Assembly: GCA_020630715.1 (NCBI GenBank)
Contig: JAHDIQ010000010.1
Location: 71,883-135,882, forward strand
Origin: Nonlabens sp.
GTDB taxonomy: Bacteria; Bacteroidota; Bacteroidia; Flavobacteriales; Flavobacteriaceae
Reading direction: 5' to 3'
DNA length: 64,000 bases
Below, piece after piece: positions 1 through 64,000 of this stretch. Each line of letters opens with the position of its first letter. Within the stretch, counting starts at the first letter, position 1. A program made the translations under genes and the position numbers. The notes beneath the pieces were generated by a model that saw only the letters and a list, made by a program, of their open reading frames with translations, was not told the origin of the DNA and made no database searches.

Positions 1-895
1 GACCTCTATAGTCAGGATGTGTACCTACTGTTTTTGCAAGAAGTGTAGGGTTTGTAATATTTTTAATGTCTATCTCGTAATTACCGCTACTAGATTTTAG
101 GTGAGCATAAATAGGCATGCATAAACTTAGTGCCGCTAGTTGATTTTTTTGATGATCTATTAAAAGACTGGAAGAATGAGGACATAGACCAGCAGCGTAT
201 GCTTCATTATATAATAACTTAAATTCTTCTGGTAATACGCCTTTATAATTTGAGTTATTAGAAAATATGGAGGTTGTTAAGTCATACAATTGCTGCTCAT
301 AATCTAACCATAGCCTAGTAGAAAGCGGCAGAATACTAATGTTTTCAGGATAATTTCCTTTATTAAAACTAGATGCTATTTGAAACATTTGTTCAATAAC
401 GTCATGAGCTAGACAATGACTTTCAAAAATTTGACTTACATGGTAGCCACATTTTTCAAGCAGTCGCGGATAATATTCAGGATTAACAGGTTCACGATCA
501 AACATCTTCCAGCTAGGAATAGGTCCTAATCGCAATCTATATCTATGATAGGTGTTAAAATGTAATGGACCTACCACAGTTTTGAATCCTTTTAATCGAG
601 CTTCTTCTTCAAATAAGCTAAAGACTTCCTGATTGATATCCAGATCTTCCACAGTTTCCCAATATCCGAAATAAGCTACTTTTTTATCTTTTGGAAAAAT
701 CCCTACTAAACTTAATTTGCCTTCAATTTCATAGATAACGATATTATTTGTCATAGAATAGTGGTTAAAAAGCCACTCTGTGATGTGTTCTTGTTCATCT
801 GGTATGAAACCCAAATATTTATAAACAGTAGGATAAAGTTCCTTCCATGGTTTGTTTAAAACCGCACCTTTAGTGTAGATCGTTTTTTTAATCAT
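1..895 (-). CDS. GNAT-family N-acetyltransferase-like protein, partial (C-terminus lies beyond the window start)
   Basis: Hand translation of the minus strand: ATG at 895-893, and the frame stays open to base 1 (MIKKTIYTKGAVLNKPWKELYP...NPTLLAKTVGTHPDYRG). The terminal V-G-T-H-P-D-Y-R-G resembles GNAT acetyl-CoA motif A. It is absent from the ORF track because it runs off the edge. It starts 8 nt after the stop of 904..3420 on the same strand. Confidence 0.55.
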   Translation of the reverse strand, partial: MIKKTIYTKGAVLNKPWKELYPTVYKYLGFIPDEQEHITEWLFNHYSMTNNIVIYEIEGKLSLVGIFPKDKKVAYFGYWETVEDLDINQEVFSLFEEEARLKGFKTVVGPLHFNTYHRYRLRLGPIPSWKMFDREPVNPEYYPRLLEKCGYHVSQIFESHCLAHDVIEQMFQIASSFNKGNYPENISILPLSTRLWLDYEQQLYDLTTSIFSNNSNYKGVLPEEFKLLYNEAYAAGLCPHSSSLLIDHQKNQLAALSLCMPIYAHLKSSSGNYEIDIKNITNPTLLAKTVGTHPDYRG

Positions 896-903
896 CTATG
901 ATA

Positions 904-3420
904 TTATTCTATAATTTGAATTAATCCAGTAGTACAATCCATGGTTATTTTTTGACCATTATTAAGCCTTTTACAGGCGTTCTTTACATTTATAATTGTT
1001 GGGATATTTAATTCGCGCAGTAGTATTACAGAATGTGATAGCATGGATCCTTTTTCTATAATAACGCCACGACACGCTGGAAATAAAGCGCACCATCCTG
1101 GATCTGTGCGCTGGGCTACGATGATTTTATCTTTCACATCTAGGTTATCTGTAGGATTTGTAATGATGATCACTTCTCCAGTTGCCTCGCCTGGATTACA
1201 GCCTTGACCATTAATGATATCATTTTCTTCCATATCATCACTATGGTGAACTGGTGGATAAGGTTCTATGATGCGTGATTGAGATGCTATAGATTCATAT
1301 CGTTCAAATCTCTTACGCCTAGCTGCAATAATTTCTCGATAGCTAGCATTAGTTCCTTGTACTATTTCCTTTTCTTCTAAATAGAAAATATCTTCTACAC
1401 TATCAATCATATTACTATCTACTAAATAGGAACCATAGCTGCGATATAAAGATCGATACATGCCAAATAATTTTGTGCGGTCCAGTCGTAGACTTTCCCT
1501 GCGTCGTATGCTTTCTTGTAATTTTTTTAATCTTTTGAAAATTAAATATTTAGTATGGAAATTCTTGCCAGATAATTTTTCATTTAATTCAGTTCTCGCT
1601 TTAGTTGATAGCACATTGTCCTGATTGCCTGTAGGTTGATAGCCTAGTAAATTTTTAAGATAACTATAAAAAATAGTTGGTTCCAGGCGCATTGTGATCG
1701 TTTCTAGTTTTAATTCTCCTATGGTACGATCACCGTAGTTTTGTATAAATGTTTCTACTTTTTTAAAAAACGCGGTATGTTGTTCCTTAATTTTTTGATG
1801 TACTGCTGGTTCCTGTTTTTCAATCATCATACATAAAGTACTATTCGCTTGAGCTTCTTGTGCTAGAGATATCATTTCTCTAGTAGGAAATGCGCTTTCA
1901 ATTTCATGATCTCCAGAAAGATAACCAGCGATAAATCCATCTACGTTTTTGATTCCTATACGATGTAGGCTTCTTTTTACCTTGCCATTATCCATCATAA
2001 CCTTAAAATCATTGATAATAGGAACTTCCCAGCGGTGAAGTAATGCATCTAATTGATCGAGTTGTTTCAATAAATCAGACTTTGAGCAACTGTGTTTTGA
2101 TTCCTTGTAAAAGGAATGGTACACCATATCAAATCGTTTTTTAAAACCTACTGTTAATCCATCTAGACGATTGAATTTATATAACAACCTTCCTAGATTA
2201 CGTGCAAGTCCAGGAATCATTTGAATTTTTTCTAGTATACTTTTCTTAGCATCAATTACAAAATCTACCGGTTCTTCCAGTCCCATCATCGCCTCCATAT
2301 CAGCTTTATTTTGTTGAAAGGAAGGAAGTAATTGTAGACCACGATACCAGTTATTGATATTGTAATATATACGTCCATTTTTAAGCGCTAGTAAGTTGTT
2401 AAGTACGTTGTCATAACTTTCAATGGTTCTAGAATTGATTCCTACAGATTTCATAGTCTGTCTATAAACGGTACTATAAGCTCGTGATGCAAATGAAAAC
2501 GTCAGTGGTGTGGTCACTCCACAATAGCTCTCTTGAATATTTGAATTATCGTACACAACGATATCAGGAATTGTGGTAGTGATAGGCCTACGTTGTAGAA
2601 AGTAGAAATGATCATTTTGAATACAGAATTCTATATCACTAGGACCGTAAATGGCTTCAATTTGTTTTGCTTTCGCGAAAGCGAAATCCAACACATCCTC
2701 TGTAATAGATGCTTCATTAATTAGTTTTTCAGGGACTTCTTGCGCTGCTATTTCACCATGATCTGATAGCACTAATTGATTCAGTTTTTCTGCAATAATA
2801 CTGCGATGCATTTTTCCTGAATCCTTCAAATAATAGAATTCATCTGGTGCGACCTCACCATTTACTAGGCTTTCTCCTAGACCGTAGACGCTATGAATTG
2901 CAGTCTCTTGTGGATAAATAGGTGACGTTGTGAAAATCACGCCACTTATAGCTGCGGGAATTTGTTGCTGTATAATAACAGCAGGACGCGCCATAGGGTT
3001 TAGATCATGTTGCTTGCGGTAACTTATAGAACGTTCAGAATAAGCACTCGCGGCGCATTTGATTACCATTTCCTTTAAGACATCATAGTTAGAAACGTTG
3101 AAAAAACTATCCATAAGTCCTGCAAATGAATTCTCAACACCATCTTCATCCATTATAGATGATCGTACAATTACGGGCTGGTTAGGGAAGTTTAAATCCT
3201 TTAAATCATCAAACAGACCTTGCCAGTATTGAGATGGAATTTTTAAATTGAATAAGCGTTCTTTAGCCAATTCTGGACTGTCTAATGATTTTATAGCTGG
3301 CTTAAAGATGTCATAAGGAATGACCTTGAAATCAGGAACCAGTAATCCCATTTCTTTTAATTCAAAAAGGCCACGGGCTTTACCACCCATATTATTATGA
3401 AAGGTGTTTTGATGAATCAT
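904..3420 (-). CDS. PEP-utilising enzyme family protein with an N-terminal PPDK-type ATP-grasp domain and a C-terminal swivelling phosphohistidine domain (rifampicin-phosphotransferase-like architecture, no PEP/pyruvate TIM-barrel domain)
   Basis: 838-aa ORF. N-terminus GGKARGLFELKEMGLLVPDF (PPDK_N-like). C-terminus VAQRTDPGWCALFPACRGVIIEKGSMLSHSVILLRELNIPTI (mobile His domain). Its start overlaps the stop of 3417..4265 in an ATGA overlap. Confidence 0.75.
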   Translation of the reverse strand: MIHQNTFHNNMGGKARGLFELKEMGLLVPDFKVIPYDIFKPAIKSLDSPELAKERLFNLKIPSQYWQGLFDDLKDLNFPNQPVIVRSSIMDEDGVENSFAGLMDSFFNVSNYDVLKEMVIKCAASAYSERSISYRKQHDLNPMARPAVIIQQQIPAAISGVIFTTSPIYPQETAIHSVYGLGESLVNGEVAPDEFYYLKDSGKMHRSIIAEKLNQLVLSDHGEIAAQEVPEKLINEASITEDVLDFAFAKAKQIEAIYGPSDIEFCIQNDHFYFLQRRPITTTIPDIVVYDNSNIQESYCGVTTPLTFSFASRAYSTVYRQTMKSVGINSRTIESYDNVLNNLLALKNGRIYYNINNWYRGLQLLPSFQQNKADMEAMMGLEEPVDFVIDAKKSILEKIQMIPGLARNLGRLLYKFNRLDGLTVGFKKRFDMVYHSFYKESKHSCSKSDLLKQLDQLDALLHRWEVPIINDFKVMMDNGKVKRSLHRIGIKNVDGFIAGYLSGDHEIESAFPTREMISLAQEAQANSTLCMMIEKQEPAVHQKIKEQHTAFFKKVETFIQNYGDRTIGELKLETITMRLEPTIFYSYLKNLLGYQPTGNQDNVLSTKARTELNEKLSGKNFHTKYLIFKRLKKLQESIRRRESLRLDRTKLFGMYRSLYRSYGSYLVDSNMIDSVEDIFYLEEKEIVQGTNASYREIIAARRKRFERYESIASQSRIIEPYPPVHHSDDMEENDIINGQGCNPGEATGEVIIITNPTDNLDVKDKIIVAQRTDPGWCALFPACRGVIIEKGSMLSHSVILLRELNIPTIINVKNACKRLNNGQKITMDCTTGLIQIIE
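2668..2683. repeat. Palindrome family copy 1 (15/16 match; perfect 14-bp core GCTTTCGCGAAAGC)
   Basis: Inside CDS 904..3420. Read on the minus strand as F-A-F-A-K-A. Confidence 0.9.
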
Positions 3421-4265
3421 TTAAGGTTTACTACTATAATGACACTTAAGTAACTCACGATCATAAAGACACTCACAAGTAATTCACCTATACGTAATCC
3501 TTTTTCTTGAGGAACTACTAGATTTCTTAGGTATTGAAAGGCGATACTTAAGTATATGATGCCTATAAAAGCAATCACGATCCAGTGAGCTTCCACTTTT
3601 TCTAACAATAAAAATTGTACAAATAATCCTGCGATTAGAATTACCAGTAGGGTAATAACTGCTGGTTTAAAACCCATAGATTTTGAGTAACTATCCACGC
3701 CATCTCTTTCATCACTAGGCGCATGGATTTTACGAGCGATTTCAAAACTAAAACCAGCCAGTAATGAAGCACCGCATAAATACCATAAAGCATTTGATAA
3801 TTCATAACCAGTGTGCGCTGCATATACCCATAAAATAATAAGTGGCATGATCATCATATGACTTACACCATACAGGATTAACCTACTTTTCAAAAAGGTA
3901 GGTACAAAAAATTCATAGCGCATTAATATGGAATAGGCTACCGCAATTATCCAGCATATCATAGCTGTTTCTCCAGATAGATAAGACCATATAAATTCTA
4001 ATGGGATTAGAGCATAACTAATAAGTTGCAACTGCTTAAGAGTCACACGACCACTTTGTAAAACCCTATGTGGATGGTTTTTACAATCTAAATCATAATC
4101 CTTTATTTCATCAAAGACCCTTAGTCTAAAGAAAAACAAAATCACAACAATAACACCCATAACGATCCACCATAGCGAGTTCACGTAAGAAATTGTTTCA
4201 AAATATGCTGTACCGTTAAGCGCTACTGCTCTTACCGTAAAAAATAGCACTATAAAAAGACCCAT
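3417..4265 (-). CDS. UbiA-superfamily prenyltransferase-like integral membrane protein
   Basis: 282-aa multi-pass hydrophobic ORF. FDEIKDYDLD matches the (N/D)(D/E)xxDxxxD Asp-rich motif and is followed by HRVLQSG (RPLxSG-like). A second acidic motif is SDERDGVDSYS. Confidence 0.6.
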   Translation of the reverse strand: MGLFIVLFFTVRAVALNGTAYFETISYVNSLWWIVMGVIVVILFFFRLRVFDEIKDYDLDCKNHPHRVLQSGRVTLKQLQLISYALIPLEFIWSYLSGETAMICWIIAVAYSILMRYEFFVPTFLKSRLILYGVSHMMIMPLIILWVYAAHTGYELSNALWYLCGASLLAGFSFEIARKIHAPSDERDGVDSYSKSMGFKPAVITLLVILIAGLFVQFLLLEKVEAHWIVIAFIGIIYLSIAFQYLRNLVVPQEKGLRIGELLVSVFMIVSYLSVIIVVNLK

Positions 4266-4467
4266 GTTTACTGGTGGGAATCGTTCTTTCAGGTATGCAA
4301 TAAAGTGGATAATAGCTTAAGTTTTTAAAGCAAGATAATAAAACAGATCGCTTCTTATTCAACTATCTTAATGTTCAACTATAAAGTTCTGTAGATATCT
4401 CAATAAAGCATTCCAGATTTTACAACCTTATCTACAGTGGATGGTCGTTAAAGCTGTAAAAGTGTTT

Positions 4468-4483
4468 CGCTTTCGCGAAAGCG
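4468..4483. repeat. Palindrome family copy 2 (CGCTTTCGCGAAAGCG, 16/16)
   Basis: Intergenic, 126 nt upstream of the typA ATG. Flanks TTT / TAA. Confidence 0.95.
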
Positions 4484-4571
4484 TAATTCATCAAAACCAC
4501 AACCACTATCCATTCCCGTTCAAGGTTTTATCATTTCTTTTAACAAATCCTTAAAAACCAATAATTAAGAG

Positions 4572-4579
4572 TATTTTTG
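4572..4579 (+). promoter_or_regulatory. Candidate Bacteroidota -7 box (TATTTTTG) upstream of typA
   Basis: Exact match to TAnnTTTG, 30 nt upstream of the ATG at 4609. I found no convincing -33 TTG. Confidence 0.3.
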
Positions 4580-4608
4580 CAGCCGCTTACAAGCATCAGT
4601 TTATTATT

Positions 4609-6417
4609 ATGAAAGACATTAGAAACATTGCCATTATTGCCCACGTAGATCACGGGAAAACCACACTAGTAGATAAGATTCTACACCATTGTGAGATATT
4701 TCGTGAGAATGAATCTACGGGAGAATTAATCCTAGATAACAACGATATAGAACGCGAGCGCGGTATTACCATTCTTGCAAAAAACGTATCTGTAAATTAT
4801 AAAGGAACTAAAATTAATATCATCGATACACCTGGTCACGCCGATTTTGGTGGTGAAGTAGAACGTGTATTAAACATGGCAGATGGTGTACTACTTTTAG
4901 TAGATGCATTTGAAGGTCCTATGCCACAAACGCGTTTTGTACTTCAAAAAGCGATCGATTTAGGATTAAAACCATGTGTGGTTGTTAATAAAGTAGATAA
5001 AGAAAACTGTACTCCAGATGAGGTACATGAGTCTGTTTTTGACCTGATGTTTGAACTAGGTGCCGAAGAATGGCAACTGGATTTCCCTACCGTTTATGGT
5101 AGTGCAAAAAATAACTGGATGAGCGATGACTGGAAAGATGAAACAGATAATATTGAGCCATTATTAGATATGGTGATTGAGCATGTTCCTGTTCCTAAAA
5201 TAGAAGAAGGAACTACTCAAATGTTGATCACTTCTTTAGATTTCTCAAACTATACGGGACGTATTGCGATAGGTCGTGTAAAGCGTGGATCACTTAAAGA
5301 AAACCAGCAGGTGACGTTGTGTAAGCGTGATGGATCAATGGAAAAAACACGTGTAAAAGAACTTTTCATTTTTGATGGAATGGGACGTGCAAAAGTGCAA
5401 GAAGTACACGCTGGTGATATTTGTGCCGTAGTAGGATTAGAAGGTTTTGAAATAGGCGATAGTGTCGCAGATTTTGAAAATCCAGAAGCAATGGAAACCA
5501 TCGCGATTGATGAGCCTACCATGAGTATGTTGTTTACGATTAATGATTCTCCATTCTTTGGAAAAGATGGAAAATTTGTGACCTCACGTCATATTAAAGA
5601 TCGTTTAACTAAAGAATTAGAGAAAAACCTAGCGCTACAGGTTCATGAAACAGATAGTGCAGATAAGTTCATGGTTTTTGGTCGTGGTGTATTACACTTA
5701 TCCGTTTTAATTGAAACGATGCGTCGTGAAGGTTATGAATTACAGATAGGTCAACCACAAGTAATCATAAAGGAAGTGGATGGCGTTAAATGTGAACCTA
5801 TTGAAGAATTAACGATTGATTTACCAGAAAGTGTAAGTGGTAAAGCAGTAGAAATGGTTACCATGCGTAAAGGTGAAATGACTAGTATGGCGCCTAAAGG
5901 TGACCGTATGGTTATTGAGTTTAAAATACCGTCACGTGGTATTATAGGATTACGTAATCAGTTAATCACAGCAACTGCTGGTGAGGCGATTATGAATCAC
6001 CGTTTTACAGCGTTTGAACCTTATAAAGGTGATATTCCTGGACGTATAAATGGATCTCTAATCTCTATGGAAAAAGGAACATCGATTCCTTATTCTATGG
6101 ATAAATTACAAGATCGTGGTAAATTCTTTATCTATCCAGGTGAAGAGATTTATGGTGGTCAGGTAGTAGGAGAAAATTCTAGACCAGATGATTTATCAAT
6201 CAATCTTACTAAAACTAAGAAACTTTCAAACGTACGTAGTGCTGGTAACGATGATAAAGTGAAAATCGCACCACCGGTGAAATTCACTCTAGAAGAAGCA
6301 TTAGAATACATTCAAAAAGATGAATACGTTGAAGTAACACCTAATTTCTTACGTCTACGTAAAGTATACTTAGATGAAAATGAACGTAAGCGTAAATCAA
6401 AAGAGTTGGGACAATAA
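4609..6417 (+). CDS. typA: Translational GTPase TypA/BipA
   Basis: 602 aa. N-terminus [40 protein letters not shown]. Full-length EF-G-like domain order typical of BipA. Confidence 0.95.
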
Positions 6418-6440
6418 TCCTTTTCAAAATTTATATTCAT

Positions 6441-6472
6441 AAACCGATTTGTCTCTACAAGTCGGTTTTTTT
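6441..6472 (+). terminator. Rho-independent terminator of typA
   Basis: AAACCGATTTG / CAAGTCGGTTT stem (one G-U pair), 6-nt loop, followed by a T-tract. Begins 24 nt after the typA stop. Confidence 0.75.
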
Positions 6473-6543
6473 ATTGTAATTATTCATGATCATAATGCTT
6501 AAATCAAAAAATCAACAGTTATTAATCTTTAGCTCGCTCACCG

Positions 6544-6551
6544 TACCTTTG
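6544..6551 (+). promoter_or_regulatory. Candidate -7 box (TACCTTTG) just upstream of 6558
   Basis: Exact TAnnTTTG match ending 7 nt before the ATG. This would imply a leaderless or very short-leader mRNA. Confidence 0.3.
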
Positions 6552-6557
6552 TAATTC

Positions 6558-7496
6558 ATGTATATCAAGCCATATCATAACGACTATAAAAACATATGGA
6601 ATTCATTTATAAAGGATTCTGTTAATGGTACCTTTCTATTTGATCGGGATTTTATGGAGTATCATAATGATAGGTTTCAGGATGCTAGTTTGATGGTTTT
6701 TAAGGAGCAAGAATTATTATGCTGTATTCCGGCAAATAAAAACGAAGATCATTTTTACAGTCATCAAGGATTAACCTATGGTGGATTTGTTTTTAAAAAA
6801 GATCTTTCTAAAACTCAGCTGGAAAAAGTAATCCATCTGGTGATCAATGATCTAAAAAATAATTATGCATCCATAGAATTCAGATGGCAACCGTATTTTT
6901 ACGATGACTATCAAGAACATATCATTAGCGCGATGGATCAGTTAGGGTTTCAAACCCGTAAAAAGTTTGATAATTTACATATTGATCTGAATCATAAAAT
7001 CAAGACTTCTTCAAAGAAAACTGCTGGTTACCGCAATGGTAAATTTGCTGGGTTGAGATTAGAGATCAACCATGATTTTAAATCTTTCTGGAATCAGATA
7101 TTAATTCCGCAACTAAAAGCAAGGCACGATGCGTCACCAGTTCACAGTCTGGAAGAAATAGAGTTATTAGCATCTCGTTTTCCGGATAGTATTAAACAGT
7201 ATACCATATATAAAGATCAGGAATTGTTATGCGGTGTGACCTTTTTTATAAAAAACAATATCGTAAAATCGCAATATGCATCTGCTAGTCCAGATGGTTT
7301 AAAAGTAGGTGCGCTAGATTTTTTATACCTAGAAGCGATTCAACAGTTTAAAAATGAAGGTTTAGAATATATCGACCTAGGACATGTCAATAATCCAGAT
7401 GGTACTATAAACAGAGGATTACAACGATTTAAAGAAGAATTAGGTGGTGTGAATACTGCTATTTATAAATCAGAATTTACAATTAATGAACAATAG
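6558..7496 (+). CDS. Acyltransferase-like protein (GNAT/FemAB-type fold suspected), function unassigned
   Basis: 312-aa ORF with no signal peptide, sitting directly upstream of the DegT aminotransferase and Wzx flippase. The fold assignment comes from general sequence appearance only. Confidence 0.45.
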   Translation: MYIKPYHNDYKNIWNSFIKDSVNGTFLFDRDFMEYHNDRFQDASLMVFKEQELLCCIPANKNEDHFYSHQGLTYGGFVFKKDLSKTQLEKVIHLVINDLKNNYASIEFRWQPYFYDDYQEHIISAMDQLGFQTRKKFDNLHIDLNHKIKTSSKKTAGYRNGKFAGLRLEINHDFKSFWNQILIPQLKARHDASPVHSLEEIELLASRFPDSIKQYTIYKDQELLCGVTFFIKNNIVKSQYASASPDGLKVGALDFLYLEAIQQFKNEGLEYIDLGHVNNPDGTINRGLQRFKEELGGVNTAIYKSEFTINEQ

Positions 7497-7776
7497 TAAA
7501 AGAGCGGTACATTTTTGTGTGATATCGATAGTGATCGCAACGGTATTTTTAATCATGTCACAAATAGAGCGCAGTGCATCGTGGAATGTAGATAGGTTTG
7601 TGGGATATTTAATTACCTTTCAATACATGAGTATTTTTATAGGATTTGCAGTGAGCATGGTAGCTATATCAGAAAAAGAAAAATCGCCAAAACAACGCTG
7701 GGCAATCGCTATCAACGTCCTATTGTTTCTAGCACTGGCGACCTATTTTATCTATCAGTATTTTTCTAATGCTTGA
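7486..7776 (+). CDS. Small membrane protein (3 predicted TM segments)
   Basis: 96-aa hydrophobic ORF. Its start overlaps the end of 6558..7496 by 11 nt. Confidence 0.4.
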   Translation: MNNSKRAVHFCVISIVIATVFLIMSQIERSASWNVDRFVGYLITFQYMSIFIGFAVSMVAISEKEKSPKQRWAIAINVLLFLALATYFIYQYFSNA

Positions 7777-7837
7777 TATGTGTAGGCTAGTTTATACTTT
7801 AGTATTTTTATAAACGTTACTTTAAAAAACCATCCAA

Positions 7838-8932
7838 TTGACCATTCCTTACTTACATTTGAAATCCTTGCAGGCTAGATTTAAAGATCAGGATGCGCAA
7901 TCATTACAAGCGATTCAGGAATCTGGACAGTTTATAGGTGGTGATTTTGTGACGACTTTTGAGAATTCTTTTGCCAGTTATTGTGGTGTTCATCATGCAG
8001 TAGGAACAGGAAACGGGCTGGACGCTTTAACCTTAATTCTACTGGCAGAAAAGCAACTGGGCAACTTAACAGAACATGCTAAAATACTTCTACCAGCGCA
8101 TACCTATATCGCAACGTTTTTAAGTGTTATTCACGCTGGTATGCAACCTATTCCTGTGGATGTTTCAGATCTTACGATTTCAGTTCCAGACCTAGAAAAT
8201 CATACAAATGGTATCGATGCTATAGTTGTCGTGGATATTTATGGAAAGCTGGTGGATGATGAGGTTTACGCTTTCGCGAAAGCGAAACAATTACCCATAT
8301 ATTGCGATACAGCACAATCTCACGGCGCAAGAAACTCTAGTGGAAAACGCTCTGGAAGTCTAGCACGAGCCAGTGCTTTTTCATTCTATCCTACAAAAAA
8401 TTTAGGAGCATTAGGCGATGGTGGCGCCGTAACTTCAGATGATTCTGAACTAGCAAGCATGGTGCGCAAACTGGCAAACTACGGCCGTGAAAGCAGATTT
8501 GTAAATAGCGTCATAGGAATGAACTCGCGTTTAGATCCATTACAAGCGTCGTTTTTATCCAGTAGACTACAACAATTAGATGCAGATTATCAATGTAGAT
8601 ACGACATCGCGAGAAGTTATGTAAATGGGATAAAAAATGAGTTAGTTACCGTTCCAGAACCATCGTTTTTTGAACACAACGCGATTCATGTATTTCCTGT
8701 ATTTGTAGAACATCGTGATAGATTTGTGACGTATATGAATCGTTGCGGTATAGGAACAAATTGTCATTATCCTGTCGCACCGCACTCGCAAGAAGCGTTG
8801 TCCTTTTTAAATCACCTATCGTTTTCTAATACAGAAAAATTCCATCGTACTGAGGTGAGTATTCCATGTCATCCATTACTATCTAGTGATGAGGTGCAGT
8901 ATGTTATCCATTCCATAAACAATTATGAATGA
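7838..8932 (+). CDS. DegT/DnrJ/EryC1/StrS-family PLP aminotransferase (WecE/RffA-like sugar 4-aminotransferase)
   Basis: 364 aa. FSFYPTKNLGALGDGGA (contains the PLP lysine), DTAQSHGA. TTG start in the track. Contains palindrome copy 8269..8284. Confidence 0.85.
   Translation: MTIPYLHLKSLQARFKDQDAQSLQAIQESGQFIGGDFVTTFENSFASYCGVHHAVGTGNGLDALTLILLAEKQLGNLTEHAKILLPAHTYIATFLSVIHAGMQPIPVDVSDLTISVPDLENHTNGIDAIVVVDIYGKLVDDEVYAFAKAKQLPIYCDTAQSHGARNSSGKRSGSLARASAFSFYPTKNLGALGDGGAVTSDDSELASMVRKLANYGRESRFVNSVIGMNSRLDPLQASFLSSRLQQLDADYQCRYDIARSYVNGIKNELVTVPEPSFFEHNAIHVFPVFVEHRDRFVTYMNRCGIGTNCHYPVAPHSQEALSFLNHLSFSNTEKFHRTEVSIPCHPLLSSDEVQYVIHSINNYE
8269..8284. repeat. Palindrome family copy 3 (16/16)
   Basis: Inside the DegT aminotransferase CDS. 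Read as Y-A-F-A-K-A-K. Confidence 0.95.
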
Positions 8933-10215
8933 AGCTGTTTGATCGATGGAATAACAACGTCATTTTAAAACTAGCTAGTTTTAATAGCATTCATATCGTT
9001 ATTAAATTAGTGTTAGGTGCCGTAATGTCTAAGGTTATTGCCATCTATGCTGGTACTGCCGGAATCGCGTTAATGGGGAATTTACAAAACGTTCTTCAAG
9101 GCACGCAAACCTTTGCTGTTTTAGGTCAACAACATGGGATTGTAACCTACACCTCGCAGTATCGAGATGATCATGGGAATTTGAAAATTCATTTATCCAC
9201 CGCATGGGTAATGGCACTGATCGCTGGAATTACGGTTGCGATTATAGTGTTTTTTACGGCTGGATGGATCTCACAATATTTATTTGATCAGGATTATAAT
9301 AATGTGATTAGACTGCTCGCTATATCATTACCATTTTTTATCATATACACCTTTATAAGTGGTCTTTTACAAGGATTTGAACGGTATAAAAAGTATGTGC
9401 TCTTACAGATTATAGTTTCTGTGATTGTGTTTTGTATCGCTACGTATTTATTAATTCAGTATGAGGTTTCTGGTGCTTTATATGGTATTGTAATAACACC
9501 TATTCTCCAGTCATTAATAGCTGTGGTGTTATTGAAAAACGCTTTGCCAGATGTGTCTTTACAAAACCTGATTAGCTTTAAATACGATCCTACAGTAGCT
9601 AGAAAGTTTTTAAAGTATAGTGCGATGGCATTAGTGAGTGCCTTACTATTACCAGCGGTAATGATTGTAGTAAGAACCTTTTTAATGGAGCAGTCTGGTG
9701 ATGATGATGCTGGTTGCTGGCAGGCGATGATGCGCATTTCTGGTTACTATATGATGTTTAGTACTACCTTAATTGCGATGTACGTATTGCCTAGTTTAAG
9801 CAGGGAATCTAGTTATAATAACTTTAGAAAAACCACATTCCAATTTTTAAAAACCATATTACCATTGATTTTAGTAGGAATGATTATGGTTTATCTATTT
9901 AGAGATTTCATTATATCATTTCTCTTTACAGCAGATTTTAAAGGAATGCATCCCTTATTTAAATGGCAATTACTAGGAGATTTTATAAAGGTGATCACTA
10001 CGGTGCTCGCCTTTGAATTTGTAGCGCGCAATGACATTAAAAGATACCTCATTGCAGAGTTGATTAGCATTGCAAGCTTCTACGCGTTAAGTCATTATTT
10101 AATCCCAGAAAATGGAGCGGTAGGAGCAGTGCAGGCTCACTTTATCACCTATATCATTTACTTAATAGTACTAGTAGTCTTACTACGTAAAGAATTGTTT
10201 AGTAAAACAGCTTAA
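8929..10215 (+). CDS. Wzx-type polysaccharide/O-antigen flippase (MOP superfamily)
   Basis: 428 aa with about 12 TM segments. ATGA start/stop overlap with the aminotransferase gene. Confidence 0.75.
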   Translation: MKLFDRWNNNVILKLASFNSIHIVIKLVLGAVMSKVIAIYAGTAGIALMGNLQNVLQGTQTFAVLGQQHGIVTYTSQYRDDHGNLKIHLSTAWVMALIAGITVAIIVFFTAGWISQYLFDQDYNNVIRLLAISLPFFIIYTFISGLLQGFERYKKYVLLQIIVSVIVFCIATYLLIQYEVSGALYGIVITPILQSLIAVVLLKNALPDVSLQNLISFKYDPTVARKFLKYSAMALVSALLLPAVMIVVRTFLMEQSGDDDAGCWQAMMRISGYYMMFSTTLIAMYVLPSLSRESSYNNFRKTTFQFLKTILPLILVGMIMVYLFRDFIISFLFTADFKGMHPLFKWQLLGDFIKVITTVLAFEFVARNDIKRYLIAELISIASFYALSHYLIPENGAVGAVQAHFITYIIYLIVLVVLLRKELFSKTA

Positions 10216-10595
10216 TTCTTTTTTACTGGATTCATGCGCATCACATCCTTAACGATGGTATCTGTTTTACGCATATCGATATTGTATTCCTTTTTAGTAA
10301 TTACGGCCATATAAGAATGAGTAGTATCTGCTCCTTTAAGAGGTATGAGCGTTAATAAATCTTTCTTGCTTTTTGCAGGTATGGTAGTAATTAAAGGGCG
10401 ATCTGCACTACGTCTAAAACCACTACTGGTTACTTTAAAGAATAGATCTAAATCTTTATCTGTTACATTCTCTGCAACGTAGGTAATTTTCTTATGACCG
10501 GTGCGCACCGTAATCTCGATGCCTTCTGGTTGTTGATTAGATCCTACGATAGATACAAAAAAGGTTAGTGGAATAAGAAATTTTAATAATTGCAT
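10212..10595 (-). CDS. Secreted hypothetical protein
   Basis: 127 aa. N-terminal signal peptide MQLLKFLIPLTFFVSIVGS. Convergent with wzx, with a 4-nt end overlap. Confidence 0.5.
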   Translation of the reverse strand: MQLLKFLIPLTFFVSIVGSNQQPEGIEITVRTGHKKITYVAENVTDKDLDLFFKVTSSGFRRSADRPLITTIPAKSKKDLLTLIPLKGADTTHSYMAVITKKEYNIDMRKTDTIVKDVMRMNPVKKN

Positions 10596-10597
10596 GG

Positions 10598-10993
10598 TTA
10601 TTCTTTAGAAAGGTTTGATTTAAAGGTATTGAATTCTTTCTCTACAAAATCATTGCCAAATTTTTTCTTCACCTCATTATTCATTGCAGTAGCATAACAA
10701 ATTTCTGACGGTAAAACAGCACATCCTTTAGTTTCAAATTTGATATTATAAGTAAGTAGCATGTGACGATGAAATGCTTGATTTACGGCAAATGGATTTT
10801 GAACCAGTCCATAACTTACTTGGATAAATTCTCCATTTGATGCCATATTTTCTGCTTTTGCTTTAATCACATCACAATCTTGATACTGTAGATGGTATTT
10901 TTCCATGGTCACTGCAACTATGGAATCATTAGATTGCTGGGCATAACTTTGGCTTGCAAGTAAAAGGCTAAAAAGCAGTGATATATTTTTCAT
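10598..10993 (-). CDS. Secreted hypothetical protein
   Basis: 131 aa. Signal peptide MKNISLLFSLLLASQSYAQ. 2 nt upstream of 10212..10595. Confidence 0.5.
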   Translation of the reverse strand: MKNISLLFSLLLASQSYAQQSNDSIVAVTMEKYHLQYQDCDVIKAKAENMASNGEFIQVSYGLVQNPFAVNQAFHRHMLLTYNIKFETKGCAVLPSEICYATAMNNEVKKKFGNDFVEKEFNTFKSNLSKE

Positions 10994-11096
10994 TTGGCTA
11001 TTTATTTATGAGTTGCAATTTTCATGCCTATCAGGTGACCATTATATTTGTAAAGTTACGTCATCTTGTTTTTATGAATTAGGTGATAAGGTATTT

Positions 11097-11112
11097 CGCT
11101 TTCGCGAAAGCG
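11097..11112. repeat. Palindrome family copy 4 (16/16)
   Basis: Intergenic, 24 nt upstream of the exonuclease ATG at 11136. Confidence 0.95.
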
Positions 11113-11135
11113 TAATTTTTAACAACACTACCATT

Positions 11136-11906
11136 ATGAAACTGAACCTACACAGACCCATTTGCTTTTTTGACCTAGAAACTACAGGTACCAACATTTC
11201 AAAAGATCGAATCGTAGAGATTTCCATTCATAAAGTGTTTCCTGATGGTGAGGAAAAAACATATACCTATAGAGTAAATCCTACCGTTCCTATTCCTGCG
11301 GTAACTACGGCTGTACATGGAATTAGCGATGATATGGTAAAGGATGAACTTACCTTTAAAGAGCGTGCTCACGAGATTCATAAGATCATTAAGGATAGTG
11401 ATCTGGCCGGATTTAATTCAAATCGTTTTGATATTCCATTACTTGCAGAAGAAATGTTACGTGCAGGCGTGGACTTTGATATGGGAAATAGAAATGCCAT
11501 AGATGTACAAAATATCTTTCATAAAATGGAGCAACGTACACTGGTTGCGGCATATAAATTTTATTGCGACAAAGATCTTACAGATGCTCACAGTGCAGAG
11601 GCTGATACTATCGCTACCTATGAAGTGCTTAAAGGACAACTGGATCGTTATCCAGAATTACAAAACGACATGAAATCCCTAGCCGAGTTTTCTACCAGAA
11701 GAAAACCAGTGGATTTTGCAGGAATGCTAGCCTTTAATGATAAAGGAGAAGAATGTTTCAACTTTGGTAAACATAAAGGGAAACGTATCGTTGATGTGTT
11801 AGAAAATGAACCTGGTTATTACAGCTGGATTCAAAATGCAGATTTCCCATTGTATACTAAGAAAGTTCTTACAGCGATTAAATTACGTGCACTTACTCAA
11901 CGATAA
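11136..11906 (+). CDS. DnaQ/DEDDh-family 3'-5' exonuclease
   Basis: FFDLETTG (Exo I), HGISD (Exo II region), HSAEADT (Exo III HxAxxD). I moved the start to the ATG at 11136 (MKLNLHRP...) because the track extension 11013-11135 runs through an intergenic palindrome copy. Confidence 0.8.
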   Translation: MKLNLHRPICFFDLETTGTNISKDRIVEISIHKVFPDGEEKTYTYRVNPTVPIPAVTTAVHGISDDMVKDELTFKERAHEIHKIIKDSDLAGFNSNRFDIPLLAEEMLRAGVDFDMGNRNAIDVQNIFHKMEQRTLVAAYKFYCDKDLTDAHSAEADTIATYEVLKGQLDRYPELQNDMKSLAEFSTRRKPVDFAGMLAFNDKGEECFNFGKHKGKRIVDVLENEPGYYSWIQNADFPLYTKKVLTAIKLRALTQR

Positions 11907-11982
11907 TTGTTGAGGTGTATTTTAGTTTATAATTACAGTAATAAGTTGATAAATAATGGTTTATAATTTTATCAAAACCTAA

Positions 11983-12016
11983 TTGATATATCATGTTGAG
12001 TTTTTAGTTACATTTG
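11983..12016 (+). promoter_or_regulatory. Candidate promoter of the regulator gene (TTG at 11983-11985, -7 box TACATTTG at 12009-12016)
   Basis: Exact TAnnTTTG match. The TTG lies 23 nt upstream, slightly wider than the usual spacing. Confidence 0.3.
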
Positions 12017-14824
12017 AGAAACTCAACGATCTTGAAAAACCTAAACTTTTTATTCATTCTTATAGGTTTCTTTTTTCATTGCCATGCGCAAGAGTTACCA
12101 CCTACACAGTATTTTAATCCATCAGTCTATGAGGCTGGTAATCAAAACTGGATGATCGCAGAATCTGATGATCATCAAATTTATATAGCTAATAATAAAG
12201 GATTGTTAGTCTACAATGGAGCTCAGTGGAATCTCTATAAAACTCCTAATGAAAGCATCATGCGATCTGTAAAAATTGATGGTGATCGTGTTTATACAGG
12301 ATGTTATATGGATTTTGGTTACTGGGAAGCAAATGCTACTGGTAGGTTGTCCTATACATCAATTCTGGAACAAACTGGGTTTAGTGTTGAGGAAGATGAA
12401 CAATTCTGGAACATATCTGTTCAGGAGGATTATGTGCTTTTCCAGTCGTTATCCCATATTTATCTGTATGATAAAGAGAAAAATACTATTTCTCCTATCG
12501 TTCAGGATGTGACTATTCATAAATTCTTTACCGTAGAAAGTTCTTTTTATTATCAGGTATTAGGTGAAGGTTTGTATCAAGTTTCAAACGGTAATTCCCA
12601 ATTACTTAGTAGTCAGTCAATTATTAAGGATAAGCCAGTAGTTCATATGTTTGAGCAAAATGGGATGATTTATGTCGTTACAGAGGATTCGGCAATTTAT
12701 GCTCTTAAAGATGATAATGTATCATTGACTAGTAAGTTACAGTTTGATAAACCGGTAACTCTATATAGTGCAGAAGCCTTAGATGATGGGTCTTTATTAT
12801 TAGGAACCATATCCAGTGGCGTCATATCTTCAAATTTAGACGGTAGTGTTAATTACAGCATTAATCAGAATAGTGGATTGGGCAATAATACCTGTCTTTC
12901 TGTTTTTCAGGACAGTAAGAATAATATTTGGTTAGGACTAGATAACGGTTTGAGTTGTGTGAATCAAGATTCATCGTATTTGTTCTATAGAGATCGAGAC
13001 GGTAGTTTAGGAACCGTTTACGCATCTGCAAAATTTGAAAACAAAGTCTTTATAGGAACAAACCAAGGGCTGTTTTCAAAAAATGTCAACGAGAAAGAGT
13101 TTAATTTTATAGAAGGAAGTGCTGGACAAGTATGGTCATTAGATGTGATTGATAATACATTATTTTGCAGTCATAACCTAGGTCTATTTGCACTAGTAAA
13201 TGATCGTTTAGAGTTAGTACATAATACAGGTTCATGGCAAGTTCAGTCTGTACCTGGTAAAATAAATAGTGTACTAGTAGGATCTTATAAAGGCCTTTAT
13301 TTAATAGAGAAAAGAAATAATAGGTGGCAGTTTGAAACTTATGTAGAAGGTTTTAATATCAGTTCAAAGGATGTGGTTATTGAAAGTGATCAAACGGTAT
13401 ATGTAAACCATGAATATAAAGGTGTATTTAAATTAATACTGAATGACTCTTTAAATAAAGTGGTTACGAGTTCTGTAGTTGCTGAATTGCATAAAGGAAT
13501 AGGAAGTGATATGGCCTTATATGACGATGTGTTGTTTTATGCAAAACGAGATACCGTTTTCACAAAAAGCCGTTCTTCTGCTACATTTAGTTATGACCCA
13601 TTACTGAGTGAGCTTTTTAAATCTTCAGAATATACCTCAGGAAGCCTTGAAGTTTCTGGTAATTATTTATGGTGTTTTAATACTAATTACATTCATAGAA
13701 TTGAGTTTGAGGATATCAACGGAGATTATAAGATTAAAAAAATTAAGTATCCTAAAGTAGTAAGAAAGGAAAATACAGGTTATGAGAATTTAACCATGAT
13801 GACTCCTAAAACCTACTTGATAGGATCGTCCTTTGGTTACTCACTATTTGACGACTCTAAGGGTAATTTTGAAGAAGATTTAAACGTTTTTATTTCTAGT
13901 GCTAGTCATATAAAAGAGAATGATTTAAAAACGCTATCCCTTACAGAACCCGTAACTATAGATTACGAGGGAAGTAATATTCAAATTTCATATGCTGTAA
14001 ATAATTATGACGCCACGCGTGTAGTAGAATATCAGCATCAATTATTGAAAAATGATAAAGTAGTTAGTGGCTGGAGCGATTTGACAACTAGCAATACTGT
14101 ATCCTTTGAAAGTTTGCGTTTTGGTGATTATGAATTTGAGGTGCGTTTTAAGAAAATAGATGAGTCACTAAGTGATCCGGCAAGCTATTCATTTACCATA
14201 GGAAGACCTTATTATCTTACTAATACTGCGATCGTTATTTATATTATTCTTACGATACTGCTAGTTGCATTATTGAATGGCTTTTACATCTGGTACTTTA
14301 AGCGACAAAAGAAAAGAGCCCTACAAAAACAGCAAAAAGAATTAGAGTTGCAAAACCTTACTAATGAAAAGAATATCATTGAACTGCGTAATGCAAAACT
14401 ACGCAGTGATATAGAACATAGAAACAGAGAACTTGCCGTTTCAACCATGGCAATGATTAGAAAGAATGAAACTTTAAATGAGTTGAAGAACGAGTTACAA
14501 AAACTCCCTAAAGACAATGCAACCTCTTCACTTAAGAAAATGCTGGATAAAAATTTAAACAGCAAGCAGGATTGGATCACTTTTGAGGAAGCATTTAATA
14601 ATGCAGACAAGGATTTCTTTAAAAAGATCAAGGAGAAACATCCGTCTCTTTCTTCTGGCGATCTCAGACTATGTGTTTATTTAAGATTGAACTTATCATC
14701 AAAAGAAATTGCACCGCTTCTTAATATTTCTCCTAGAAGTGTAGAGATAAAGCGATATCGTTTGCGTAAAAAACTAGGTTTAACGCGTAATGATAGCCTT
14801 ACCAGTTACATTGTTGAGATTTAA
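12014..14824 (+). CDS. One-component transmembrane regulator: periplasmic beta-propeller-type sensor repeats + Y_Y_Y region + TM helix + coiled coil + C-terminal LuxR-type HTH
   Basis: 936 aa. Signal peptide, long repeat-rich sensor, TM segment TAIVIYIILTILLVALLNGFYIWYF, C-terminal LSSGDLRLCVYLRLNLSSKEIAPLLNISPRSVEIKRYRLRKKLGL. No kinase or receiver motifs seen. The start is ambiguous: the TTG at 12014 overlaps the putative -7 box, and the TTG at 12032 would give MKNLNFLFIL... Confidence 0.8.
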   Translation: MRNSTILKNLNFLFILIGFFFHCHAQELPPTQYFNPSVYEAGNQNWMIAESDDHQIYIANNKGLLVYNGAQWNLYKTPNESIMRSVKIDGDRVYTGCYMDFGYWEANATGRLSYTSILEQTGFSVEEDEQFWNISVQEDYVLFQSLSHIYLYDKEKNTISPIVQDVTIHKFFTVESSFYYQVLGEGLYQVSNGNSQLLSSQSIIKDKPVVHMFEQNGMIYVVTEDSAIYALKDDNVSLTSKLQFDKPVTLYSAEALDDGSLLLGTISSGVISSNLDGSVNYSINQNSGLGNNTCLSVFQDSKNNIWLGLDNGLSCVNQDSSYLFYRDRDGSLGTVYASAKFENKVFIGTNQGLFSKNVNEKEFNFIEGSAGQVWSLDVIDNTLFCSHNLGLFALVNDRLELVHNTGSWQVQSVPGKINSVLVGSYKGLYLIEKRNNRWQFETYVEGFNISSKDVVIESDQTVYVNHEYKGVFKLILNDSLNKVVTSSVVAELHKGIGSDMALYDDVLFYAKRDTVFTKSRSSATFSYDPLLSELFKSSEYTSGSLEVSGNYLWCFNTNYIHRIEFEDINGDYKIKKIKYPKVVRKENTGYENLTMMTPKTYLIGSSFGYSLFDDSKGNFEEDLNVFISSASHIKENDLKTLSLTEPVTIDYEGSNIQISYAVNNYDATRVVEYQHQLLKNDKVVSGWSDLTTSNTVSFESLRFGDYEFEVRFKKIDESLSDPASYSFTIGRPYYLTNTAIVIYIILTILLVALLNGFYIWYFKRQKKRALQKQQKELELQNLTNEKNIIELRNAKLRSDIEHRNRELAVSTMAMIRKNETLNELKNELQKLPKDNATSSLKKMLDKNLNSKQDWITFEEAFNNADKDFFKKIKEKHPSLSSGDLRLCVYLRLNLSSKEIAPLLNISPRSVEIKRYRLRKKLGLTRNDSLTSYIVEI

Positions 14825-14944
14825 AGCCTATTTTTTACTTTAAAAAAACTTTACAATAACTATACAGATTGTTGATTTTGTTAAAGTTGAGATCTTGTTT
14901 AATTATGATTAAAATACTGTAAATTAAGTGTTTATGTTTTATTT

Positions 14945-14960
14945 CGCTTTTGCGAAAGCG
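14945..14960. repeat. Palindrome family copy 5 (15/16: CGCTTTTGCGAAAGCG)
   Basis: Intergenic, 146 nt upstream of the 15106 ATG. Confidence 0.85.
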
Positions 14961-15105
14961 TTATATCCAGAAATTTCACTTGTATAATTTGAGTATAGGT
15001 GAGCAAGTGTTGTATTTGTCATATTCTATTATACATTTACAAGTATGAAGTTGTTTAAACAAACAGCCTCAAATAGATTTCAACCAAATAACTAAAAATA
15101 TAGAT

Positions 15106-18100
15106 ATGAAGAAAATTCTTCTAACAGTTATTGTAACCTTGATTACATCGACGTTTGTCCTAGGACAATCGCAAAATGTTAAAGTGGTTCAAAATGCAAG
15201 TGGTCACACCTTAACCGTAGATGGTAAGCCGTTTATGATTAACGGTATGAACTGGGATTATATTCCGGTAGGTGCTAACTACTCTTATGATTTCTGGTCT
15301 AAATCAGATACATTCATTAAAGCTGCTTTAGATTCAGAAATGTCTCTTTTGCAGAATATGAACGTAAATGTTATCAGAGTTTATACGGGAATACAACCTA
15401 AATGGGTGGAGTATATTTATGAGAAATATGGTATTTATACGATGTTAAACCATTCTTTTGGTAGATATGGATTAACTCTAGATGGAGTATGGATACCTAA
15501 CACGGAATATTCAAATCCTGCTGCAAGAAAGTTTTTACTAGCTGAAGCTACAAAAATGGTAAACGATTTTAAGGATACACCAGGTCTTTTAATGTTTATG
15601 TTAGGTAATGAAAATAATTACGGACTTTCCTGGGGTGGTGCTGCTACAGAAGATATTCCTATTGAAACGGAAGGTACGGTCATCACTCGTGCCAGAGCGA
15701 TGTACAAAGTGATGAATGAGGCAACTCTTGCCATGAAAAAGATAGATAGTTCACATCCTATAGCCATATGTAATGGTGACTTGTTGTATTTAGATCTAGT
15801 AAAAGAGCATTGTCCTGATATTGATATTTATGCTACTAATATGTATCGTGGGGTATCTTTTGGTGATGCATTTCAACGCGTTGCAGATGAGTTAGAGAAA
15901 CCTATTATGTTTTCAGAATTTGGTTCAGATGCCTTTAATGCTTTAAGCATGAAAGAAGATCAAAAGATGCAATCTTACTATGTAGTAAATAACTGGAAAG
16001 AGATTTACGCAAACGCAGCTGGTCTAGGAAAAGCAAATAACTCTATTGGTGGTTTCACCTTCCAGTTTAGTGATGGATGGTGGAAAGTAGGACAAACGAA
16101 AGATTTAGATATTCATAATTCAGATGCGGTATGGACAAGTGGTGGATATACCTTAGATACTGAGAATGGTTCAAAAAACATGAATGAAGAGTATTTTGGA
16201 ATATGTGCAAAAGGAAAGTCAGACGCACGTGGTCTATATACTTTGTATCCTAGAGCAGCATATTATGCTCTAAAGGATGTTCACAGTTTAAATCCTTACG
16301 GTGCTGGAATTGATGCCGCATTTGTGGATAATTACTTTGATGGGATTAATCTCATGGAATATGTTTTACAAGCACGTGGTGATAAGGCAGCGGCGGGAAC
16401 TGGTGGTGATGGTGAAATGTTACGTATAAGTAATTTAAGCGCACGCTTTACAACCTTTAATACTGGCGGGACTCTTATAACGACTCCTGATAATCAAGAT
16501 CCTACAGCTAATATTACACCTAATCAATTAGGCTTTGATCATATGCAATCCTACTTTGTAGGAGTCGAGGGAAAACCTGCCGCAAATATGAGAGCAAAGG
16601 TGGATTTAAACATTACCGGAAATGTAGCTCAAAACCCTATCGACGAAATATTCTATGAAAATAGAGCAAGACCAGTAATAGTTGAAGGAGCAAATGGTGA
16701 AGATGTTACTCTAATTGATAATAACCGTTTACAAGTCTATCAAGCAGAATTTGAATGGAATGCAAAAGAGTTTGATCTAAGAGGTTTTTATAGAACCGGT
16801 CACTACCATTGGGGTTATGAAGGTGATTTCTTTAACCTTTATCCAGAAGCAAATTATGGTCCTAATCTGGACATCTATGGAGGAGAAATTTTAGGAGCTG
16901 AGATAGATGGAAAGGGTGTTTTCCAAGGTTTAAAAGCAGCCGTAGGTCCACAATTATGGTGGGGCGCAAATCCTACGATGTTATTTAAATATAGAAAACA
17001 AATAGGTAAATGGGATGTAGCCGGTATTTATCACCGTGATTTTGATCGTAATACAGAATTTGATCCTATTACTGGTGCTCGAGTTATTGATCCAGTGCAA
17101 GCTCGTAGTGGTATTATACCACCATGGGCTACAGAGCGTGCGACTCTTGCAATTCAGAGAGACTTCGGGAAATTTGGTATTATGGTTGGTGGAATTTGGG
17201 GTGGAAGTCCTTTAAATGGATTAGCTTATCAGGATTTTACTGGTGAATCAGGCAATTATACTGTTTTTGAGGATAGAATTAATTCTAATGATAATTGGGG
17301 TGGAAAGGTAAAATTAACTTATGAAGGAGGAAGATTTAACTGGTATGGTCAGGCATCTGCTATGGGATTAGTAGCAAACGGTGGTGCAGATCAAACTCAA
17401 ACTTTCACAGGATGGAGATTAAAAGATAGTGGTAGTGGTAACATGACTAATGTATTATCTGGTTTCACCTATTCAATGGGAGATCTTCAAATTGCTCCTA
17501 ATTTTATGTGGCAAAAACCACTAGTAGATGCGATTCCTAATGATATCGACGGACCAGGAAGATTACGTAATGTAATAGATGATCCATTTGCAGTGAGAAA
17601 TGGTAATCGTGAAATGACAGCAGGTGAGATACTTTTAACTTATGATCCTACACCAGGAACCTGGATGTATCAATGGGATAACGATAGAGCCGAGGATGCA
17701 AAATTTGCAATGAACCTAGGTTTTGTATACCGTCACTTGCCTACAAATATGGATGCACACATAGGTTTCCTAGCAGATCGTACATTCTTTGCATTTCCTA
17801 CCGCTGCACCAGCAGAGGATTTATGGGAGATTAATTCTAGAATGGTCTCAAAATTAAATCCTGAACTTGGTCTTATTGCTAATATGTATTACGGTAATGG
17901 TCAGGCAAATGGTGACTCTGATAGAACGATTACTAGATATGGTGGAGATGTGAGAGCGATTTACAAGAATTTTAAATTAGAAACTCACGCTAGGTTTAAC
18001 GATTGGGGTCCATTTGATTATCATAGAGATTTCAACCTTACGTTTCCTTATCAATTTATGCTAGATATTTCAACAAGTTTAGGAAAACCTGACTGGTTTA

Positions 18101-18288
18101 TTCTACCTAGCACTCGTATAGGTCTAAGAGGAACCTTTAGAGGTTTAAATGAGTTCTCTCCTAGATTTGCGCCTGCTTCAATTCCTGCAGGTACATTTCC
18201 AGCGATTAACCCAGGAAGTGCCGTAGGATTCCCTAACGGATCTGAATGGGAAATCAGAACCTATGTTCACATAAATATTGGTCAATAA
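15106..18288 (+). CDS. Secreted fusion protein: N-terminal clan GH-A (GH2-C / GH158 / GH72-like) TIM-barrel glycosidase-like domain + ~620-aa beta-barrel-like C-terminal region
   Basis: 1060 aa. Signal peptide MKKILLTVIVTLITSTFVLGQ. LTVDGKPFMINGMNW, NVNVIRVY, MLGNENNYG (acid/base-like NE, ~15604-15618), MFSEFGSDAF (nucleophile-like E, ~15910-15924), FQFSDGWW. The C-terminal part is rich in alternating-hydrophobic strands (AKFAMNLGFVYRH, FKLETHARF, EWEIRTYVHINIGQ at the terminus). Confidence 0.6.
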   Translation: MKKILLTVIVTLITSTFVLGQSQNVKVVQNASGHTLTVDGKPFMINGMNWDYIPVGANYSYDFWSKSDTFIKAALDSEMSLLQNMNVNVIRVYTGIQPKWVEYIYEKYGIYTMLNHSFGRYGLTLDGVWIPNTEYSNPAARKFLLAEATKMVNDFKDTPGLLMFMLGNENNYGLSWGGAATEDIPIETEGTVITRARAMYKVMNEATLAMKKIDSSHPIAICNGDLLYLDLVKEHCPDIDIYATNMYRGVSFGDAFQRVADELEKPIMFSEFGSDAFNALSMKEDQKMQSYYVVNNWKEIYANAAGLGKANNSIGGFTFQFSDGWWKVGQTKDLDIHNSDAVWTSGGYTLDTENGSKNMNEEYFGICAKGKSDARGLYTLYPRAAYYALKDVHSLNPYGAGIDAAFVDNYFDGINLMEYVLQARGDKAAAGTGGDGEMLRISNLSARFTTFNTGGTLITTPDNQDPTANITPNQLGFDHMQSYFVGVEGKPAANMRAKVDLNITGNVAQNPIDEIFYENRARPVIVEGANGEDVTLIDNNRLQVYQAEFEWNAKEFDLRGFYRTGHYHWGYEGDFFNLYPEANYGPNLDIYGGEILGAEIDGKGVFQGLKAAVGPQLWWGANPTMLFKYRKQIGKWDVAGIYHRDFDRNTEFDPITGARVIDPVQARSGIIPPWATERATLAIQRDFGKFGIMVGGIWGGSPLNGLAYQDFTGESGNYTVFEDRINSNDNWGGKVKLTYEGGRFNWYGQASAMGLVANGGADQTQTFTGWRLKDSGSGNMTNVLSGFTYSMGDLQIAPNFMWQKPLVDAIPNDIDGPGRLRNVIDDPFAVRNGNREMTAGEILLTYDPTPGTWMYQWDNDRAEDAKFAMNLGFVYRHLPTNMDAHIGFLADRTFFAFPTAAPAEDLWEINSRMVSKLNPELGLIANMYYGNGQANGDSDRTITRYGGDVRAIYKNFKLETHARFNDWGPFDYHRDFNLTFPYQFMLDISTSLGKPDWFILPSTRIGLRGTFRGLNEFSPRFAPASIPAGTFPAINPGSAVGFPNGSEWEIRTYVHINIGQ

Positions 18289-18291
18289 AAG

Positions 18292-19764
18292 ATGCAAAAG
18301 ATGAAAAATATAATAACAAAAAGCAATTTAATCTACCTAATAGCTCTTGTGCTAGTGGTAGGTTGTGAGAGAGAATTGTCTGACGATGCGGTTTTAGCCT
18401 CTTTTCCTAAAAAAGGAGAAATATTTACAGATAACTTTGTAAGTATGGGAAGTGATTTTTACTTTCCTTTTGCTGATGCAAAACCAGATGTATTTTCTGT
18501 AGATATGGAAGAAGGTTATGAAAGTGATGCTTCTATACGCATAGATGTTCCTAACGCTAATGATCCTACTGGTGGTTATGCTGGTGCAATTTTTAGAACA
18601 GATGCTGGCCCTAGGGATTTAAGCGGTTTTGACGCACTAACTTTTTGGGCCAAAGCGTCCCAAGGAGTATCTATTGGTGAATTTGGTTTTGGGTTAGATT
18701 TTGAAGGTGATGTTCATAGAGCTTCCAGGTCTAATGTAAGCTTAAGTACTAGCTGGCAAAAAATCACAATCCCTATTCCAGATGCGTCAAAATTAACTCA
18801 GGAAAGAGGTATGTTCTGGTTTGCTGCAGGTACTCAAGGTACTGGTGGTAATGCTTATACTTTTTGGGTTGATGAAATACAGTTTGAAACTTTAGGAACT
18901 TTAAGACTTGAGAATCCATTTATTTTTGATGGACAGGATTTGTCTAGAGATGTTTTTATAGGAGAAGCAATCGCTTTTGAAAATGTAGGTGTTGTTTTTA
19001 ATTTAGAAAATGGTCAAAATGTTTCTGTTGTTGCTGCACCTGCATACTTTGATTTTGAAACAACTGATGCAACAGTTACTGGACCTATTGTGATTAACAA
19101 CGCTGGTCAAGCAGTAGCACCTATAATATCTAGTAACGGAACGGCCGTTTTAACAGCAACACTAGCTAACACGCTCGCGATGGGTTCATTTACCGTTAAT
19201 GCGGTAGGTGCCTTTCCTCATGCACCAGTTCCTAATAGACCAGCAGCTAATGTGGTTTCATTATTTAGTGATGCTTATGCAAATGTACCCGTTAGACATT
19301 ATAATGGATTTTTTGCACCTTTTCAAACTACCCAAGGTGGTGCTGGTTCAGATCCTAACAACGTAGATATTCAAGCACCATTTGCAAATGGAACACTAGA
19401 TAATATCATTAACTATACGTCATTCAATTTTGTTAGTATAGGAATGTATGAGACGGTATCGCTAGTTGATGTGAGTAGCGCAACTCATTTACATGTTGAC
19501 ATAAACATTAGAGAAAACGTAGATCCAGGAGATTTTATTAGGTTAGAATTAGAAAGTGGAACAGGTGGAACTACATCTGGCGGTTCTTTTACCTTAACCT
19601 CTGCGATGCTCAATAACGTAGATGCAAATGGATGGTTTAGTATGGATATTCCACTATCTAACTTCCCTGGATTTAATGACCCAGCTAACCTAGGTCAGGT
19701 ATTCTTTGTGTCGGATAATACCATTACAGACATTTGGGTAGATAATGTGTATTTCTACAACTAA
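18292..19764 (+). CDS. Surface lipoprotein with two CBM-like beta-sandwich domains and an Ig-like linker (candidate glycan-binding protein)
   Basis: 490 aa. Lipobox LVVGC. Starts 3 nt after the 15106 gene. YTFWVDEIQFETLG and ANVVSLFSDAYANVPV...IWVDNVYFYN are typical ends of carbohydrate-binding jelly-roll domains. Confidence 0.6.
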   Translation: MQKMKNIITKSNLIYLIALVLVVGCERELSDDAVLASFPKKGEIFTDNFVSMGSDFYFPFADAKPDVFSVDMEEGYESDASIRIDVPNANDPTGGYAGAIFRTDAGPRDLSGFDALTFWAKASQGVSIGEFGFGLDFEGDVHRASRSNVSLSTSWQKITIPIPDASKLTQERGMFWFAAGTQGTGGNAYTFWVDEIQFETLGTLRLENPFIFDGQDLSRDVFIGEAIAFENVGVVFNLENGQNVSVVAAPAYFDFETTDATVTGPIVINNAGQAVAPIISSNGTAVLTATLANTLAMGSFTVNAVGAFPHAPVPNRPAANVVSLFSDAYANVPVRHYNGFFAPFQTTQGGAGSDPNNVDIQAPFANGTLDNIINYTSFNFVSIGMYETVSLVDVSSATHLHVDINIRENVDPGDFIRLELESGTGGTTSGGSFTLTSAMLNNVDANGWFSMDIPLSNFPGFNDPANLGQVFFVSDNTITDIWVDNVYFYN

Positions 19765-19790
19765 AAATAAAGATTTAAAAACGTATTAGA

Positions 19791-20648
19791 ATGATGAACA
19801 TAAAATCAATATATACAGCAGTTAAGGGTTTATTTATTTTGAGTGTTGCGGCACTTTTAAATAGCTGTGAGGTAGACACTACCCAAACGGTGACGACTTT
19901 TGACAATTTAGTAATGTCAGATGAATTTAATGTAGACGGTGCGCCAGATAGTAATTTGTGGACTTATGACTTAGGCGATGGAACTTCAAATGGATTGCCA
20001 GCTGGCTGGGGAAATAATGAATTACAATACTACACAGATAGACCTGAGAATGTAAGTGTAGAAAACGGTTATCTACTTATCACAGCTAGAGAAGAAAGTT
20101 TTCAAGGATCATCCTATACATCTGCTAGATTAAAGACCCAAGGGTTGTTTGAACAAGCTTATGGTCGTTATGAAGCGCGTATAAAAGTGCCTTATGGACA
20201 AGGTTACTGGCCAGCATTCTGGTTACTAGGTAATGATTGTGATGTAAATATCTGGCCAGCATGTGGCGAGATTGATGTAATGGAATTTGTAGGCGATCAA
20301 CCTACAAAGGTATTCGGATCTGCCCATGGACCAGGTTTTAGTGGTGGAGAATCTATTTCAAAGGATTACGTCTTAGAAAATGGAAGATTTGATACAGAGT
20401 TTCACGTTTTTGGGATTGAGTGGTCACCAGATTACATTAACTATTATGTTGATGATGTGTTATACCAGCAAATTACCAGAGAAACCATTGCCGAAGAGAC
20501 CGATGGTGAAGGAGAATGGGTTTTTGATGGTCCATTTTATATCATTCTTAATGTAGCCATAGGTGGAGAACTTCCAGGATCACCTAATGCAGATACCATC
20601 TTTCCACAAACTATGCTCGTGGATTACGTAAGAGTATATCAAGAATAA
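19791..20648 (+). CDS. GH16 endo-beta-1,3-glucanase (laminarinase-type) lipoprotein
   Basis: 285 aa. Lipobox LLNSC. Catalytic GH16 motif GEIDVMEF (ExDxxE). WPAFWLLG. Confidence 0.9.
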   Translation: MMNIKSIYTAVKGLFILSVAALLNSCEVDTTQTVTTFDNLVMSDEFNVDGAPDSNLWTYDLGDGTSNGLPAGWGNNELQYYTDRPENVSVENGYLLITAREESFQGSSYTSARLKTQGLFEQAYGRYEARIKVPYGQGYWPAFWLLGNDCDVNIWPACGEIDVMEFVGDQPTKVFGSAHGPGFSGGESISKDYVLENGRFDTEFHVFGIEWSPDYINYYVDDVLYQQITRETIAEETDGEGEWVFDGPFYIILNVAIGGELPGSPNADTIFPQTMLVDYVRVYQE

Positions 20649-20692
20649 CAACCACAATTGATGATTTCAATCATTTATTTAAAGAACTTATA

Positions 20693-21469
20693 ATGAAAAC
20701 AACTTTAAAAAACTTTATAAAATCAGCTTTTATAGTAACGGTTATCGTGATGACCTATTCCTGCGAAAGCGAGGAACAGCTCGAGGAAATTCCACAATTA
20801 AAAGCTGGATTTACGCAAACAGTAGATCAAGGTAATGCTACGGTAAGTTTTATCAATACTTCTACAAATGTGGAAAGTTATTCATGGGATTTTGGTGATG
20901 GAACTACATCGACCTTAATTAATCCAGTAAAACAATACGACCTAGGAGGAACTTATACAGTTATACTAACGGTAACAAATGGTGACGCAACAGATACTTT
21001 TCAAGATGATATTTTCATAGAAGATATTTTTGATGGTGGACTGGTTGTGAATGGTGATTTTGAAAACGGCGCTGCGCCATGGATACAAGGTGTGGATGAT
21101 ACTAATCCAGCACCAGTCGTTACAGACGACGGTAATACTTATTATCAGGTAAATGTTACTAATCCTAATCCAGCACAACCATTTCTAGTGAATATGAGTC
21201 AGAAATTAGAAATTGTAAACGGTACAACGTACGTATTAACCTTTGATGCATGGTCTGATGTAAATAGAACCTTAATCGCTGGCATAGGATTAAGCAGTGG
21301 AACATTTGCAAATGATGTAGACACTGTTAATCTAACCACAACACAGCAAACCTTTCAATTAACGTTAACGGCTGGTGGTTTTGGCGCACCAGATGCACGC
21401 GTGTTATTTGATTCTAACGGTGCAGCTGGTTTGGTGAACATTGATAATGTGTCCTTAGTCGTTCAATAG
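20693..21469 (+). CDS. Lipoprotein with a PKD domain and a CBM4/9-like carbohydrate-binding domain
   Basis: 258 aa. Lipobox TYSC. PKD signature YSWDFGDGTTS...GGTYTVILTVTNG. Then LVVNGDFENGAAPW, typical of a CBM4_9 N-terminus. Confidence 0.7.
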   Translation: MKTTLKNFIKSAFIVTVIVMTYSCESEEQLEEIPQLKAGFTQTVDQGNATVSFINTSTNVESYSWDFGDGTTSTLINPVKQYDLGGTYTVILTVTNGDATDTFQDDIFIEDIFDGGLVVNGDFENGAAPWIQGVDDTNPAPVVTDDGNTYYQVNVTNPNPAQPFLVNMSQKLEIVNGTTYVLTFDAWSDVNRTLIAGIGLSSGTFANDVDTVNLTTTQQTFQLTLTAGGFGAPDARVLFDSNGAAGLVNIDNVSLVVQ

Positions 21470-21583
21470 TAGCTCTTAACGGCTTGTTTATTACCGTGTC
21501 AATGATTATGTGTGACTACATCGTACTTGACATTACGTTGAAAAACTTGGCACATCCTATGGTAGATAGGCCTATTTTAATTA

Positions 21584-21599
21584 CGCTTTCGCGAAAGCG
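21584..21599. repeat. Palindrome family copy 6 (16/16)
   Basis: Intergenic, 70 nt upstream of the 21669 ATG. Confidence 0.95.
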
Positions 21600-21668
21600 A
21601 AACAACCACATCAATTAGGAAACCTACGTCCTTATTTTTTTATAAAAACAGAATTTATTTGACCTCTA

Positions 21669-24600
21669 ATGAGTATAACAAATCTCCATATAGGAACTCA
21701 AAAAGCCCGTTTTCATAACTCCGAAATCACTGGTGAAGTAGTAATGATCAATAACGAAAGTTATTATCATATTGAAAATTACGACATGATGCGTCCATTT
21801 TTTATGAGCATCGTAAGTAATTCTGATCACTGGATGTTTATCTCTAGCAACGGTGGCGTAAGTGCTGGTCGTAAGAATAGTGATAATGCTATTTTCCCTT
21901 ACTATACAGATGATAAAATTACAGAACTAGCGCATACGACTGGTAGCAAAACGATCATTAGAGTAAAAGATGGTGATACTTTAAAATTGTGGGAACCTTT
22001 TAGCGATCGTTATACAGGGATTTATAATATCTCACGTGATTTATATAAGAGTAATTTAGGGAATAAGATTATTTTCCAGGAACATAATAAGGACCTCAAT
22101 CTTACTTTTAAATATCAGTGGAATAGTAGTGATATCTACGGCTTTATAAAAAAATCAGAATTGATCAATCATAATGAGCATGACGTCCATTGTGAGATCC
22201 TAGATGGGATGCAGAACATACTACCATCTGGTGTAGGAGAAGATTTGCAAAAAGCATCTAGTAACCTAGTAGATGCATACAAGCGTACAGAATTACAAGA
22301 AAAATCAGGAATAGGAATTATAGCCTTAAGTGCTATCATCGTTGATAAAGCAGAACCTAGCGAGGCATTAAAAGCAAATTTAGCCTGGTCCATAGGTGTT
22401 GAAAATCCTATTCATTTAGTTTCTAGCTTACAATTAAATAATTTTAGAAAAGGATTATCAGTAGTTCAAGAAACAGATGTAAAGGCAGAAAAAGGAGCAT
22501 ATTTTACAGTTGAAGAAGCAACCATATCTTCAAATACATCTAAAAAATGGATGTATGCCATAAACGTTAACCAGTCTATGGTAGATGTAGCACAGCTAGC
22601 TCATGAATTAACAGATGCTCATTCTTTACAACAACGTGTAGAAGATGATATCAAAAAAGGCAGTTTAAACCTTAGAAACCTCACCGCAGCAGCAGATGGT
22701 TTACAAGTTACAGATGATGCTTTGACAAACAATAGGCATTTTGCAAACACCTTATTTAATATTATGCGAGGTGGTATTTTTGATGATAATTATCGCATTG
22801 AAAAAGACGATTTCTTAAAATATATAAAAGCAGCAAATAATACTGTATATAAGGATCAATTAACGGTTTTAGAATCTTTACCTAGTTTATTTAATTTAGA
22901 TCATTTACACACGGTTGCTGCTACTAATACTGATCTTGATTTTAAGAGACTGTGCATTGAATACCTACCGCTTAAATTTAGCCGCAGGCATGGTGATCCT
23001 AGTCGTCCATGGAATAAATTTTCTATAAATACACGTAGCGAAGTTGATGGATCTAAGATCTTAGACTATGAAGGAAACTGGCGTGATATTTTCCAAAATT
23101 GGGAAGCGCTAGCTCATTCTTATCCTGAATTTATGGAAGGAATGATTCATAAGTTTTTAAACGCTTCTACCTTTGATGGATATAATCCTTACCGTGTTAC
23201 AAAAGGTGGTTTTGACTGGGAAGTGATTGAAGAAGATGATCCATGGTCATACATAGGATATTGGGGTGATCATCAGATCATCTACCTATTGAAATTTCTA
23301 GAATTCATAAAAGAATCAGATCCGGTAAAACTTAAAGCACTAAGTGATCAGGAATTATTTGTCTACGCAAATGTTCCTTACACGATTAAACCGTATGAGC
23401 AGATTTTAGAAAATTCTAAGGACACCATAGATTTTAATCATGCACAACAGGAATTAATAGAACAACGTAGAGCAACGATAGGAGTAGATGGTGCTTTAGT
23501 TCAGGATGCTAATCATAACATTTATAGAGTAAACTTTATTGAAAAATTACTGGCTACTGTTCTCGCCAAAGTCTCTAACCTCATTCCAGAAGCAGGAATA
23601 TGGTTAAATACACAACGTCCAGAATGGAATGATGCAAATAATGCATTAGTAGGTAATGGCGTTTCTATGGTCACCTTATATTACTTAAGAAGATTCTTAA
23701 GTTTTATGCAGGATTACCTAGCACAGTTAGAACAATCAGAAGTTGCTATTTCTGCAGAATTACAGCAAATGTTCTCGGGAATGTTAGCAACATTACAACA
23801 ATACCACGGTTTACTTTCTGGAGCTATTAGTGATCAAGATCGTCGCACTATTTTAGACGGTTTATCACAACCAGCTAGTGATTATCGCGAGCGTATTTAC
23901 TCGCATTCTTTCTCTGGTGATAAAACTGCCATTTCTATAAGTGATATCTCATCATTTGTAGCTATTACCTTAGATTATTTAGATCATAGTATCGTTGCAA
24001 ACCGCAGGAATGATGGAATGTACCATGCTTACAATTTAATGACTGTAGAAGATAATGGTGAGGTAAGTATATCTTACTTACCAGAAATGCTAGAAGGTCA
24101 GGTTGCTGTTTTAAGTGCTGGTAGTTTAACACCTGAACAATCACTAGAAGTAATGGATGGATTGAAAGCCAGTGCGTTATTCCGACCAGATCAGTATAGT
24201 TATATCCTATATCCAGAGAAGCAGCTACTAGGTTTTGAAGAAAAGAACATCATACCGCAAGAGCTGGTGAGTGGTTCAAAACTATTGACGCAATTACTAG
24301 CAGATGGTAATCACAGTATAGTAGTTCAAAATAGAGATGGAGAATACCATTTTAATAGTAGTTTCAATAATGTAAAAAGCTTGAAAAAAGCCTTAAATGT
24401 TCTTGAAGGTACGAAGTATGAATCATTAGCAACGCAAGAACGCAAGCAGTTAGAACGCAGTTTTGAAACCGTTTTTAATCATAAAGCATTTACGGGTAGA
24501 TCAGGAACATTCTTTGGTTATGAAGGACTAGGATCTATTTACTGGCACATGGTTTCTAAATTAGTACTAGCGGTTCAAGAAAGTAGTTTAAGAGCGATGG

Positions 24601-25139
24601 ATCAAGGTGCTAGTGATGAAGTCATAGGTAGAATGTTAGATCATTACTATGAGATGCAAGCTGGAATAGGAGTTCATAAATCGCCAGAATTATACGGTGC
24701 CGTTCCTACAGATCCCTATTCACATACACCAGCCACAAAAGGTGCCCAGCAACCAGGAATGACTGGTCAGGTAAAGGAAGATATCCTAAGTCGCATAGGC
24801 GAATTAGGTGCTTTTATTAAGGATGGTAAGTTGACATTTAAGCCTAGATTGTTAAGAAAACAGGAGTTTTTAAGTAGCTCAAAAAACTTTACATATGTAG
24901 ATGTAAACGGTGAAACGCATACCATCGAATTATCTGTAGGATCACTGGCTTTTACCTATGCACAAGTGCCTGTTATCTATAAAATGTCTAGTCGTGCTGG
25001 AGTTACGATTCATTTGACAAATGGTGAAACGGTAGCATCTGATGATCACGCAATAGATACTTCTTTAAGTAAGGAGATTTTTAATCGCACGCATCAGGTA
25101 AAAATGATTGAAGTAAACATAAATGACGGGTTAAAGTAA
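21669..25139 (+). CDS. Large cytoplasmic GH94-clan-like glycoside phosphorylase candidate (beta-1,3-glucan phosphorylase, GH149-like)
   Basis: 1156 aa with no signal peptide. EGNWRDIFQNW (~23079-23102) and PEWNDANNALVG (23622-23633 encodes EWND) resemble the RDxxQD and DWND catalytic-centre motifs I recall from GH94 phosphorylases. FTGRSGTFFGYEGLGSIYWH resembles a phosphate-binding loop. The size and genomic context fit GH149. Needs an HMM check. Confidence 0.5.
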   Translation: MSITNLHIGTQKARFHNSEITGEVVMINNESYYHIENYDMMRPFFMSIVSNSDHWMFISSNGGVSAGRKNSDNAIFPYYTDDKITELAHTTGSKTIIRVKDGDTLKLWEPFSDRYTGIYNISRDLYKSNLGNKIIFQEHNKDLNLTFKYQWNSSDIYGFIKKSELINHNEHDVHCEILDGMQNILPSGVGEDLQKASSNLVDAYKRTELQEKSGIGIIALSAIIVDKAEPSEALKANLAWSIGVENPIHLVSSLQLNNFRKGLSVVQETDVKAEKGAYFTVEEATISSNTSKKWMYAINVNQSMVDVAQLAHELTDAHSLQQRVEDDIKKGSLNLRNLTAAADGLQVTDDALTNNRHFANTLFNIMRGGIFDDNYRIEKDDFLKYIKAANNTVYKDQLTVLESLPSLFNLDHLHTVAATNTDLDFKRLCIEYLPLKFSRRHGDPSRPWNKFSINTRSEVDGSKILDYEGNWRDIFQNWEALAHSYPEFMEGMIHKFLNASTFDGYNPYRVTKGGFDWEVIEEDDPWSYIGYWGDHQIIYLLKFLEFIKESDPVKLKALSDQELFVYANVPYTIKPYEQILENSKDTIDFNHAQQELIEQRRATIGVDGALVQDANHNIYRVNFIEKLLATVLAKVSNLIPEAGIWLNTQRPEWNDANNALVGNGVSMVTLYYLRRFLSFMQDYLAQLEQSEVAISAELQQMFSGMLATLQQYHGLLSGAISDQDRRTILDGLSQPASDYRERIYSHSFSGDKTAISISDISSFVAITLDYLDHSIVANRRNDGMYHAYNLMTVEDNGEVSISYLPEMLEGQVAVLSAGSLTPEQSLEVMDGLKASALFRPDQYSYILYPEKQLLGFEEKNIIPQELVSGSKLLTQLLADGNHSIVVQNRDGEYHFNSSFNNVKSLKKALNVLEGTKYESLATQERKQLERSFETVFNHKAFTGRSGTFFGYEGLGSIYWHMVSKLVLAVQESSLRAMDQGASDEVIGRMLDHYYEMQAGIGVHKSPELYGAVPTDPYSHTPATKGAQQPGMTGQVKEDILSRIGELGAFIKDGKLTFKPRLLRKQEFLSSSKNFTYVDVNGETHTIELSVGSLAFTYAQVPVIYKMSSRAGVTIHLTNGETVASDDHAIDTSLSKEIFNRTHQVKMIEVNINDGLK

Positions 25140-25151
25140 TCGGGTTGTAAT

Positions 25152-25177
25152 GATTACGCTTTCGCGAAAGCGTAATC
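25152..25177. repeat. Palindrome family copy 7 (perfect 26-bp palindrome GATTACGCTTTCGCGAAAGCGTAATC)
   Basis: It fills much of the 65-nt gap between the phosphorylase-like gene and the GH17 gene. Confidence 0.95.
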
Positions 25178-25204
25178 CACACAATCTCACAACACAATTA
25201 AACA

Positions 25205-26473
25205 ATGAGATACATAAGCAACATAGTGATTTTAATGCTATTACTAGTAGCATGTAAACCTGTTGCGCCAGATGCTCAAGAAACTAATAAAGAATTGCAA
25301 ATGAACGCAAGTGATATTTTATCTAATCCTGATTATGTAGCAATATCCTACGGTGGTTATAGAGGTGTTTCTAGAGATGAACAACCTACTATTAAAGAAT
25401 TGAAAGAAGATTTAAGAATCATGCACGCAATGGGAATACGAGTCTTGCGTACCTATAACATGCAGTTACCGCATGCTACAAATGTGGTTAAAGCGATATC
25501 CCAATTAAAAGAAAATGATGCCGAGTTTGAAATGTACGTGATGCTAGGCGCATGGATTGATTGTAAAAATGCATGGACCGGTTTACCGGTAGACCACTAT
25601 ATAGAAAGTGAACAAAATGCTGATGAGATCGCGAGAGCAGTTGCGTTAACTAATGAGTATCCTGATATTATTAAAATCATAGCCGTAGGAAATGAGGCTA
25701 TGGTTAAATGGGCAACTAGTTATTACGTCCAGCCAGATGTGATTTTAAAATGGGTGAACCATTTACAGGATTTAAAAAAGAACAACAAACTGGCAAAAGA
25801 TACCTGGATCACAAGTTCAGATAACTTTGCTTCATGGGGTGGAGGCGATTCATTGTATCACGTTCCAGCTTTAGAGGAGTTAATAAGAGCTGTGGACTAT
25901 CTATCGGTTCATACGTATCCCATGCACGATACGCATTACAATCCAGTTTTTTGGGGTGTGAATGAAGATGAAACTCAACTATCAAAGAAAAAGCAAATTG
26001 CCAAAGCCATGTCCAGATCCAGAGATTATGCGATGGCTCAATATGATAGTGTTGTGCGATACATGCACAGTCTAGGTGTTAAAAAACAAGTTCATATAGG
26101 AGAAACTGGATGGGCTAGTTATTCTAATGGACATTATGGTGATAACGGTTCTAAAGCAACAGATGAGTATAAGTTAGGATTATATTATCAATTGATGCGT
26201 GAGTGGACTAAGGACAAAAACATTGCTTGTTTCTATTTTGAAGCTTTTGATGAACAGTGGAAGGATGCGGGAAATCCGCAGGGATCTGAAAATCATTTTG
26301 GACTGATTAATCTTAAATCACAAGCAAAATATCCATTGTGGTCGCTAGTAGATCGTGGCGTTTTTGATAGTTTGAAACGCGATGGAAAACGTATTGCAAA
26401 AACCTATGGAGGGAATTTAAATAGCCTGCTTCAGGATGTGAAATTACCACCAGTTAAAATTATGGCTCACTAA
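25205..26473 (+). CDS. GH17 beta-1,3-glucanase lipoprotein
   Basis: 422 aa. Lipobox LLVAC. IAVGNEAMV (acid/base) and HIGETGWAS (nucleophile), typical of GH17. Confidence 0.75.
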   Translation: MRYISNIVILMLLLVACKPVAPDAQETNKELQMNASDILSNPDYVAISYGGYRGVSRDEQPTIKELKEDLRIMHAMGIRVLRTYNMQLPHATNVVKAISQLKENDAEFEMYVMLGAWIDCKNAWTGLPVDHYIESEQNADEIARAVALTNEYPDIIKIIAVGNEAMVKWATSYYVQPDVILKWVNHLQDLKKNNKLAKDTWITSSDNFASWGGGDSLYHVPALEELIRAVDYLSVHTYPMHDTHYNPVFWGVNEDETQLSKKKQIAKAMSRSRDYAMAQYDSVVRYMHSLGVKKQVHIGETGWASYSNGHYGDNGSKATDEYKLGLYYQLMREWTKDKNIACFYFEAFDEQWKDAGNPQGSENHFGLINLKSQAKYPLWSLVDRGVFDSLKRDGKRIAKTYGGNLNSLLQDVKLPPVKIMAH

Positions 26474-27969
26474 TGAAAAACTTGAATCCTTCTATTTATT
26501 TAATCATAGCTTCATTCCTTATGAGTTGCGAGAACAAATTACCAGAATTAGATACTACGATATATGAAACATCTGCCGCTGGTAACCAACTAACGGTAGT
26601 TTCAGATTTTGAACCTTTAGATTCTGTTACCGTAGTAAGCTTAAATGAAGAAAAAACATATCAAAAAATTACGGGTTTTGGCGGCGCATTTACAGAGTCT
26701 TCTGCCTATTTACTAAATCGATTAAGTAAAGAAAATCGCAATGAAATTTTAGAAGCCTATTTTTCTGAAGATGGAGCAAATTATTCTTTAACACGCACAC
26801 ACATGAATAGTTGTGATTTCTCATTATCACAATATTCTTATGCAGCTGTTCCAGATGATATGGAGTTGAGAAACTTTACGGTAGAAGAAGACCGTGAGGA
26901 TTTAATCCCTATGATTAAAGACGCTATGGCGATTTCAAAAGATGGTTTTAAACTATTTGCATCACCGTGGACAGCACCACCATGGATGAAAGATAATAAT
27001 GAATGGGTAGGCGGTAAATTATTACCAGAATATTACGACACATGGGCATTGTTCTTTTCAAAATACATCGAAGCTTACCGGGAAGAAGGAATTGAATTAT
27101 GGGGTTTTACTGTAGAGAATGAACCACACGGAAATGGGAACAACTGGGAAAGTATGCACTACACGCCAGAAGAGATGACCACTTTTGTGCAGCACCATCT
27201 AGGACCTCACTTAGAAGAAAAAGGTTACGGCGATAAAATCATTCTAGGATATGATCAGAATAGAGCAGGAATTAAAGAATGGGTAGATGTCATGTACGCC
27301 ACACCAGAATCTTCAAAATATTATGACGGTACCGCAATTCACTGGTATGAAAGCACCTATGAAATCTTTGCAGATGATCTACAATATGCACATGAAAAAG
27401 CACCAGATAAATATCTGATTGAAACAGAAGGTTGTGTGGATAGTGAAGTCCCAGCATGGAAAGATGATGCATGGTACTGGAAAAAAGAAGCTACAGATTG
27501 GGGCTGGGATTGGGCTCCAGAGGAACAAAAATATTTACATCCTAAATATGCGCCGGTAAATAGGTACGCACGTGATATCATAGGTTGCATGAATAATTGG
27601 GTAGACGGCTGGGTAGACTGGAATATGGTACTGGATAAACAAGGTGGACCTAACTGGTTTAAGAACTGGTGTGCTGCGCCAGTAATCGTAGATCCAGATA
27701 TTGATGAGGTGTATTACACACCATTATATTATGTGATGGCTCACTTTAGTAAGTTCATACGTCCTGATGCAACGGTTATAGATGTTCAATCTACAGATGA
27801 TGACCTACAAATTACGGCAGCCATAAATCCTGATGGTACTACCGCTGTTGTGGTTTTTAATGAAGGAATGGAAAAGAAGTCCTTTGAATTACGCTTTCGC
27901 GAAAGCGTAACTACCATCAACATCGATGCACAAGCGTTACAAACAATAATGATACCAACTAAAAAATAA
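26473..27969 (+). CDS. GH30 glycosidase (beta-1,6-glucanase / glucosylceramidase family) lipoprotein
   Basis: 498 aa. Lipobox FLMSC. GFGGAFTES, FTVENEPHG (acid/base), YLIETEGC (nucleophile). TAATG overlap with the upstream gene. Contains palindrome copy 27889..27910. Confidence 0.85.
   Translation: MKNLNPSIYLIIASFLMSCENKLPELDTTIYETSAAGNQLTVVSDFEPLDSVTVVSLNEEKTYQKITGFGGAFTESSAYLLNRLSKENRNEILEAYFSEDGANYSLTRTHMNSCDFSLSQYSYAAVPDDMELRNFTVEEDREDLIPMIKDAMAISKDGFKLFASPWTAPPWMKDNNEWVGGKLLPEYYDTWALFFSKYIEAYREEGIELWGFTVENEPHGNGNNWESMHYTPEEMTTFVQHHLGPHLEEKGYGDKIILGYDQNRAGIKEWVDVMYATPESSKYYDGTAIHWYESTYEIFADDLQYAHEKAPDKYLIETEGCVDSEVPAWKDDAWYWKKEATDWGWDWAPEEQKYLHPKYAPVNRYARDIIGCMNNWVDGWVDWNMVLDKQGGPNWFKNWCAAPVIVDPDIDEVYYTPLYYVMAHFSKFIRPDATVIDVQSTDDDLQITAAINPDGTTAVVVFNEGMEKKSFELRFRESVTTINIDAQALQTIMIPTKK
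27889..27910. repeat. Palindrome family copy 8 (perfect 22-bp palindrome TTACGCTTTCGCGAAAGCGTAA)
   Basis: Inside the GH30 CDS. Read as L-R-F-R-E-S-V. Confidence 0.95.
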
Positions 27970-27973
27970 GAAA

Positions 27974-30313
27974 ATGTCTACTACTGTAAATAAAGTTCCA
28001 TTCGGTCAGAAGTTAGCATTCGGCATAGGGATGTTTGCAAATCAGATGTTCCCAGCTATTTTGGGAATATTTATGGTAGTGCTAGTGGAAGATCTGAAAT
28101 TTTCAGGATTGATGTGGGCAATGATTTATTTGTTTCCTAGACTTTTAGATGCTGTTACAGATCCTATTATGGGCTTTGTATCTGATAATACAAAATCTAA
28201 ATGGGGAAGAAGGCGTGTTTATGTTATAATAGGTGCGGTAATTATGTGTGTCTCTTACATTTTTATGTGGCAACTGTTTAAGGAAAACTCTTTACAGTAT
28301 AATTTTTGGTACTTTTTTCTATGGTCAGTAGTTTTTTATATTGGGCTTACCTTTTTTAGTGTTCCTTATGTGGCGATGGGTTATGAAATGAGTGATGATT
28401 TTCATGAAAGAACTAATATTATGGCTATTGCTCAATGGATAGGTCAATGGGCATGGGTGATAGCACCTCTATTCTGGTTGATTATGTATGACCCAGAATG
28501 GTTCCCTAGTGCAGATGTTGCTGCCAGAGAGTTAGCAATTTGGGTCGCGATACCTTGTGCGGTCTGTGCTTTAATTCCAGCTTTATTTATTAAAGGAAAG
28601 TCTACCTTAGAAGAAGATTATGAACCTTTAAATCTGTCTAACATAGGCGGTAGTTTGACAAAAATTGCTGAAAGTTTTAGTGAGGCTTTTAGAATTAAAG
28701 AGTTTAGAAAATTATGTGGTGCAACGTTTTTTATATACAATGCCTTCATGGCGGTTTCATCACTTACATTTTTTGTAATTGTATATAAATTATTTAATGG
28801 TGATACAGAAGCAACTGGAATTTGGGTTTCTTTATTTGGCTGTTTAGGTGCTTTATCTACAACTTTTATCGTTATACCTATTGTTACAAGGCTATCTAGA
28901 AAGTTAGGTAAGAAGAAAGCCTTTATGGTATGTCAAAGTATTTCCATAACAGGATACATTGCGCTTTACTTTTTATTTATACCTGGAAAACCATGGATGT
29001 ACATATTTGCTTTACCGTTATTTTCATTTGGTATAGGTAGTTTATTTACGATTATGATGTCTATGACAGCAGATGTTATTGATATTGATGAATTGAATAC
29101 AGGTAAGCGTAGAGAAGGTACTTTTGGTGCTATTTACTGGTGGATGGTTAAGGTGGGATTTGCAATTGCTGGTGCTTTGAGCGGTGCGATTATTTGGATC
29201 GTAGGTTTTGATGCTGATTTGCCTACCTTAGAACAGCAAGGAGCCGTTGATGGATTGCATGCATTCTTTTGTTTTTTTCCTACTTTAGGGACTTTAGCAG
29301 CGATGTATATCATGCGTAGTTATGATGTTACAGAGGAACGCGCAAATGAAATTAGATCTCAACTTAACGAGCGTAAAAATGTTAAACAACCTGTAAGTTC
29401 ATCTTATTACGCTCTTGATAAATTGAATCAACTAGGGATTAATAATAATGTTGAACCTTTGAGTACTGACGTTCCACTTTCACTGGATAGTTCAGTTCTT
29501 AAAAAATCGTTTTATGATACGTTAAATACAGGGATGCATGGTATCTGTTTTAGTCCTTATAAAGAAGGACAAAACATAGGAGATTATTTATCACAAGGAC
29601 AAATAAAGCAACGTATGGCAGTGGTGCAACCTCATACGTCATGGGTTAGATCTTTTTCCTGTACAGATGGTAACGAGATTATACCTGTTGAAGCAAAAAA
29701 AGCTTCCTTAAACACAATGGTAGGTGCATGGATAGGTAGGGATAAAAAGACTAACGACAAAGAATTAGAATCCTTAATATCAATTTCTAAACAAGGTTAC
29801 ACAGATATTGCAGTAGTAGGAAATGAAGTTTTATTAAGAGGAGATCTGTCTCTTGAAGAATTATTAGCCTATATAAAAACCTTTAAAGAGCAAGTGCCAC
29901 AGGTTAAAGTCGGTTATGTAGACGCGTACTACAAATTTATAGATCATCCGGAGTTGATCGATGCTTGTGATTATGTATTAATTAATTGCTATCCTTTTTG
30001 GGAAGGTTATGAAATAGAAAAAGCAACAGCCTATTTAAACGAAATGTATAGCATCGTTAAAAGTAGAGCAAAAGGCAAAGAAGTTATTATTACTGAGACT
30101 GGATGGCCAGATAGAGGAGATGCAACTGCAAATGCGCTACCATCTAAAGATAATGCGATGCGTTATTTTATAAATACTCAAAAATGGTCACGCGCTAATA
30201 GCTTACCAGTATTTTATTTCTCTTCATTTGATGAATCGTGGAAGGTGCACCATGAAGGAGATGTGGGAGAACGCTGGGGAATTTGGAATCAAAATGAACA
30301 ATTGAAATATTAG
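27974..30313 (+). CDS. Fusion protein: GPH-family (MelB-like) sugar:cation symporter + C-terminal GH17 domain
   Basis: 779 aa. N-terminal RLLDAVTDPIMGFVSDNTKSKWGRRR (GPH signature) and about 12 TM segments. A ~40-aa linker. The GH17 domain starts at ~29500, with VVGNEVL and IITETGWPDRG. This domain is clearly paralogous to the next gene. Confidence 0.8.
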   Translation: MSTTVNKVPFGQKLAFGIGMFANQMFPAILGIFMVVLVEDLKFSGLMWAMIYLFPRLLDAVTDPIMGFVSDNTKSKWGRRRVYVIIGAVIMCVSYIFMWQLFKENSLQYNFWYFFLWSVVFYIGLTFFSVPYVAMGYEMSDDFHERTNIMAIAQWIGQWAWVIAPLFWLIMYDPEWFPSADVAARELAIWVAIPCAVCALIPALFIKGKSTLEEDYEPLNLSNIGGSLTKIAESFSEAFRIKEFRKLCGATFFIYNAFMAVSSLTFFVIVYKLFNGDTEATGIWVSLFGCLGALSTTFIVIPIVTRLSRKLGKKKAFMVCQSISITGYIALYFLFIPGKPWMYIFALPLFSFGIGSLFTIMMSMTADVIDIDELNTGKRREGTFGAIYWWMVKVGFAIAGALSGAIIWIVGFDADLPTLEQQGAVDGLHAFFCFFPTLGTLAAMYIMRSYDVTEERANEIRSQLNERKNVKQPVSSSYYALDKLNQLGINNNVEPLSTDVPLSLDSSVLKKSFYDTLNTGMHGICFSPYKEGQNIGDYLSQGQIKQRMAVVQPHTSWVRSFSCTDGNEIIPVEAKKASLNTMVGAWIGRDKKTNDKELESLISISKQGYTDIAVVGNEVLLRGDLSLEELLAYIKTFKEQVPQVKVGYVDAYYKFIDHPELIDACDYVLINCYPFWEGYEIEKATAYLNEMYSIVKSRAKGKEVIITETGWPDRGDATANALPSKDNAMRYFINTQKWSRANSLPVFYFSSFDESWKVHHEGDVGERWGIWNQNEQLKY

Positions 30314-30315
30314 TT

Positions 30316-31224
30316 ATGTCACATAGAAAAGACCATTATTTTAACCCATCTCAAATTGCTTCTATATCAGAAAAAGGACTGGACGTAAGTGCATATACTT
30401 CTGATGATTTAAAAGCATTATGGAGATCCACTATAGAAAAAGGTGTACATGGAATCTGTTTTAGTATGTATGAAGATGGTCAAGAACCAGGTGACCATAT
30501 CTCAAGAGAACAAGTAGAACGTCGCGTTAAGATTTTAAAACCATATACTAAATGGATACGTTCTTTCTCTTGTATTGAAGGTAATGAGTACGTACCTGAA
30601 TACGCCCATAAACATGGCATGAAAACATTAGTAGGTGCATGGTTAAGTGATGATAAGGAAAAGAATGAGCAGGAAATTGAAGCTTTAATTGAACTTGCTA
30701 AAAAGGGATATGTCAACATTGCAGCTGTAGGGAATGAAGTGATGTATAGAGATGAGCTTACAGAGCAAGAGCTTATTGATTATATTAATAAAGTAAAAAA
30801 AGCATTACCAGAAATTCCTGTAGGATATGTAGATGCATATTATGAATTTACCTCTAGGCCAGCAATTACTCAAGCTTGTGATGTGATTCTTACAAATTGT
30901 TATCCTTTCTGGGAAGGTTGTCCTATTGAATATGGTTTAAATCACATGAATGAAATGTTTCATCAGGCACTAAGCGCTGACTCATCTAAGAAAGTTATTA
31001 TAACAGAAACAGGATGGCCTAATCAAGGAGAAAGCTTTAAAGGCTCTCATCCATCTGATGTTAATGCGATGAAATATTTTATCGATACCCAAAAATGGTG
31101 CGAACACAATAACATAGACTGTTTTTACTTTTCATCTTTTGATGAATCCTGGAAAAAAGGAGATGAAGGTGAAGTAGGAGCTTTTTGGGGATTATGGGAT
31201 AAACATGAACAATTGAAGTTTTAA
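30316..31224 (+). CDS. Cytoplasmic GH17-family protein (no signal peptide)
   Basis: 302 aa. AAVGNEVM, IITETGWPNQG, FYFSSFDESWK. Collinear, roughly half-identical by eye, to residues ~510-779 of the upstream fusion. Starts 2 nt after it. Confidence 0.8.
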   Translation: MSHRKDHYFNPSQIASISEKGLDVSAYTSDDLKALWRSTIEKGVHGICFSMYEDGQEPGDHISREQVERRVKILKPYTKWIRSFSCIEGNEYVPEYAHKHGMKTLVGAWLSDDKEKNEQEIEALIELAKKGYVNIAAVGNEVMYRDELTEQELIDYINKVKKALPEIPVGYVDAYYEFTSRPAITQACDVILTNCYPFWEGCPIEYGLNHMNEMFHQALSADSSKKVIITETGWPNQGESFKGSHPSDVNAMKYFIDTQKWCEHNNIDCFYFSSFDESWKKGDEGEVGAFWGLWDKHEQLKF

Positions 31225-31495
31225 TCTCAGTCAAATTATAATAATAAATCACGAAAAGCATTTCGTAACTTAAATCAAACTGAATAATAACTCAACATAA
31301 ACTCAACATTAACACAAATTATCAATAAAGGTAACACTACATGTTTATTTATATCTAACTCATAATAAGAGTTTTATATGATTTTAAAAAGTATACATGT
31401 TAAAATTTGAATTGTATACGTATTGTAGTTGTGCATAAACTAGATTTTTAATAATCCAAACTTATATTTAACCATTAATAACTCAATCTATTACT

Positions 31496-32785
31496 ATGAA
31501 AAAAATTACTCTATTACTGATTTTATTCCTAACTACCTTAGGATATTCACAGTCTTTACCGCTTGACTTTTCAGATCCACTAGATGCTGGATTCTCTGGT
31601 TTCAACGGAACGACTACATCTGTTATTACAGACCCAACAGATGCTACAAACCAAGTTATTCAATTTGTAGGAGCTGGTGTCGATTTTGATGGTGCAGCAT
31701 TAGCTTTAGATACTTTTATTGATTTATCAGATGATGCTAACAATACCATCACGATGCGTATTAATGCTCCAGATGCAACAACTCGTACGCATCTATTAAA
31801 ATTAGAAGGTGGCTCCTCAGGTGCTACTGAATTATTTTTTGATACCACAATGATGGGCTGGCAAACTGTAAGTGTTGATTTCCCTGCTGGATTGGGTACA
31901 GAGTATCCAACACTCGTGATCTTTACAGATTCTGGTGCTGGTAATACTGCCACTGGTACATATTTAATTGATGATATAGATGGTCCTAATGGTGCGACAA
32001 TTGCTGTAGATCCTATACCTATGACTCCTGCTCCTATTCCATCTAATCCAGACGCTGAAGTTTACAGCATTTACAATGATACTAACGGATATACAAATAT
32101 TTTTCCTGTAGCCTACGATTTTGGTACACTAGCTGGTCAACCTGACTTAGATTCTGGTGCGGCAGTAAATAATGCCTTAAAATTTAATTTTTCAACTGCC
32201 GGCTGGGGACAAGGTGAAGCATTACAAGATTTATCTGCCTACTCATTCTTTTCTTTTCATTATTGGGCATCTGCAGGAACTACTGGATTTAATATTGAGT
32301 TAATCGCTAATACTGGTGGTACCGTAGCCGGAACAATTTACGAATATGGAGGAACTAATGCTACTGTAGTAACAGACTCATGGCAAACAGTTAATATCCC
32401 AATCTCGACATTCACATCTTTAGGTTTTGATTCTTCTAACTTCTTTCAGTGGAAATTCGATCCTTACCAGCAGTCAGTGACTAATGGAGGAATAGTTTAT
32501 GTTGATAACATAATGTTCACTCAAAATGTATTAAGTGTTCAGTCAAATGATAATCTGAATTTATCAATTTTCCCTAATCCATCAACAGATTCATGGAATA
32601 TTAATTCGCCTGATTCAACCATTAACAGCATTCAAGTGTATGATATGACTGGTAAATTGGTTATCTCGCAAGAAGCAAATGATACCAATTCTAGAATTGA
32701 TGGTGCTAATCTTAATAGTGGAATTTATATTGCTAGAATCATTTCTGGCGATGCTGTACAGAGTATTAAATTAATCAAAGAATAA
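31496..32785 (+). CDS. T9SS-secreted protein with CBM-like glycan-binding domains
   Basis: 429 aa. Signal peptide ...TTLGYSQ. Two jelly-roll-like domains. C-terminal type-A sorting domain (LSIFPNPSTDSWNI...GIYIARIISGDAVQSIKLIKE). Confidence 0.7.
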   Translation: MKKITLLLILFLTTLGYSQSLPLDFSDPLDAGFSGFNGTTTSVITDPTDATNQVIQFVGAGVDFDGAALALDTFIDLSDDANNTITMRINAPDATTRTHLLKLEGGSSGATELFFDTTMMGWQTVSVDFPAGLGTEYPTLVIFTDSGAGNTATGTYLIDDIDGPNGATIAVDPIPMTPAPIPSNPDAEVYSIYNDTNGYTNIFPVAYDFGTLAGQPDLDSGAAVNNALKFNFSTAGWGQGEALQDLSAYSFFSFHYWASAGTTGFNIELIANTGGTVAGTIYEYGGTNATVVTDSWQTVNIPISTFTSLGFDSSNFFQWKFDPYQQSVTNGGIVYVDNIMFTQNVLSVQSNDNLNLSIFPNPSTDSWNINSPDSTINSIQVYDMTGKLVISQEANDTNSRIDGANLNSGIYIARIISGDAVQSIKLIKE

Positions 32786-32807
32786 TAGTAGGAATTTTGA
32801 TTAAATG

Positions 32808-32836
32808 AAAGGCTGTCGATTAGACAGCCTTTTTTT
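32808..32836 (+). terminator. Rho-independent terminator closing the glucan locus
   Basis: AAAGGCTGTC / GACAGCCTTT stem, 5-nt loop, T-tract. 23 nt after the stop at 32785. Confidence 0.8.
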
Positions 32837-32943
32837 ATTTCTTAAATTCTAACTTTAGAATACTACAAATGATCAATTTGTAGGGCTATACGTGTATATT
32901 TTAAAACTGTCCTTATTAATCATTTGATTTTCAGTAGATTTTA

Positions 32944-33273
32944 TTGAGTGTTACTCTTTTATTTTTTATTAACGTAACTCTAGACTATATTCGGTACATG
33001 AAAGGAGTGTCTGGTATTATTGATGTGCTACTAAAAAAGCAGGTTTTATTGCTTGGGATGCTCTTGTTTGTTGTCAATATTTTTGCGTTTTTACCTTATA
33101 ATTTTGAGTGGTTCTTGTTAACAAGAATCTTGTCTACTTTTCTGGTTTTGCTTTTTTTTCTTTTTAAAGTTGGGCATTACAGTAAATGGATATACATCTT
33201 TCTGATTGTACAATTTTTATCTAGTATTGGTTACTATTACTATGATCATCACATAGGTCAATCTCCTTTCTAG
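32944..33273 (+). CDS. Hydrophobic membrane protein fragment (possibly the N-terminal half of a split gene)
   Basis: 109-aa ORF with a TTG start and 3 TM-like segments. It is followed 11 nt later, in another frame, by a second hydrophobic ORF. Confidence 0.35.
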   Translation: MSVTLLFFINVTLDYIRYMKGVSGIIDVLLKKQVLLLGMLLFVVNIFAFLPYNFEWFLLTRILSTFLVLLFFLFKVGHYSKWIYIFLIVQFLSSIGYYYYDHHIGQSPF

Positions 33274-33284
33274 TACTTTCGATT

Positions 33285-33758
33285 GTGAGCTATTTAATTA
33301 TTTCCTTAAGAGTTTTATTTAGTATTCAATGGAAGGAAATTAAGTTTTTTGAATACGTAGCATACTTAGCTCTATTCATTCCTAATATTATATTTCATTT
33401 TTATAATGTCTCAAATTTCGATCATAAAATAGATAGCTTCTGGGTTGAAGCACTGGTTTATGCGTTGGGATTTTCGGGAATGACGATGTGTTTAATCGTA
33501 GCGTTCTTTAATGTCACGAGCGTAAGCTCTAGATCATCCTATTATATATATGCTACATTCGCCTTCGTATTTGGAGATTTTTGCTCTATGATGGCGTATT
33601 ACTATGAGTTTTTCCCAGCACGCTTTTACTTTGTAGAAAGAACGTGTTACGTGTTTGCGTTGTGTGTCTTTGTTTCTTACGCTTATTATGATTACAAGTC
33701 GTTCCGAACTAAGAATAATACCATTAAAAAACCTTTCCAGGATTCAATGTTTTATTAG
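33285..33758 (+). CDS. Hydrophobic membrane protein (possibly the C-terminal half of a split gene)
   Basis: 157-aa ORF with a GTG start and 4-5 TM-like segments. Its 3' end overlaps the convergent 33724..35100 by 35 nt. Confidence 0.4.
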   Translation: MSYLIISLRVLFSIQWKEIKFFEYVAYLALFIPNIIFHFYNVSNFDHKIDSFWVEALVYALGFSGMTMCLIVAFFNVTSVSSRSSYYIYATFAFVFGDFCSMMAYYYEFFPARFYFVERTCYVFALCVFVSYAYYDYKSFRTKNNTIKKPFQDSMFY

Positions 33759-35100
33759 GATCTAATGTCTTTTTTAAAGTGCGCATTAGTGCGATTTCTT
33801 CTGGCGTCCTACATAGATTGAGATAATCTTTTTTGTGAGTTCCTATTCCATGTTCTGCGCTTACAGATCCGCCGATGGATTTTAGACCATCATAGATACA
33901 ATGATCTATTTCTTTTTTTAATGATCCACTATCGTTAGCTTTTCCTATCATAAAATGGATATTTCCATCTGCTACGTGACCAAATGCGTAGACTTGTTCA
34001 ACACCATTTATTTGCACAAGCGATTGATAACATTCTTCAATATAACTTCCTATTAATGGAATAGGCAGACTAATATCAAAATGTTGATCATAGGTCATGT
34101 GGTCCACTAGGTTGTTTACATCTTCACGTATTCTAAAAAACCATTCCACATCACTGGCAGATTGCGCGAGAACAGCATCTTCTATGATTTCTTGTTCTAA
34201 GGCTGTTTCTAACAAATCACTAAACTGCTCTAGATCCTTCATAGGATTACCACCTAACATTTCTACCAGTACGTAATAGTTGTAGTCATAAGGCAATGGT
34301 GGTCTTACAGCATCACTGGCACTAGTCATTTGCTCAAAGCTATTTTTCCACATAAGCTCATAACCGCTAAGACTGCCAGCCAGTCCAGCATCCATATGCT
34401 TTAAGAATTTCACCACATCACTGTAATCATTCATACAAGCATAGGCGGCGTTCCTGCTTTTAGGAGCTTCCTCTAATTTTAGAATGGCTCTGGTAACTAC
34501 ACCTAGCGTTCCTTCACTACCTATGAATAATTGTTTAATATCATAAGCGCTGTTATCCTTGATGATTTTTTTCATAGAAGATATGATCGTGCCATCTGCT
34601 AATACAACTTCTAATCCTAGAATCAGTTGTCGTGTCATACCATACTTTAAAACACGTAATCCACCAGCATTAGTCGATATAACGCCGCCTATTTGAGCAC
34701 TTCCTTTAGCGCCAAAATTTAGTGGAAATAACAAATCCTTTGCTGTAACTGCATTGTGGATATTCTCTAGAATGACACCTGCTTGTACAGTAGCGGTACG
34801 ACTAGCCGTGTCTATTTCTTCAATCTTATTCAGCCGTTCTGTAGAGATAACAACCTCGTCACCATTTGTTTCTGTACTACCTACAAGGTTTGTTAAACCA
34901 CCATGAACGACTACTGGAAGCTTCTTTAATGTACAAATTTTTAAAATATCACTTACCTGTTGGGTGTTTTCTGGTAGTAAGACACATAAAGCATTTAAGG
35001 ATTGATCCATATGCCATATGTGATGATAGCGTTCTTTTAATGCATCACCAGTTATAATTAACGAAGATGGTAAAACCGCAACAAATAGATCTGCGACCAT
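33724..35100 (-). CDS. FAD-linked oxidase (GlcD / D-lactate dehydrogenase family)
   Basis: 458 aa. LPVVVHGGLTNLVGS (FAD-binding PCMH domain). C-terminal SAEHGIGTHKK motif. Confidence 0.85.
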   Translation of the reverse strand: MVADLFVAVLPSSLIITGDALKERYHHIWHMDQSLNALCVLLPENTQQVSDILKICTLKKLPVVVHGGLTNLVGSTETNGDEVVISTERLNKIEEIDTASRTATVQAGVILENIHNAVTAKDLLFPLNFGAKGSAQIGGVISTNAGGLRVLKYGMTRQLILGLEVVLADGTIISSMKKIIKDNSAYDIKQLFIGSEGTLGVVTRAILKLEEAPKSRNAAYACMNDYSDVVKFLKHMDAGLAGSLSGYELMWKNSFEQMTSASDAVRPPLPYDYNYYVLVEMLGGNPMKDLEQFSDLLETALEQEIIEDAVLAQSASDVEWFFRIREDVNNLVDHMTYDQHFDISLPIPLIGSYIEECYQSLVQINGVEQVYAFGHVADGNIHFMIGKANDSGSLKKEIDHCIYDGLKSIGGSVSAEHGIGTHKKDYLNLCRTPEEIALMRTLKKTLDPNKTLNPGKVF

Positions 35101-35438
35101 TATCCTAAAATCGACTTTAAAACATTAAGCAAATGTTTTTCCATCTGATCATAATGACCGTCAATTTTAAATAATGCCTTCACTTCTTTAAAATGCTTGT
35201 CTAAGTCTTTATCACTTAATTTATGCTCTTTTGCATATTCCTGCAAGCGCGTCAGGCTTTGGTAATCAGTATCGTTATTAAAGACTTTTTGTATCTCTCT
35301 AAATTCAGATTTTTCTACACGTTCTTTAATGAAATGTAATTCTTCTGCACTTTGATTAATATCAGCATTTGCACAGTAAAGTAATAAGTAGGTCTGGAAT
35401 TCAGAGGTGTTCCAGTTCATGTGTTTTGATGCGCTCAT
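35100..35438 (-). CDS. Hypothetical helical cytoplasmic protein
   Basis: 112-aa ORF with a 1-nt overlap to the downstream oxidase gene. No motif recognised. Confidence 0.5.
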   Translation of the reverse strand: MSASKHMNWNTSEFQTYLLLYCANADINQSAEELHFIKERVEKSEFREIQKVFNNDTDYQSLTRLQEYAKEHKLSDKDLDKHFKEVKALFKIDGHYDQMEKHLLNVLKSILG

Positions 35439-35496
35439 AATAGGTTTAGGTTTTGTGTAGGCTTAAAAATAATTAAAAAACTAGTGCACTTTTAAA

Positions 35497-35736
35497 CTAA
35501 TCTATCCATAATTGTCCGCGATGCGGTTTTAAAGCGTCTCTTACTGGTGGCATGGCACTTTCTAAAATGCCTAGAAATGCAATATGATGCATATCGCTTA
35601 TTTGTTGCGTTCCCGTACCTAGTGAGTTTATGTGATCACGTTCTATAAATTCATTTAAATGAATCACGTGATGTGCCGCAGTTTGCGCCGCATTAGGACC
35701 TTTAAAATCCCAAATTAACTTTAGTTTACGTTCCAT
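35497..35736 (-). CDS. Hypothetical small protein
   Basis: 79-aa ORF. 16-nt overlap with the upstream SRPBCC-like gene. Confidence 0.4.
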   Translation of the reverse strand: MERKLKLIWDFKGPNAAQTAAHHVIHLNEFIERDHINSLGTGTQQISDMHHIAFLGILESAMPPVRDALKPHRGQLWID

Positions 35737-36203
35737 GTGTTTGTGTACATTGCTTCTGCAAAGGTCTTAAAATCTTCTATGTGTTGCCTATTCTGTCCTG
35801 TAAATAATTGAGGTTGTGCTTTTCCTATCAGTCGCATCATACCAGTAAATTTAAAACTGCTGTTACTTTCCCAGTGAGTGACTTTTTGAGTAGTGTTGTT
35901 TGTGGTGATTTCGCTTTCGCGAAAGCGGTTACTTTGCTTATTCAATACGCCACTTGTACGGTAGGTCGCTTCCCAAAGATGTGGTAAATCTAGAGCAGTG
36001 ATTTCCTCTGTCATTGTAATGACCGTTCCAGCGGCTTTGATTTTCATCAGGCGTTTACTTCCTACCTCACCTATCTGTTGTGACTGGTTTTTAAAACTCA
36101 CAAGACCGCGTTGCCAGTGCTTAAAATAATCTTGATTTTTAAAAAGCTCCATCACGTAATCAATAGGGCAGTGAATGGTGATTTTTTGATTGCTGGATAT
36201 CAT
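35721..36203 (-). CDS. SRPBCC-superfamily (START/Bet v1-like) protein
   Basis: 160 aa. The length and pattern (IHCPIDYVMELFKNQDYFKHWQRGL...) are typical of SRPBCC ligand-binding proteins. Contains palindrome copy 35912..35927. Confidence 0.55.
   Translation of the reverse strand: MISSNQKITIHCPIDYVMELFKNQDYFKHWQRGLVSFKNQSQQIGEVGSKRLMKIKAAGTVITMTEEITALDLPHLWEATYRTSGVLNKQSNRFRESEITTNNTTQKVTHWESNSSFKFTGMMRLIGKAQPQLFTGQNRQHIEDFKTFAEAMYTNTWNVN
35912..35927. repeat. Palindrome family copy 9 (16/16)
   Basis: Inside CDS 35721..36203. Read on the minus strand as N-R-F-R-E-S-E. Confidence 0.95.
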
Positions 36204-36273
36204 AATTGCAAGGTCGTAAAATGGGAGAATAACTTATGTAAATTCATCATAAGATTGAAGGATTTTTTACGTT

Positions 36274-36303
36274 TTGTAAGCCACGTCATAATGGTTATTT
36301 TTG
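36274..36303 (+). promoter_or_regulatory. Candidate Bacteroidota promoter (TTG at 36274-36276, TATTTTTG at 36296-36303)
   Basis: Exact TAnnTTTG match 24 nt upstream of the ATG at 36327, with a TTG 19 nt upstream of the -7 box. Confidence 0.4.
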
Positions 36304-36326
36304 CTAGCCTTGAAAAAATAAAAAAT

Positions 36327-38303
36327 ATGTGGATTACAAAACGATTACTACTAGTTATTGTATTGTTATTTAGTATTGCAGTAACTGCACAAGATTTAGA
36401 AGAAAGAACCTTACTTACCATAGATGGTAATGAATACGATGCTGGTACATTCATGCGTACCTATCTTAAAAACCTAGATATCGTACAGGATGAATCTCAA
36501 AAAGATCTTGATAATTATCTAGAATTGTATAAGGATTATAGACTTAAATTATTACAGGCTTATGAACTAGGTCTAGAGAATGATGAAGAGTATAAAAAAG
36601 AGCTTAATAATTATCGCAATACACTAGCGCAAGGATATCTTACAGATAGTGAAGTAAGTGAACGTTTATTGCGTGAAGCTTATGAGCGCAAAAAGACTGA
36701 AGTAAATGCCAGTCATATTCTGGTGAAAATAGGGCGTGGTGACGCGCCAGCAGACACCTTAAAAGCATGGAATAAAATCCAGCAAATTAGAAAAGAAGTG
36801 ATGGCTGGTGCAGATTTTGCTCAAACTGCGAGAACTAAAAGTGAAGGTCCTAGTGCAAAAACAAGTGGTGAATTAGGCTGGTTTAGCGTTTTTAGAATGG
36901 TGTATCCATTTGAGAATGCCGCTTATAACACTCCAGTAGGAGAGGTTTCTGATGTGTTTAGGTCAGATTTTGGGTATCATATACTTAAGGTAAATGATTC
37001 TAGACCTAATCCAGGAGAATTAACCGTTGCTCATATCATGACCGTAGATTCCAGAGAGGCAAAAGAAAAAACTGCCGAAGAAAGAATTAAGGAAGTTTAT
37101 AGCCAATTAGAAGAAACGGGAAAATTTGCAGAATTAGCTCGTGAGTTTTCTGATGATATGCAAACTGCGGCAAACGGTGGTGTATTGAGGAAATTTGGTA
37201 CAGGTGGTTTAAACGCGCCTACTTTTGAAGAAAAAGCATTTGCGCTTACAGATAAAGATCAATATACACAGCCTTTTAAATCTAAGTACGGCTGGCACAT
37301 TGTGAAGCTTATAGAAAAACATCCAGTCACAAGTTTTGAAGAGAATAAAAAAGCCTTAAAAGACCGTATTAAACGCACTCCAAGGGCACGTAAAATTACT
37401 GAGGCGTTTACTAATAACCTACGTGAAAAATATGGAGTTACTCACAATTCTAAAGCTCTAGACCATTTTAAGAACACCATCACAGATTCTATCTTAACTA
37501 ACAACTGGAAAGCGACAGAAGGAACAAAAAAAGAAGCTATTTTATTCACAATTAAAGGAGAAAGTTTCACCTACGGTGATTTCTATGATTACATCGAAAA
37601 ACAACAGCTTAAAGATTTTAAGGACTATAAAGATAAATCCACAAAGATTTTAAAAATGTATGATGGTTTTATAGACTCAAAAATATCTGATTATTATAAG
37701 GAACATCTAGAAGAAGAGAATAAAGACTTTGCATTTGTGTATAATGAATACAAGGAAGGTTTGTTACTCTTTGACCTTATGGAAAAAAACATCTGGGATA
37801 AAGCAAAAAATGATTCCATAGGACAACAACAGTTTTATGATGCTAATCGTTCAAAATATCAGTGGAAGCGTAGAATAGATATTACTATGACACAAAACAC
37901 AACAGAAGATGTGGCGCTAAAAGTGAAACAATTATTACTAGATGGAAAAGATGTTAGTGAGATTAAAGAACAATTTAATATTGATAACCGCACAAAGGTA
38001 TTAACATCTACTGGTGTTGTGGAAGAAACTTATAATAGACTTCCAGACAATTTTAAGATCGTAGAAGGCGTTTCTGATGTGTATCATGATGAGAAATCAG
38101 GTTTTTACAAGGTGATTGTAGTCCATGAGATTTTAGAACCTACTCAAAAAACACTAGATGAGGCTCGAGGATCTGTAATTAACGATTACCAGCAACAATT
38201 AGAAAAAGAGTGGCTGGAAAGTTTAAGAACGGGACGAGAAATCAAAGTAAATAAGAAAACCTTTAAAAAAGTAAAAAAACAAATTGCAGCGCAACGCTCT
38301 TAA
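36327..38303 (+). CDS. Periplasmic peptidyl-prolyl isomerase with two parvulin (PpiC) domains, SurA/PpiD-like
   Basis: The start is moved to MWITKRLLLVIVLLFSIAVTAQ (signal peptide). The track extension 36111-36326 overlaps the divergent gene. Parvulin motifs ASHILV...GELGWF...FGYHILKV, and a second TVAHIM...YGWHIVKL. Confidence 0.85.
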   Translation: MWITKRLLLVIVLLFSIAVTAQDLEERTLLTIDGNEYDAGTFMRTYLKNLDIVQDESQKDLDNYLELYKDYRLKLLQAYELGLENDEEYKKELNNYRNTLAQGYLTDSEVSERLLREAYERKKTEVNASHILVKIGRGDAPADTLKAWNKIQQIRKEVMAGADFAQTARTKSEGPSAKTSGELGWFSVFRMVYPFENAAYNTPVGEVSDVFRSDFGYHILKVNDSRPNPGELTVAHIMTVDSREAKEKTAEERIKEVYSQLEETGKFAELAREFSDDMQTAANGGVLRKFGTGGLNAPTFEEKAFALTDKDQYTQPFKSKYGWHIVKLIEKHPVTSFEENKKALKDRIKRTPRARKITEAFTNNLREKYGVTHNSKALDHFKNTITDSILTNNWKATEGTKKEAILFTIKGESFTYGDFYDYIEKQQLKDFKDYKDKSTKILKMYDGFIDSKISDYYKEHLEEENKDFAFVYNEYKEGLLLFDLMEKNIWDKAKNDSIGQQQFYDANRSKYQWKRRIDITMTQNTTEDVALKVKQLLLDGKDVSEIKEQFNIDNRTKVLTSTGVVEETYNRLPDNFKIVEGVSDVYHDEKSGFYKVIVVHEILEPTQKTLDEARGSVINDYQQQLEKEWLESLRTGREIKVNKKTFKKVKKQIAAQRS

Positions 38304-39141
38304 ATATATCTATACGGTTTTCATACTATGCTTCATAGTAAGTTGTGATTTTTTTAAATCACAACAGCCAGTAGATGCTGTTGTTTCTCTAGATGATCAT
38401 TATCTTACCAGTGAAGATATCGAGCAGTGGTTGCCTGATAACTATACCGCTGCAGATAGTACTCGTATTGTAAATGCACAAATAAATCAATGGGCCATTA
38501 ATCATTTATTAATGAAAAATGCGACTTTGAATATTTCAAAAGATGAACAAGAGCAATTAGATCAATTAGTAGCAAATTATAAACAGGAATTATACACACA
38601 GGTTTATAAAGAAAACCTAACAAAACAAAACCTAGATACCATCATACAGCATTCTGCGGTGCAAGATTATTATGCAACGCAATTAGAGAACTTAAAGCTT
38701 AATGAAGACCTGGTACAATTAAGTTTTGTTGAATTGGATCCATTATATTCAGAAATTGGGACGATTAAAAAGCTTTTGAAAAAACATGATTCTACGGCAG
38801 TTAGTCATCTAGATAGTTTGTCCTTAGGCTTTAAATCTTATTTTGTAAATGACAGTATCTGGGTAAAAAAGACTAGAGTTTATGATAAAATACCCTACAT
38901 AAACGTTGTAAATGAAAAGTCCTATATAAAAGATGGCACCTTTCATGAATTACAAGATAGCCTTAGCTTATATTTGGTGCGCTTTCACAAGGTCTTACGC
39001 CGTGGAGAAAAAGCACCTTTACAGTACGTAAAACCTACTATAAAACAAATATTATTGAATAAGCGCAAGCTTAATTATATAAAGAATTTAGAAAAAGAAT
39101 TACTAAATGATGCAATACAAAGTAATAAACTTAAGTCTTAG
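38284..39141 (+). CDS. Hypothetical lipoprotein within the PPIase cluster
   Basis: 285 aa. TTG start. Lipobox FIVSC. 20-nt overlap with the upstream gene, so the start is uncertain. Confidence 0.5.
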   Translation: MQRNALKYIYTVFILCFIVSCDFFKSQQPVDAVVSLDDHYLTSEDIEQWLPDNYTAADSTRIVNAQINQWAINHLLMKNATLNISKDEQEQLDQLVANYKQELYTQVYKENLTKQNLDTIIQHSAVQDYYATQLENLKLNEDLVQLSFVELDPLYSEIGTIKKLLKKHDSTAVSHLDSLSLGFKSYFVNDSIWVKKTRVYDKIPYINVVNEKSYIKDGTFHELQDSLSLYLVRFHKVLRRGEKAPLQYVKPTIKQILLNKRKLNYIKNLEKELLNDAIQSNKLKS

Positions 39142-40567
39142 TAGCTTGTTAATGTTGATGTGTTTCGCTTTCGCGAAAGCGATACCAGCACAAACAGATT
39201 CCATCGTAGCGGCAGATGAGCAAGTAAAGAATGAAGTGCTAGCAAGCATGCGTAAAATGGACAGCGTAAAACCTAAACAAGAACGTATATTAATCGATGG
39301 AGTAAGTGGAGTAGTAGGTGATTATTTAATCCTTAAATCTGATATTAAAAAAACTCTAGACGATCTTAAAAGAACACAATTCGGTGCAAATATTTCTAAT
39401 TGTGACTTAATAGAAAGTATGTTGCAAGAAAAAATGTATGCGCATCACGCCATACAGGATAGTATCGTAGTAGGTGATGCAGAGATTAATGGCCAGGTTG
39501 AACAGCGATTAGCCTATATAAGACAAGAGTTAAGAAGTAATGATGATAAAGTACTGTTAGAATTTTACAAGAAAAATAGTCTAGAAGAAATACGCGCAGA
39601 ACTATTCAAATTATCGCGCGATAAAATTCTATCAGACCGCATGAAAGAACGGCTTACAGAAAGTGTTGAAATCACACCAGAAGAAGTAAGAGAATTCTTT
39701 TACAGTTTACCAGAAGATAAAAGACCACTTTTTAATACAGAAGTGGAAGTTTCTCAAATCATCATTAAACCAGAACCTACAGAAGAAGCAGAACAAGAAG
39801 CGATAGACCAGCTTAATGAATATCGCAACGATGTGCTAGAAAATGGAGCAAGCTTTGCAGCAAAAGCAGCACTTTTTTCTGATGATTCTGTGACAGAGCA
39901 AAATGGTGGGATCATCTCACTAGAACGTAATGGACCATTTGTTAAGGAGTTTAAAGACGCAGCATTTTCGCTACAAGAAGGTGAAATTAGTAAACCATTT
40001 AGAACAGATTTTGGCTGGCATATACTTTTAGTAGATAAAGTACGAGGACAGGTTAGAGACGTACGTCATATTCTTCTTATTCCATACATTAGTGTAGCTC
40101 AAGTGCGCAAAGCAAAACAGGAACTTACAGATATTAGAGATAAAATTCTTTATAAGGAACTAACCTTTGAAGAAGCGGCAAAAAAGTTTAGCGAGGAGAA
40201 AGAAACGGCAAAAAATGGTGGTAAATTAATTAATCCGCGTACAGGTGAAGCTCGTTTTGAACTTAATAAACTACCAGAAGAATATACTGCGCAGGTACAA
40301 TTTTTACAAAAAGGTGACATTAGTGGTGTACTGGATCAAAGAGATCAGAGCGGTAATCAATACTTTAAAATCATCTTTGTAAAGAATAAAATTGAAGATC
40401 ATGAAGCAGATTATGCTTTAGATTTTTTAAAAATTAAAGAGTTAGCGCTCACTAATAAAAAGATTGAAGTAATTGATCAATGGCAAAAAGAAAAGCTAAA
40501 AGATACTTACATTAAACTAGGAGAAGATGTTCAAGGATGTGAATCTTTATTAAATTGGGCAAACTAA
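39107..40567 (+). CDS. SurA-like periplasmic chaperone / peptidyl-prolyl isomerase (two parvulin domains)
   Basis: 486 aa. Signal peptide ...LMLMCFAFAKA. SQIIIKP...FGWHILLV and VRHILLIP parvulin motifs. Palindrome copy 39166..39181 lies in the signal-peptide codons. Confidence 0.85.
   Translation: MMQYKVINLSLSSLLMLMCFAFAKAIPAQTDSIVAADEQVKNEVLASMRKMDSVKPKQERILIDGVSGVVGDYLILKSDIKKTLDDLKRTQFGANISNCDLIESMLQEKMYAHHAIQDSIVVGDAEINGQVEQRLAYIRQELRSNDDKVLLEFYKKNSLEEIRAELFKLSRDKILSDRMKERLTESVEITPEEVREFFYSLPEDKRPLFNTEVEVSQIIIKPEPTEEAEQEAIDQLNEYRNDVLENGASFAAKAALFSDDSVTEQNGGIISLERNGPFVKEFKDAAFSLQEGEISKPFRTDFGWHILLVDKVRGQVRDVRHILLIPYISVAQVRKAKQELTDIRDKILYKELTFEEAAKKFSEEKETAKNGGKLINPRTGEARFELNKLPEEYTAQVQFLQKGDISGVLDQRDQSGNQYFKIIFVKNKIEDHEADYALDFLKIKELALTNKKIEVIDQWQKEKLKDTYIKLGEDVQGCESLLNWAN
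39166..39181. repeat. Palindrome family copy 10 (16/16)
   Basis: Inside the signal-peptide codons of 39107..40567 (C-F-A-F-A-K-A). Confidence 0.95.
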
Positions 40568-40579
40568 AATAATCACTAC

Positions 40580-41533
40580 ATGTCAGACGTAGCAGCAATA
40601 GATCAATTAGTACAAAAGCACAAGCAATTAAAACAAGAAATTGCAAAAGTTATTATAGGTCAGGAAGAAGTGATAGACCAGATATTAATATCTGTTTTTG
40701 CCGGAGGTCATGCTTTATTAGTAGGTGTTCCTGGACTAGCAAAGACTTTAATGGTGAATACCATTTCGCAAGCTCTAGGGCTTAATTTCAAACGCATACA
40801 GTTTACACCAGATTTAATGCCTAGTGATATTTTAGGTAGTGAAATTCTAGATGAAAACCGTACGTTTAAATTTATCAAAGGACCTGTTTTTTCTAACATC
40901 ATCCTAGCAGATGAGATTAACCGTACACCACCTAAAACTCAAGCAGCACTTTTAGAAGCAATGCAAGAGCGTGCGGTTACAGTAGCGGGCCATCATTATA
41001 AACTTGACTTACCTTACTTTGTGTTAGCAACACAAAACCCTATTGAGCAGGAGGGAACCTATCCACTGCCAGAAGCGCAGTTAGACCGCTTTATGTTTGC
41101 TATTAATCTAGAGTACCCTAGCTTTGAAGAAGAGGTAAATGTGGTGAAAGCGACCACTAGTGATCATAAACCACAGGTGAATGCCTTATTTAATTCACAA
41201 GAGATTATAGACTTCCAGCAATTAGTACGTCGTATTCCTGTTGCAGATAATGTGATAGAATATGCCGTATCATTAGTAGGAAAGACCAGACCTAAGTCAG
41301 ACAGCGCACCAGCCATCGTTAAAGATTACATCGATTGGGGTGCAGGACCACGTGCATCACAAAATTTAATCCTAGCTGCAAAAACACATGCAGCCGTAAA
41401 CGGTAAATACAGTCCAGATATAGAAAATGTTCAAGCAGTAGCGACTGGAATCTTACGTCACCGCATCATTAAAAACTACAAAGCAGAGGCCGAAGGTTAT
41501 ACTGAGGACAGTATTATTAAGGAGTTGTTGTAA
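40580..41533 (+). CDS. MoxR-family AAA+ ATPase
   Basis: 317 aa. Walker A GVPGLAKT, Walker B ILADEINR, ATQNPIEQEGTYPLPEAQLDRF. Confidence 0.9.
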   Translation: MSDVAAIDQLVQKHKQLKQEIAKVIIGQEEVIDQILISVFAGGHALLVGVPGLAKTLMVNTISQALGLNFKRIQFTPDLMPSDILGSEILDENRTFKFIKGPVFSNIILADEINRTPPKTQAALLEAMQERAVTVAGHHYKLDLPYFVLATQNPIEQEGTYPLPEAQLDRFMFAINLEYPSFEEEVNVVKATTSDHKPQVNALFNSQEIIDFQQLVRRIPVADNVIEYAVSLVGKTRPKSDSAPAIVKDYIDWGAGPRASQNLILAAKTHAAVNGKYSPDIENVQAVATGILRHRIIKNYKAEAEGYTEDSIIKELL

Positions 41534-41559
41534 TTATTAAGTAAACCCATAAAATCAAT

Positions 41560-41597
41560 GCGTTGTTACGATCATGGATCCTAACAACGCATTTTTT
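41560..41597 (+). terminator. Rho-independent terminator between convergent genes
   Basis: GCGTTGTTA ... TAACAACGC stem with an internal GATC/GATC extension, followed by ATTTTTT. Confidence 0.7.
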
Positions 41598-41622
41598 ATT
41601 TTGGCTATTTCACTTAGAGTTA

Positions 41623-42711
41623 TTAAGGACAGTTTACAGTAGAAAGAGTCATTTCAATTACTGCATAATCATTAGTAGCGCCATCTGTGATTCCTACAAA
41701 AATTGTTTCTACTGGTAGCGTATTGTTATATACAACGCTGGCGTCCATAGGGTTCATTTGGTTTAACGCATCGTTTTCTGTCTCGTAATAAACTATGGTA
41801 TCTATATTCTCATCTAGTCGCATGATCTCACTAATACATGCATCGTATACATTTAAAATATAATCTGCGATTCCAGGAGTTAAATCATTTTCACAACCCT
41901 CAAAATCTAGATTAAAACAATCATTAGTATCCTCAGGAGTGCAGTATCTGTTAATAATTAATTCCTCACCAGTCTCAGTGGATAAGGTCATCGTTTCTGG
42001 TGACCAAAATTCTACACGCCAGTTTTTATTAAAACGCTGGCCGTAAATAGAAGTATTGTCTAGCAGGTAAATATTGATAAACAATTGATTATCTATAAAT
42101 AATGAATTCCAGGAACCTTCATCACTTACATCATCGTATTCAAAATAAGTTACACCACTGCCATCAAATTGTGCACCTAGAAAATCATTAGTATCATTAA
42201 AAGAATATCCTACCTTCCATACACAATTTATGCTATTATTTAACAAGGCATCACAGCTACTGATAATTTCTAATTGTTCCTCAATACATTTTTCAATACT
42301 TTCAAAAAGTTCATCATTGTTTGTGATAGAAACAATCGTACCATCATCTAGAGTAGTTGCTATAGGGTAACTAATAGATATATTTTCCGTAGGATCTAGA
42401 TTAGATAAAAAATCAACGAAAGATTGATTTCCAGTGATATTGTCTAGGCTAATTACGGCATCATTTTGATCTACTGTAAATATTCCTATTGGGTAAATAA
42501 ATTGAATACATGTTACATCATTAGGGCTATCGCCATCATTTTCATCTGCCATAGCTGTAACATAGTCATAAAGTTCAGACGATTGTTCGATTACCTCCAG
42601 GCGTTTTTGTTGATCGTCTAGATCCTCATATTCACATGAGGTCAAAATTAGAATAGTTAACAAACTCAATACTTTTAAAATATTTTTCATCACAGTTATT
42701 TTTGGGTTCAT
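41623..42711 (-). CDS. Acidic hypothetical lipoprotein
   Basis: 362 aa. Lipobox ILTSC (the start may be the internal MKNILKVL...). Asp/Glu/Asn-rich. No motif recognised. Confidence 0.5.
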   Translation of the reverse strand: MNPKITVMKNILKVLSLLTILILTSCEYEDLDDQQKRLEVIEQSSELYDYVTAMADENDGDSPNDVTCIQFIYPIGIFTVDQNDAVISLDNITGNQSFVDFLSNLDPTENISISYPIATTLDDGTIVSITNNDELFESIEKCIEEQLEIISSCDALLNNSINCVWKVGYSFNDTNDFLGAQFDGSGVTYFEYDDVSDEGSWNSLFIDNQLFINIYLLDNTSIYGQRFNKNWRVEFWSPETMTLSTETGEELIINRYCTPEDTNDCFNLDFEGCENDLTPGIADYILNVYDACISEIMRLDENIDTIVYYETENDALNQMNPMDASVVYNNTLPVETIFVGITDGATNDYAVIEMTLSTVNCP

Positions 42712-42764
42712 TTATTAGTGTGATAATTTTGAAAAGGTTGCGTGAGATAAATAGTTAAATCGGT

Positions 42765-42788
42765 ATTTCGCTTTCGCGAAAGCGAAAT
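42765..42788. repeat. Palindrome family copy 11 (perfect 24-bp palindrome ATTTCGCTTTCGCGAAAGCGAAAT)
   Basis: In the divergent intergenic region between 41623..42711 (-) and the aconitase gene (+). Confidence 0.95.
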
Positions 42789-43027
42789 TCATCTACATTC
42801 TGAATGTTACTCTTGCTATCTTAAAATGGCGCAGGTTTTAGCCTATTTAGATCGGTTTTACATTGCTAATTTGATAACAATAGCTTTAAAGAGTTATTGA
42901 ATTACTAGGCATATTTCCATGATCTATTGATTTTGATAAGAATATTTCAAAGAATTTGCAATATTGCTGTGTATTTTTAAAATTGATATCGATTTCGTAA
43001 ATTCGCACACCTTAAAAAACTAGCACT

Positions 43028-45301
43028 ATGGCATTTGATATAGAAATGATTAAAAAAGTGTACGAGCAAATTCCTGCACGTGTGAACAAAGCACGTGAGT
43101 TAACCGGAAAACCGCTAACACTTTCAGAAAAAATATTATACTCTCATTTATGGGACGGATCACCATCTACCGTTTTTACTCGTGGTAAAGATTACGTAGA
43201 TTTTGCACCAGATCGTGTAGCATGTCAGGATGCAACAGCACAAATGGCTTTATTGCAATTCATGCAAGCTGGAAAAGATAAAGTAGCAGTACCTACAACG
43301 GTACATTGTGATCACTTAATTCAAGCAAAAATAGGAGCAGATACAGATTTACAAAATGCGTTAAATACCAGTAACGAGGTATTCAACTTCTTAGAATCAG
43401 TATCAAATAAATATGGAATCGGATTCTGGAAACCAGGTGCTGGAATTATCCACCAGGTAGTTTTAGAAAACTATGCATTCCCAGGTGGAATGATGATAGG
43501 AACAGATTCTCATACCGTAAATGCTGGTGGACTAGGAATGGTTGCCATAGGTGTAGGTGGAGCAGATGCTGTAGATGTTATGGCAGGAATGGCCTGGGAA
43601 TTAAAATTTCCTAAGTTAATAGGTGTAAGATTAACTGGTAAGTTATCAGGATGGACAGCACCTAAGGATGTGATTCTTAAAGTAGCAGAGATTCTTACCG
43701 TAAAAGGTGGAACAGGCGCGATTGTAGAATACTTTGGTCCTGGAGCATTAAACCTTTCTTGTACTGGTAAAGGAACCATTTGTAACATGGGAGCAGAGAT
43801 AGGAGCGACGACTTCTACATTTGGGTACGATGATTCTATGGAACGTTATTTACGTGCTACAGATCGTGCAGACATTGCAGATGAGGCAAATAAAATTAAA
43901 GAATACCTAACAGGTGATGCAGAAGTTTATGCAAATCCAGAACAGTATTTTGATCAAGTAATTGACATTAATTTAGATGAGTTAATGCCTCATTTAAATG
44001 GTCCGTTTACTCCAGATCTTGCTACGGTAGTAGGAACTATGAAGCCTAAAGCTGAGAAGAACGACTGGCCATTAAAAGTAGAATGGGGACTTATAGGATC
44101 TTGTACTAACTCTTCTTATGAAGATTTATCGCGTGCTAGTTCTGTAGCGCAACAAGCTTTAGACAAAGGTTTAAAAACAAAAGCAGAATTTGGTATCAAT
44201 CCAGGATCAGAGCAAGTACGCTTTACCGCAGAGCGTGATGGAATCCTAAAGGTATTTGAAGATTTAGATGCAAAGATATTTACAAACGCTTGTGGTCCAT
44301 GTATAGGACAATGGGCGCGATATGAAGATCCTAAAAACGCACCTAAAAACTCTATCGTTCACTCATTCAATAGAAACTTTGCAAAACGTGCAGATGGGAA
44401 TCCTAACACACATGCCTTTGTAGCATCTCCAGAAATTACAGCTGCTATTGCTATTGCTGGTCGCTTAGATTTCAACCCGATTACTGATAAGTTAATCAAT
44501 GAGGATGGAGAAGAAGTAATGTTAGATGAACCTACAGGATGGGAATTACCACCTAAAGGTTTTGAGGTAGAAGATGATGGTTACCTAGCACCTATGGCAG
44601 ACGGTAGCGGTGTTCAAGTAAGCGTTGCCACAGATTCAGAACGTCTACAGTTACTAGAGCCATTTACTCCTATAGGAAATAGTATTACTGGAGCTAAATT
44701 GTTGATCAAAGCATTTGGTAAATGTACTACAGATCATATTTCTATGGCTGGTCCATGGTTACGTTACCGTGGTCACCTAGATAACATTGCAAATAATACC
44801 TTAATAGGTGCTGTAAACGCATTTGGTAAGAAAACAAATTTCGTTAAGAATCAACTGGATGGAGAATACGGTGGTGTGCCAGATACGGCTAGAGCTTATA
44901 AAGCAGCAGGCGTACCATCTATCGTAATAGGAGATCATAACTATGGAGAAGGTTCTTCTCGTGAACATGCAGCAATGCAACCACGTCACCTAGGAGTAGT
45001 TGCTGTGATTGTAAAATCATTTGCACGTATTCATGAAACAAACCTTAAGAAACAAGGTATGCTAGGATTAACCTTTGCAAATGAAGCAGACTATGATTTA
45101 ATTCAGGAAGATGATACGTTCAACTTCTTAGACCTAGATCAATTTGCACCAGACACGCCACTTACTATTGAAGTAGTGCATGCAGACGGTTCTAAAGATG
45201 TATTCAAGGCTAATCATACGTATAACGCAGCTCAAATCGAATGGTTTGAAAAAGGTAGTGCCTTAAACAAGATTAAAGAAGAAAGTGCTAAAAACGCATA
45301 A
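43028..45301 (+). CDS. Aconitate hydratase (750-aa mitochondrial-like type)
   Basis: 757 aa. [36 protein letters not shown] (Fe-S cysteines). C-terminal swivel domain GSSREHAA. Confidence 0.95.
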
Positions 45302-45322
45302 TCTACAGATCATATTAATTTT

Positions 45323-45354
45323 AAAATGCCTCTTGTTTTTCAAGAGGCATTTTT
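45323..45354 (+). terminator. Rho-independent terminator of the aconitase gene
   Basis: AAAATGCCTCTTG / CAAGAGGCATTTT stem, TTTTT loop, trailing T-run. Confidence 0.8.
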
Positions 45355-45425
45355 AGTAATAACCCAACCTATCGTTATTGGTCTTATGAAAAGTGCGGTT
45401 CTGTAATGTTATTAAATCTAATCTG

Positions 45426-46274
45426 TTATTGAACTTCAATAGAAAAATCATCTACAAATAGTTCTACATCGCTGGCAGTAGGATTTGCTGTGGCTCCTAT
45501 TTGAACGCGTTCATAAATAACCGGTTCTTGAAGTGTAAAGTCAATTCCTTGATTTTGAAATACTGTTCTAAAAATATTAGAATTCGGCATGTTCATACCA
45601 GTCTCGTTAATGACCTCAGTCCCGTTAATTGTTAATTGATTTAAACCATTTATATCTTGTGACATAGTCATCTTCCATTCAACAGTTACCCATTGGTTAC
45701 GCGGGAATGGTGTGCTGGTTTGTAATATGGTAGTTTGAGAAATTTTACCTCTTTCAATGGAAAGAAAATCATTTCCACCTGACATCATTAACCTCACTCC
45801 AGGACACTGATTTTCTGAACCATAGTTGCTTCCTACTGTAGGATCCCAGCAAGAGCAACATTCTAGATCTATTAATAATAAGTTTTCAATGGATGTATTA
45901 CCAGAGATATAGAATTTTGCACTTATAATTACTTGGTCACCTTGAACAATTGTAAGTCCGTTTTTTTCAATATCTATTTTAGATAATTCTGCGTCAGATT
46001 CGAGTGCAATAATTTTCAAAGCATTTTGACCTTCTATAAAATTAGTGTCTGATATTGATATGGAATTAGTGGCATTCGTTGGGTCTGTTTGTTGAATGGT
46101 AGACCATCTGCTACCATTTGAAGGAAACAACTCATTTAAAGATCCGTTTTGAGTTTCAAAACCATCTGTAAAAATAAAATTCTCGTTTGGTAAACTTCCT
46201 CTTTCCGTATCATCATTATCACATGACACCGTTGTTAAAATACTAATTAAAGCTATAAAAATGATTATCCTCAT
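45426..46274 (-). CDS. Hypothetical lipoprotein (jelly-roll/lectin-like appearance)
   Basis: 282 aa. Lipobox TTVSC. No catalytic motif recognised. Confidence 0.5.
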   Translation of the reverse strand: MRIIIFIALISILTTVSCDNDDTERGSLPNENFIFTDGFETQNGSLNELFPSNGSRWSTIQQTDPTNATNSISISDTNFIEGQNALKIIALESDAELSKIDIEKNGLTIVQGDQVIISAKFYISGNTSIENLLLIDLECCSCWDPTVGSNYGSENQCPGVRLMMSGGNDFLSIERGKISQTTILQTSTPFPRNQWVTVEWKMTMSQDINGLNQLTINGTEVINETGMNMPNSNIFRTVFQNQGIDFTLQEPVIYERVQIGATANPTASDVELFVDDFSIEVQ

Positions 46275-46456
46275 GGTAATGTAACGGTATTAAGAAGCAT
46301 TTGTTTTATAAAGTTGTTTTTTTTAACCTTAATTGTTAGGTTGATAACTCACAATTAGTCTGGTCAATCAACTGAGCTTAGACTTAGTCTTCCATAATGA
46401 AGCACATAGTTCTACAGCTTGAATATATTAATCATTTTAGTGAAATAACTAAAATT

Positions 46457-46568
46457 AAAAAAGCCCTAGATTTCTCTAAGGCTTTTCTGGGTGTAAGATC
46501 GGTTTCACTTCGACAGGCTCAGTATAAACTTCTCAACCTTTATTAGGAATTCCATAAATATAGAAATG
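46457..46568. repeat. tRNA-His-proximal repeat unit, copy A (112 nt, diverged)
   Basis: Aligns along its full length with 47701..47814. It contains a terminator-like hairpin, a 17-nt copy of the tRNA-His 3' end (GGGTGTAAGATCGGTTTC on the plus strand) and a 60-nt spacer. Confidence 0.85.
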
Positions 46569-46596
46569 AAAAAAGGCCTTATAAAAACTGAGACCT

Positions 46597-46621
46597 TCCC
46601 ACGTCGCGCGCGTCTGCGACA
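46597..46621. repeat. 25-nt GC-rich repeat TCCCACGTCGCGCGCGTCTGCGACA, copy 1
   Basis: Identical to 46976..47000. Contains a GTCGC...GCGAC inverted repeat. Strongly GC-rich compared with its AT-rich surroundings. Confidence 0.85.
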
Positions 46622-46975
46622 GTTTGACATCGCAAACGGAATTACTCAGACCAGTAATTTTATTCGACCCAAAAGCAAAAACCTATAAAACAAAAAAATT
46701 AAAGGATTCTAAACTGTTGGCAAGCGCATTGCTGCAATCTAATTATTATATCAAAACAGACATCATTCCTAAATCTGATTTTTACACAAAAGCAATTGTT
46801 GCTATAGAGCTGCCACTTGAAAAGCATAAGGTTTATACCAGAAATAAAACGCAAATTTTCAAGGATTCAAAATTGGTTTGTCGAATAAAGGTCATTCAAA
46901 GAGATTCATTGGGAAATCCCGTATTGTTATATCAATCTTCTCTCACTCCAATTGATACTGGTGAAAAAGAACTCC

Positions 46976-47000
46976 TCCCACGTCGCGCGCGTCTGCGACA
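46976..47000. repeat. 25-nt GC-rich repeat TCCCACGTCGCGCGCGTCTGCGACA, copy 2
   Basis: Identical to 46597..46621, in the same orientation, 77 nt upstream of the transposase ATG. Confidence 0.85.
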
Positions 47001-47076
47001 AGAGTGTATAAGTAAAGTGTTTGCAATGCGATGTTATTATTTCAATGTTGTTTTGATAATTTGCTATTTTTAAAAC

Positions 47077-47625
47077 ATGTCAGAAAGATATAAAGTTAGA
47101 GATCAAGAGGAGAACTATTTCATTACGATGACTATAGTTCAATGGGTTGATTTGTTCACTCGTGATAGGTATATGCATATAGCTGAAGATTCATTAAATT
47201 ATTGTATTAAGGAAAAGGGCTTAATAGTATTTGCCTATGTCATAATGCCTAGCCATATACACATGATTGTAGGAACTAGTGGTCAACCTATTAATAACAT
47301 TATAAGAGATTTTAAAAAATATACCTCAAAAGCATTTATTGAAGCCATTCAAGATTCTGGTGAAAGTAGGGCAGAATGGTTGCTTAACACTTTTTCATTC
47401 CATGCTCAAAAGTCTAAAAGACATAAAAGTTTTAAGGTTTGGAAAGATGGTTTTCACCCAAAAATTATGGATCGAGTGGAAAAACTAGAGGCTACCTTTA
47501 ATTACATACATTACAATCCTGTCGCTGCTGGTTACGTTAAAAATGAACAAGATTGGATTCATAGTAGCGCTAGTGCTTATTTAGAAAATGACAATTGCTC
47601 AGTTCAAATAACGAAATGGTACTAG
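47077..47625 (+). CDS. REP-associated tyrosine transposase (RAYT) / IS200-like Y1 HUH transposase
   Basis: 182 aa. HUH motif in VIMPSHIHMIV. Catalytic-Tyr motif FNYIHYNPVAAGYV. The size and motif spacing are typical of RAYT/TnpA(IS200). Confidence 0.8.
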   Translation: MSERYKVRDQEENYFITMTIVQWVDLFTRDRYMHIAEDSLNYCIKEKGLIVFAYVIMPSHIHMIVGTSGQPINNIIRDFKKYTSKAFIEAIQDSGESRAEWLLNTFSFHAQKSKRHKSFKVWKDGFHPKIMDRVEKLEATFNYIHYNPVAAGYVKNEQDWIHSSASAYLENDNCSVQITKWY

Positions 47626-47632
47626 TGTTAAG

Positions 47633-47678
47633 GCGCATTACAAATGCGCAACTTAATTGCACGCGTTGCAAACGCGCG
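47633..47678. repeat. Two GC-rich hairpins immediately 3' of the transposase gene
   Basis: GCGCATT-ACA-AATGCGC (47633-47649, perfect 7-bp stem) and CGCGTT-GCA-AACGCG (47662-47676). Confidence 0.8.
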
Positions 47679-47700
47679 CCACTTGGTAAACTTAGCATTA

Positions 47701-47814
47701 AAAAAAGGCCTTAGATTTCTCTAAGACCTTTTAAGGGTGGAAGATCGGTTTCACTTCGACAGGCTCAGTGTAAACTTCTCAACCTATATTAGGAATTCTA
47801 TAAATATAGAAATG
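47701..47814. repeat. tRNA-His-proximal repeat unit, copy B (114 nt)
   Basis: The first 52 nt (47701-47752) are identical to 47815-47866, which is the terminator hairpin plus the 3' 17 nt of tRNA-His. The rest is a 62-nt spacer shared with copy A. Confidence 0.9.
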
Positions 47815-47849
47815 AAAAAAGGCCTTAGATTTCTCTAAGACCTTTTAAG
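47815..47849 (-). terminator. Rho-independent terminator of tRNA-His
   Basis: On the minus strand: AAGGTCTTAGA-GAA-ATCTAAGGCCTT hairpin (one G-U pair) followed by TTTTTT, directly after the tRNA 3' end. Confidence 0.8.
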
Positions 47850-47924
47850 GGTGGAAGATCGGTTTCGAACCGACGACCTCCTGAACCACAATCAGGCGCT
47901 CTAACCAGCTGAGCTACAACCACC
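47850..47924 (-). tRNA. tRNA-His (anticodon GTG), with an encoded G-1
   Basis: Hand-folded cloverleaf. D arm GCTC-AGCTGGTTA-GAGC. Anticodon arm CCTGA-TTGTGGT-TCAGG. T arm GTCGG-TTCGAAA-CCGAT. G-1 lies opposite C73. No CCA is encoded. The acceptor stem as read has two T-T mismatches (5:68 and 6:67). Confidence 0.8.
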
Positions 47925-48030
47925 ATATCAATGTGGGTTTATTTTTAAGTGGACCCAAGATCATCAACCACTCGCTTAATGCGGATGCAAATTTAACACA
48001 TTCCGCAAATTTCAAAACCTTTTTAAGATT

Positions 48031-48747
48031 TTATTTCAAATCAAAAATACTTTCTACCGCAGGATAACGCTCTGCTATAAATCCTTCTCCATATTCCGTG
48101 CCTATATAACGTCCCATATTTGCAGCACGATACTTTATAGAATCAAAGAAATTTTTATTACTAATAGGTGTTTGAGGCTCATCAGAATCTGGATCAAAAA
48201 ACTGTGAGCTATAAGCTTTTACAGATTCTATTTTTAGGTCCATGTAACCTGTAATATCCACGATGAAATCTGGTTCCATATCCTGCCATTGTATATAGTG
48301 ATAGACATGCTTAGGTCTACAGGCTTCTTGTGGTTTACCGTCTAGGGTTGTTACTATCTTAGGTAAACCGGATAGAAAACATGCTTTACTGGTAAGTTTG
48401 CTGCCTTTTCCATGATCTGGATGGCGATCATACACTGCATTGCACAATACAATTTCTGGTCTGTATTTACGGATACGCTTAATGATTTCTAGCTGGTGCG
48501 CTTCATCATCTATAAAAAAACCATCCTTAAAAGATAGGTTTTCACGAACTGATAAATTTAAGATTGCAGCCGCCTTTGCAGCTTCTTGATCTCGAATTGT
48601 AGCACTGCCTCGTGTTCCTAATTCACCTCTGGTAAGATCTAAAACGCCTGTTTTTTTTCCTGCTGCTGCTTCTTTGGCCAGTACGCCACTACAACTTAAT
48701 TCTACATCATCAGGATGTGCGCCTATGGCTAGTATGTCTAATTTCAT
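48031..48747 (-). CDS. bshB1: Bacillithiol biosynthesis deacetylase BshB1 (LmbE/PIG-L family)
   Basis: 238 aa. ILAIGAHPDDVELSCSG, HPDHGK. Typical BshB1 length. Confidence 0.8.
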   Translation of the reverse strand: MKLDILAIGAHPDDVELSCSGVLAKEAAAGKKTGVLDLTRGELGTRGSATIRDQEAAKAAAILNLSVRENLSFKDGFFIDDEAHQLEIIKRIRKYRPEIVLCNAVYDRHPDHGKGSKLTSKACFLSGLPKIVTTLDGKPQEACRPKHVYHYIQWQDMEPDFIVDITGYMDLKIESVKAYSSQFFDPDSDEPQTPISNKNFFDSIKYRAANMGRYIGTEYGEGFIAERYPAVESIFDLK

Positions 48748-49907
48748 GAATCTAAAGTATTACTTTTTTTAATGGCGCGTTTGATATCTGCCTTTAAAAC
48801 ACTCACTTCTTCTATCCCTACTGAAAATCGTAACAGTCTGTCAGAGATTCCTTGATCTGTTCGTTGATCTGCGGTTAATAAACTGTGTGACGTTACTGCT
48901 GGTGCTAGAATGGTGCTTTCTACACCAGCAAGACTTAAGGCTACTTTTATGGTTTTTAAGTGACTTACAAATTGCTCATGATTGATACTCTTATCCAGTT
49001 CAAAGGATAACATTCCACCATAGTCATTCATCTGTTTTTTGGCCAGTTTGTGATCTGGATGTGATTTTAAACCTGGATAATTCACTTGTGTTACCTGTGG
49101 ATGTTTCTCAAGGAATTTAGCTAGTTTTTTAGCGTTTTTAGTTTGTCGCTGTACGCGCAATCCTAGTGTTTTTATACTGCGTTCCAGCATCCATGCAGTT
49201 TGGTCACTTATGCTTCCGCCGTAGTTTTTTGCTGTTTTCCAGATGTGATGGATGTAATCCTTACTAGCGCAAACTACACCAGCAGTGATGTCACTGTGAC
49301 CACCTAAATATTTTGTAGCACTATGAATGACTAGGTCTATGCCATGATCTGCAGGATTTTGATTGATAGGTGACGCAAATGTGTTGTCTATTGCGGTGAT
49401 GATGGATTTCGCTTTCGCGAAAGCGGAAACACCACCAATATCAGTAATTTTAAGCAACGGATTACTAGGAGTTTCTATGTAGATCATTTTGGTGTGATCC
49501 GTACAAGATTGAGCAAGCGTTTCTTCATTAATGTCTGAAAGAAAAGTGTAATTGATTCCGGTTTTTTCAAACTCGGCAGTTACAAAATGGCTGGTGCCGC
49601 CATAAATAGATTCTTGTAAAATGATATGATCGCCCGTTTTAAGGTAGGTCATAAAAACCGCGCTGATTGCGGCCATACCACTGGCAAAAATTAATCCAGC
49701 TTCCGTATGTTCTAGAGCAGCCATTTTTTGTGCTAGCGCTACCTGATTAGGCGTATTCATATATCGCGGATACAGGTTAGTTCCATCACTACGATAGTCA
49801 TAAGCTGTTGAGGTATAGATAGGTGCCGTCGCGCCACCGTAAATAGGATCTTTTAATTCGCCAGCATGAACACACGTGGTATGAATGGATCTTTTCTTTG
49901 AACTCAT
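48744..49907 (-). CDS. PLP-dependent trans-sulfuration enzyme (cystathionine gamma-synthase / beta-lyase / methionine gamma-lyase family)
   Basis: 387 aa. IHSATKYLGGHSD (PLP lysine), DNTFASP. 4-nt overlap with bshB1. Contains palindrome copy 49410..49425. Confidence 0.85.
   Translation of the reverse strand: MSSKKRSIHTTCVHAGELKDPIYGGATAPIYTSTAYDYRSDGTNLYPRYMNTPNQVALAQKMAALEHTEAGLIFASGMAAISAVFMTYLKTGDHIILQESIYGGTSHFVTAEFEKTGINYTFLSDINEETLAQSCTDHTKMIYIETPSNPLLKITDIGGVSAFAKAKSIITAIDNTFASPINQNPADHGIDLVIHSATKYLGGHSDITAGVVCASKDYIHHIWKTAKNYGGSISDQTAWMLERSIKTLGLRVQRQTKNAKKLAKFLEKHPQVTQVNYPGLKSHPDHKLAKKQMNDYGGMLSFELDKSINHEQFVSHLKTIKVALSLAGVESTILAPAVTSHSLLTADQRTDQGISDRLLRFSVGIEEVSVLKADIKRAIKKSNTLDS
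49410..49425. repeat. Palindrome family copy 12 (16/16)
   Basis: Inside the trans-sulfuration enzyme CDS. Read on the minus strand as S-A-F-A-K-A-K. Confidence 0.95.
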
Positions 49908-50012
49908 AAATGAAAGATTAAGCTACTAAATTACCGTATTCTTTGTTAAGTTTTTCTCAAACTCATTGCGTTGTCATTGTCTGGATTCTAGCTAAAATAG
50001 TATCTTCACGAC

Positions 50013-51251
50013 ATGTCATTACTTATTACTAATATCAAGGAATTATTGCAGGTAAGAGCCACCACCTCATTACCGCTAAGAGGTGAAGCAATGAATGAGG
50101 TTCCTAGTATCAAAAATGCTTTTTTACTGACTACAAATGGTCGTATTACAGCCTATGGTGCGATGGAAAATATACCAGAAAACTATCGTGATTATGAGAT
50201 TATCGATGGTTCAGACTATTTAATAGGTCCTGGATATGTGGATTCACATACACATCTGGTTTTTGCAGCGACGCGAGAAAAAGAGTTTCAAGATCGTATT
50301 AATGGTCTTACTTATGAAGAAATTGCTACTCGTGGCGGTGGAATTTTAAACAGCGCTGCAAAACTAGCAGGAATGAATGAGGATGAATTGTTTAAAGATG
50401 CGCTAACGCGATTAGAATTACTAAACTCATTAGGAACTACAACGGTTGAAATAAAAAGTGGTTATGGTCTTAGTCTACAAGCAGAGCTAAAAATGCTTAG
50501 AGTTATCAAAAGACTAAAGCAAGAAACTAATTTACATATTAAAGCTACTTTTTTAGGAGCGCATGCTATTCCTATGGCTTATAAAAATGATCGTAAGGTA
50601 TACATAGATTTGATTATTAATGAAATGCTTCCTGCGATTAACAAGGATCAATTAGCAGATTATATAGATGTCTTTTGTGAGAAAAATTACTTTACCGTTG
50701 ATGAAATGCTACAGATTATCACTGCAGGGAAATCGTATGGTCTAAAGGCAAAAGTTCACGTGAATCAGTTTAATGTTATAGGCGCGGTAACTGCTGCGGT
50801 AAAGGTGGATTCTGTGAGTGTAGATCATCTAGAAGTGATGAATCCAGAGGATTATAATGCTCTAGCTGGCAGTAACACCATAGCAACGGCATTGCCTAGT
50901 TGTAGTTTCTTTTTAGGGATTCCTTACGCGCCAGTTACAGATATGATTTCACGAAATATTGCTGTAGCGCTAGCTACAGATTTTAATCCAGGAAGTACAC
51001 CTAGCGGTAATATGAATTATGTGTTTTCTCTGGCGTGTATTAAAATGGGAATGACGGTAGAGCAGGCTTATAACGCCTTAACTATAAACGCATCACATGC
51101 AATAGAATTACAAGATGAGGTAGGAAGTATTACGGTAGGTAAACGCGCAGATTTGGTTTTTTATAAAGACATCGATTCTCTCGCTACGATTCCGTATCAT
51201 TTTGGTCATTCTACGATTCACAAAGTGATGATTAACGGTAAATTTAAATAG
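50013..51251 (+). CDS. hutI: Imidazolonepropionase
   Basis: 412 aa. GYVDSHTHLVFA, EIKSGYGL, ALATDFNPGS. Confidence 0.9.
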   Translation: MSLLITNIKELLQVRATTSLPLRGEAMNEVPSIKNAFLLTTNGRITAYGAMENIPENYRDYEIIDGSDYLIGPGYVDSHTHLVFAATREKEFQDRINGLTYEEIATRGGGILNSAAKLAGMNEDELFKDALTRLELLNSLGTTTVEIKSGYGLSLQAELKMLRVIKRLKQETNLHIKATFLGAHAIPMAYKNDRKVYIDLIINEMLPAINKDQLADYIDVFCEKNYFTVDEMLQIITAGKSYGLKAKVHVNQFNVIGAVTAAVKVDSVSVDHLEVMNPEDYNALAGSNTIATALPSCSFFLGIPYAPVTDMISRNIAVALATDFNPGSTPSGNMNYVFSLACIKMGMTVEQAYNALTINASHAIELQDEVGSITVGKRADLVFYKDIDSLATIPYHFGHSTIHKVMINGKFK

Positions 51252-51257
51252 TGTACA

Positions 51258-52256
51258 ATGACTTATTTTGACCACTTAACTAGAGATTCTTTACTTGCTT
51301 ATTGTGGCAAACGCTACAGGTTAAATGACGCACATTCACAATCACCTGAAGATGAAGCTCAAGTTTATGGACAGCAAATCGAAGTTGTTGAGAATTGGGA
51401 ACAACTAAAAAATCTCACCGCAGATTATGTCGTTTTAGGAATTCCAGAAGATATAGGTGTACGCGCTAATATGGGAAGACCTGGCGCAAATGAAGGCTGG
51501 GATGAATTTTTAGGATCGTTTCTAAATCTACAACATACTAGTATCAATGATGCTTCTCGTTTTTCAATTGCCGGATCTGTTCATGTAGCAGATTTATTAA
51601 AGAAAGCATCACTACTAGATGCTGGTATCCATAAGGATCGGATGGAGTTGAGTAGCATGGTAAATGAATTAGACTTTCGCGTAAGCAAAGCTATTTCAAC
51701 CATCATCCAGCACCATAAAATTCCGGTAGTTATAGGTGGTGGACATAACAATTGCTATCCTATTATTAATTCCTTTGATAACATCGATGTGATTAATATC
51801 GATGCGCACACAGATTTACGTACGCCATCTGGTAGACATAGTGGTAATGGTTTTAGTCATGCGTTAAAACATGGTTCATTGAATCGTTACTTTATTATCG
51901 GGTTACAGTCTAATTATTTAAGTCAACCTATGCTGGATCAATTAGAACATAATGATCAATTAGGTTATGGACAATTAGGAGATCCTATTAAAACGCAAAT
52001 TAATAATGCTATAGATCATATAGATCCTGCTAATTACGGATTAGAGATTGACATGGATGTAGTGCGAGATTTCCCTAGTAGTGCACAATCACCAGTAGGT
52101 TACAGTTTTAACGAATTGCGAGAGATGATTGTCGATATTATAGAGCAATCTGGAAGTAAGCCTAAATACATTCATATTAGTGAAGCGTCACCAAAATACG
52201 GTTACAAGAACCAAGTAGGAAAAGCGCTGGCAACGCTAGTAAATGATTTAAAATAA
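51258..52256 (+). CDS. hutG: Arginase-family ureohydrolase, probable formimidoylglutamase
   Basis: 332 aa. GGGHN, INIDAHTDLR, DMDVV (Mn-binding motifs). Adjacent to hutI. Confidence 0.7.
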   Translation: MTYFDHLTRDSLLAYCGKRYRLNDAHSQSPEDEAQVYGQQIEVVENWEQLKNLTADYVVLGIPEDIGVRANMGRPGANEGWDEFLGSFLNLQHTSINDASRFSIAGSVHVADLLKKASLLDAGIHKDRMELSSMVNELDFRVSKAISTIIQHHKIPVVIGGGHNNCYPIINSFDNIDVINIDAHTDLRTPSGRHSGNGFSHALKHGSLNRYFIIGLQSNYLSQPMLDQLEHNDQLGYGQLGDPIKTQINNAIDHIDPANYGLEIDMDVVRDFPSSAQSPVGYSFNELREMIVDIIEQSGSKPKYIHISEASPKYGYKNQVGKALATLVNDLK

Positions 52257-52263
52257 ATAAGTT

Positions 52264-53031
52264 ATGAGAAATTTATGGATTGTAGGATTAGTGTTTCTCG
52301 CACTATGGAGTTGTAAAGAGGAAAAGTCTACAGAGGCAGTACCAGATATCGTAGTTACTGGATCTTATGAACCAGATTTAAAAATCATTCCTATTTCCCA
52401 TGCGACTTTTGTAATGGAATGGGATGGAACCGTGTTTTATATCGATCCTACTGGTGGTGCTAGTGCTTTTAAGAATATGCCAGATGAAGATGTCATTCTA
52501 GTGACAGATATTCATGGCGATCACATGAGTAAGGAAACTTTAGGAATGGTAAGAGGTGAGCAGACTATTCTAATTGTTCCAGAAGCGGTAAATGAGAAAA
52601 TTAAAGATGAACAATCTGGCGCAGAAGTGTTACATAACGATCAGTCTACAGGATTTGATGGCTTTAAAGTAACAGCTGTACCCATGTATAATCTTACAGA
52701 AGATCGTTTGAAATTTCATAAAAAGGGTAGAGGTAACGGTTACATTATTGAAAAAAATGGATATCGAGTGTATATTTCTGGAGATACAGAAGACATTCCA
52801 GAGATGCGTGCTTTAGAAGATATAGACATCGCATTTGTGTGCATGAATTTACCTTATACCATGACCGTAGAGCAAGCGGCTAGTGCGGTGCTGGAATTTA
52901 CACCTAATAAGGTATATCCATATCATTATCGTGGTACTAACGGATTATCAGATGTGGTCGCCTTTAAAAACTTAATTACATCTTCTAATGATGCAATTGA
53001 AGTGGTTCAATTAGACTGGTATTCTAATTAG
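52264..53031 (+). CDS. MBL-fold metallo-hydrolase lipoprotein
   Basis: 255 aa. Lipobox LWSC. VTDIHGDH (HxHxDH-type motif). Confidence 0.7.
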   Translation: MRNLWIVGLVFLALWSCKEEKSTEAVPDIVVTGSYEPDLKIIPISHATFVMEWDGTVFYIDPTGGASAFKNMPDEDVILVTDIHGDHMSKETLGMVRGEQTILIVPEAVNEKIKDEQSGAEVLHNDQSTGFDGFKVTAVPMYNLTEDRLKFHKKGRGNGYIIEKNGYRVYISGDTEDIPEMRALEDIDIAFVCMNLPYTMTVEQAASAVLEFTPNKVYPYHYRGTNGLSDVVAFKNLITSSNDAIEVVQLDWYSN

Positions 53032-53117
53032 CTTTTTTGTTTCATATTTTTGTTAATTAGTTTAACATTAACAAGTCGATTTATGCTAAACTTTTAATTT
53101 TAAATAAATTAGAAGTT

Positions 53118-53354
53118 ATGAAATCAAAAGCGATAAGATGGTTATGGTATGCCACCATAATTTTAGTAATCCTAGCGGTGATGTCTTCTTACAACGTTTC
53201 CTTTAAATGGGTGTTTTCATTGACGGTAATAGGTCATGCTGTTTTGATTTACATGGTTTATGCAGTGCTAACAGATAACTACAAGACAGATCTTACCTTT
53301 AAAGATGGTTATCAAGATAGACCTCTTAAGGTAGAGCCAGAAGATTATAGATAG
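53118..53354 (+). CDS. Small membrane protein (2 TM)
   Basis: 78-aa ORF with two hydrophobic helices. Confidence 0.4.
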   Translation: MKSKAIRWLWYATIILVILAVMSSYNVSFKWVFSLTVIGHAVLIYMVYAVLTDNYKTDLTFKDGYQDRPLKVEPEDYR

Positions 53355-53416
53355 TATCTATCTAAATTTTATTCCCTAAATGAAAATTTTTTGATTGCAA
53401 TTAATTAACAGATCAG

Positions 53417-54931
53417 TTAGAATCTCATAAAGCCGTATTTATATTCTACGTTGCTGCGCGCTCTAATTAAATATCTTCCATCGCCTACATCGTAAATAGA
53501 ACTGGTGTCTAGGTCAAAAGCTTCATCTCTATCAACACCTATTCCAGCCGCCATTAAGGCTTCGTTTTTCACTAGTTTTCCATCTGCAGCTATAACGTCG
53601 TGAATAGGAAATCTTTTTAATAAAGGAACACGTACTTTACCTTTTCTTAAATCCCTTGTTTCATTATATAATAAATGTAATTGATCGTCTTTTACAAAAG
53701 AGAGGACTGAAAGGTACGCACCATTATCATTACGAGTGTTAGGTTCATTTGTATCAATAAGGTTTAAATACTGTAAATCACCATTTGCAGTATTAATTCT
53801 AGCGATAACAAAACCATTATTTAAATACGTGTAATCATAAGTAAATGCTGTCGCACCAGCCTGACCAGATTTTGATTTCTTATCAATTTGCGCGCGATCC
53901 ATTATTACCCAGTAAAAATCATCCATCACGTGAATATCTTTAATTGAAAGATTAGAAATATTCTGATCAAAGTCGTTGCGCATATCATAAACTAATTGAC
54001 CTGAACTGTCAAATTTCAATAACAGTAAACCCGTTGCCGTTACTCCAGAATTACGTCCAGAATAATCTAAACTAATGGAGAAAAAGGTAGAATTATCACT
54101 TGTTAGTATGCCAGTAAACACAAAGTTATCATCTTGAAAACTTCCATTAAATTGTGCAATTTGATAATTATCATCTTGTTTTAATTCAATGGTATTAATC
54201 TCATCATTTTCTGGATTCCAGTGATAGATGTTTTTAGTAGGTTTTTGCTTCTTTAAGTTGATGCTTTTAACAATGTAAACTTGACCAGAATCACTTACAA
54301 AGATTTCATTGTGCCTACTTCTCTTACCTACAAAAGGAAAGGTGAAACTTTTTGATTTCACCACATTCTTATCCTTATCTAGCAAGTATAGGTCGATTTT
54401 TTCTGCTTGTTTCTTAACATAAGGTTGCTCTACAATAACAGCATAATGGTTTTTTGAATCGCTTTGTGTGATTTCAAAATCACCAGATTTTGTCATACTT
54501 AAAGCTTGTAATGTCGCGATTTCACTATACTCACCTAAGGAACCATCTTTAACGTTAGTGCTTTGCCAGCTTAAGGTGTTTTTCTTAGTCTTTTTATCGT
54601 AATAAGATGAAAACAGTACAAAGTCCGTACTGTTTTCTTGAAATAGTGATTCATAATCTCTACGATAACCAAATTCCTTTACAGGTTCTACCTCAATAGA
54701 CATAGATCCCATTTGTTCTAGATCATTAGGATTTAAAAAATCAACATCTAGTTGTCTGTTGAATTTTTTAGAGTCGTAATATTCTGTGAGTTTGTAAACT
54801 TTATCATCTACTACATAGGATAATGTCGCATCCTGCTCATCTGTAATTCCATAAGGATAACCCCATGTAAAACTTTGTGCCATCGATAGCGATCCAGATA
54901 ATAAAATAAAGGTAGCTAGTAAATGTTTCAT
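53417..54931 (-). CDS. Secreted hypothetical protein
   Basis: The start is moved to MKHLLATFILLSGSLSMAQS (ATG at 54931). This removes the overlap with the upstream gene, leaving a 4-nt gap. No motif recognised. Confidence 0.55.
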   Translation of the reverse strand: MKHLLATFILLSGSLSMAQSFTWGYPYGITDEQDATLSYVVDDKVYKLTEYYDSKKFNRQLDVDFLNPNDLEQMGSMSIEVEPVKEFGYRRDYESLFQENSTDFVLFSSYYDKKTKKNTLSWQSTNVKDGSLGEYSEIATLQALSMTKSGDFEITQSDSKNHYAVIVEQPYVKKQAEKIDLYLLDKDKNVVKSKSFTFPFVGKRSRHNEIFVSDSGQVYIVKSINLKKQKPTKNIYHWNPENDEINTIELKQDDNYQIAQFNGSFQDDNFVFTGILTSDNSTFFSISLDYSGRNSGVTATGLLLLKFDSSGQLVYDMRNDFDQNISNLSIKDIHVMDDFYWVIMDRAQIDKKSKSGQAGATAFTYDYTYLNNGFVIARINTANGDLQYLNLIDTNEPNTRNDNGAYLSVLSFVKDDQLHLLYNETRDLRKGKVRVPLLKRFPIHDVIAADGKLVKNEALMAAGIGVDRDEAFDLDTSSIYDVGDGRYLIRARSNVEYKYGFMRF

Positions 54932-54935
54932 AGAA

Positions 54936-55505
54936 TTAACCTTCGCACTGTTCATTATACTCATCTACAATTTTCTCTAGAGATAGTAAACGATAACCTT
55001 TTTGCTTGTTTTTCACCTTATTGTAAAGCTCTTTATTGTCTTTAACAAGCGCACTCATTCTTTTTGCAAATCCCATTACAAATGTTTGAGCACTTACAGC
55101 TTCACCATTAACGCGCAGTACGATCTCACCTTCCCATGCGCGATCTTCATAATTATACTTGCGCCAGCTCATCATTTCCATACATCCATCTTTACCTACG
55201 GCTAGGAATTTAGTATCTCTCATAATGACTGCTTTAAAATTACAAGAACGATATTCTACGCCTGCAACTTTGTAACCTTTGATGTTTTTAGGTTTGAATT
55301 TAGATTTTTTAGCCTTTCTATCTTCTTTAAAGATCACTTTTTCATAGCGCTCAGATTCATCTAAATGCTGGATGTAGCCACGTACGCGTTCTCCGTCATT
55401 GTTAACGATATAGCCTTCGTAGTAATCTCCTATGCGATATTCTTGATCTTGTGCATAGCTTGTTGTAGCAGTAAATAATAAGGCTAATAGTAATATATAT
55501 TTCAT
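54936..55505 (-). CDS. Secreted hypothetical protein
   Basis: 189 aa. Signal peptide MKYILLLALLFTATTSYAQ. Confidence 0.55.
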   Translation of the reverse strand: MKYILLLALLFTATTSYAQDQEYRIGDYYEGYIVNNDGERVRGYIQHLDESERYEKVIFKEDRKAKKSKFKPKNIKGYKVAGVEYRSCNFKAVIMRDTKFLAVGKDGCMEMMSWRKYNYEDRAWEGEIVLRVNGEAVSAQTFVMGFAKRMSALVKDNKELYNKVKNKQKGYRLLSLEKIVDEYNEQCEG

Positions 55506-55590
55506 AATATAAAATTTGATTCATCATGGCTATTCAATCATAATGCCATGATTGCAAATGTAAGCTAATTAGGGAATTGTGGATGATGAG

Positions 55591-55612
55591 TTACGCTTTC
55601 GCGAAAGCGTAA
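55591..55612. repeat. Palindrome family copy 13 (perfect 22-bp palindrome)
   Basis: Intergenic, 3 nt downstream of the stop of 55615..56016 and 86 nt upstream of the start of 54936..55505. Confidence 0.95.
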
Positions 55613-55614
55613 TT

Positions 55615-56016
55615 CTAACCAAAAAACACTTCATGAAGATACCTACCAGGACTTAAGGTAAAACCACCGGCGATCATAATTGCGCCTACATAAAGCATGA
55701 TCATTTTAATCTTATGACGTCGTATTTGCCCTTTTTTAACAGCAATTAGCGCTGTAGGAATAGAATATAAAGTAAGGAAACTGAATAAATGAATCCATCC
55801 AAAGTGACCCAGAAATTGCGGTCCTACTAAGGCTGGTAAAAATAAAGATGCGATTGCGGTAAACATCATTAATGACATATAGATTTTACCTAATAGTTTA
55901 TGTATACGGTCACCTTTTCTAAATAGTAATAAATAAGCGCCTAGAAATATACATGGTACCACAGTTGCAAGATGTGAATACATGATGATGTTGTATGTGG
56001 AACTGTATAAGGCCAT
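55615..56016 (-). CDS. Four-TM membrane protein, family unassigned
   Basis: 133-aa hydrophobic ORF. Confidence 0.5.
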   Translation of the reverse strand: MALYSSTYNIIMYSHLATVVPCIFLGAYLLLFRKGDRIHKLLGKIYMSLMMFTAIASLFLPALVGPQFLGHFGWIHLFSFLTLYSIPTALIAVKKGQIRRHKIKMIMLYVGAIMIAGGFTLSPGRYLHEVFFG

Positions 56017-56116
56017 GATTTACTTTTTACTAAATATAATAGCTTTTAAGGATATACAAATAAATACTTTAACTCAACTGTCATAAATAATGACTTAATT
56101 GTTGAATGATGCACAC

Positions 56117-56151
56117 AAAAAAATCCTGATAGGTTTGCTATCAGGATTTTT
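56117..56151 (-). terminator. Rho-independent (bidirectional-looking) terminator of icd
   Basis: AAAAATCCTGATAG / CTATCAGGATTTTT stem, 5-nt loop, with an A-run on one side and a T-run on the other. 23 nt after the icd stop. Confidence 0.8.
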
Positions 56152-56173
56152 GTTGTTAGGTTGTATTTCTATG

Positions 56174-58405
<2,232 letters not shown>

Positions 58406-58535
58406 TTAGGTTAATCGAGGTAAAAACGTTGATTTTTTACCAGAAATACAAATATACGTTTCAATAAGGAGTCTTTAAAGTAAAAAGGTTGAAGAATCCT
58501 ACTTACTTTAACGATTTCGTTAATAATAATGTAAC

Positions 58536-58564
58536 AAAAAAAGACCGCTGAAAAAGCGGTCTTT
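58536..58564 (-). terminator. Rho-independent terminator of rplS
   Basis: On the minus strand: AAAGACCGCT-TTTTC-AGCGGTCTTT followed by a T-run. 23 nt after the rplS stop. Confidence 0.8.
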
Positions 58565-58586
58565 ATAATAACTATAAAAAGTAAGA

Positions 58587-58940
58587 TTACTTTCTACGAG
58601 CTTCTTTGATACGGGCTTTTTTACCAGTAAGTTCTCTGAAGTAGTAGATACGTTTTCTACGTACAGCACCTTTCTTGTTGATTTCAATTTTTTGAATCGC
58701 TGGTAAGTTTACAGGGAAGATTCTCTCTACACCTACGTTACCACTCATTTTTCTAATCGTGAATGTTTTAGTTGCTCCAGTACCACGTACTTGAATCACT
58801 ACACCGCGGAAAAACTGCGTACGGCTTTTTTCACCTTCTTTAATTTCGTAATAAACAGTAATCGTATCACCAGCACTGAATTCTGGAAGATCTTTTCTGG
58901 TTATAAATTCGTCTTGTACGAACTTTACTAAATCTGACAT
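58587..58940 (-). CDS. rplS: 50S ribosomal protein L19
   Basis: The start is moved to MSDLVKFVQDEF (ATG at 58940). FSAGDTITVYYEIKEGEKSRTQFFRGVVIQ is the classic L19 core. Confidence 0.95.
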   Translation of the reverse strand: MSDLVKFVQDEFITRKDLPEFSAGDTITVYYEIKEGEKSRTQFFRGVVIQVRGTGATKTFTIRKMSGNVGVERIFPVNLPAIQKIEINKKGAVRRKRIYYFRELTGKKARIKEARRK

Positions 58941-59065
58941 ATTATTATGACTTAATCTGTTATGTAAATAGCCAACGTTCACGATTCTCGCCAGAGGTTG
59001 AATTTTACGAGGTGCAAAAATACAAACTTATCAGTATGCTACAAAGATTTATAGAATAAAATATC

Positions 59066-59425
59066 CTACTGGACAATAAGCTTCTTTACTAGGTTAGAAG
59101 TAGTCGTATTTACTCTGATAAAATAAATACCGGATGCAAGGTCAGATATATCTAGGTTAATCGTTTTAGAAACAACGCTTGCTTTTCTAGCATATACCTG
59201 ATTACCTAAAGAATTAATAATAGAAATAGTCACGTTAGGATTACTAATATGATCAAAACGTAATTGCAACTTACCGTTCTTTACCGGATTAGTCACCACG
59301 GTAAAAGCATCATCATTATCTACTACTGGAGTTATCACTTCATACTGATCTACTACCATACCTGTTGCAAATGCAACTGGTGTGATTAAACAGGTAAATA
59401 GAAGTATAAGTAGTAGTTTTTTCAT
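59066..59425 (-). CDS. Very small T9SS substrate: signal peptide + ~25 aa + type-A C-terminal sorting domain
   Basis: 119 aa. Signal peptide MKKLLLILLFTCLITPVAFA. C-terminus ISIINSLGNQVY...LASGIYFIRVNTTTSNLVKKLIVQ. Confidence 0.7.
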   Translation of the reverse strand: MKKLLLILLFTCLITPVAFATGMVVDQYEVITPVVDNDDAFTVVTNPVKNGKLQLRFDHISNPNVTISIINSLGNQVYARKASVVSKTINLDISDLASGIYFIRVNTTTSNLVKKLIVQ

Positions 59426-59469
59426 AGTATTTCAATAGCAATTTAATACATTTTATCGATATATAAACG

Positions 59470-60156
59470 TTAATCTTCGTTTAAAAGATCAGGTCGTCGT
59501 GTTTTAGTGCGCTCATAAGCTTGATCTTCGCGCCATTGATCTATGGCTGGTGTGTTACCACTCAATAGAATTTCTGGCACTTTGTGTCCTTTATAATCAG
59601 ATGGTCTTGTGTAAACTGGTGGTGCTAATAAACCGTCTTGAAAACTATCTGTTAATGCACTAGTCTCATCACTAATCACGCCAGGAATTAATCTTATAAG
59701 TGCATCGCATAAAACTGCGGCGCCTAACTCGCCACCACTAAGAACATAATCGCCTATAGAGATTTCTTTTGTGACGTATAAATCTCTTACCCGTTGATCG
59801 ATACCTTTATAATGACCACAAATGATCATGATGTTTTCTTTCAGAGAAAGGTGATTTGCAATTCCTTGATTTAAAGTGTCACCATCTGGAGTCATGTAAA
59901 TGACTTCGTCATAAGTACGGTCTGCTTTTAACTCACTAATCAATTTATCTAGTGGTTCTATCATCATCACCATTCCTGCGCCACCACCATACTGGTAATC
60001 ATCTACTTGATTGTATTTGTTTAAACCATAACGGCGTAAATCATGCATGTGAACTTCTACTAGTCCTTTTTGTATAGCTCTTTTTAATATAGAGGCTTCA
60101 AATGGACTTTTAATAAGTTCTGGTAATAAAGTGATGATGTCAATGCGCACAATCAT
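59470..60156 (-). CDS. trmD: tRNA (guanine37-N1)-methyltransferase
   Basis: 228 aa. [35 protein letters not shown]. Confidence 0.95.
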
Positions 60157-60223
60157 GGATTTTAATTCCTACAAATATAGATGTTCAATCACTATGCCAA
60201 CTCATAACAATTGTAATACCTAC

Positions 60224-60622
60224 TTAAATAAGTACTTTTTTAAAAATGTATATTAAGGAGCGAATTAACAAAAGAAAAATAGCGACTATTGCTGAAAACC
60301 AAGCAGTATTGTAAACTCCGAAATAAAAACTTTCAATTGGGATGAAATTTGAAAATTCAGTTCCTAAAATTATTGCTACTAAGAAAAATCGTAGTGAGTT
60401 TTTAAACCAACTAGGTTTAGAAAACATTTCAAAAATTGCAATAATAGTAACGAAAAAGAATAAATATTCATAAGTAGTACCGTAACTAATTAGGTCTAGA
60501 CTATGAGGATCTTTTTCTATCATCTCACGTAACCAATTTAAATGCTCAAGATGCTCTTTTACAGATAATAACAGTTGTGTTAGTATTATTACTATTGAAA
60601 ACTTTGGATCATAAATTCTCAT
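60224..60622 (-). CDS. Membrane protein, unassigned
   Basis: 132-aa hydrophobic ORF. Confidence 0.45.
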   Translation of the reverse strand: MRIYDPKFSIVIILTQLLLSVKEHLEHLNWLREMIEKDPHSLDLISYGTTYEYLFFFVTIIAIFEMFSKPSWFKNSLRFFLVAIILGTEFSNFIPIESFYFGVYNTAWFSAIVAIFLLLIRSLIYIFKKVLI

Positions 60623-60682
60623 TCATTTCTTTTAAAATAAATCGCACAGTGATTAACGAGTCTACAAAAATGTCAGTTGCAA

Positions 60683-60820
60683 TTACCAGTCACGTTCTTC
60701 AAAACCTTCATTCCCTTTTTTCTCAATGCGCTGTACGATAAAGTAGATCAATGCAACGATGCAAACTAGAATACCTATTCCGTACAAGAACATAAAGAAA
60801 ATCGGGAATAACGCTTCCAT
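60683..60820 (-). CDS. Candidate 45-aa single-TM micro-protein
   Basis: Hand-found ORF below the track cutoff: MEALFPIFFMFLYGIGILVCIVALIYFIVQRIEKKGNEGFEERDW. Its ATG lies 2 nt after the ybjQ stop codon. Confidence 0.3.
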   Translation of the reverse strand: MEALFPIFFMFLYGIGILVCIVALIYFIVQRIEKKGNEGFEERDW

Positions 60821-60822
60821 AA

Positions 60823-61137
60823 TTAGGATAATTTTACGGCAGTACCGTATGCTAAAATCTCGCTGGCACCTTGCATCACCATAGAACTCGCTAGACGTAC
60901 GTTCACCACAGCATCTGCGCCCATAGCTCTAGCATCATCTACCATACGTTGCATCGCTTGATCTCTCGCATGAGCTTGTAGCTTAGTATATGCACTAATT
61001 TCTCCACCTACTAGGTTTTTTAATCCTGCAAAAATATCGCGCCCTACATTACGTGCTCTTACGGTACTACCTCTTGAAATTCCTAAAACTCCTGTGATTT
61101 CTTTTCCTGGAACGGTTTCAGTTGTTGTGACGATCAT
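60823..61137 (-). CDS. ybjQ: YbjQ/UPF0145-family protein
   Basis: 104 aa. MIVTTTETVPGKEI...GGEISAYTKLQAHARDQAMQRMVDDARAMGADAVVNVR. Confidence 0.8.
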   Translation of the reverse strand: MIVTTTETVPGKEITGVLGISRGSTVRARNVGRDIFAGLKNLVGGEISAYTKLQAHARDQAMQRMVDDARAMGADAVVNVRLASSMVMQGASEILAYGTAVKLS

Positions 61138-61182
61138 ATCTTAATTTTTTAGTTATTTTTAACAATTGTTAGTTCAATCTCT

Positions 61183-62172
61183 ATGAAGCTTAAAATTACA
61201 CTATTTTGTTGTTGTCTCGCTTTCGCGAAAGCGGAATTATCAACAGCCCAAGTCGGTTTAAACGAAGCATTAACAGATCTGGTCTTGATCTCTGATCGAT
61301 ATGTGGAAACTGCGGCCGAAGCATCTGTCATGCAATCCAGTGCTGGATGGTACAACAGCGCAAAAACACTCGATAAATTTAAGTATACACTAGCATTTCA
61401 TGCTAATGGATTAGCCTTTCCAGACAGCAAAATGTCATTTGATATTAGTAATGAGGAACTGAGTAATGTGACCATACGCGGTGCAGAGACTGCTACCGTT
61501 CCTACCGCTTTGGGTAATAGAGATGTGACTTTTTTTGACTTTATGATTGATGGCGATTCTTACGAGTTTCAAGCGTTTACAGGTATTGATACTGGTTTTT
61601 TAGCTTATCCTTTCTTGCAAGGTAAAGTAGGCTTATGGCAAGAGACAGAGCTTACCTTGCGTTACTCACCACGCATTAAAATAGACAAATCCAGATATGC
61701 GATTTATGGCGTAGGCTTACAACATAATCTATCGCAATACCTTTTTAAAGAGAAACGACCTGTAGAAATTGCAGTGCTAGGAAGTTATTCTTTATTTGAT
61801 CTAGACTTAGGATTTGATTCTTATGCCGTACGATCTGATGCTAACAGTGCACCGCTGGCAGTAATTGACAGCTCAGTGCTGGATGCGCATGCGATATTAT
61901 TACAATTAATCGCTAGTAAGGATTATGAGAACTGGACCTTTAGCACTGGAGTAGGTTATAACCGCAGTTGGATCGATTATGAATTAGGTGGTGAAGATGG
62001 TTTTTTTCTGGATGTTCTTAATGAATTCCTCACCGTATTAAGTGAACGTCAGGATAGTTATAAAGCAGATTTAGGTGCGACGTATCATTTTACAAATTGG
62101 GATTTAAACACACAATTAAGTGTAGGTAATTTTGTAAATCTAAACATAGGTGCTATTTACAGGCTCAACTAG
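61183..62172 (+). CDS. Secreted, probably outer-membrane beta-barrel protein, unassigned
   Basis: 329 aa. Signal peptide ...CCCLAFAKA, which holds palindrome copy 61218..61233. Alternating-hydrophobic strands. C-terminus NLNIGAIYRLN. Confidence 0.5.
   Translation: MKLKITLFCCCLAFAKAELSTAQVGLNEALTDLVLISDRYVETAAEASVMQSSAGWYNSAKTLDKFKYTLAFHANGLAFPDSKMSFDISNEELSNVTIRGAETATVPTALGNRDVTFFDFMIDGDSYEFQAFTGIDTGFLAYPFLQGKVGLWQETELTLRYSPRIKIDKSRYAIYGVGLQHNLSQYLFKEKRPVEIAVLGSYSLFDLDLGFDSYAVRSDANSAPLAVIDSSVLDAHAILLQLIASKDYENWTFSTGVGYNRSWIDYELGGEDGFFLDVLNEFLTVLSERQDSYKADLGATYHFTNWDLNTQLSVGNFVNLNIGAIYRLN
61218..61233. repeat. Palindrome family copy 14 (16/16)
   Basis: Inside the signal-peptide codons of 61183..62172 (L-A-F-A-K-A-E). 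Confidence 0.95.
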
Positions 62173-62533
62173 AAGCTCTGTTTTTTTCGATTATATAAAT
62201 TAGAATTCCAGCAAGTGTATAACACAATAAGTCCATCCATGAAAAATGGGTTCCTATAATAACACGTGCTAGTTTATAGTCTTCTAAACCTAAAAGGCTC
62301 ACTACTTTAAAACATTGAGCGATCTCTACTGTATAACAAAATATCATGGTAATCCATAAACTAATACGCCAGTTCCATATTCCAGTAGTCATCACTATCG
62401 CATAGATCAATATGGTTACGAGAAAATCACCTAGATAAGGTCTTATAAAACCATCATTGATCCACAATCCTATCGCTATTTCTACAACCAGTAATAGGAT
62501 GGCAATCCATAAATATCCTAATCTAATCTTCAT
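62165..62533 (-). CDS. Four-TM membrane protein, unassigned
   Basis: 122-aa hydrophobic ORF, last gene of a minus-strand membrane-protein operon. Confidence 0.5.
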   Translation of the reverse strand: MKIRLGYLWIAILLLVVEIAIGLWINDGFIRPYLGDFLVTILIYAIVMTTGIWNWRISLWITMIFCYTVEIAQCFKVVSLLGLEDYKLARVIIGTHFSWMDLLCYTLAGILIYIIEKNRASS

Positions 62534-62537
62534 GTAA

Positions 62538-63200
62538 TTACTTTTTATAACTAGTATAAACGTAATAACTAGTAGATAAAAATAAACTCATACTTAGCAT
62601 AAATAACCAAGCTTCTAGATGATCTTGCGGTGCCATAATGAGATCCATACAGTCATTCCACAATAGTAATGGGTTTTTTATAATATCCCAGCTGTTATAA
62701 CGCAATTCCCTACCTAGATAAATGCCAAAAGCACTAAGCATTACAAACACATAAGGCAATTTGTGAAGTAGTTTTTTCCAGCGATATTTAAATAGTTTTG
62801 ATATAGAACGACTCATATCATAAATACTTAATATACCTAGATAGGTGCCTAGAACAGCAAAACTAACTATAAGTAACGCATCAAAAACGCGCCAACTTCC
62901 ACTAGAGTTACTTATATGAATTAAGTCTGTAATGATATATGGTGCATTAGGTAAAAACAGCAACCAGATCATGAACAGTCCTACAAAACTAATTTTACTC
63001 CAGCGGTTGTTATAGTTTTCATGTCTCAAATAACTACTGATCACGTAAGGAATAAAGGCGAGTATTAAATTCCATACGAGGAATAATAAATAAAAGTCAT
63101 GCGTTAATTTAATACGCAATACCAGTAAACTGCTTGCTAGTAAAGTGAATACTGCGATACGACTCCATTCTGTATAGGTTTTTATAGATATAGTTTTCAT
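62538..63200 (-). CDS. Multi-pass membrane protein, unassigned
   Basis: The start is moved to MKTISIKTYTEWSRIAVF (ATG at 63200), giving an ATGA overlap with the upstream ORF. Confidence 0.55.
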   Translation of the reverse strand: MKTISIKTYTEWSRIAVFTLLASSLLVLRIKLTHDFYLLFLVWNLILAFIPYVISSYLRHENYNNRWSKISFVGLFMIWLLFLPNAPYIITDLIHISNSSGSWRVFDALLIVSFAVLGTYLGILSIYDMSRSISKLFKYRWKKLLHKLPYVFVMLSAFGIYLGRELRYNSWDIIKNPLLLWNDCMDLIMAPQDHLEAWLFMLSMSLFLSTSYYVYTSYKK

Positions 63201-63493
63201 GCGATGGTGGTGAATAGGTAAAAGTAAAAGCCAGCAATAGGTAGGTTCAATAATTGTATTCCTAAGACTTTTAAGGTTTGTAACTGGTGTTGTTTTTTTA
63301 TAAGAACATGAATAATACGTGCGATAAATGCAATGATGTTTACTGCAAATGCAATCCATAAGTAGAAATAACCAGCTACGGCAATTTCAAAATCTTGAAT
63401 AATGGCAAAGCTTGTTATAAATAGCGTTCCTATGACAAATGACACGATGGTCATGATCATAATAAGTCTGTTTAATTTTTCTAATGCTTTCAT
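63197..63493 (-). CDS. Three-TM membrane protein, unassigned
   Basis: 98-aa hydrophobic ORF. ATGA overlaps at both ends. Confidence 0.45.
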   Translation of the reverse strand: MKALEKLNRLIMIMTIVSFVIGTLFITSFAIIQDFEIAVAGYFYLWIAFAVNIIAFIARIIHVLIKKQHQLQTLKVLGIQLLNLPIAGFYFYLFTTIA

Positions 63494-63792
63494 AAGCTAA
63501 TGATGTAAAGCCATGCAGTAGCATGAGCTATGTTAAGTGAAATGAGATAAAGACTAAATAAATGCTCTTTGAACAAATGAGGTAGAAAACACAAACGCAT
63601 CAGATTAATAACGCCTAGAACAAAGTGACCTATCCCAGCAATAAGGATGATAAAACCACCTAATATCTCTAGATATAATATCCCAAATAGGCTTCCTAAA
63701 CCGGTAATCATTCCTAAAAGCGATGTGATGACTACAAATTTGGCAGTGAATTTCCCTACCAGTTCAAAACTATTGATCTGTTGTAGTATCAT
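63490..63792 (-). CDS. Three-TM membrane protein, unassigned
   Basis: 100-aa hydrophobic ORF. Confidence 0.45.
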   Translation of the reverse strand: MILQQINSFELVGKFTAKFVVITSLLGMITGLGSLFGILYLEILGGFIILIAGIGHFVLGVINLMRLCFLPHLFKEHLFSLYLISLNIAHATAWLYIISL

Positions 63793-64000
63793 CCTGCATA
63801 GGTTTTAATTGATAAGCAATCCAGTTAAAATCCTGCCAGTCGCGGTCATAAAATTTAGAATACTTTTTACGGCTATTGTAACGGTGATATTCTGGTAATT
63901 GCTGTTCATAGTTTTCCAGCAGATTGAATTCCTTTAAAACCACGGCATTTTGAGGCATTAAATCTGTCAGGTAATTCGTGTCGATATGCTCATGTTCTAG
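63770..64000 (-). CDS. Soluble protein, partial (N-terminus beyond the window end)
   Basis: The frame of track ORF 63770..63958 stays open upstream to base 64000 (LEHEHIDTNYLTDL-MPQNAVV...), so the true start is probably outside the window. Confidence 0.4.
   Translation of the reverse strand, partial: LEHEHIDTNYLTDLMPQNAVVLKEFNLLENYEQQLPEYHRYNSRKKYSKFYDRDWQDFNWIAYQLKPMQDDTTTDQ

Follow-up and report, generated by a model that had tools for sequence, protein, structure and literature searches.

How does a laminarin locus without SusC/SusD move its glucan across the outer membrane? In the 64-kb window (the whole stretch of Nonlabens sp. DNA analyzed here, 64,000 nt), no SusC or SusD was found by Pfam search or by tblastn with SusC/SusD sequences from related loci. 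The laminarin locus has the gene order BguR-like regulator, fusion gene, 490-aa lipoprotein, GH16, PKD, GH149, GH17, GH30 and MFS-GH17, and all features given below lie on the + strand. The BguR-type regulator (12014..14824) is a membrane-spanning one-component protein with a beta-propeller/Y_Y_Y sensor, a TM segment and a LuxR-type HTH, as judged by weak Pfam matches to Reg_prop, Y_Y_Y, GerE and Sigma70_r4_2; this regulator class has been described in a preprint (10.64898/2026.01.10.698779). It is followed by the fusion gene (15106..18288, ATG start, 1060 aa) and, after a gap of 3 nt, by the partner lipoprotein gene (18292..19764, ATG start, 490 aa). Further downstream are a GH16 laminarinase-type lipoprotein (19791..20648; N-terminus LLNSC/EVD; Pfam GH16, E 1.3e-25) that is probably surface-exposed, a PKD-domain lipoprotein (20693..21469; N-terminus MTYSC/ESEEQ; Pfam PKD_4, 1.8e-15), a GH149 beta-1,3-glucan phosphorylase that by its N-terminus has no signal peptide and is cytoplasmic (21669..25139; NCBIfam NF058639, 1749 bits), a GH17 lipoprotein (25205..26473; LLVAC/KPV; Pfam GH17, 7e-9), a GH30 lipoprotein of the beta-1,6-glucanase type (26473..27969; Pfam GH30, 9.7e-80) and an inner-membrane MFS sugar transporter fused to a GH17 domain (27974..30313; Pfam MFS_2, 1.1e-62 and GH17, 1.5e-13), a type of fusion reported for Formosa (PMC6246565). 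The final gene of the cluster encodes a GH17-like protein without signal peptide (30316..31224; Pfam GH17, 1.3e-11). N-termini and Pfam matches indicate that predicted surface-type lipoprotein, periplasmic, inner-membrane and cytoplasmic steps are all encoded in the locus, and the fusion protein is the sole outer-membrane candidate within the window. We consider the fusion protein and the adjoining sugar-binding lipoprotein the best candidate for a new TonB-independent glucan route across the outer membrane. If true, this would be a new way for an algal glucan to cross the outer membrane of marine flavobacteria.

The fusion protein starts with a type I signal peptide, MKKILLTVIVTLITSTFVLG (aa 1-20, 15106..15165), recognized by eye in the translation, with a putative cleavage site at VLG/QSQ; residues 2-18 form a helix in the structure model. 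The N-terminal ~400 aa are a clan GH-A TIM barrel (aa ~23-400, 15172..16305), which begins ~20 residues past the signal peptide. Pfam assigned it to GH2_C (PF02836, E 1.5e-8, 34.6 bits). In a phmmer search of the single sequence against PDB the best match was the GH158 structure 9oro (E 5.4e-4), with nothing else found. A family profile searched against PDB scored BuGH158 (6pal) at 5.1e-11, 9oro at 4.1e-10 and the best GH2 structure at 5.8e-5. By Foldseek the top six matches were all GH158 structures (9p26 4.1e-14, 6pal 1.3e-11), ranking above GH2. The domain contains a GNEN motif (acid/base E169, codon 15610-15612) and a SEFG motif (nucleophile E271, codon 15916-15918), which are aligned with GNES and TEFG of 9oro and are invariant among close homologs; both glutamates are retained in 36 of 39 fused homologs. 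A clan GH-A domain of ~380 aa with these two motifs had been predicted for this gene, and both motifs are present in a domain whose closest relatives are GH158. By sequence, the N-terminal domain is GH158-like and a candidate endo-beta-1,3-glucanase. GH2 membership was rejected: only PF02836 matches, no GH2_N or Ig domain was detected by Pfam ahead of the TIM barrel, and the GH158 profile scores are far better. The PUL map in the preprint cited above (10.64898/2026.01.10.698779) names a GH158 gene in the same PUL type, and its orthology to the fusion gene is only presumed.

The glucanase domain is joined to the C-terminal domain (aa 439-1060, 16420..18285) by a pair of short helices (aa 404-429) plus the Gly-rich linker AAGTGGDGEM, delimited by DSSP of the model (16315..16419). 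The C-terminal domain is 11.3% Gly, lacks Cys and has no stretch of five or more hydrophobic residues. All strand-like peptides quoted in the original prediction are present in the protein, which ends in EWEIRTYVHINIGQ. An AlphaFold2 model built from a diverse 58-sequence alignment reached a pLDDT of 86.6 and a pTM of only 0.60, with pLDDT dropping to about 61 at aa 430-440. Residues 439-1059 are modeled as consecutive antiparallel strands of 7-17 residues each, forming an uninterrupted meander with long hairpins, and Foldseek matched the model to closed barrels, namely BtuB3 (E 1.3e-8), MOMP of C. jejuni (2.4e-8) and the usher FimD (2.9e-7). The model and coevolution give 24 barrel strands plus one extra hairpin (aa 707-724). 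Turns of 2-3 residues alternate with loops of 20-37 residues, and the tight turns are located only at even-to-odd strand junctions. The long loops are highly conserved and aromatic-rich, with the near-invariant motifs GHYHWGYEGDFF, WWGANP, DDPFAV..NRE and DPTPGTW..WDND..EDA. Coevolution was analyzed by mfDCA on 345 sequences: 23 of 25 sequence-adjacent strand pairs showed a coupling z above 1.5 (range 1.5-12.3), S11 pairs with S14, and S12-S13 is a side hairpin. The best partners of the last strand were the penultimate strand (0.272) and strand 1 (0.241, in a 13-residue antiparallel register). Compared with non-adjacent background pairs, the S1-S26 score ranks only in the top 2-4%, so that coevolution weakly supports closure of the barrel between S1 and the last strand.

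The C-termini of distant homologs read ...YSF, ...ISY, ...KW or ...VGL. In the window protein and close relatives the last strand is amphipathic, yet the final residues are ...INIGQ or ...INIGK, with no aromatic residue at the end. Generic traits of BAM-assembled barrels are predicted, namely a signal peptide, an even strand number and short turns alternating with long loops. No Pfam family matched the barrel at E up to 10 (LamB, OprB and KdgM families included), and the barrel profile had no match among PDB sequences. The proposal of a large outer-membrane beta-barrel instead of GH2-type Ig domains is supported by the AlphaFold2 meander, the Foldseek barrels and the coevolution; we infer that residues 439-1060 form an outer-membrane barrel of an undescribed family. 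In the literature the gene is named only 'GH2', 'GH0' or 'GH158', and we found no description of the barrel there.

The 490-aa partner carries the lipobox LVVGC/ERELSDD, with an acidic stretch after the Cys. It had been described as two CBM-like jelly-rolls, which applies in part to the N-terminal module: this is CBM11/30-like below threshold (Pfam CBM11, E 2e-3, 18.6 bits against a 27-bit cut-off; CBM30 structures 1wmx and 2c24 at E 3e-3 with the family profile). The middle part is Ig-like, as homologs have a central Big_2 domain, and the C-terminal module gave no nameable match. Pfam detected no SusD_RagB or SusD-like_3 signature in the lipoprotein, only the weak CBM_11. The pairing of the two genes is nearly constant: in 75 of 76 loci the gene directly after the fusion gene encodes a lipoprotein homolog. 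In Proteobacteria, too, a lipoprotein gene directly 3' of the barrel gene is conserved. A GH16 gene is present in 71 of 72 loci, no more than 4.5 kb downstream. A regulator homolog is found upstream in 57 of 80 fetched loci and directly adjoins the fusion gene in 39 of 69 loci with enough upstream sequence. Median identity across loci is 66% for the fusion protein, 67% for GH30 and 41% for the partner lipoprotein; this puts the fusion protein, on par with GH30, with the best-conserved proteins of the locus.

The gene pair was said to sit where SusC/SusD would be, and this is correct: related loci with SusC/SusD carry those genes between the regulator and the fusion gene, and in the window the regulator is followed directly by the fusion gene. 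A SusCD-less setting applies to the entire window and to most loci: no SusC was found within 9-10 kb of the pair in 35 of 51 fully flanked loci. In the other 16 of the 51 a laminarin-type SusC is found beside the same gene pair (15 upstream, 1 downstream), and a GH158 gene of Formosa agariphila belongs to a PUL that contains SusCD and is induced by laminarin (preprint 10.64898/2026.01.10.698779). Since these 16 loci have SusC/SusD as well, the pair is no straightforward replacement importer, and 'substitute for SusC/SusD' was too strong a term. Another laminarin SusCD may be present elsewhere in the genome, outside the window. As regards the predicted TonB independence, no plug, TonB-dependent receptor barrel or CarboxypepD_reg was matched by Pfam in the fusion protein or in 16 barrel homologs at E up to 10, and the true SusC proteins of related loci do give these matches.

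The fusion protein is found in at least 587 species genomes, and the barrel homologs form 482 clusters at 50% identity, stand-alone forms included. Stand-alone barrels with their own signal peptide are found in Gammaproteobacteria beside ABC sugar importers and GH16; in three such loci they adjoin SBP_bac_5, ABC permeases/ATPases, LacI and GH16. Fused forms are found in Gammaproteobacteria too, and those of Proteobacteria occur in GH16/GH3/GH30/GH149-like/ABC loci that have no TonB receptor. The presence of stand-alone barrels in binding-protein/ABC sugar importer operons with GH16 fits a channel function. It bears on the possibility that the barrel is an anchor or scaffold without a substrate channel, keeping the lipoprotein and a glucanase (periplasmic, or else on the surface) close to the true importer, which would be SusC/SusD where these are present, or otherwise a porin or TonB receptor from another part of the genome. 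The 16 loci with SusC/SusD beside the pair speak for such a role, yet the stand-alone barrels have no enzyme to anchor and are found as first or internal genes of ABC sugar-uptake operons, the remaining 35 loci offer no nearby SusC, and 620 residues with near-invariant loop motifs are much for an anchor. We regard a mere anchor as unlikely.

A surface glucanase in a passenger-then-barrel order like that of an autotransporter had also been proposed. Here the topology points the other way. The glucanase domain is most simply placed on the periplasmic side, because the strand number is even (24), tight turns are confined to even-to-odd junctions, the stand-alone forms start at strand 1 with only a signal peptide ahead of it, and a Gly-rich linker of ~10 residues leads to strand 1. 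A type Va autotransporter was rejected on the strand number (24, not 12) and on the lack of an autotransporter Pfam match in the fusion protein and 16 homologs. GH158 might still be exported through or beside its own barrel and act as a surface endo-laminarinase whose products are imported by the barrel. Such display would agree with the order of N-terminal enzyme and C-terminal barrel and with the characterized BuGH158, which is a cell-surface enzyme, and the two modeled helices ahead of strand 1 (aa 404-429) could in principle cross a pore. It is rather improbable in view of the strand number and missing autotransporter signature, the homologous barrels without a passenger and the occurrence of the fusion in Gammaproteobacteria; moreover, a folded ~400-aa TIM barrel is an improbable self-exported passenger, and a surface-type GH16 lipoprotein is already encoded in the locus. 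Pfam and NCBI names ('GH2 TIM barrel-domain containing protein', 'beta-galactosidase') would imply a GH2-like glycosidase, periplasmic or secreted, whose C-terminal part is a string of soluble accessory domains of the beta-sandwich type, and a Muricauda paper treats the protein as a GH2 beta-glycosidase (PMC13188888). This reading is disfavored and very improbable given the absence of an N-terminal GH2 domain and of Ig domains, the much better scores of GH158 than of GH2, a single next-neighbor antiparallel meander matching membrane barrels, coupling between sequence neighbors all round and, weakly, between first and last strands, and the C-terminal beta-signals and signal-peptide-bearing stand-alone forms among the homologs.

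The reading we favor, with a probability of roughly 0.55, is that the barrel conducts laminarin, with the glucanase in the periplasm at the channel exit and the CBM lipoprotein as a partner on the cell surface. The 24-strand barrel would be a TonB-independent channel for laminarin or laminari-oligosaccharides, with the GH158-family domain hanging from strand 1 on the periplasmic side. The surface lipoproteins (the 490-aa CBM protein, putatively in complex with the barrel, the PKD protein and GH16) would capture and nick laminarin. The glucan chain would then enter the barrel, where the long, invariant, aromatic-rich loops may line or gate the pore. A barrel of 24 strands would need occlusion. 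The tethered GH158 domain would cut the emerging chain, preventing back-diffusion and keeping the gradient inward, so that hydrolysis would serve as a sink or ratchet and take the role of TonB energy. The fragments would be trimmed by the GH17 and GH30 lipoproteins, imported by the MFS-GH17 fusion and phosphorolyzed by the cytoplasmic GH149.

Among known systems, the closest enzymes are the GH158 endo-beta-1,3-glucanases BuGH158 (PDB 6pal) and the processive GH158(Pro) (PDB 9oro/9p25; PMC7157763, PMC13195107). The fusion protein shares with them the clan GH-A TIM-barrel fold, both catalytic motifs (NE for the acid/base, (T/S)E(F/W)G for the nucleophile), the best profile and fold matches and the occurrence in beta-1,3-glucan utilization loci. 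Identity to these enzymes is only about 15%. In place of the Ig-like C-terminal domain of BuGH158 the fusion protein has the 620-residue predicted membrane barrel, and it carries a signal-peptidase-I signal instead of a lipoprotein signal, with a likely location in the periplasm and not at the surface. As in SusC/SusD pairs, a barrel gene and, right behind it, the gene of a glycan-binding lipoprotein open a substrate-specific catabolic locus that has its own regulator. Unlike SusC, the barrel has no plug, TonB box or CarboxypepD_reg, has 24 strands versus 22, shows no sequence relation and is fused to an enzyme domain; unlike SusD, the partner is a CBM/Ig beta-protein and not TPR-like. True SusC/SusD accompany the pair in about one locus out of three. 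Sugar channels that work with periplasmic acceptors include maltoporin LamB (with MalE/MalFGK), chitoporin ChiP, CymA and KdgM. The proposed passive, TonB-independent saccharide passage and the conserved aromatic-rich loops resemble these channels, and the genes of the stand-alone homologs lie with those of a periplasmic binding protein and an ABC importer, like lamB with malE. The differences are the lack of homology, a single 24-strand barrel versus 12-18 strands, an attached hydrolase that would replace or precede the binding protein, and a lipoprotein partner encoded alongside. Barrels of 24-26 strands with an N-terminal periplasmic domain are known in LptD/LptE, where LptD is associated with the LptE lipoprotein, and in the ushers FimD/PapC. 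The fusion protein resembles LptD and the ushers in its very large barrel and predicted N-terminal periplasmic domain, and LptD/LptE in its dedicated lipoprotein partner; it has no sequence relation to them, and they export LPS or pili whereas the fusion protein belongs to a catabolic import locus. With type Va autotransporters such as the EstA esterase it has in common an N-terminal enzyme and a C-terminal outer-membrane barrel in one polypeptide, but it differs in having 24 strands instead of 12, no autotransporter signature, passenger-less homologs and a topology that favors a periplasmic enzyme.

The two ORFs at the head of this co-directional gene cluster, 15106-18288 (+ strand, 1060 aa) and 18292-19764 (+ strand, 490 aa), are separated by 3 nt, exactly as first described. 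They encode the glucanase-barrel fusion protein and its partner lipoprotein. A regulator gene (12014-14824) specifying a propeller/Y_Y_Y sensor, a TM segment and a LuxR-type HTH lies before them. They are followed by genes for GH16 (19791-20648), a PKD-domain protein (20693-21469), a GH149 beta-1,3-glucan phosphorylase (21669-25139; NCBIfam, 1749 bits), GH17 (25205-26473), GH30 (26473-27969), an MFS transporter fused to GH17 (27974-30313) and a GH17-like protein (30316-31224). Among the laminarin loci of marine Flavobacteriia, the cluster belongs to 'variant B / type 1' (PMC6298971, PMC10108472). Its regulator is of the BguR type; in Formosa agariphila such a regulator has been shown to activate the laminarin PUL (preprint 10.64898/2026.01.10.698779). 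The 64 kb encode no SusC or SusD and no TonB-dependent receptor of any kind, and tblastn of genuine laminarin-type SusC/SusD against the window gave no match. The remaining large ORFs of the window are housekeeping genes, and the sole outer-membrane candidate of the locus is the fusion protein.

The listed start codon of the regulator ORF is TTG, and the first encoded residues resemble a signal or TM segment. The 281-nt gap between regulator and fusion gene is the presumed site of the regulated promoter. The GH149 phosphorylase (1156 aa) has no signal peptide and zero Pfam matches; GH3 takes its place in some related loci (e.g., L002, and likewise in PMC13188888). The MFS-GH17 fusion is 779 aa long with the GH17 domain at the C-terminus, and such a fusion has been reported in Formosa (PMC6246565). 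The separate GH17-like protein (302 aa) begins 2 nt after it and lacks a signal peptide (cytoplasmic). Just past the cluster, 31496-32785 encodes a protein of 429 aa that has a C-terminal sorting domain for type IX secretion; weak homologues (27-33% identity) are found near the cluster in 6 of 80 related loci.

The 490-aa protein carries the lipobox VVGC, followed by the acidic stretch ERELSDD. The GH16 and PKD lipoproteins are similarly acidic after the Cys (EVD and ESEEQ, respectively), and GH17 has KPV at this position. The acidic stretch of the three lipoproteins resembles the Bacteroidota surface-export signal. The N-terminal module of the 490-aa protein is CBM11/CBM30-like with sub-threshold scores, and homologues have a central Big_2 domain; its C-terminal module could be matched to no named family. 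A phmmer search of the lipoprotein against the PDB found nothing; public names include 'carbohydrate-binding protein'.

After the signal peptide (cleavage between VLG and QSQ), residues ~23-400 of the fusion protein form a TIM barrel. Pfam reports GH2_C only (E 1.5e-8), which explains public names such as 'GH2 TIM barrel-domain containing protein', 'glycosidase' and 'beta-galactosidase'. The closest solved relatives of this domain are GH158 beta-1,3-glucanases, not GH2: a single-sequence PDB search returned 9oro (GH158) as the sole match, the family profile matched BuGH158 6pal (5.1e-11) and 9oro (4.1e-10) ahead of the best GH2 (5.8e-5), and in a Foldseek search with the model GH158 structures took the first six places. 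The motifs GNEN (E169) and SEFG (E271) align with the GH158 catalytic motifs and are invariant among close homologues; both Glu residues persist, at identities as low as ~27%, in 36 of 39 fused homologues. The N-terminal domain is very likely a GH158-like active glucanase. The GH158 family includes dissociative endo-enzymes as well as an endo-processive enzyme (PMC13195107).

In the diverse alignment A2, 3 of the 39 fused homologues keep the barrel but lack one or both catalytic Glu (S/D at 169; S/T/G at 271), and the role of the barrel may thus be independent of catalysis in some lineages. Two distant fused homologues carry an extra N-terminal region before the GH158-like domain and barrel, a second TIM-barrel-like region in P0126 (1351 aa) and a CBM-like region in P0233 (1218 aa), which suggests that the periplasmic/N-terminal part is modular.

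The C-terminal 620 residues matched no Pfam family (16 members scanned, E up to 10) and no NCBIfam model, and sequence and profile searches of the PDB gave nothing credible (only a ribosomal protein, E 1.6). An exhaustive HMMER search with this region gave 482 clusters at 50% identity. From an initial AF2 model based on 41 close homologues (>=68% identity; pLDDT 58.8) the secondary structure alone was used. From a broader alignment of 58 sequences, extending down to 23% identity, AF2 gave a pLDDT of 86.6 and modeled residues 439-1059 as a continuous run of antiparallel strands of 7-17 residues, in which turns of 2-3 residues alternate with loops of 20-37 residues. The Foldseek matches of the barrel part were outer-membrane barrels, namely BtuB3 8p98, C. 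jejuni MOMP 5ldv and the FimD usher 3rfz (E 1e-8 to 3e-7). The Gly content of the segment is 11.3%, Cys is absent, and no hydrophobic stretch reaches five residues.

Mean-field DCA (mfDCA) was carried out on 345 non-identical sequences (Neff 167), using only the strand columns of 630 columns. Antiparallel coupling with z > 1.5 (1.5 to 12.3) was found in 23 of 25 sequence-adjacent strand pairs, and the other two, S11-S12 and S13-S14, showed none. S11-S14 is the strongest non-adjacent pair (z about 8), and S12-S13 are coupled solely to each other; residues 707-724 would therefore form a side hairpin, leaving a barrel of 24 strands. A closed barrel requires the last strand to pair with the penultimate and the first strand, and these are its top two partners (0.272 and 0.241, the latter in a 13-residue antiparallel register; minimum register 7 or 9). 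The first-last coupling is modest, within the top 2-4% of background. Complete distant homologues terminate in classic beta-signals (...FTYSF, ...YSSISY, ...YLNIKW, ...YMHVGL); the clade of the window protein has an amphipathic last strand, yet ends in ...INIGQ or ...INIGK. We predict with high confidence from the model that the C-terminal region is an outer-membrane barrel. The domain is a new outer-membrane protein family, common to Bacteroidota and Gammaproteobacteria.

We propose that laminarin passes through the 24-strand barrel and is cut by a periplasmic GH158 domain, with a surface lipoprotein as partner, and give this whole reading a probability of about 0.55. Surface lipoproteins would capture and nick laminarin, and the glucan chain would then traverse the barrel, a reasonably likely candidate channel for beta-1,3-glucan. 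Near-invariant aromatic-rich barrel loops, with motifs including GHYHWGYEGDFF, LWWGANP, DDPFAVRNGNRE, DPTPGTWMYQWDNDRAEDA and NDWGPFDYHRDF, are probably the path or gate. At the periplasmic exit the tethered GH158 domain would cut the chain and act as the sink. The fragments would be trimmed by GH17 and GH30, imported by MFS-GH17 and phosphorolysed by GH149. Compartments were assigned from the N-termini of the proteins. A role in exopolysaccharide export (a periplasmic hydrolase plus porin, as for Psl, Pel and alginate) was considered and rejected: the locus is catabolic, laminarin-induced and has importers.

When one genome per species was scanned, the fusion protein turned up in at least 587 species; the best 80 of these belong without exception to Bacteroidota, chiefly to Flavobacteriaceae, the others being Saprospiraceae and Lewinellaceae. 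The loci were searched for with A1, an alignment of close homologues, so the 80 fetched loci are all Bacteroidota at 61-78% identity. A homologue of the 490-aa lipoprotein is encoded immediately 3' of the fusion gene in 75 of 76 loci, and GH16 comes next in 71 of 72. Median identities are 66% for the fusion protein, 67% for GH30, 41% for the lipoprotein and 40% for the regulator; by this sequence measure the fusion protein ranks with GH30 among the best-conserved proteins that the locus encodes.

The pair was originally predicted to substitute for SusC/SusD, which proved too strong. Among the 51 loci with at least 9 kb on both sides, 35 have no SusC within 9-10 kb (27 of these have the regulator directly adjacent, as in the window), and 16 have a laminarin-type SusC nearby (15 upstream, 1 downstream). 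Upstream SusC/SusD, when present, are positioned between regulator and fusion gene. The order in L023 and L024 is regulator-SusC-SusD-SGBP-fusion by Pfam, and the other upstream cases are alike by tblastn. That one-third of loci also have SusC/SusD would fit a barrel serving as an anchor or scaffold beside another importer, as would a SusC/SusD pair that may be encoded elsewhere in the genome, its absence being established for the 64-kb window; with 35 loci lacking a nearby SusC, we consider this role unlikely. The same SusCD-less arrangement has been described in Muricauda/Flagellimonas, where the absence of SusCD was not remarked upon and the fusion gene was named a GH2 beta-glycosidase (PMC13188888; cf. 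L002). The F. agariphila PUL map shows a GH158 gene and a 'hypothetical protein' with CBM103-like modules (preprint 10.64898/2026.01.10.698779), which we read as putative orthologues of the window pair.

The channel reading places the GH158 domain in the periplasm. All tight turns are at even-to-odd strand junctions and the strand count is even, so that strand 1 begins on the same side as that on which the chain ends. In canonical outer-membrane proteins this shared side is periplasmic. In Gammaproteobacteria the barrel is encoded alone (570-600 aa), with the signal peptide directly before the segment aligned to strand 1; it is therefore an autonomous unit and no passenger-export device. Closely related gammaproteobacterial barrels (40-45% mutual identity) exist in both fused and unfused forms. 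Taking topology and stand-alone barrels together, we infer that the GH158 domain is likely on the periplasmic side. The original prediction had the glucanase as an autotransporter-like surface passenger, and the same observations speak against it. Surface display would take the linker through the lumen; in the model, the glucanase is connected to strand 1 by a pair of short helices and a Gly-rich linker of ~10 residues. We regard such display as quite improbable. Least probable is that the C-terminal region consists of soluble GH2-type accessory domains: on the originally proposed test of a barrel against a chain of sandwiches, the confident AF2 prediction is a barrel, presumably closed.

In Marinobacterium sp. 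xm-a-152 (L088; WBYI01000005.1, 3159-13258), the stand-alone barrel is located beside SBP_bac_5, two permeases, two ATPases, LacI and GH16, and L085 and L084 have the same neighborhood. The L088 locus is compact, the 577-aa barrel being followed by a 502-aa GH16. These three loci look like a complete TonB-independent uptake system for beta-glucan oligosaccharides. Gammaproteobacterial fused forms have as neighbors an ABC importer, a protein of GH149 size, GH16, GH3 and GH30 (L089), or GH16, MFS, GH30 and GH1 (L090). No TonB receptor was found within 10 kb in L084, L085, L088, L089 or L090. The distant homologues L003, L086 and L087 are on short contigs with little context.

In Proteobacteria a conserved lipoprotein of 216-270 aa is encoded directly after the barrel gene, fused or stand-alone, in L086 (3728-4396), L089 (13099-13749) and L090 (13171-13983), and the protein encoded at this place in L001 (5971-7206) has a related N-terminal region. 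The copies are 40-46% identical, share the motifs LPTD..LYCP and DDAPSAKSR.YLW and have no Pfam match; they are similar in size to LptE. Hhalign found no relation to the flavobacterial CBM lipoprotein family (probability 1.7%). With an unrelated lipoprotein after the proteobacterial genes, the pairing of barrel and lipoprotein recurs across phyla.

Laminarin is among the largest oceanic carbon fluxes (PMC7104365), and both the explanation of its uptake by Bacteroidota and the measurement of that uptake in metaproteomes rely almost wholly on SusC/SusD (PMC6298971). PULs of the present type show high expression during blooms (PMC10108472), and one is laminarin-induced in F. agariphila (preprint 10.64898/2026.01.10.698779). 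The fusion gene heads laminarin loci, most of them without SusC/SusD, and is known in papers and databases only as a locus component ('GH0', 'GH2', 'GH158'). Full-text literature searching found no mention of a barrel, porin or membrane domain on the fusion protein, nor of a glucanase-barrel fusion or the stand-alone barrel family. Should the barrel prove to be a channel, Bacteroidota would have a TonB-independent route of glycan import, part of laminarin uptake would escape surveys of PULs and SusC/D expression, and the enzyme-on-channel design would be a new means of making passive import directional. Only tentatively do we extend this to a new class of polysaccharide importer, in which a plugless TonB-independent barrel works with a lipoprotein, tethered and possibly processive GH158 hydrolysis gives directionality, the system is the main laminarin route instead of SusC/SusD in most marine Flavobacteriaceae carrying it, and the enzyme-free form serves ABC importers in Gammaproteobacteria.

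For sugar channels of the lamB/malE type, the gene for the outer-membrane barrel accompanies those for a periplasmic binding protein and an ABC importer, and the stand-alone barrel loci have the same arrangement. Substrate-specific outer-membrane channels are known already as a kind; what is new is a 24-strand family that has a lipoprotein partner and a covalently fused hydrolase, predicted to be periplasmic, in a phylum whose assumed glycan route is SusC/SusD.
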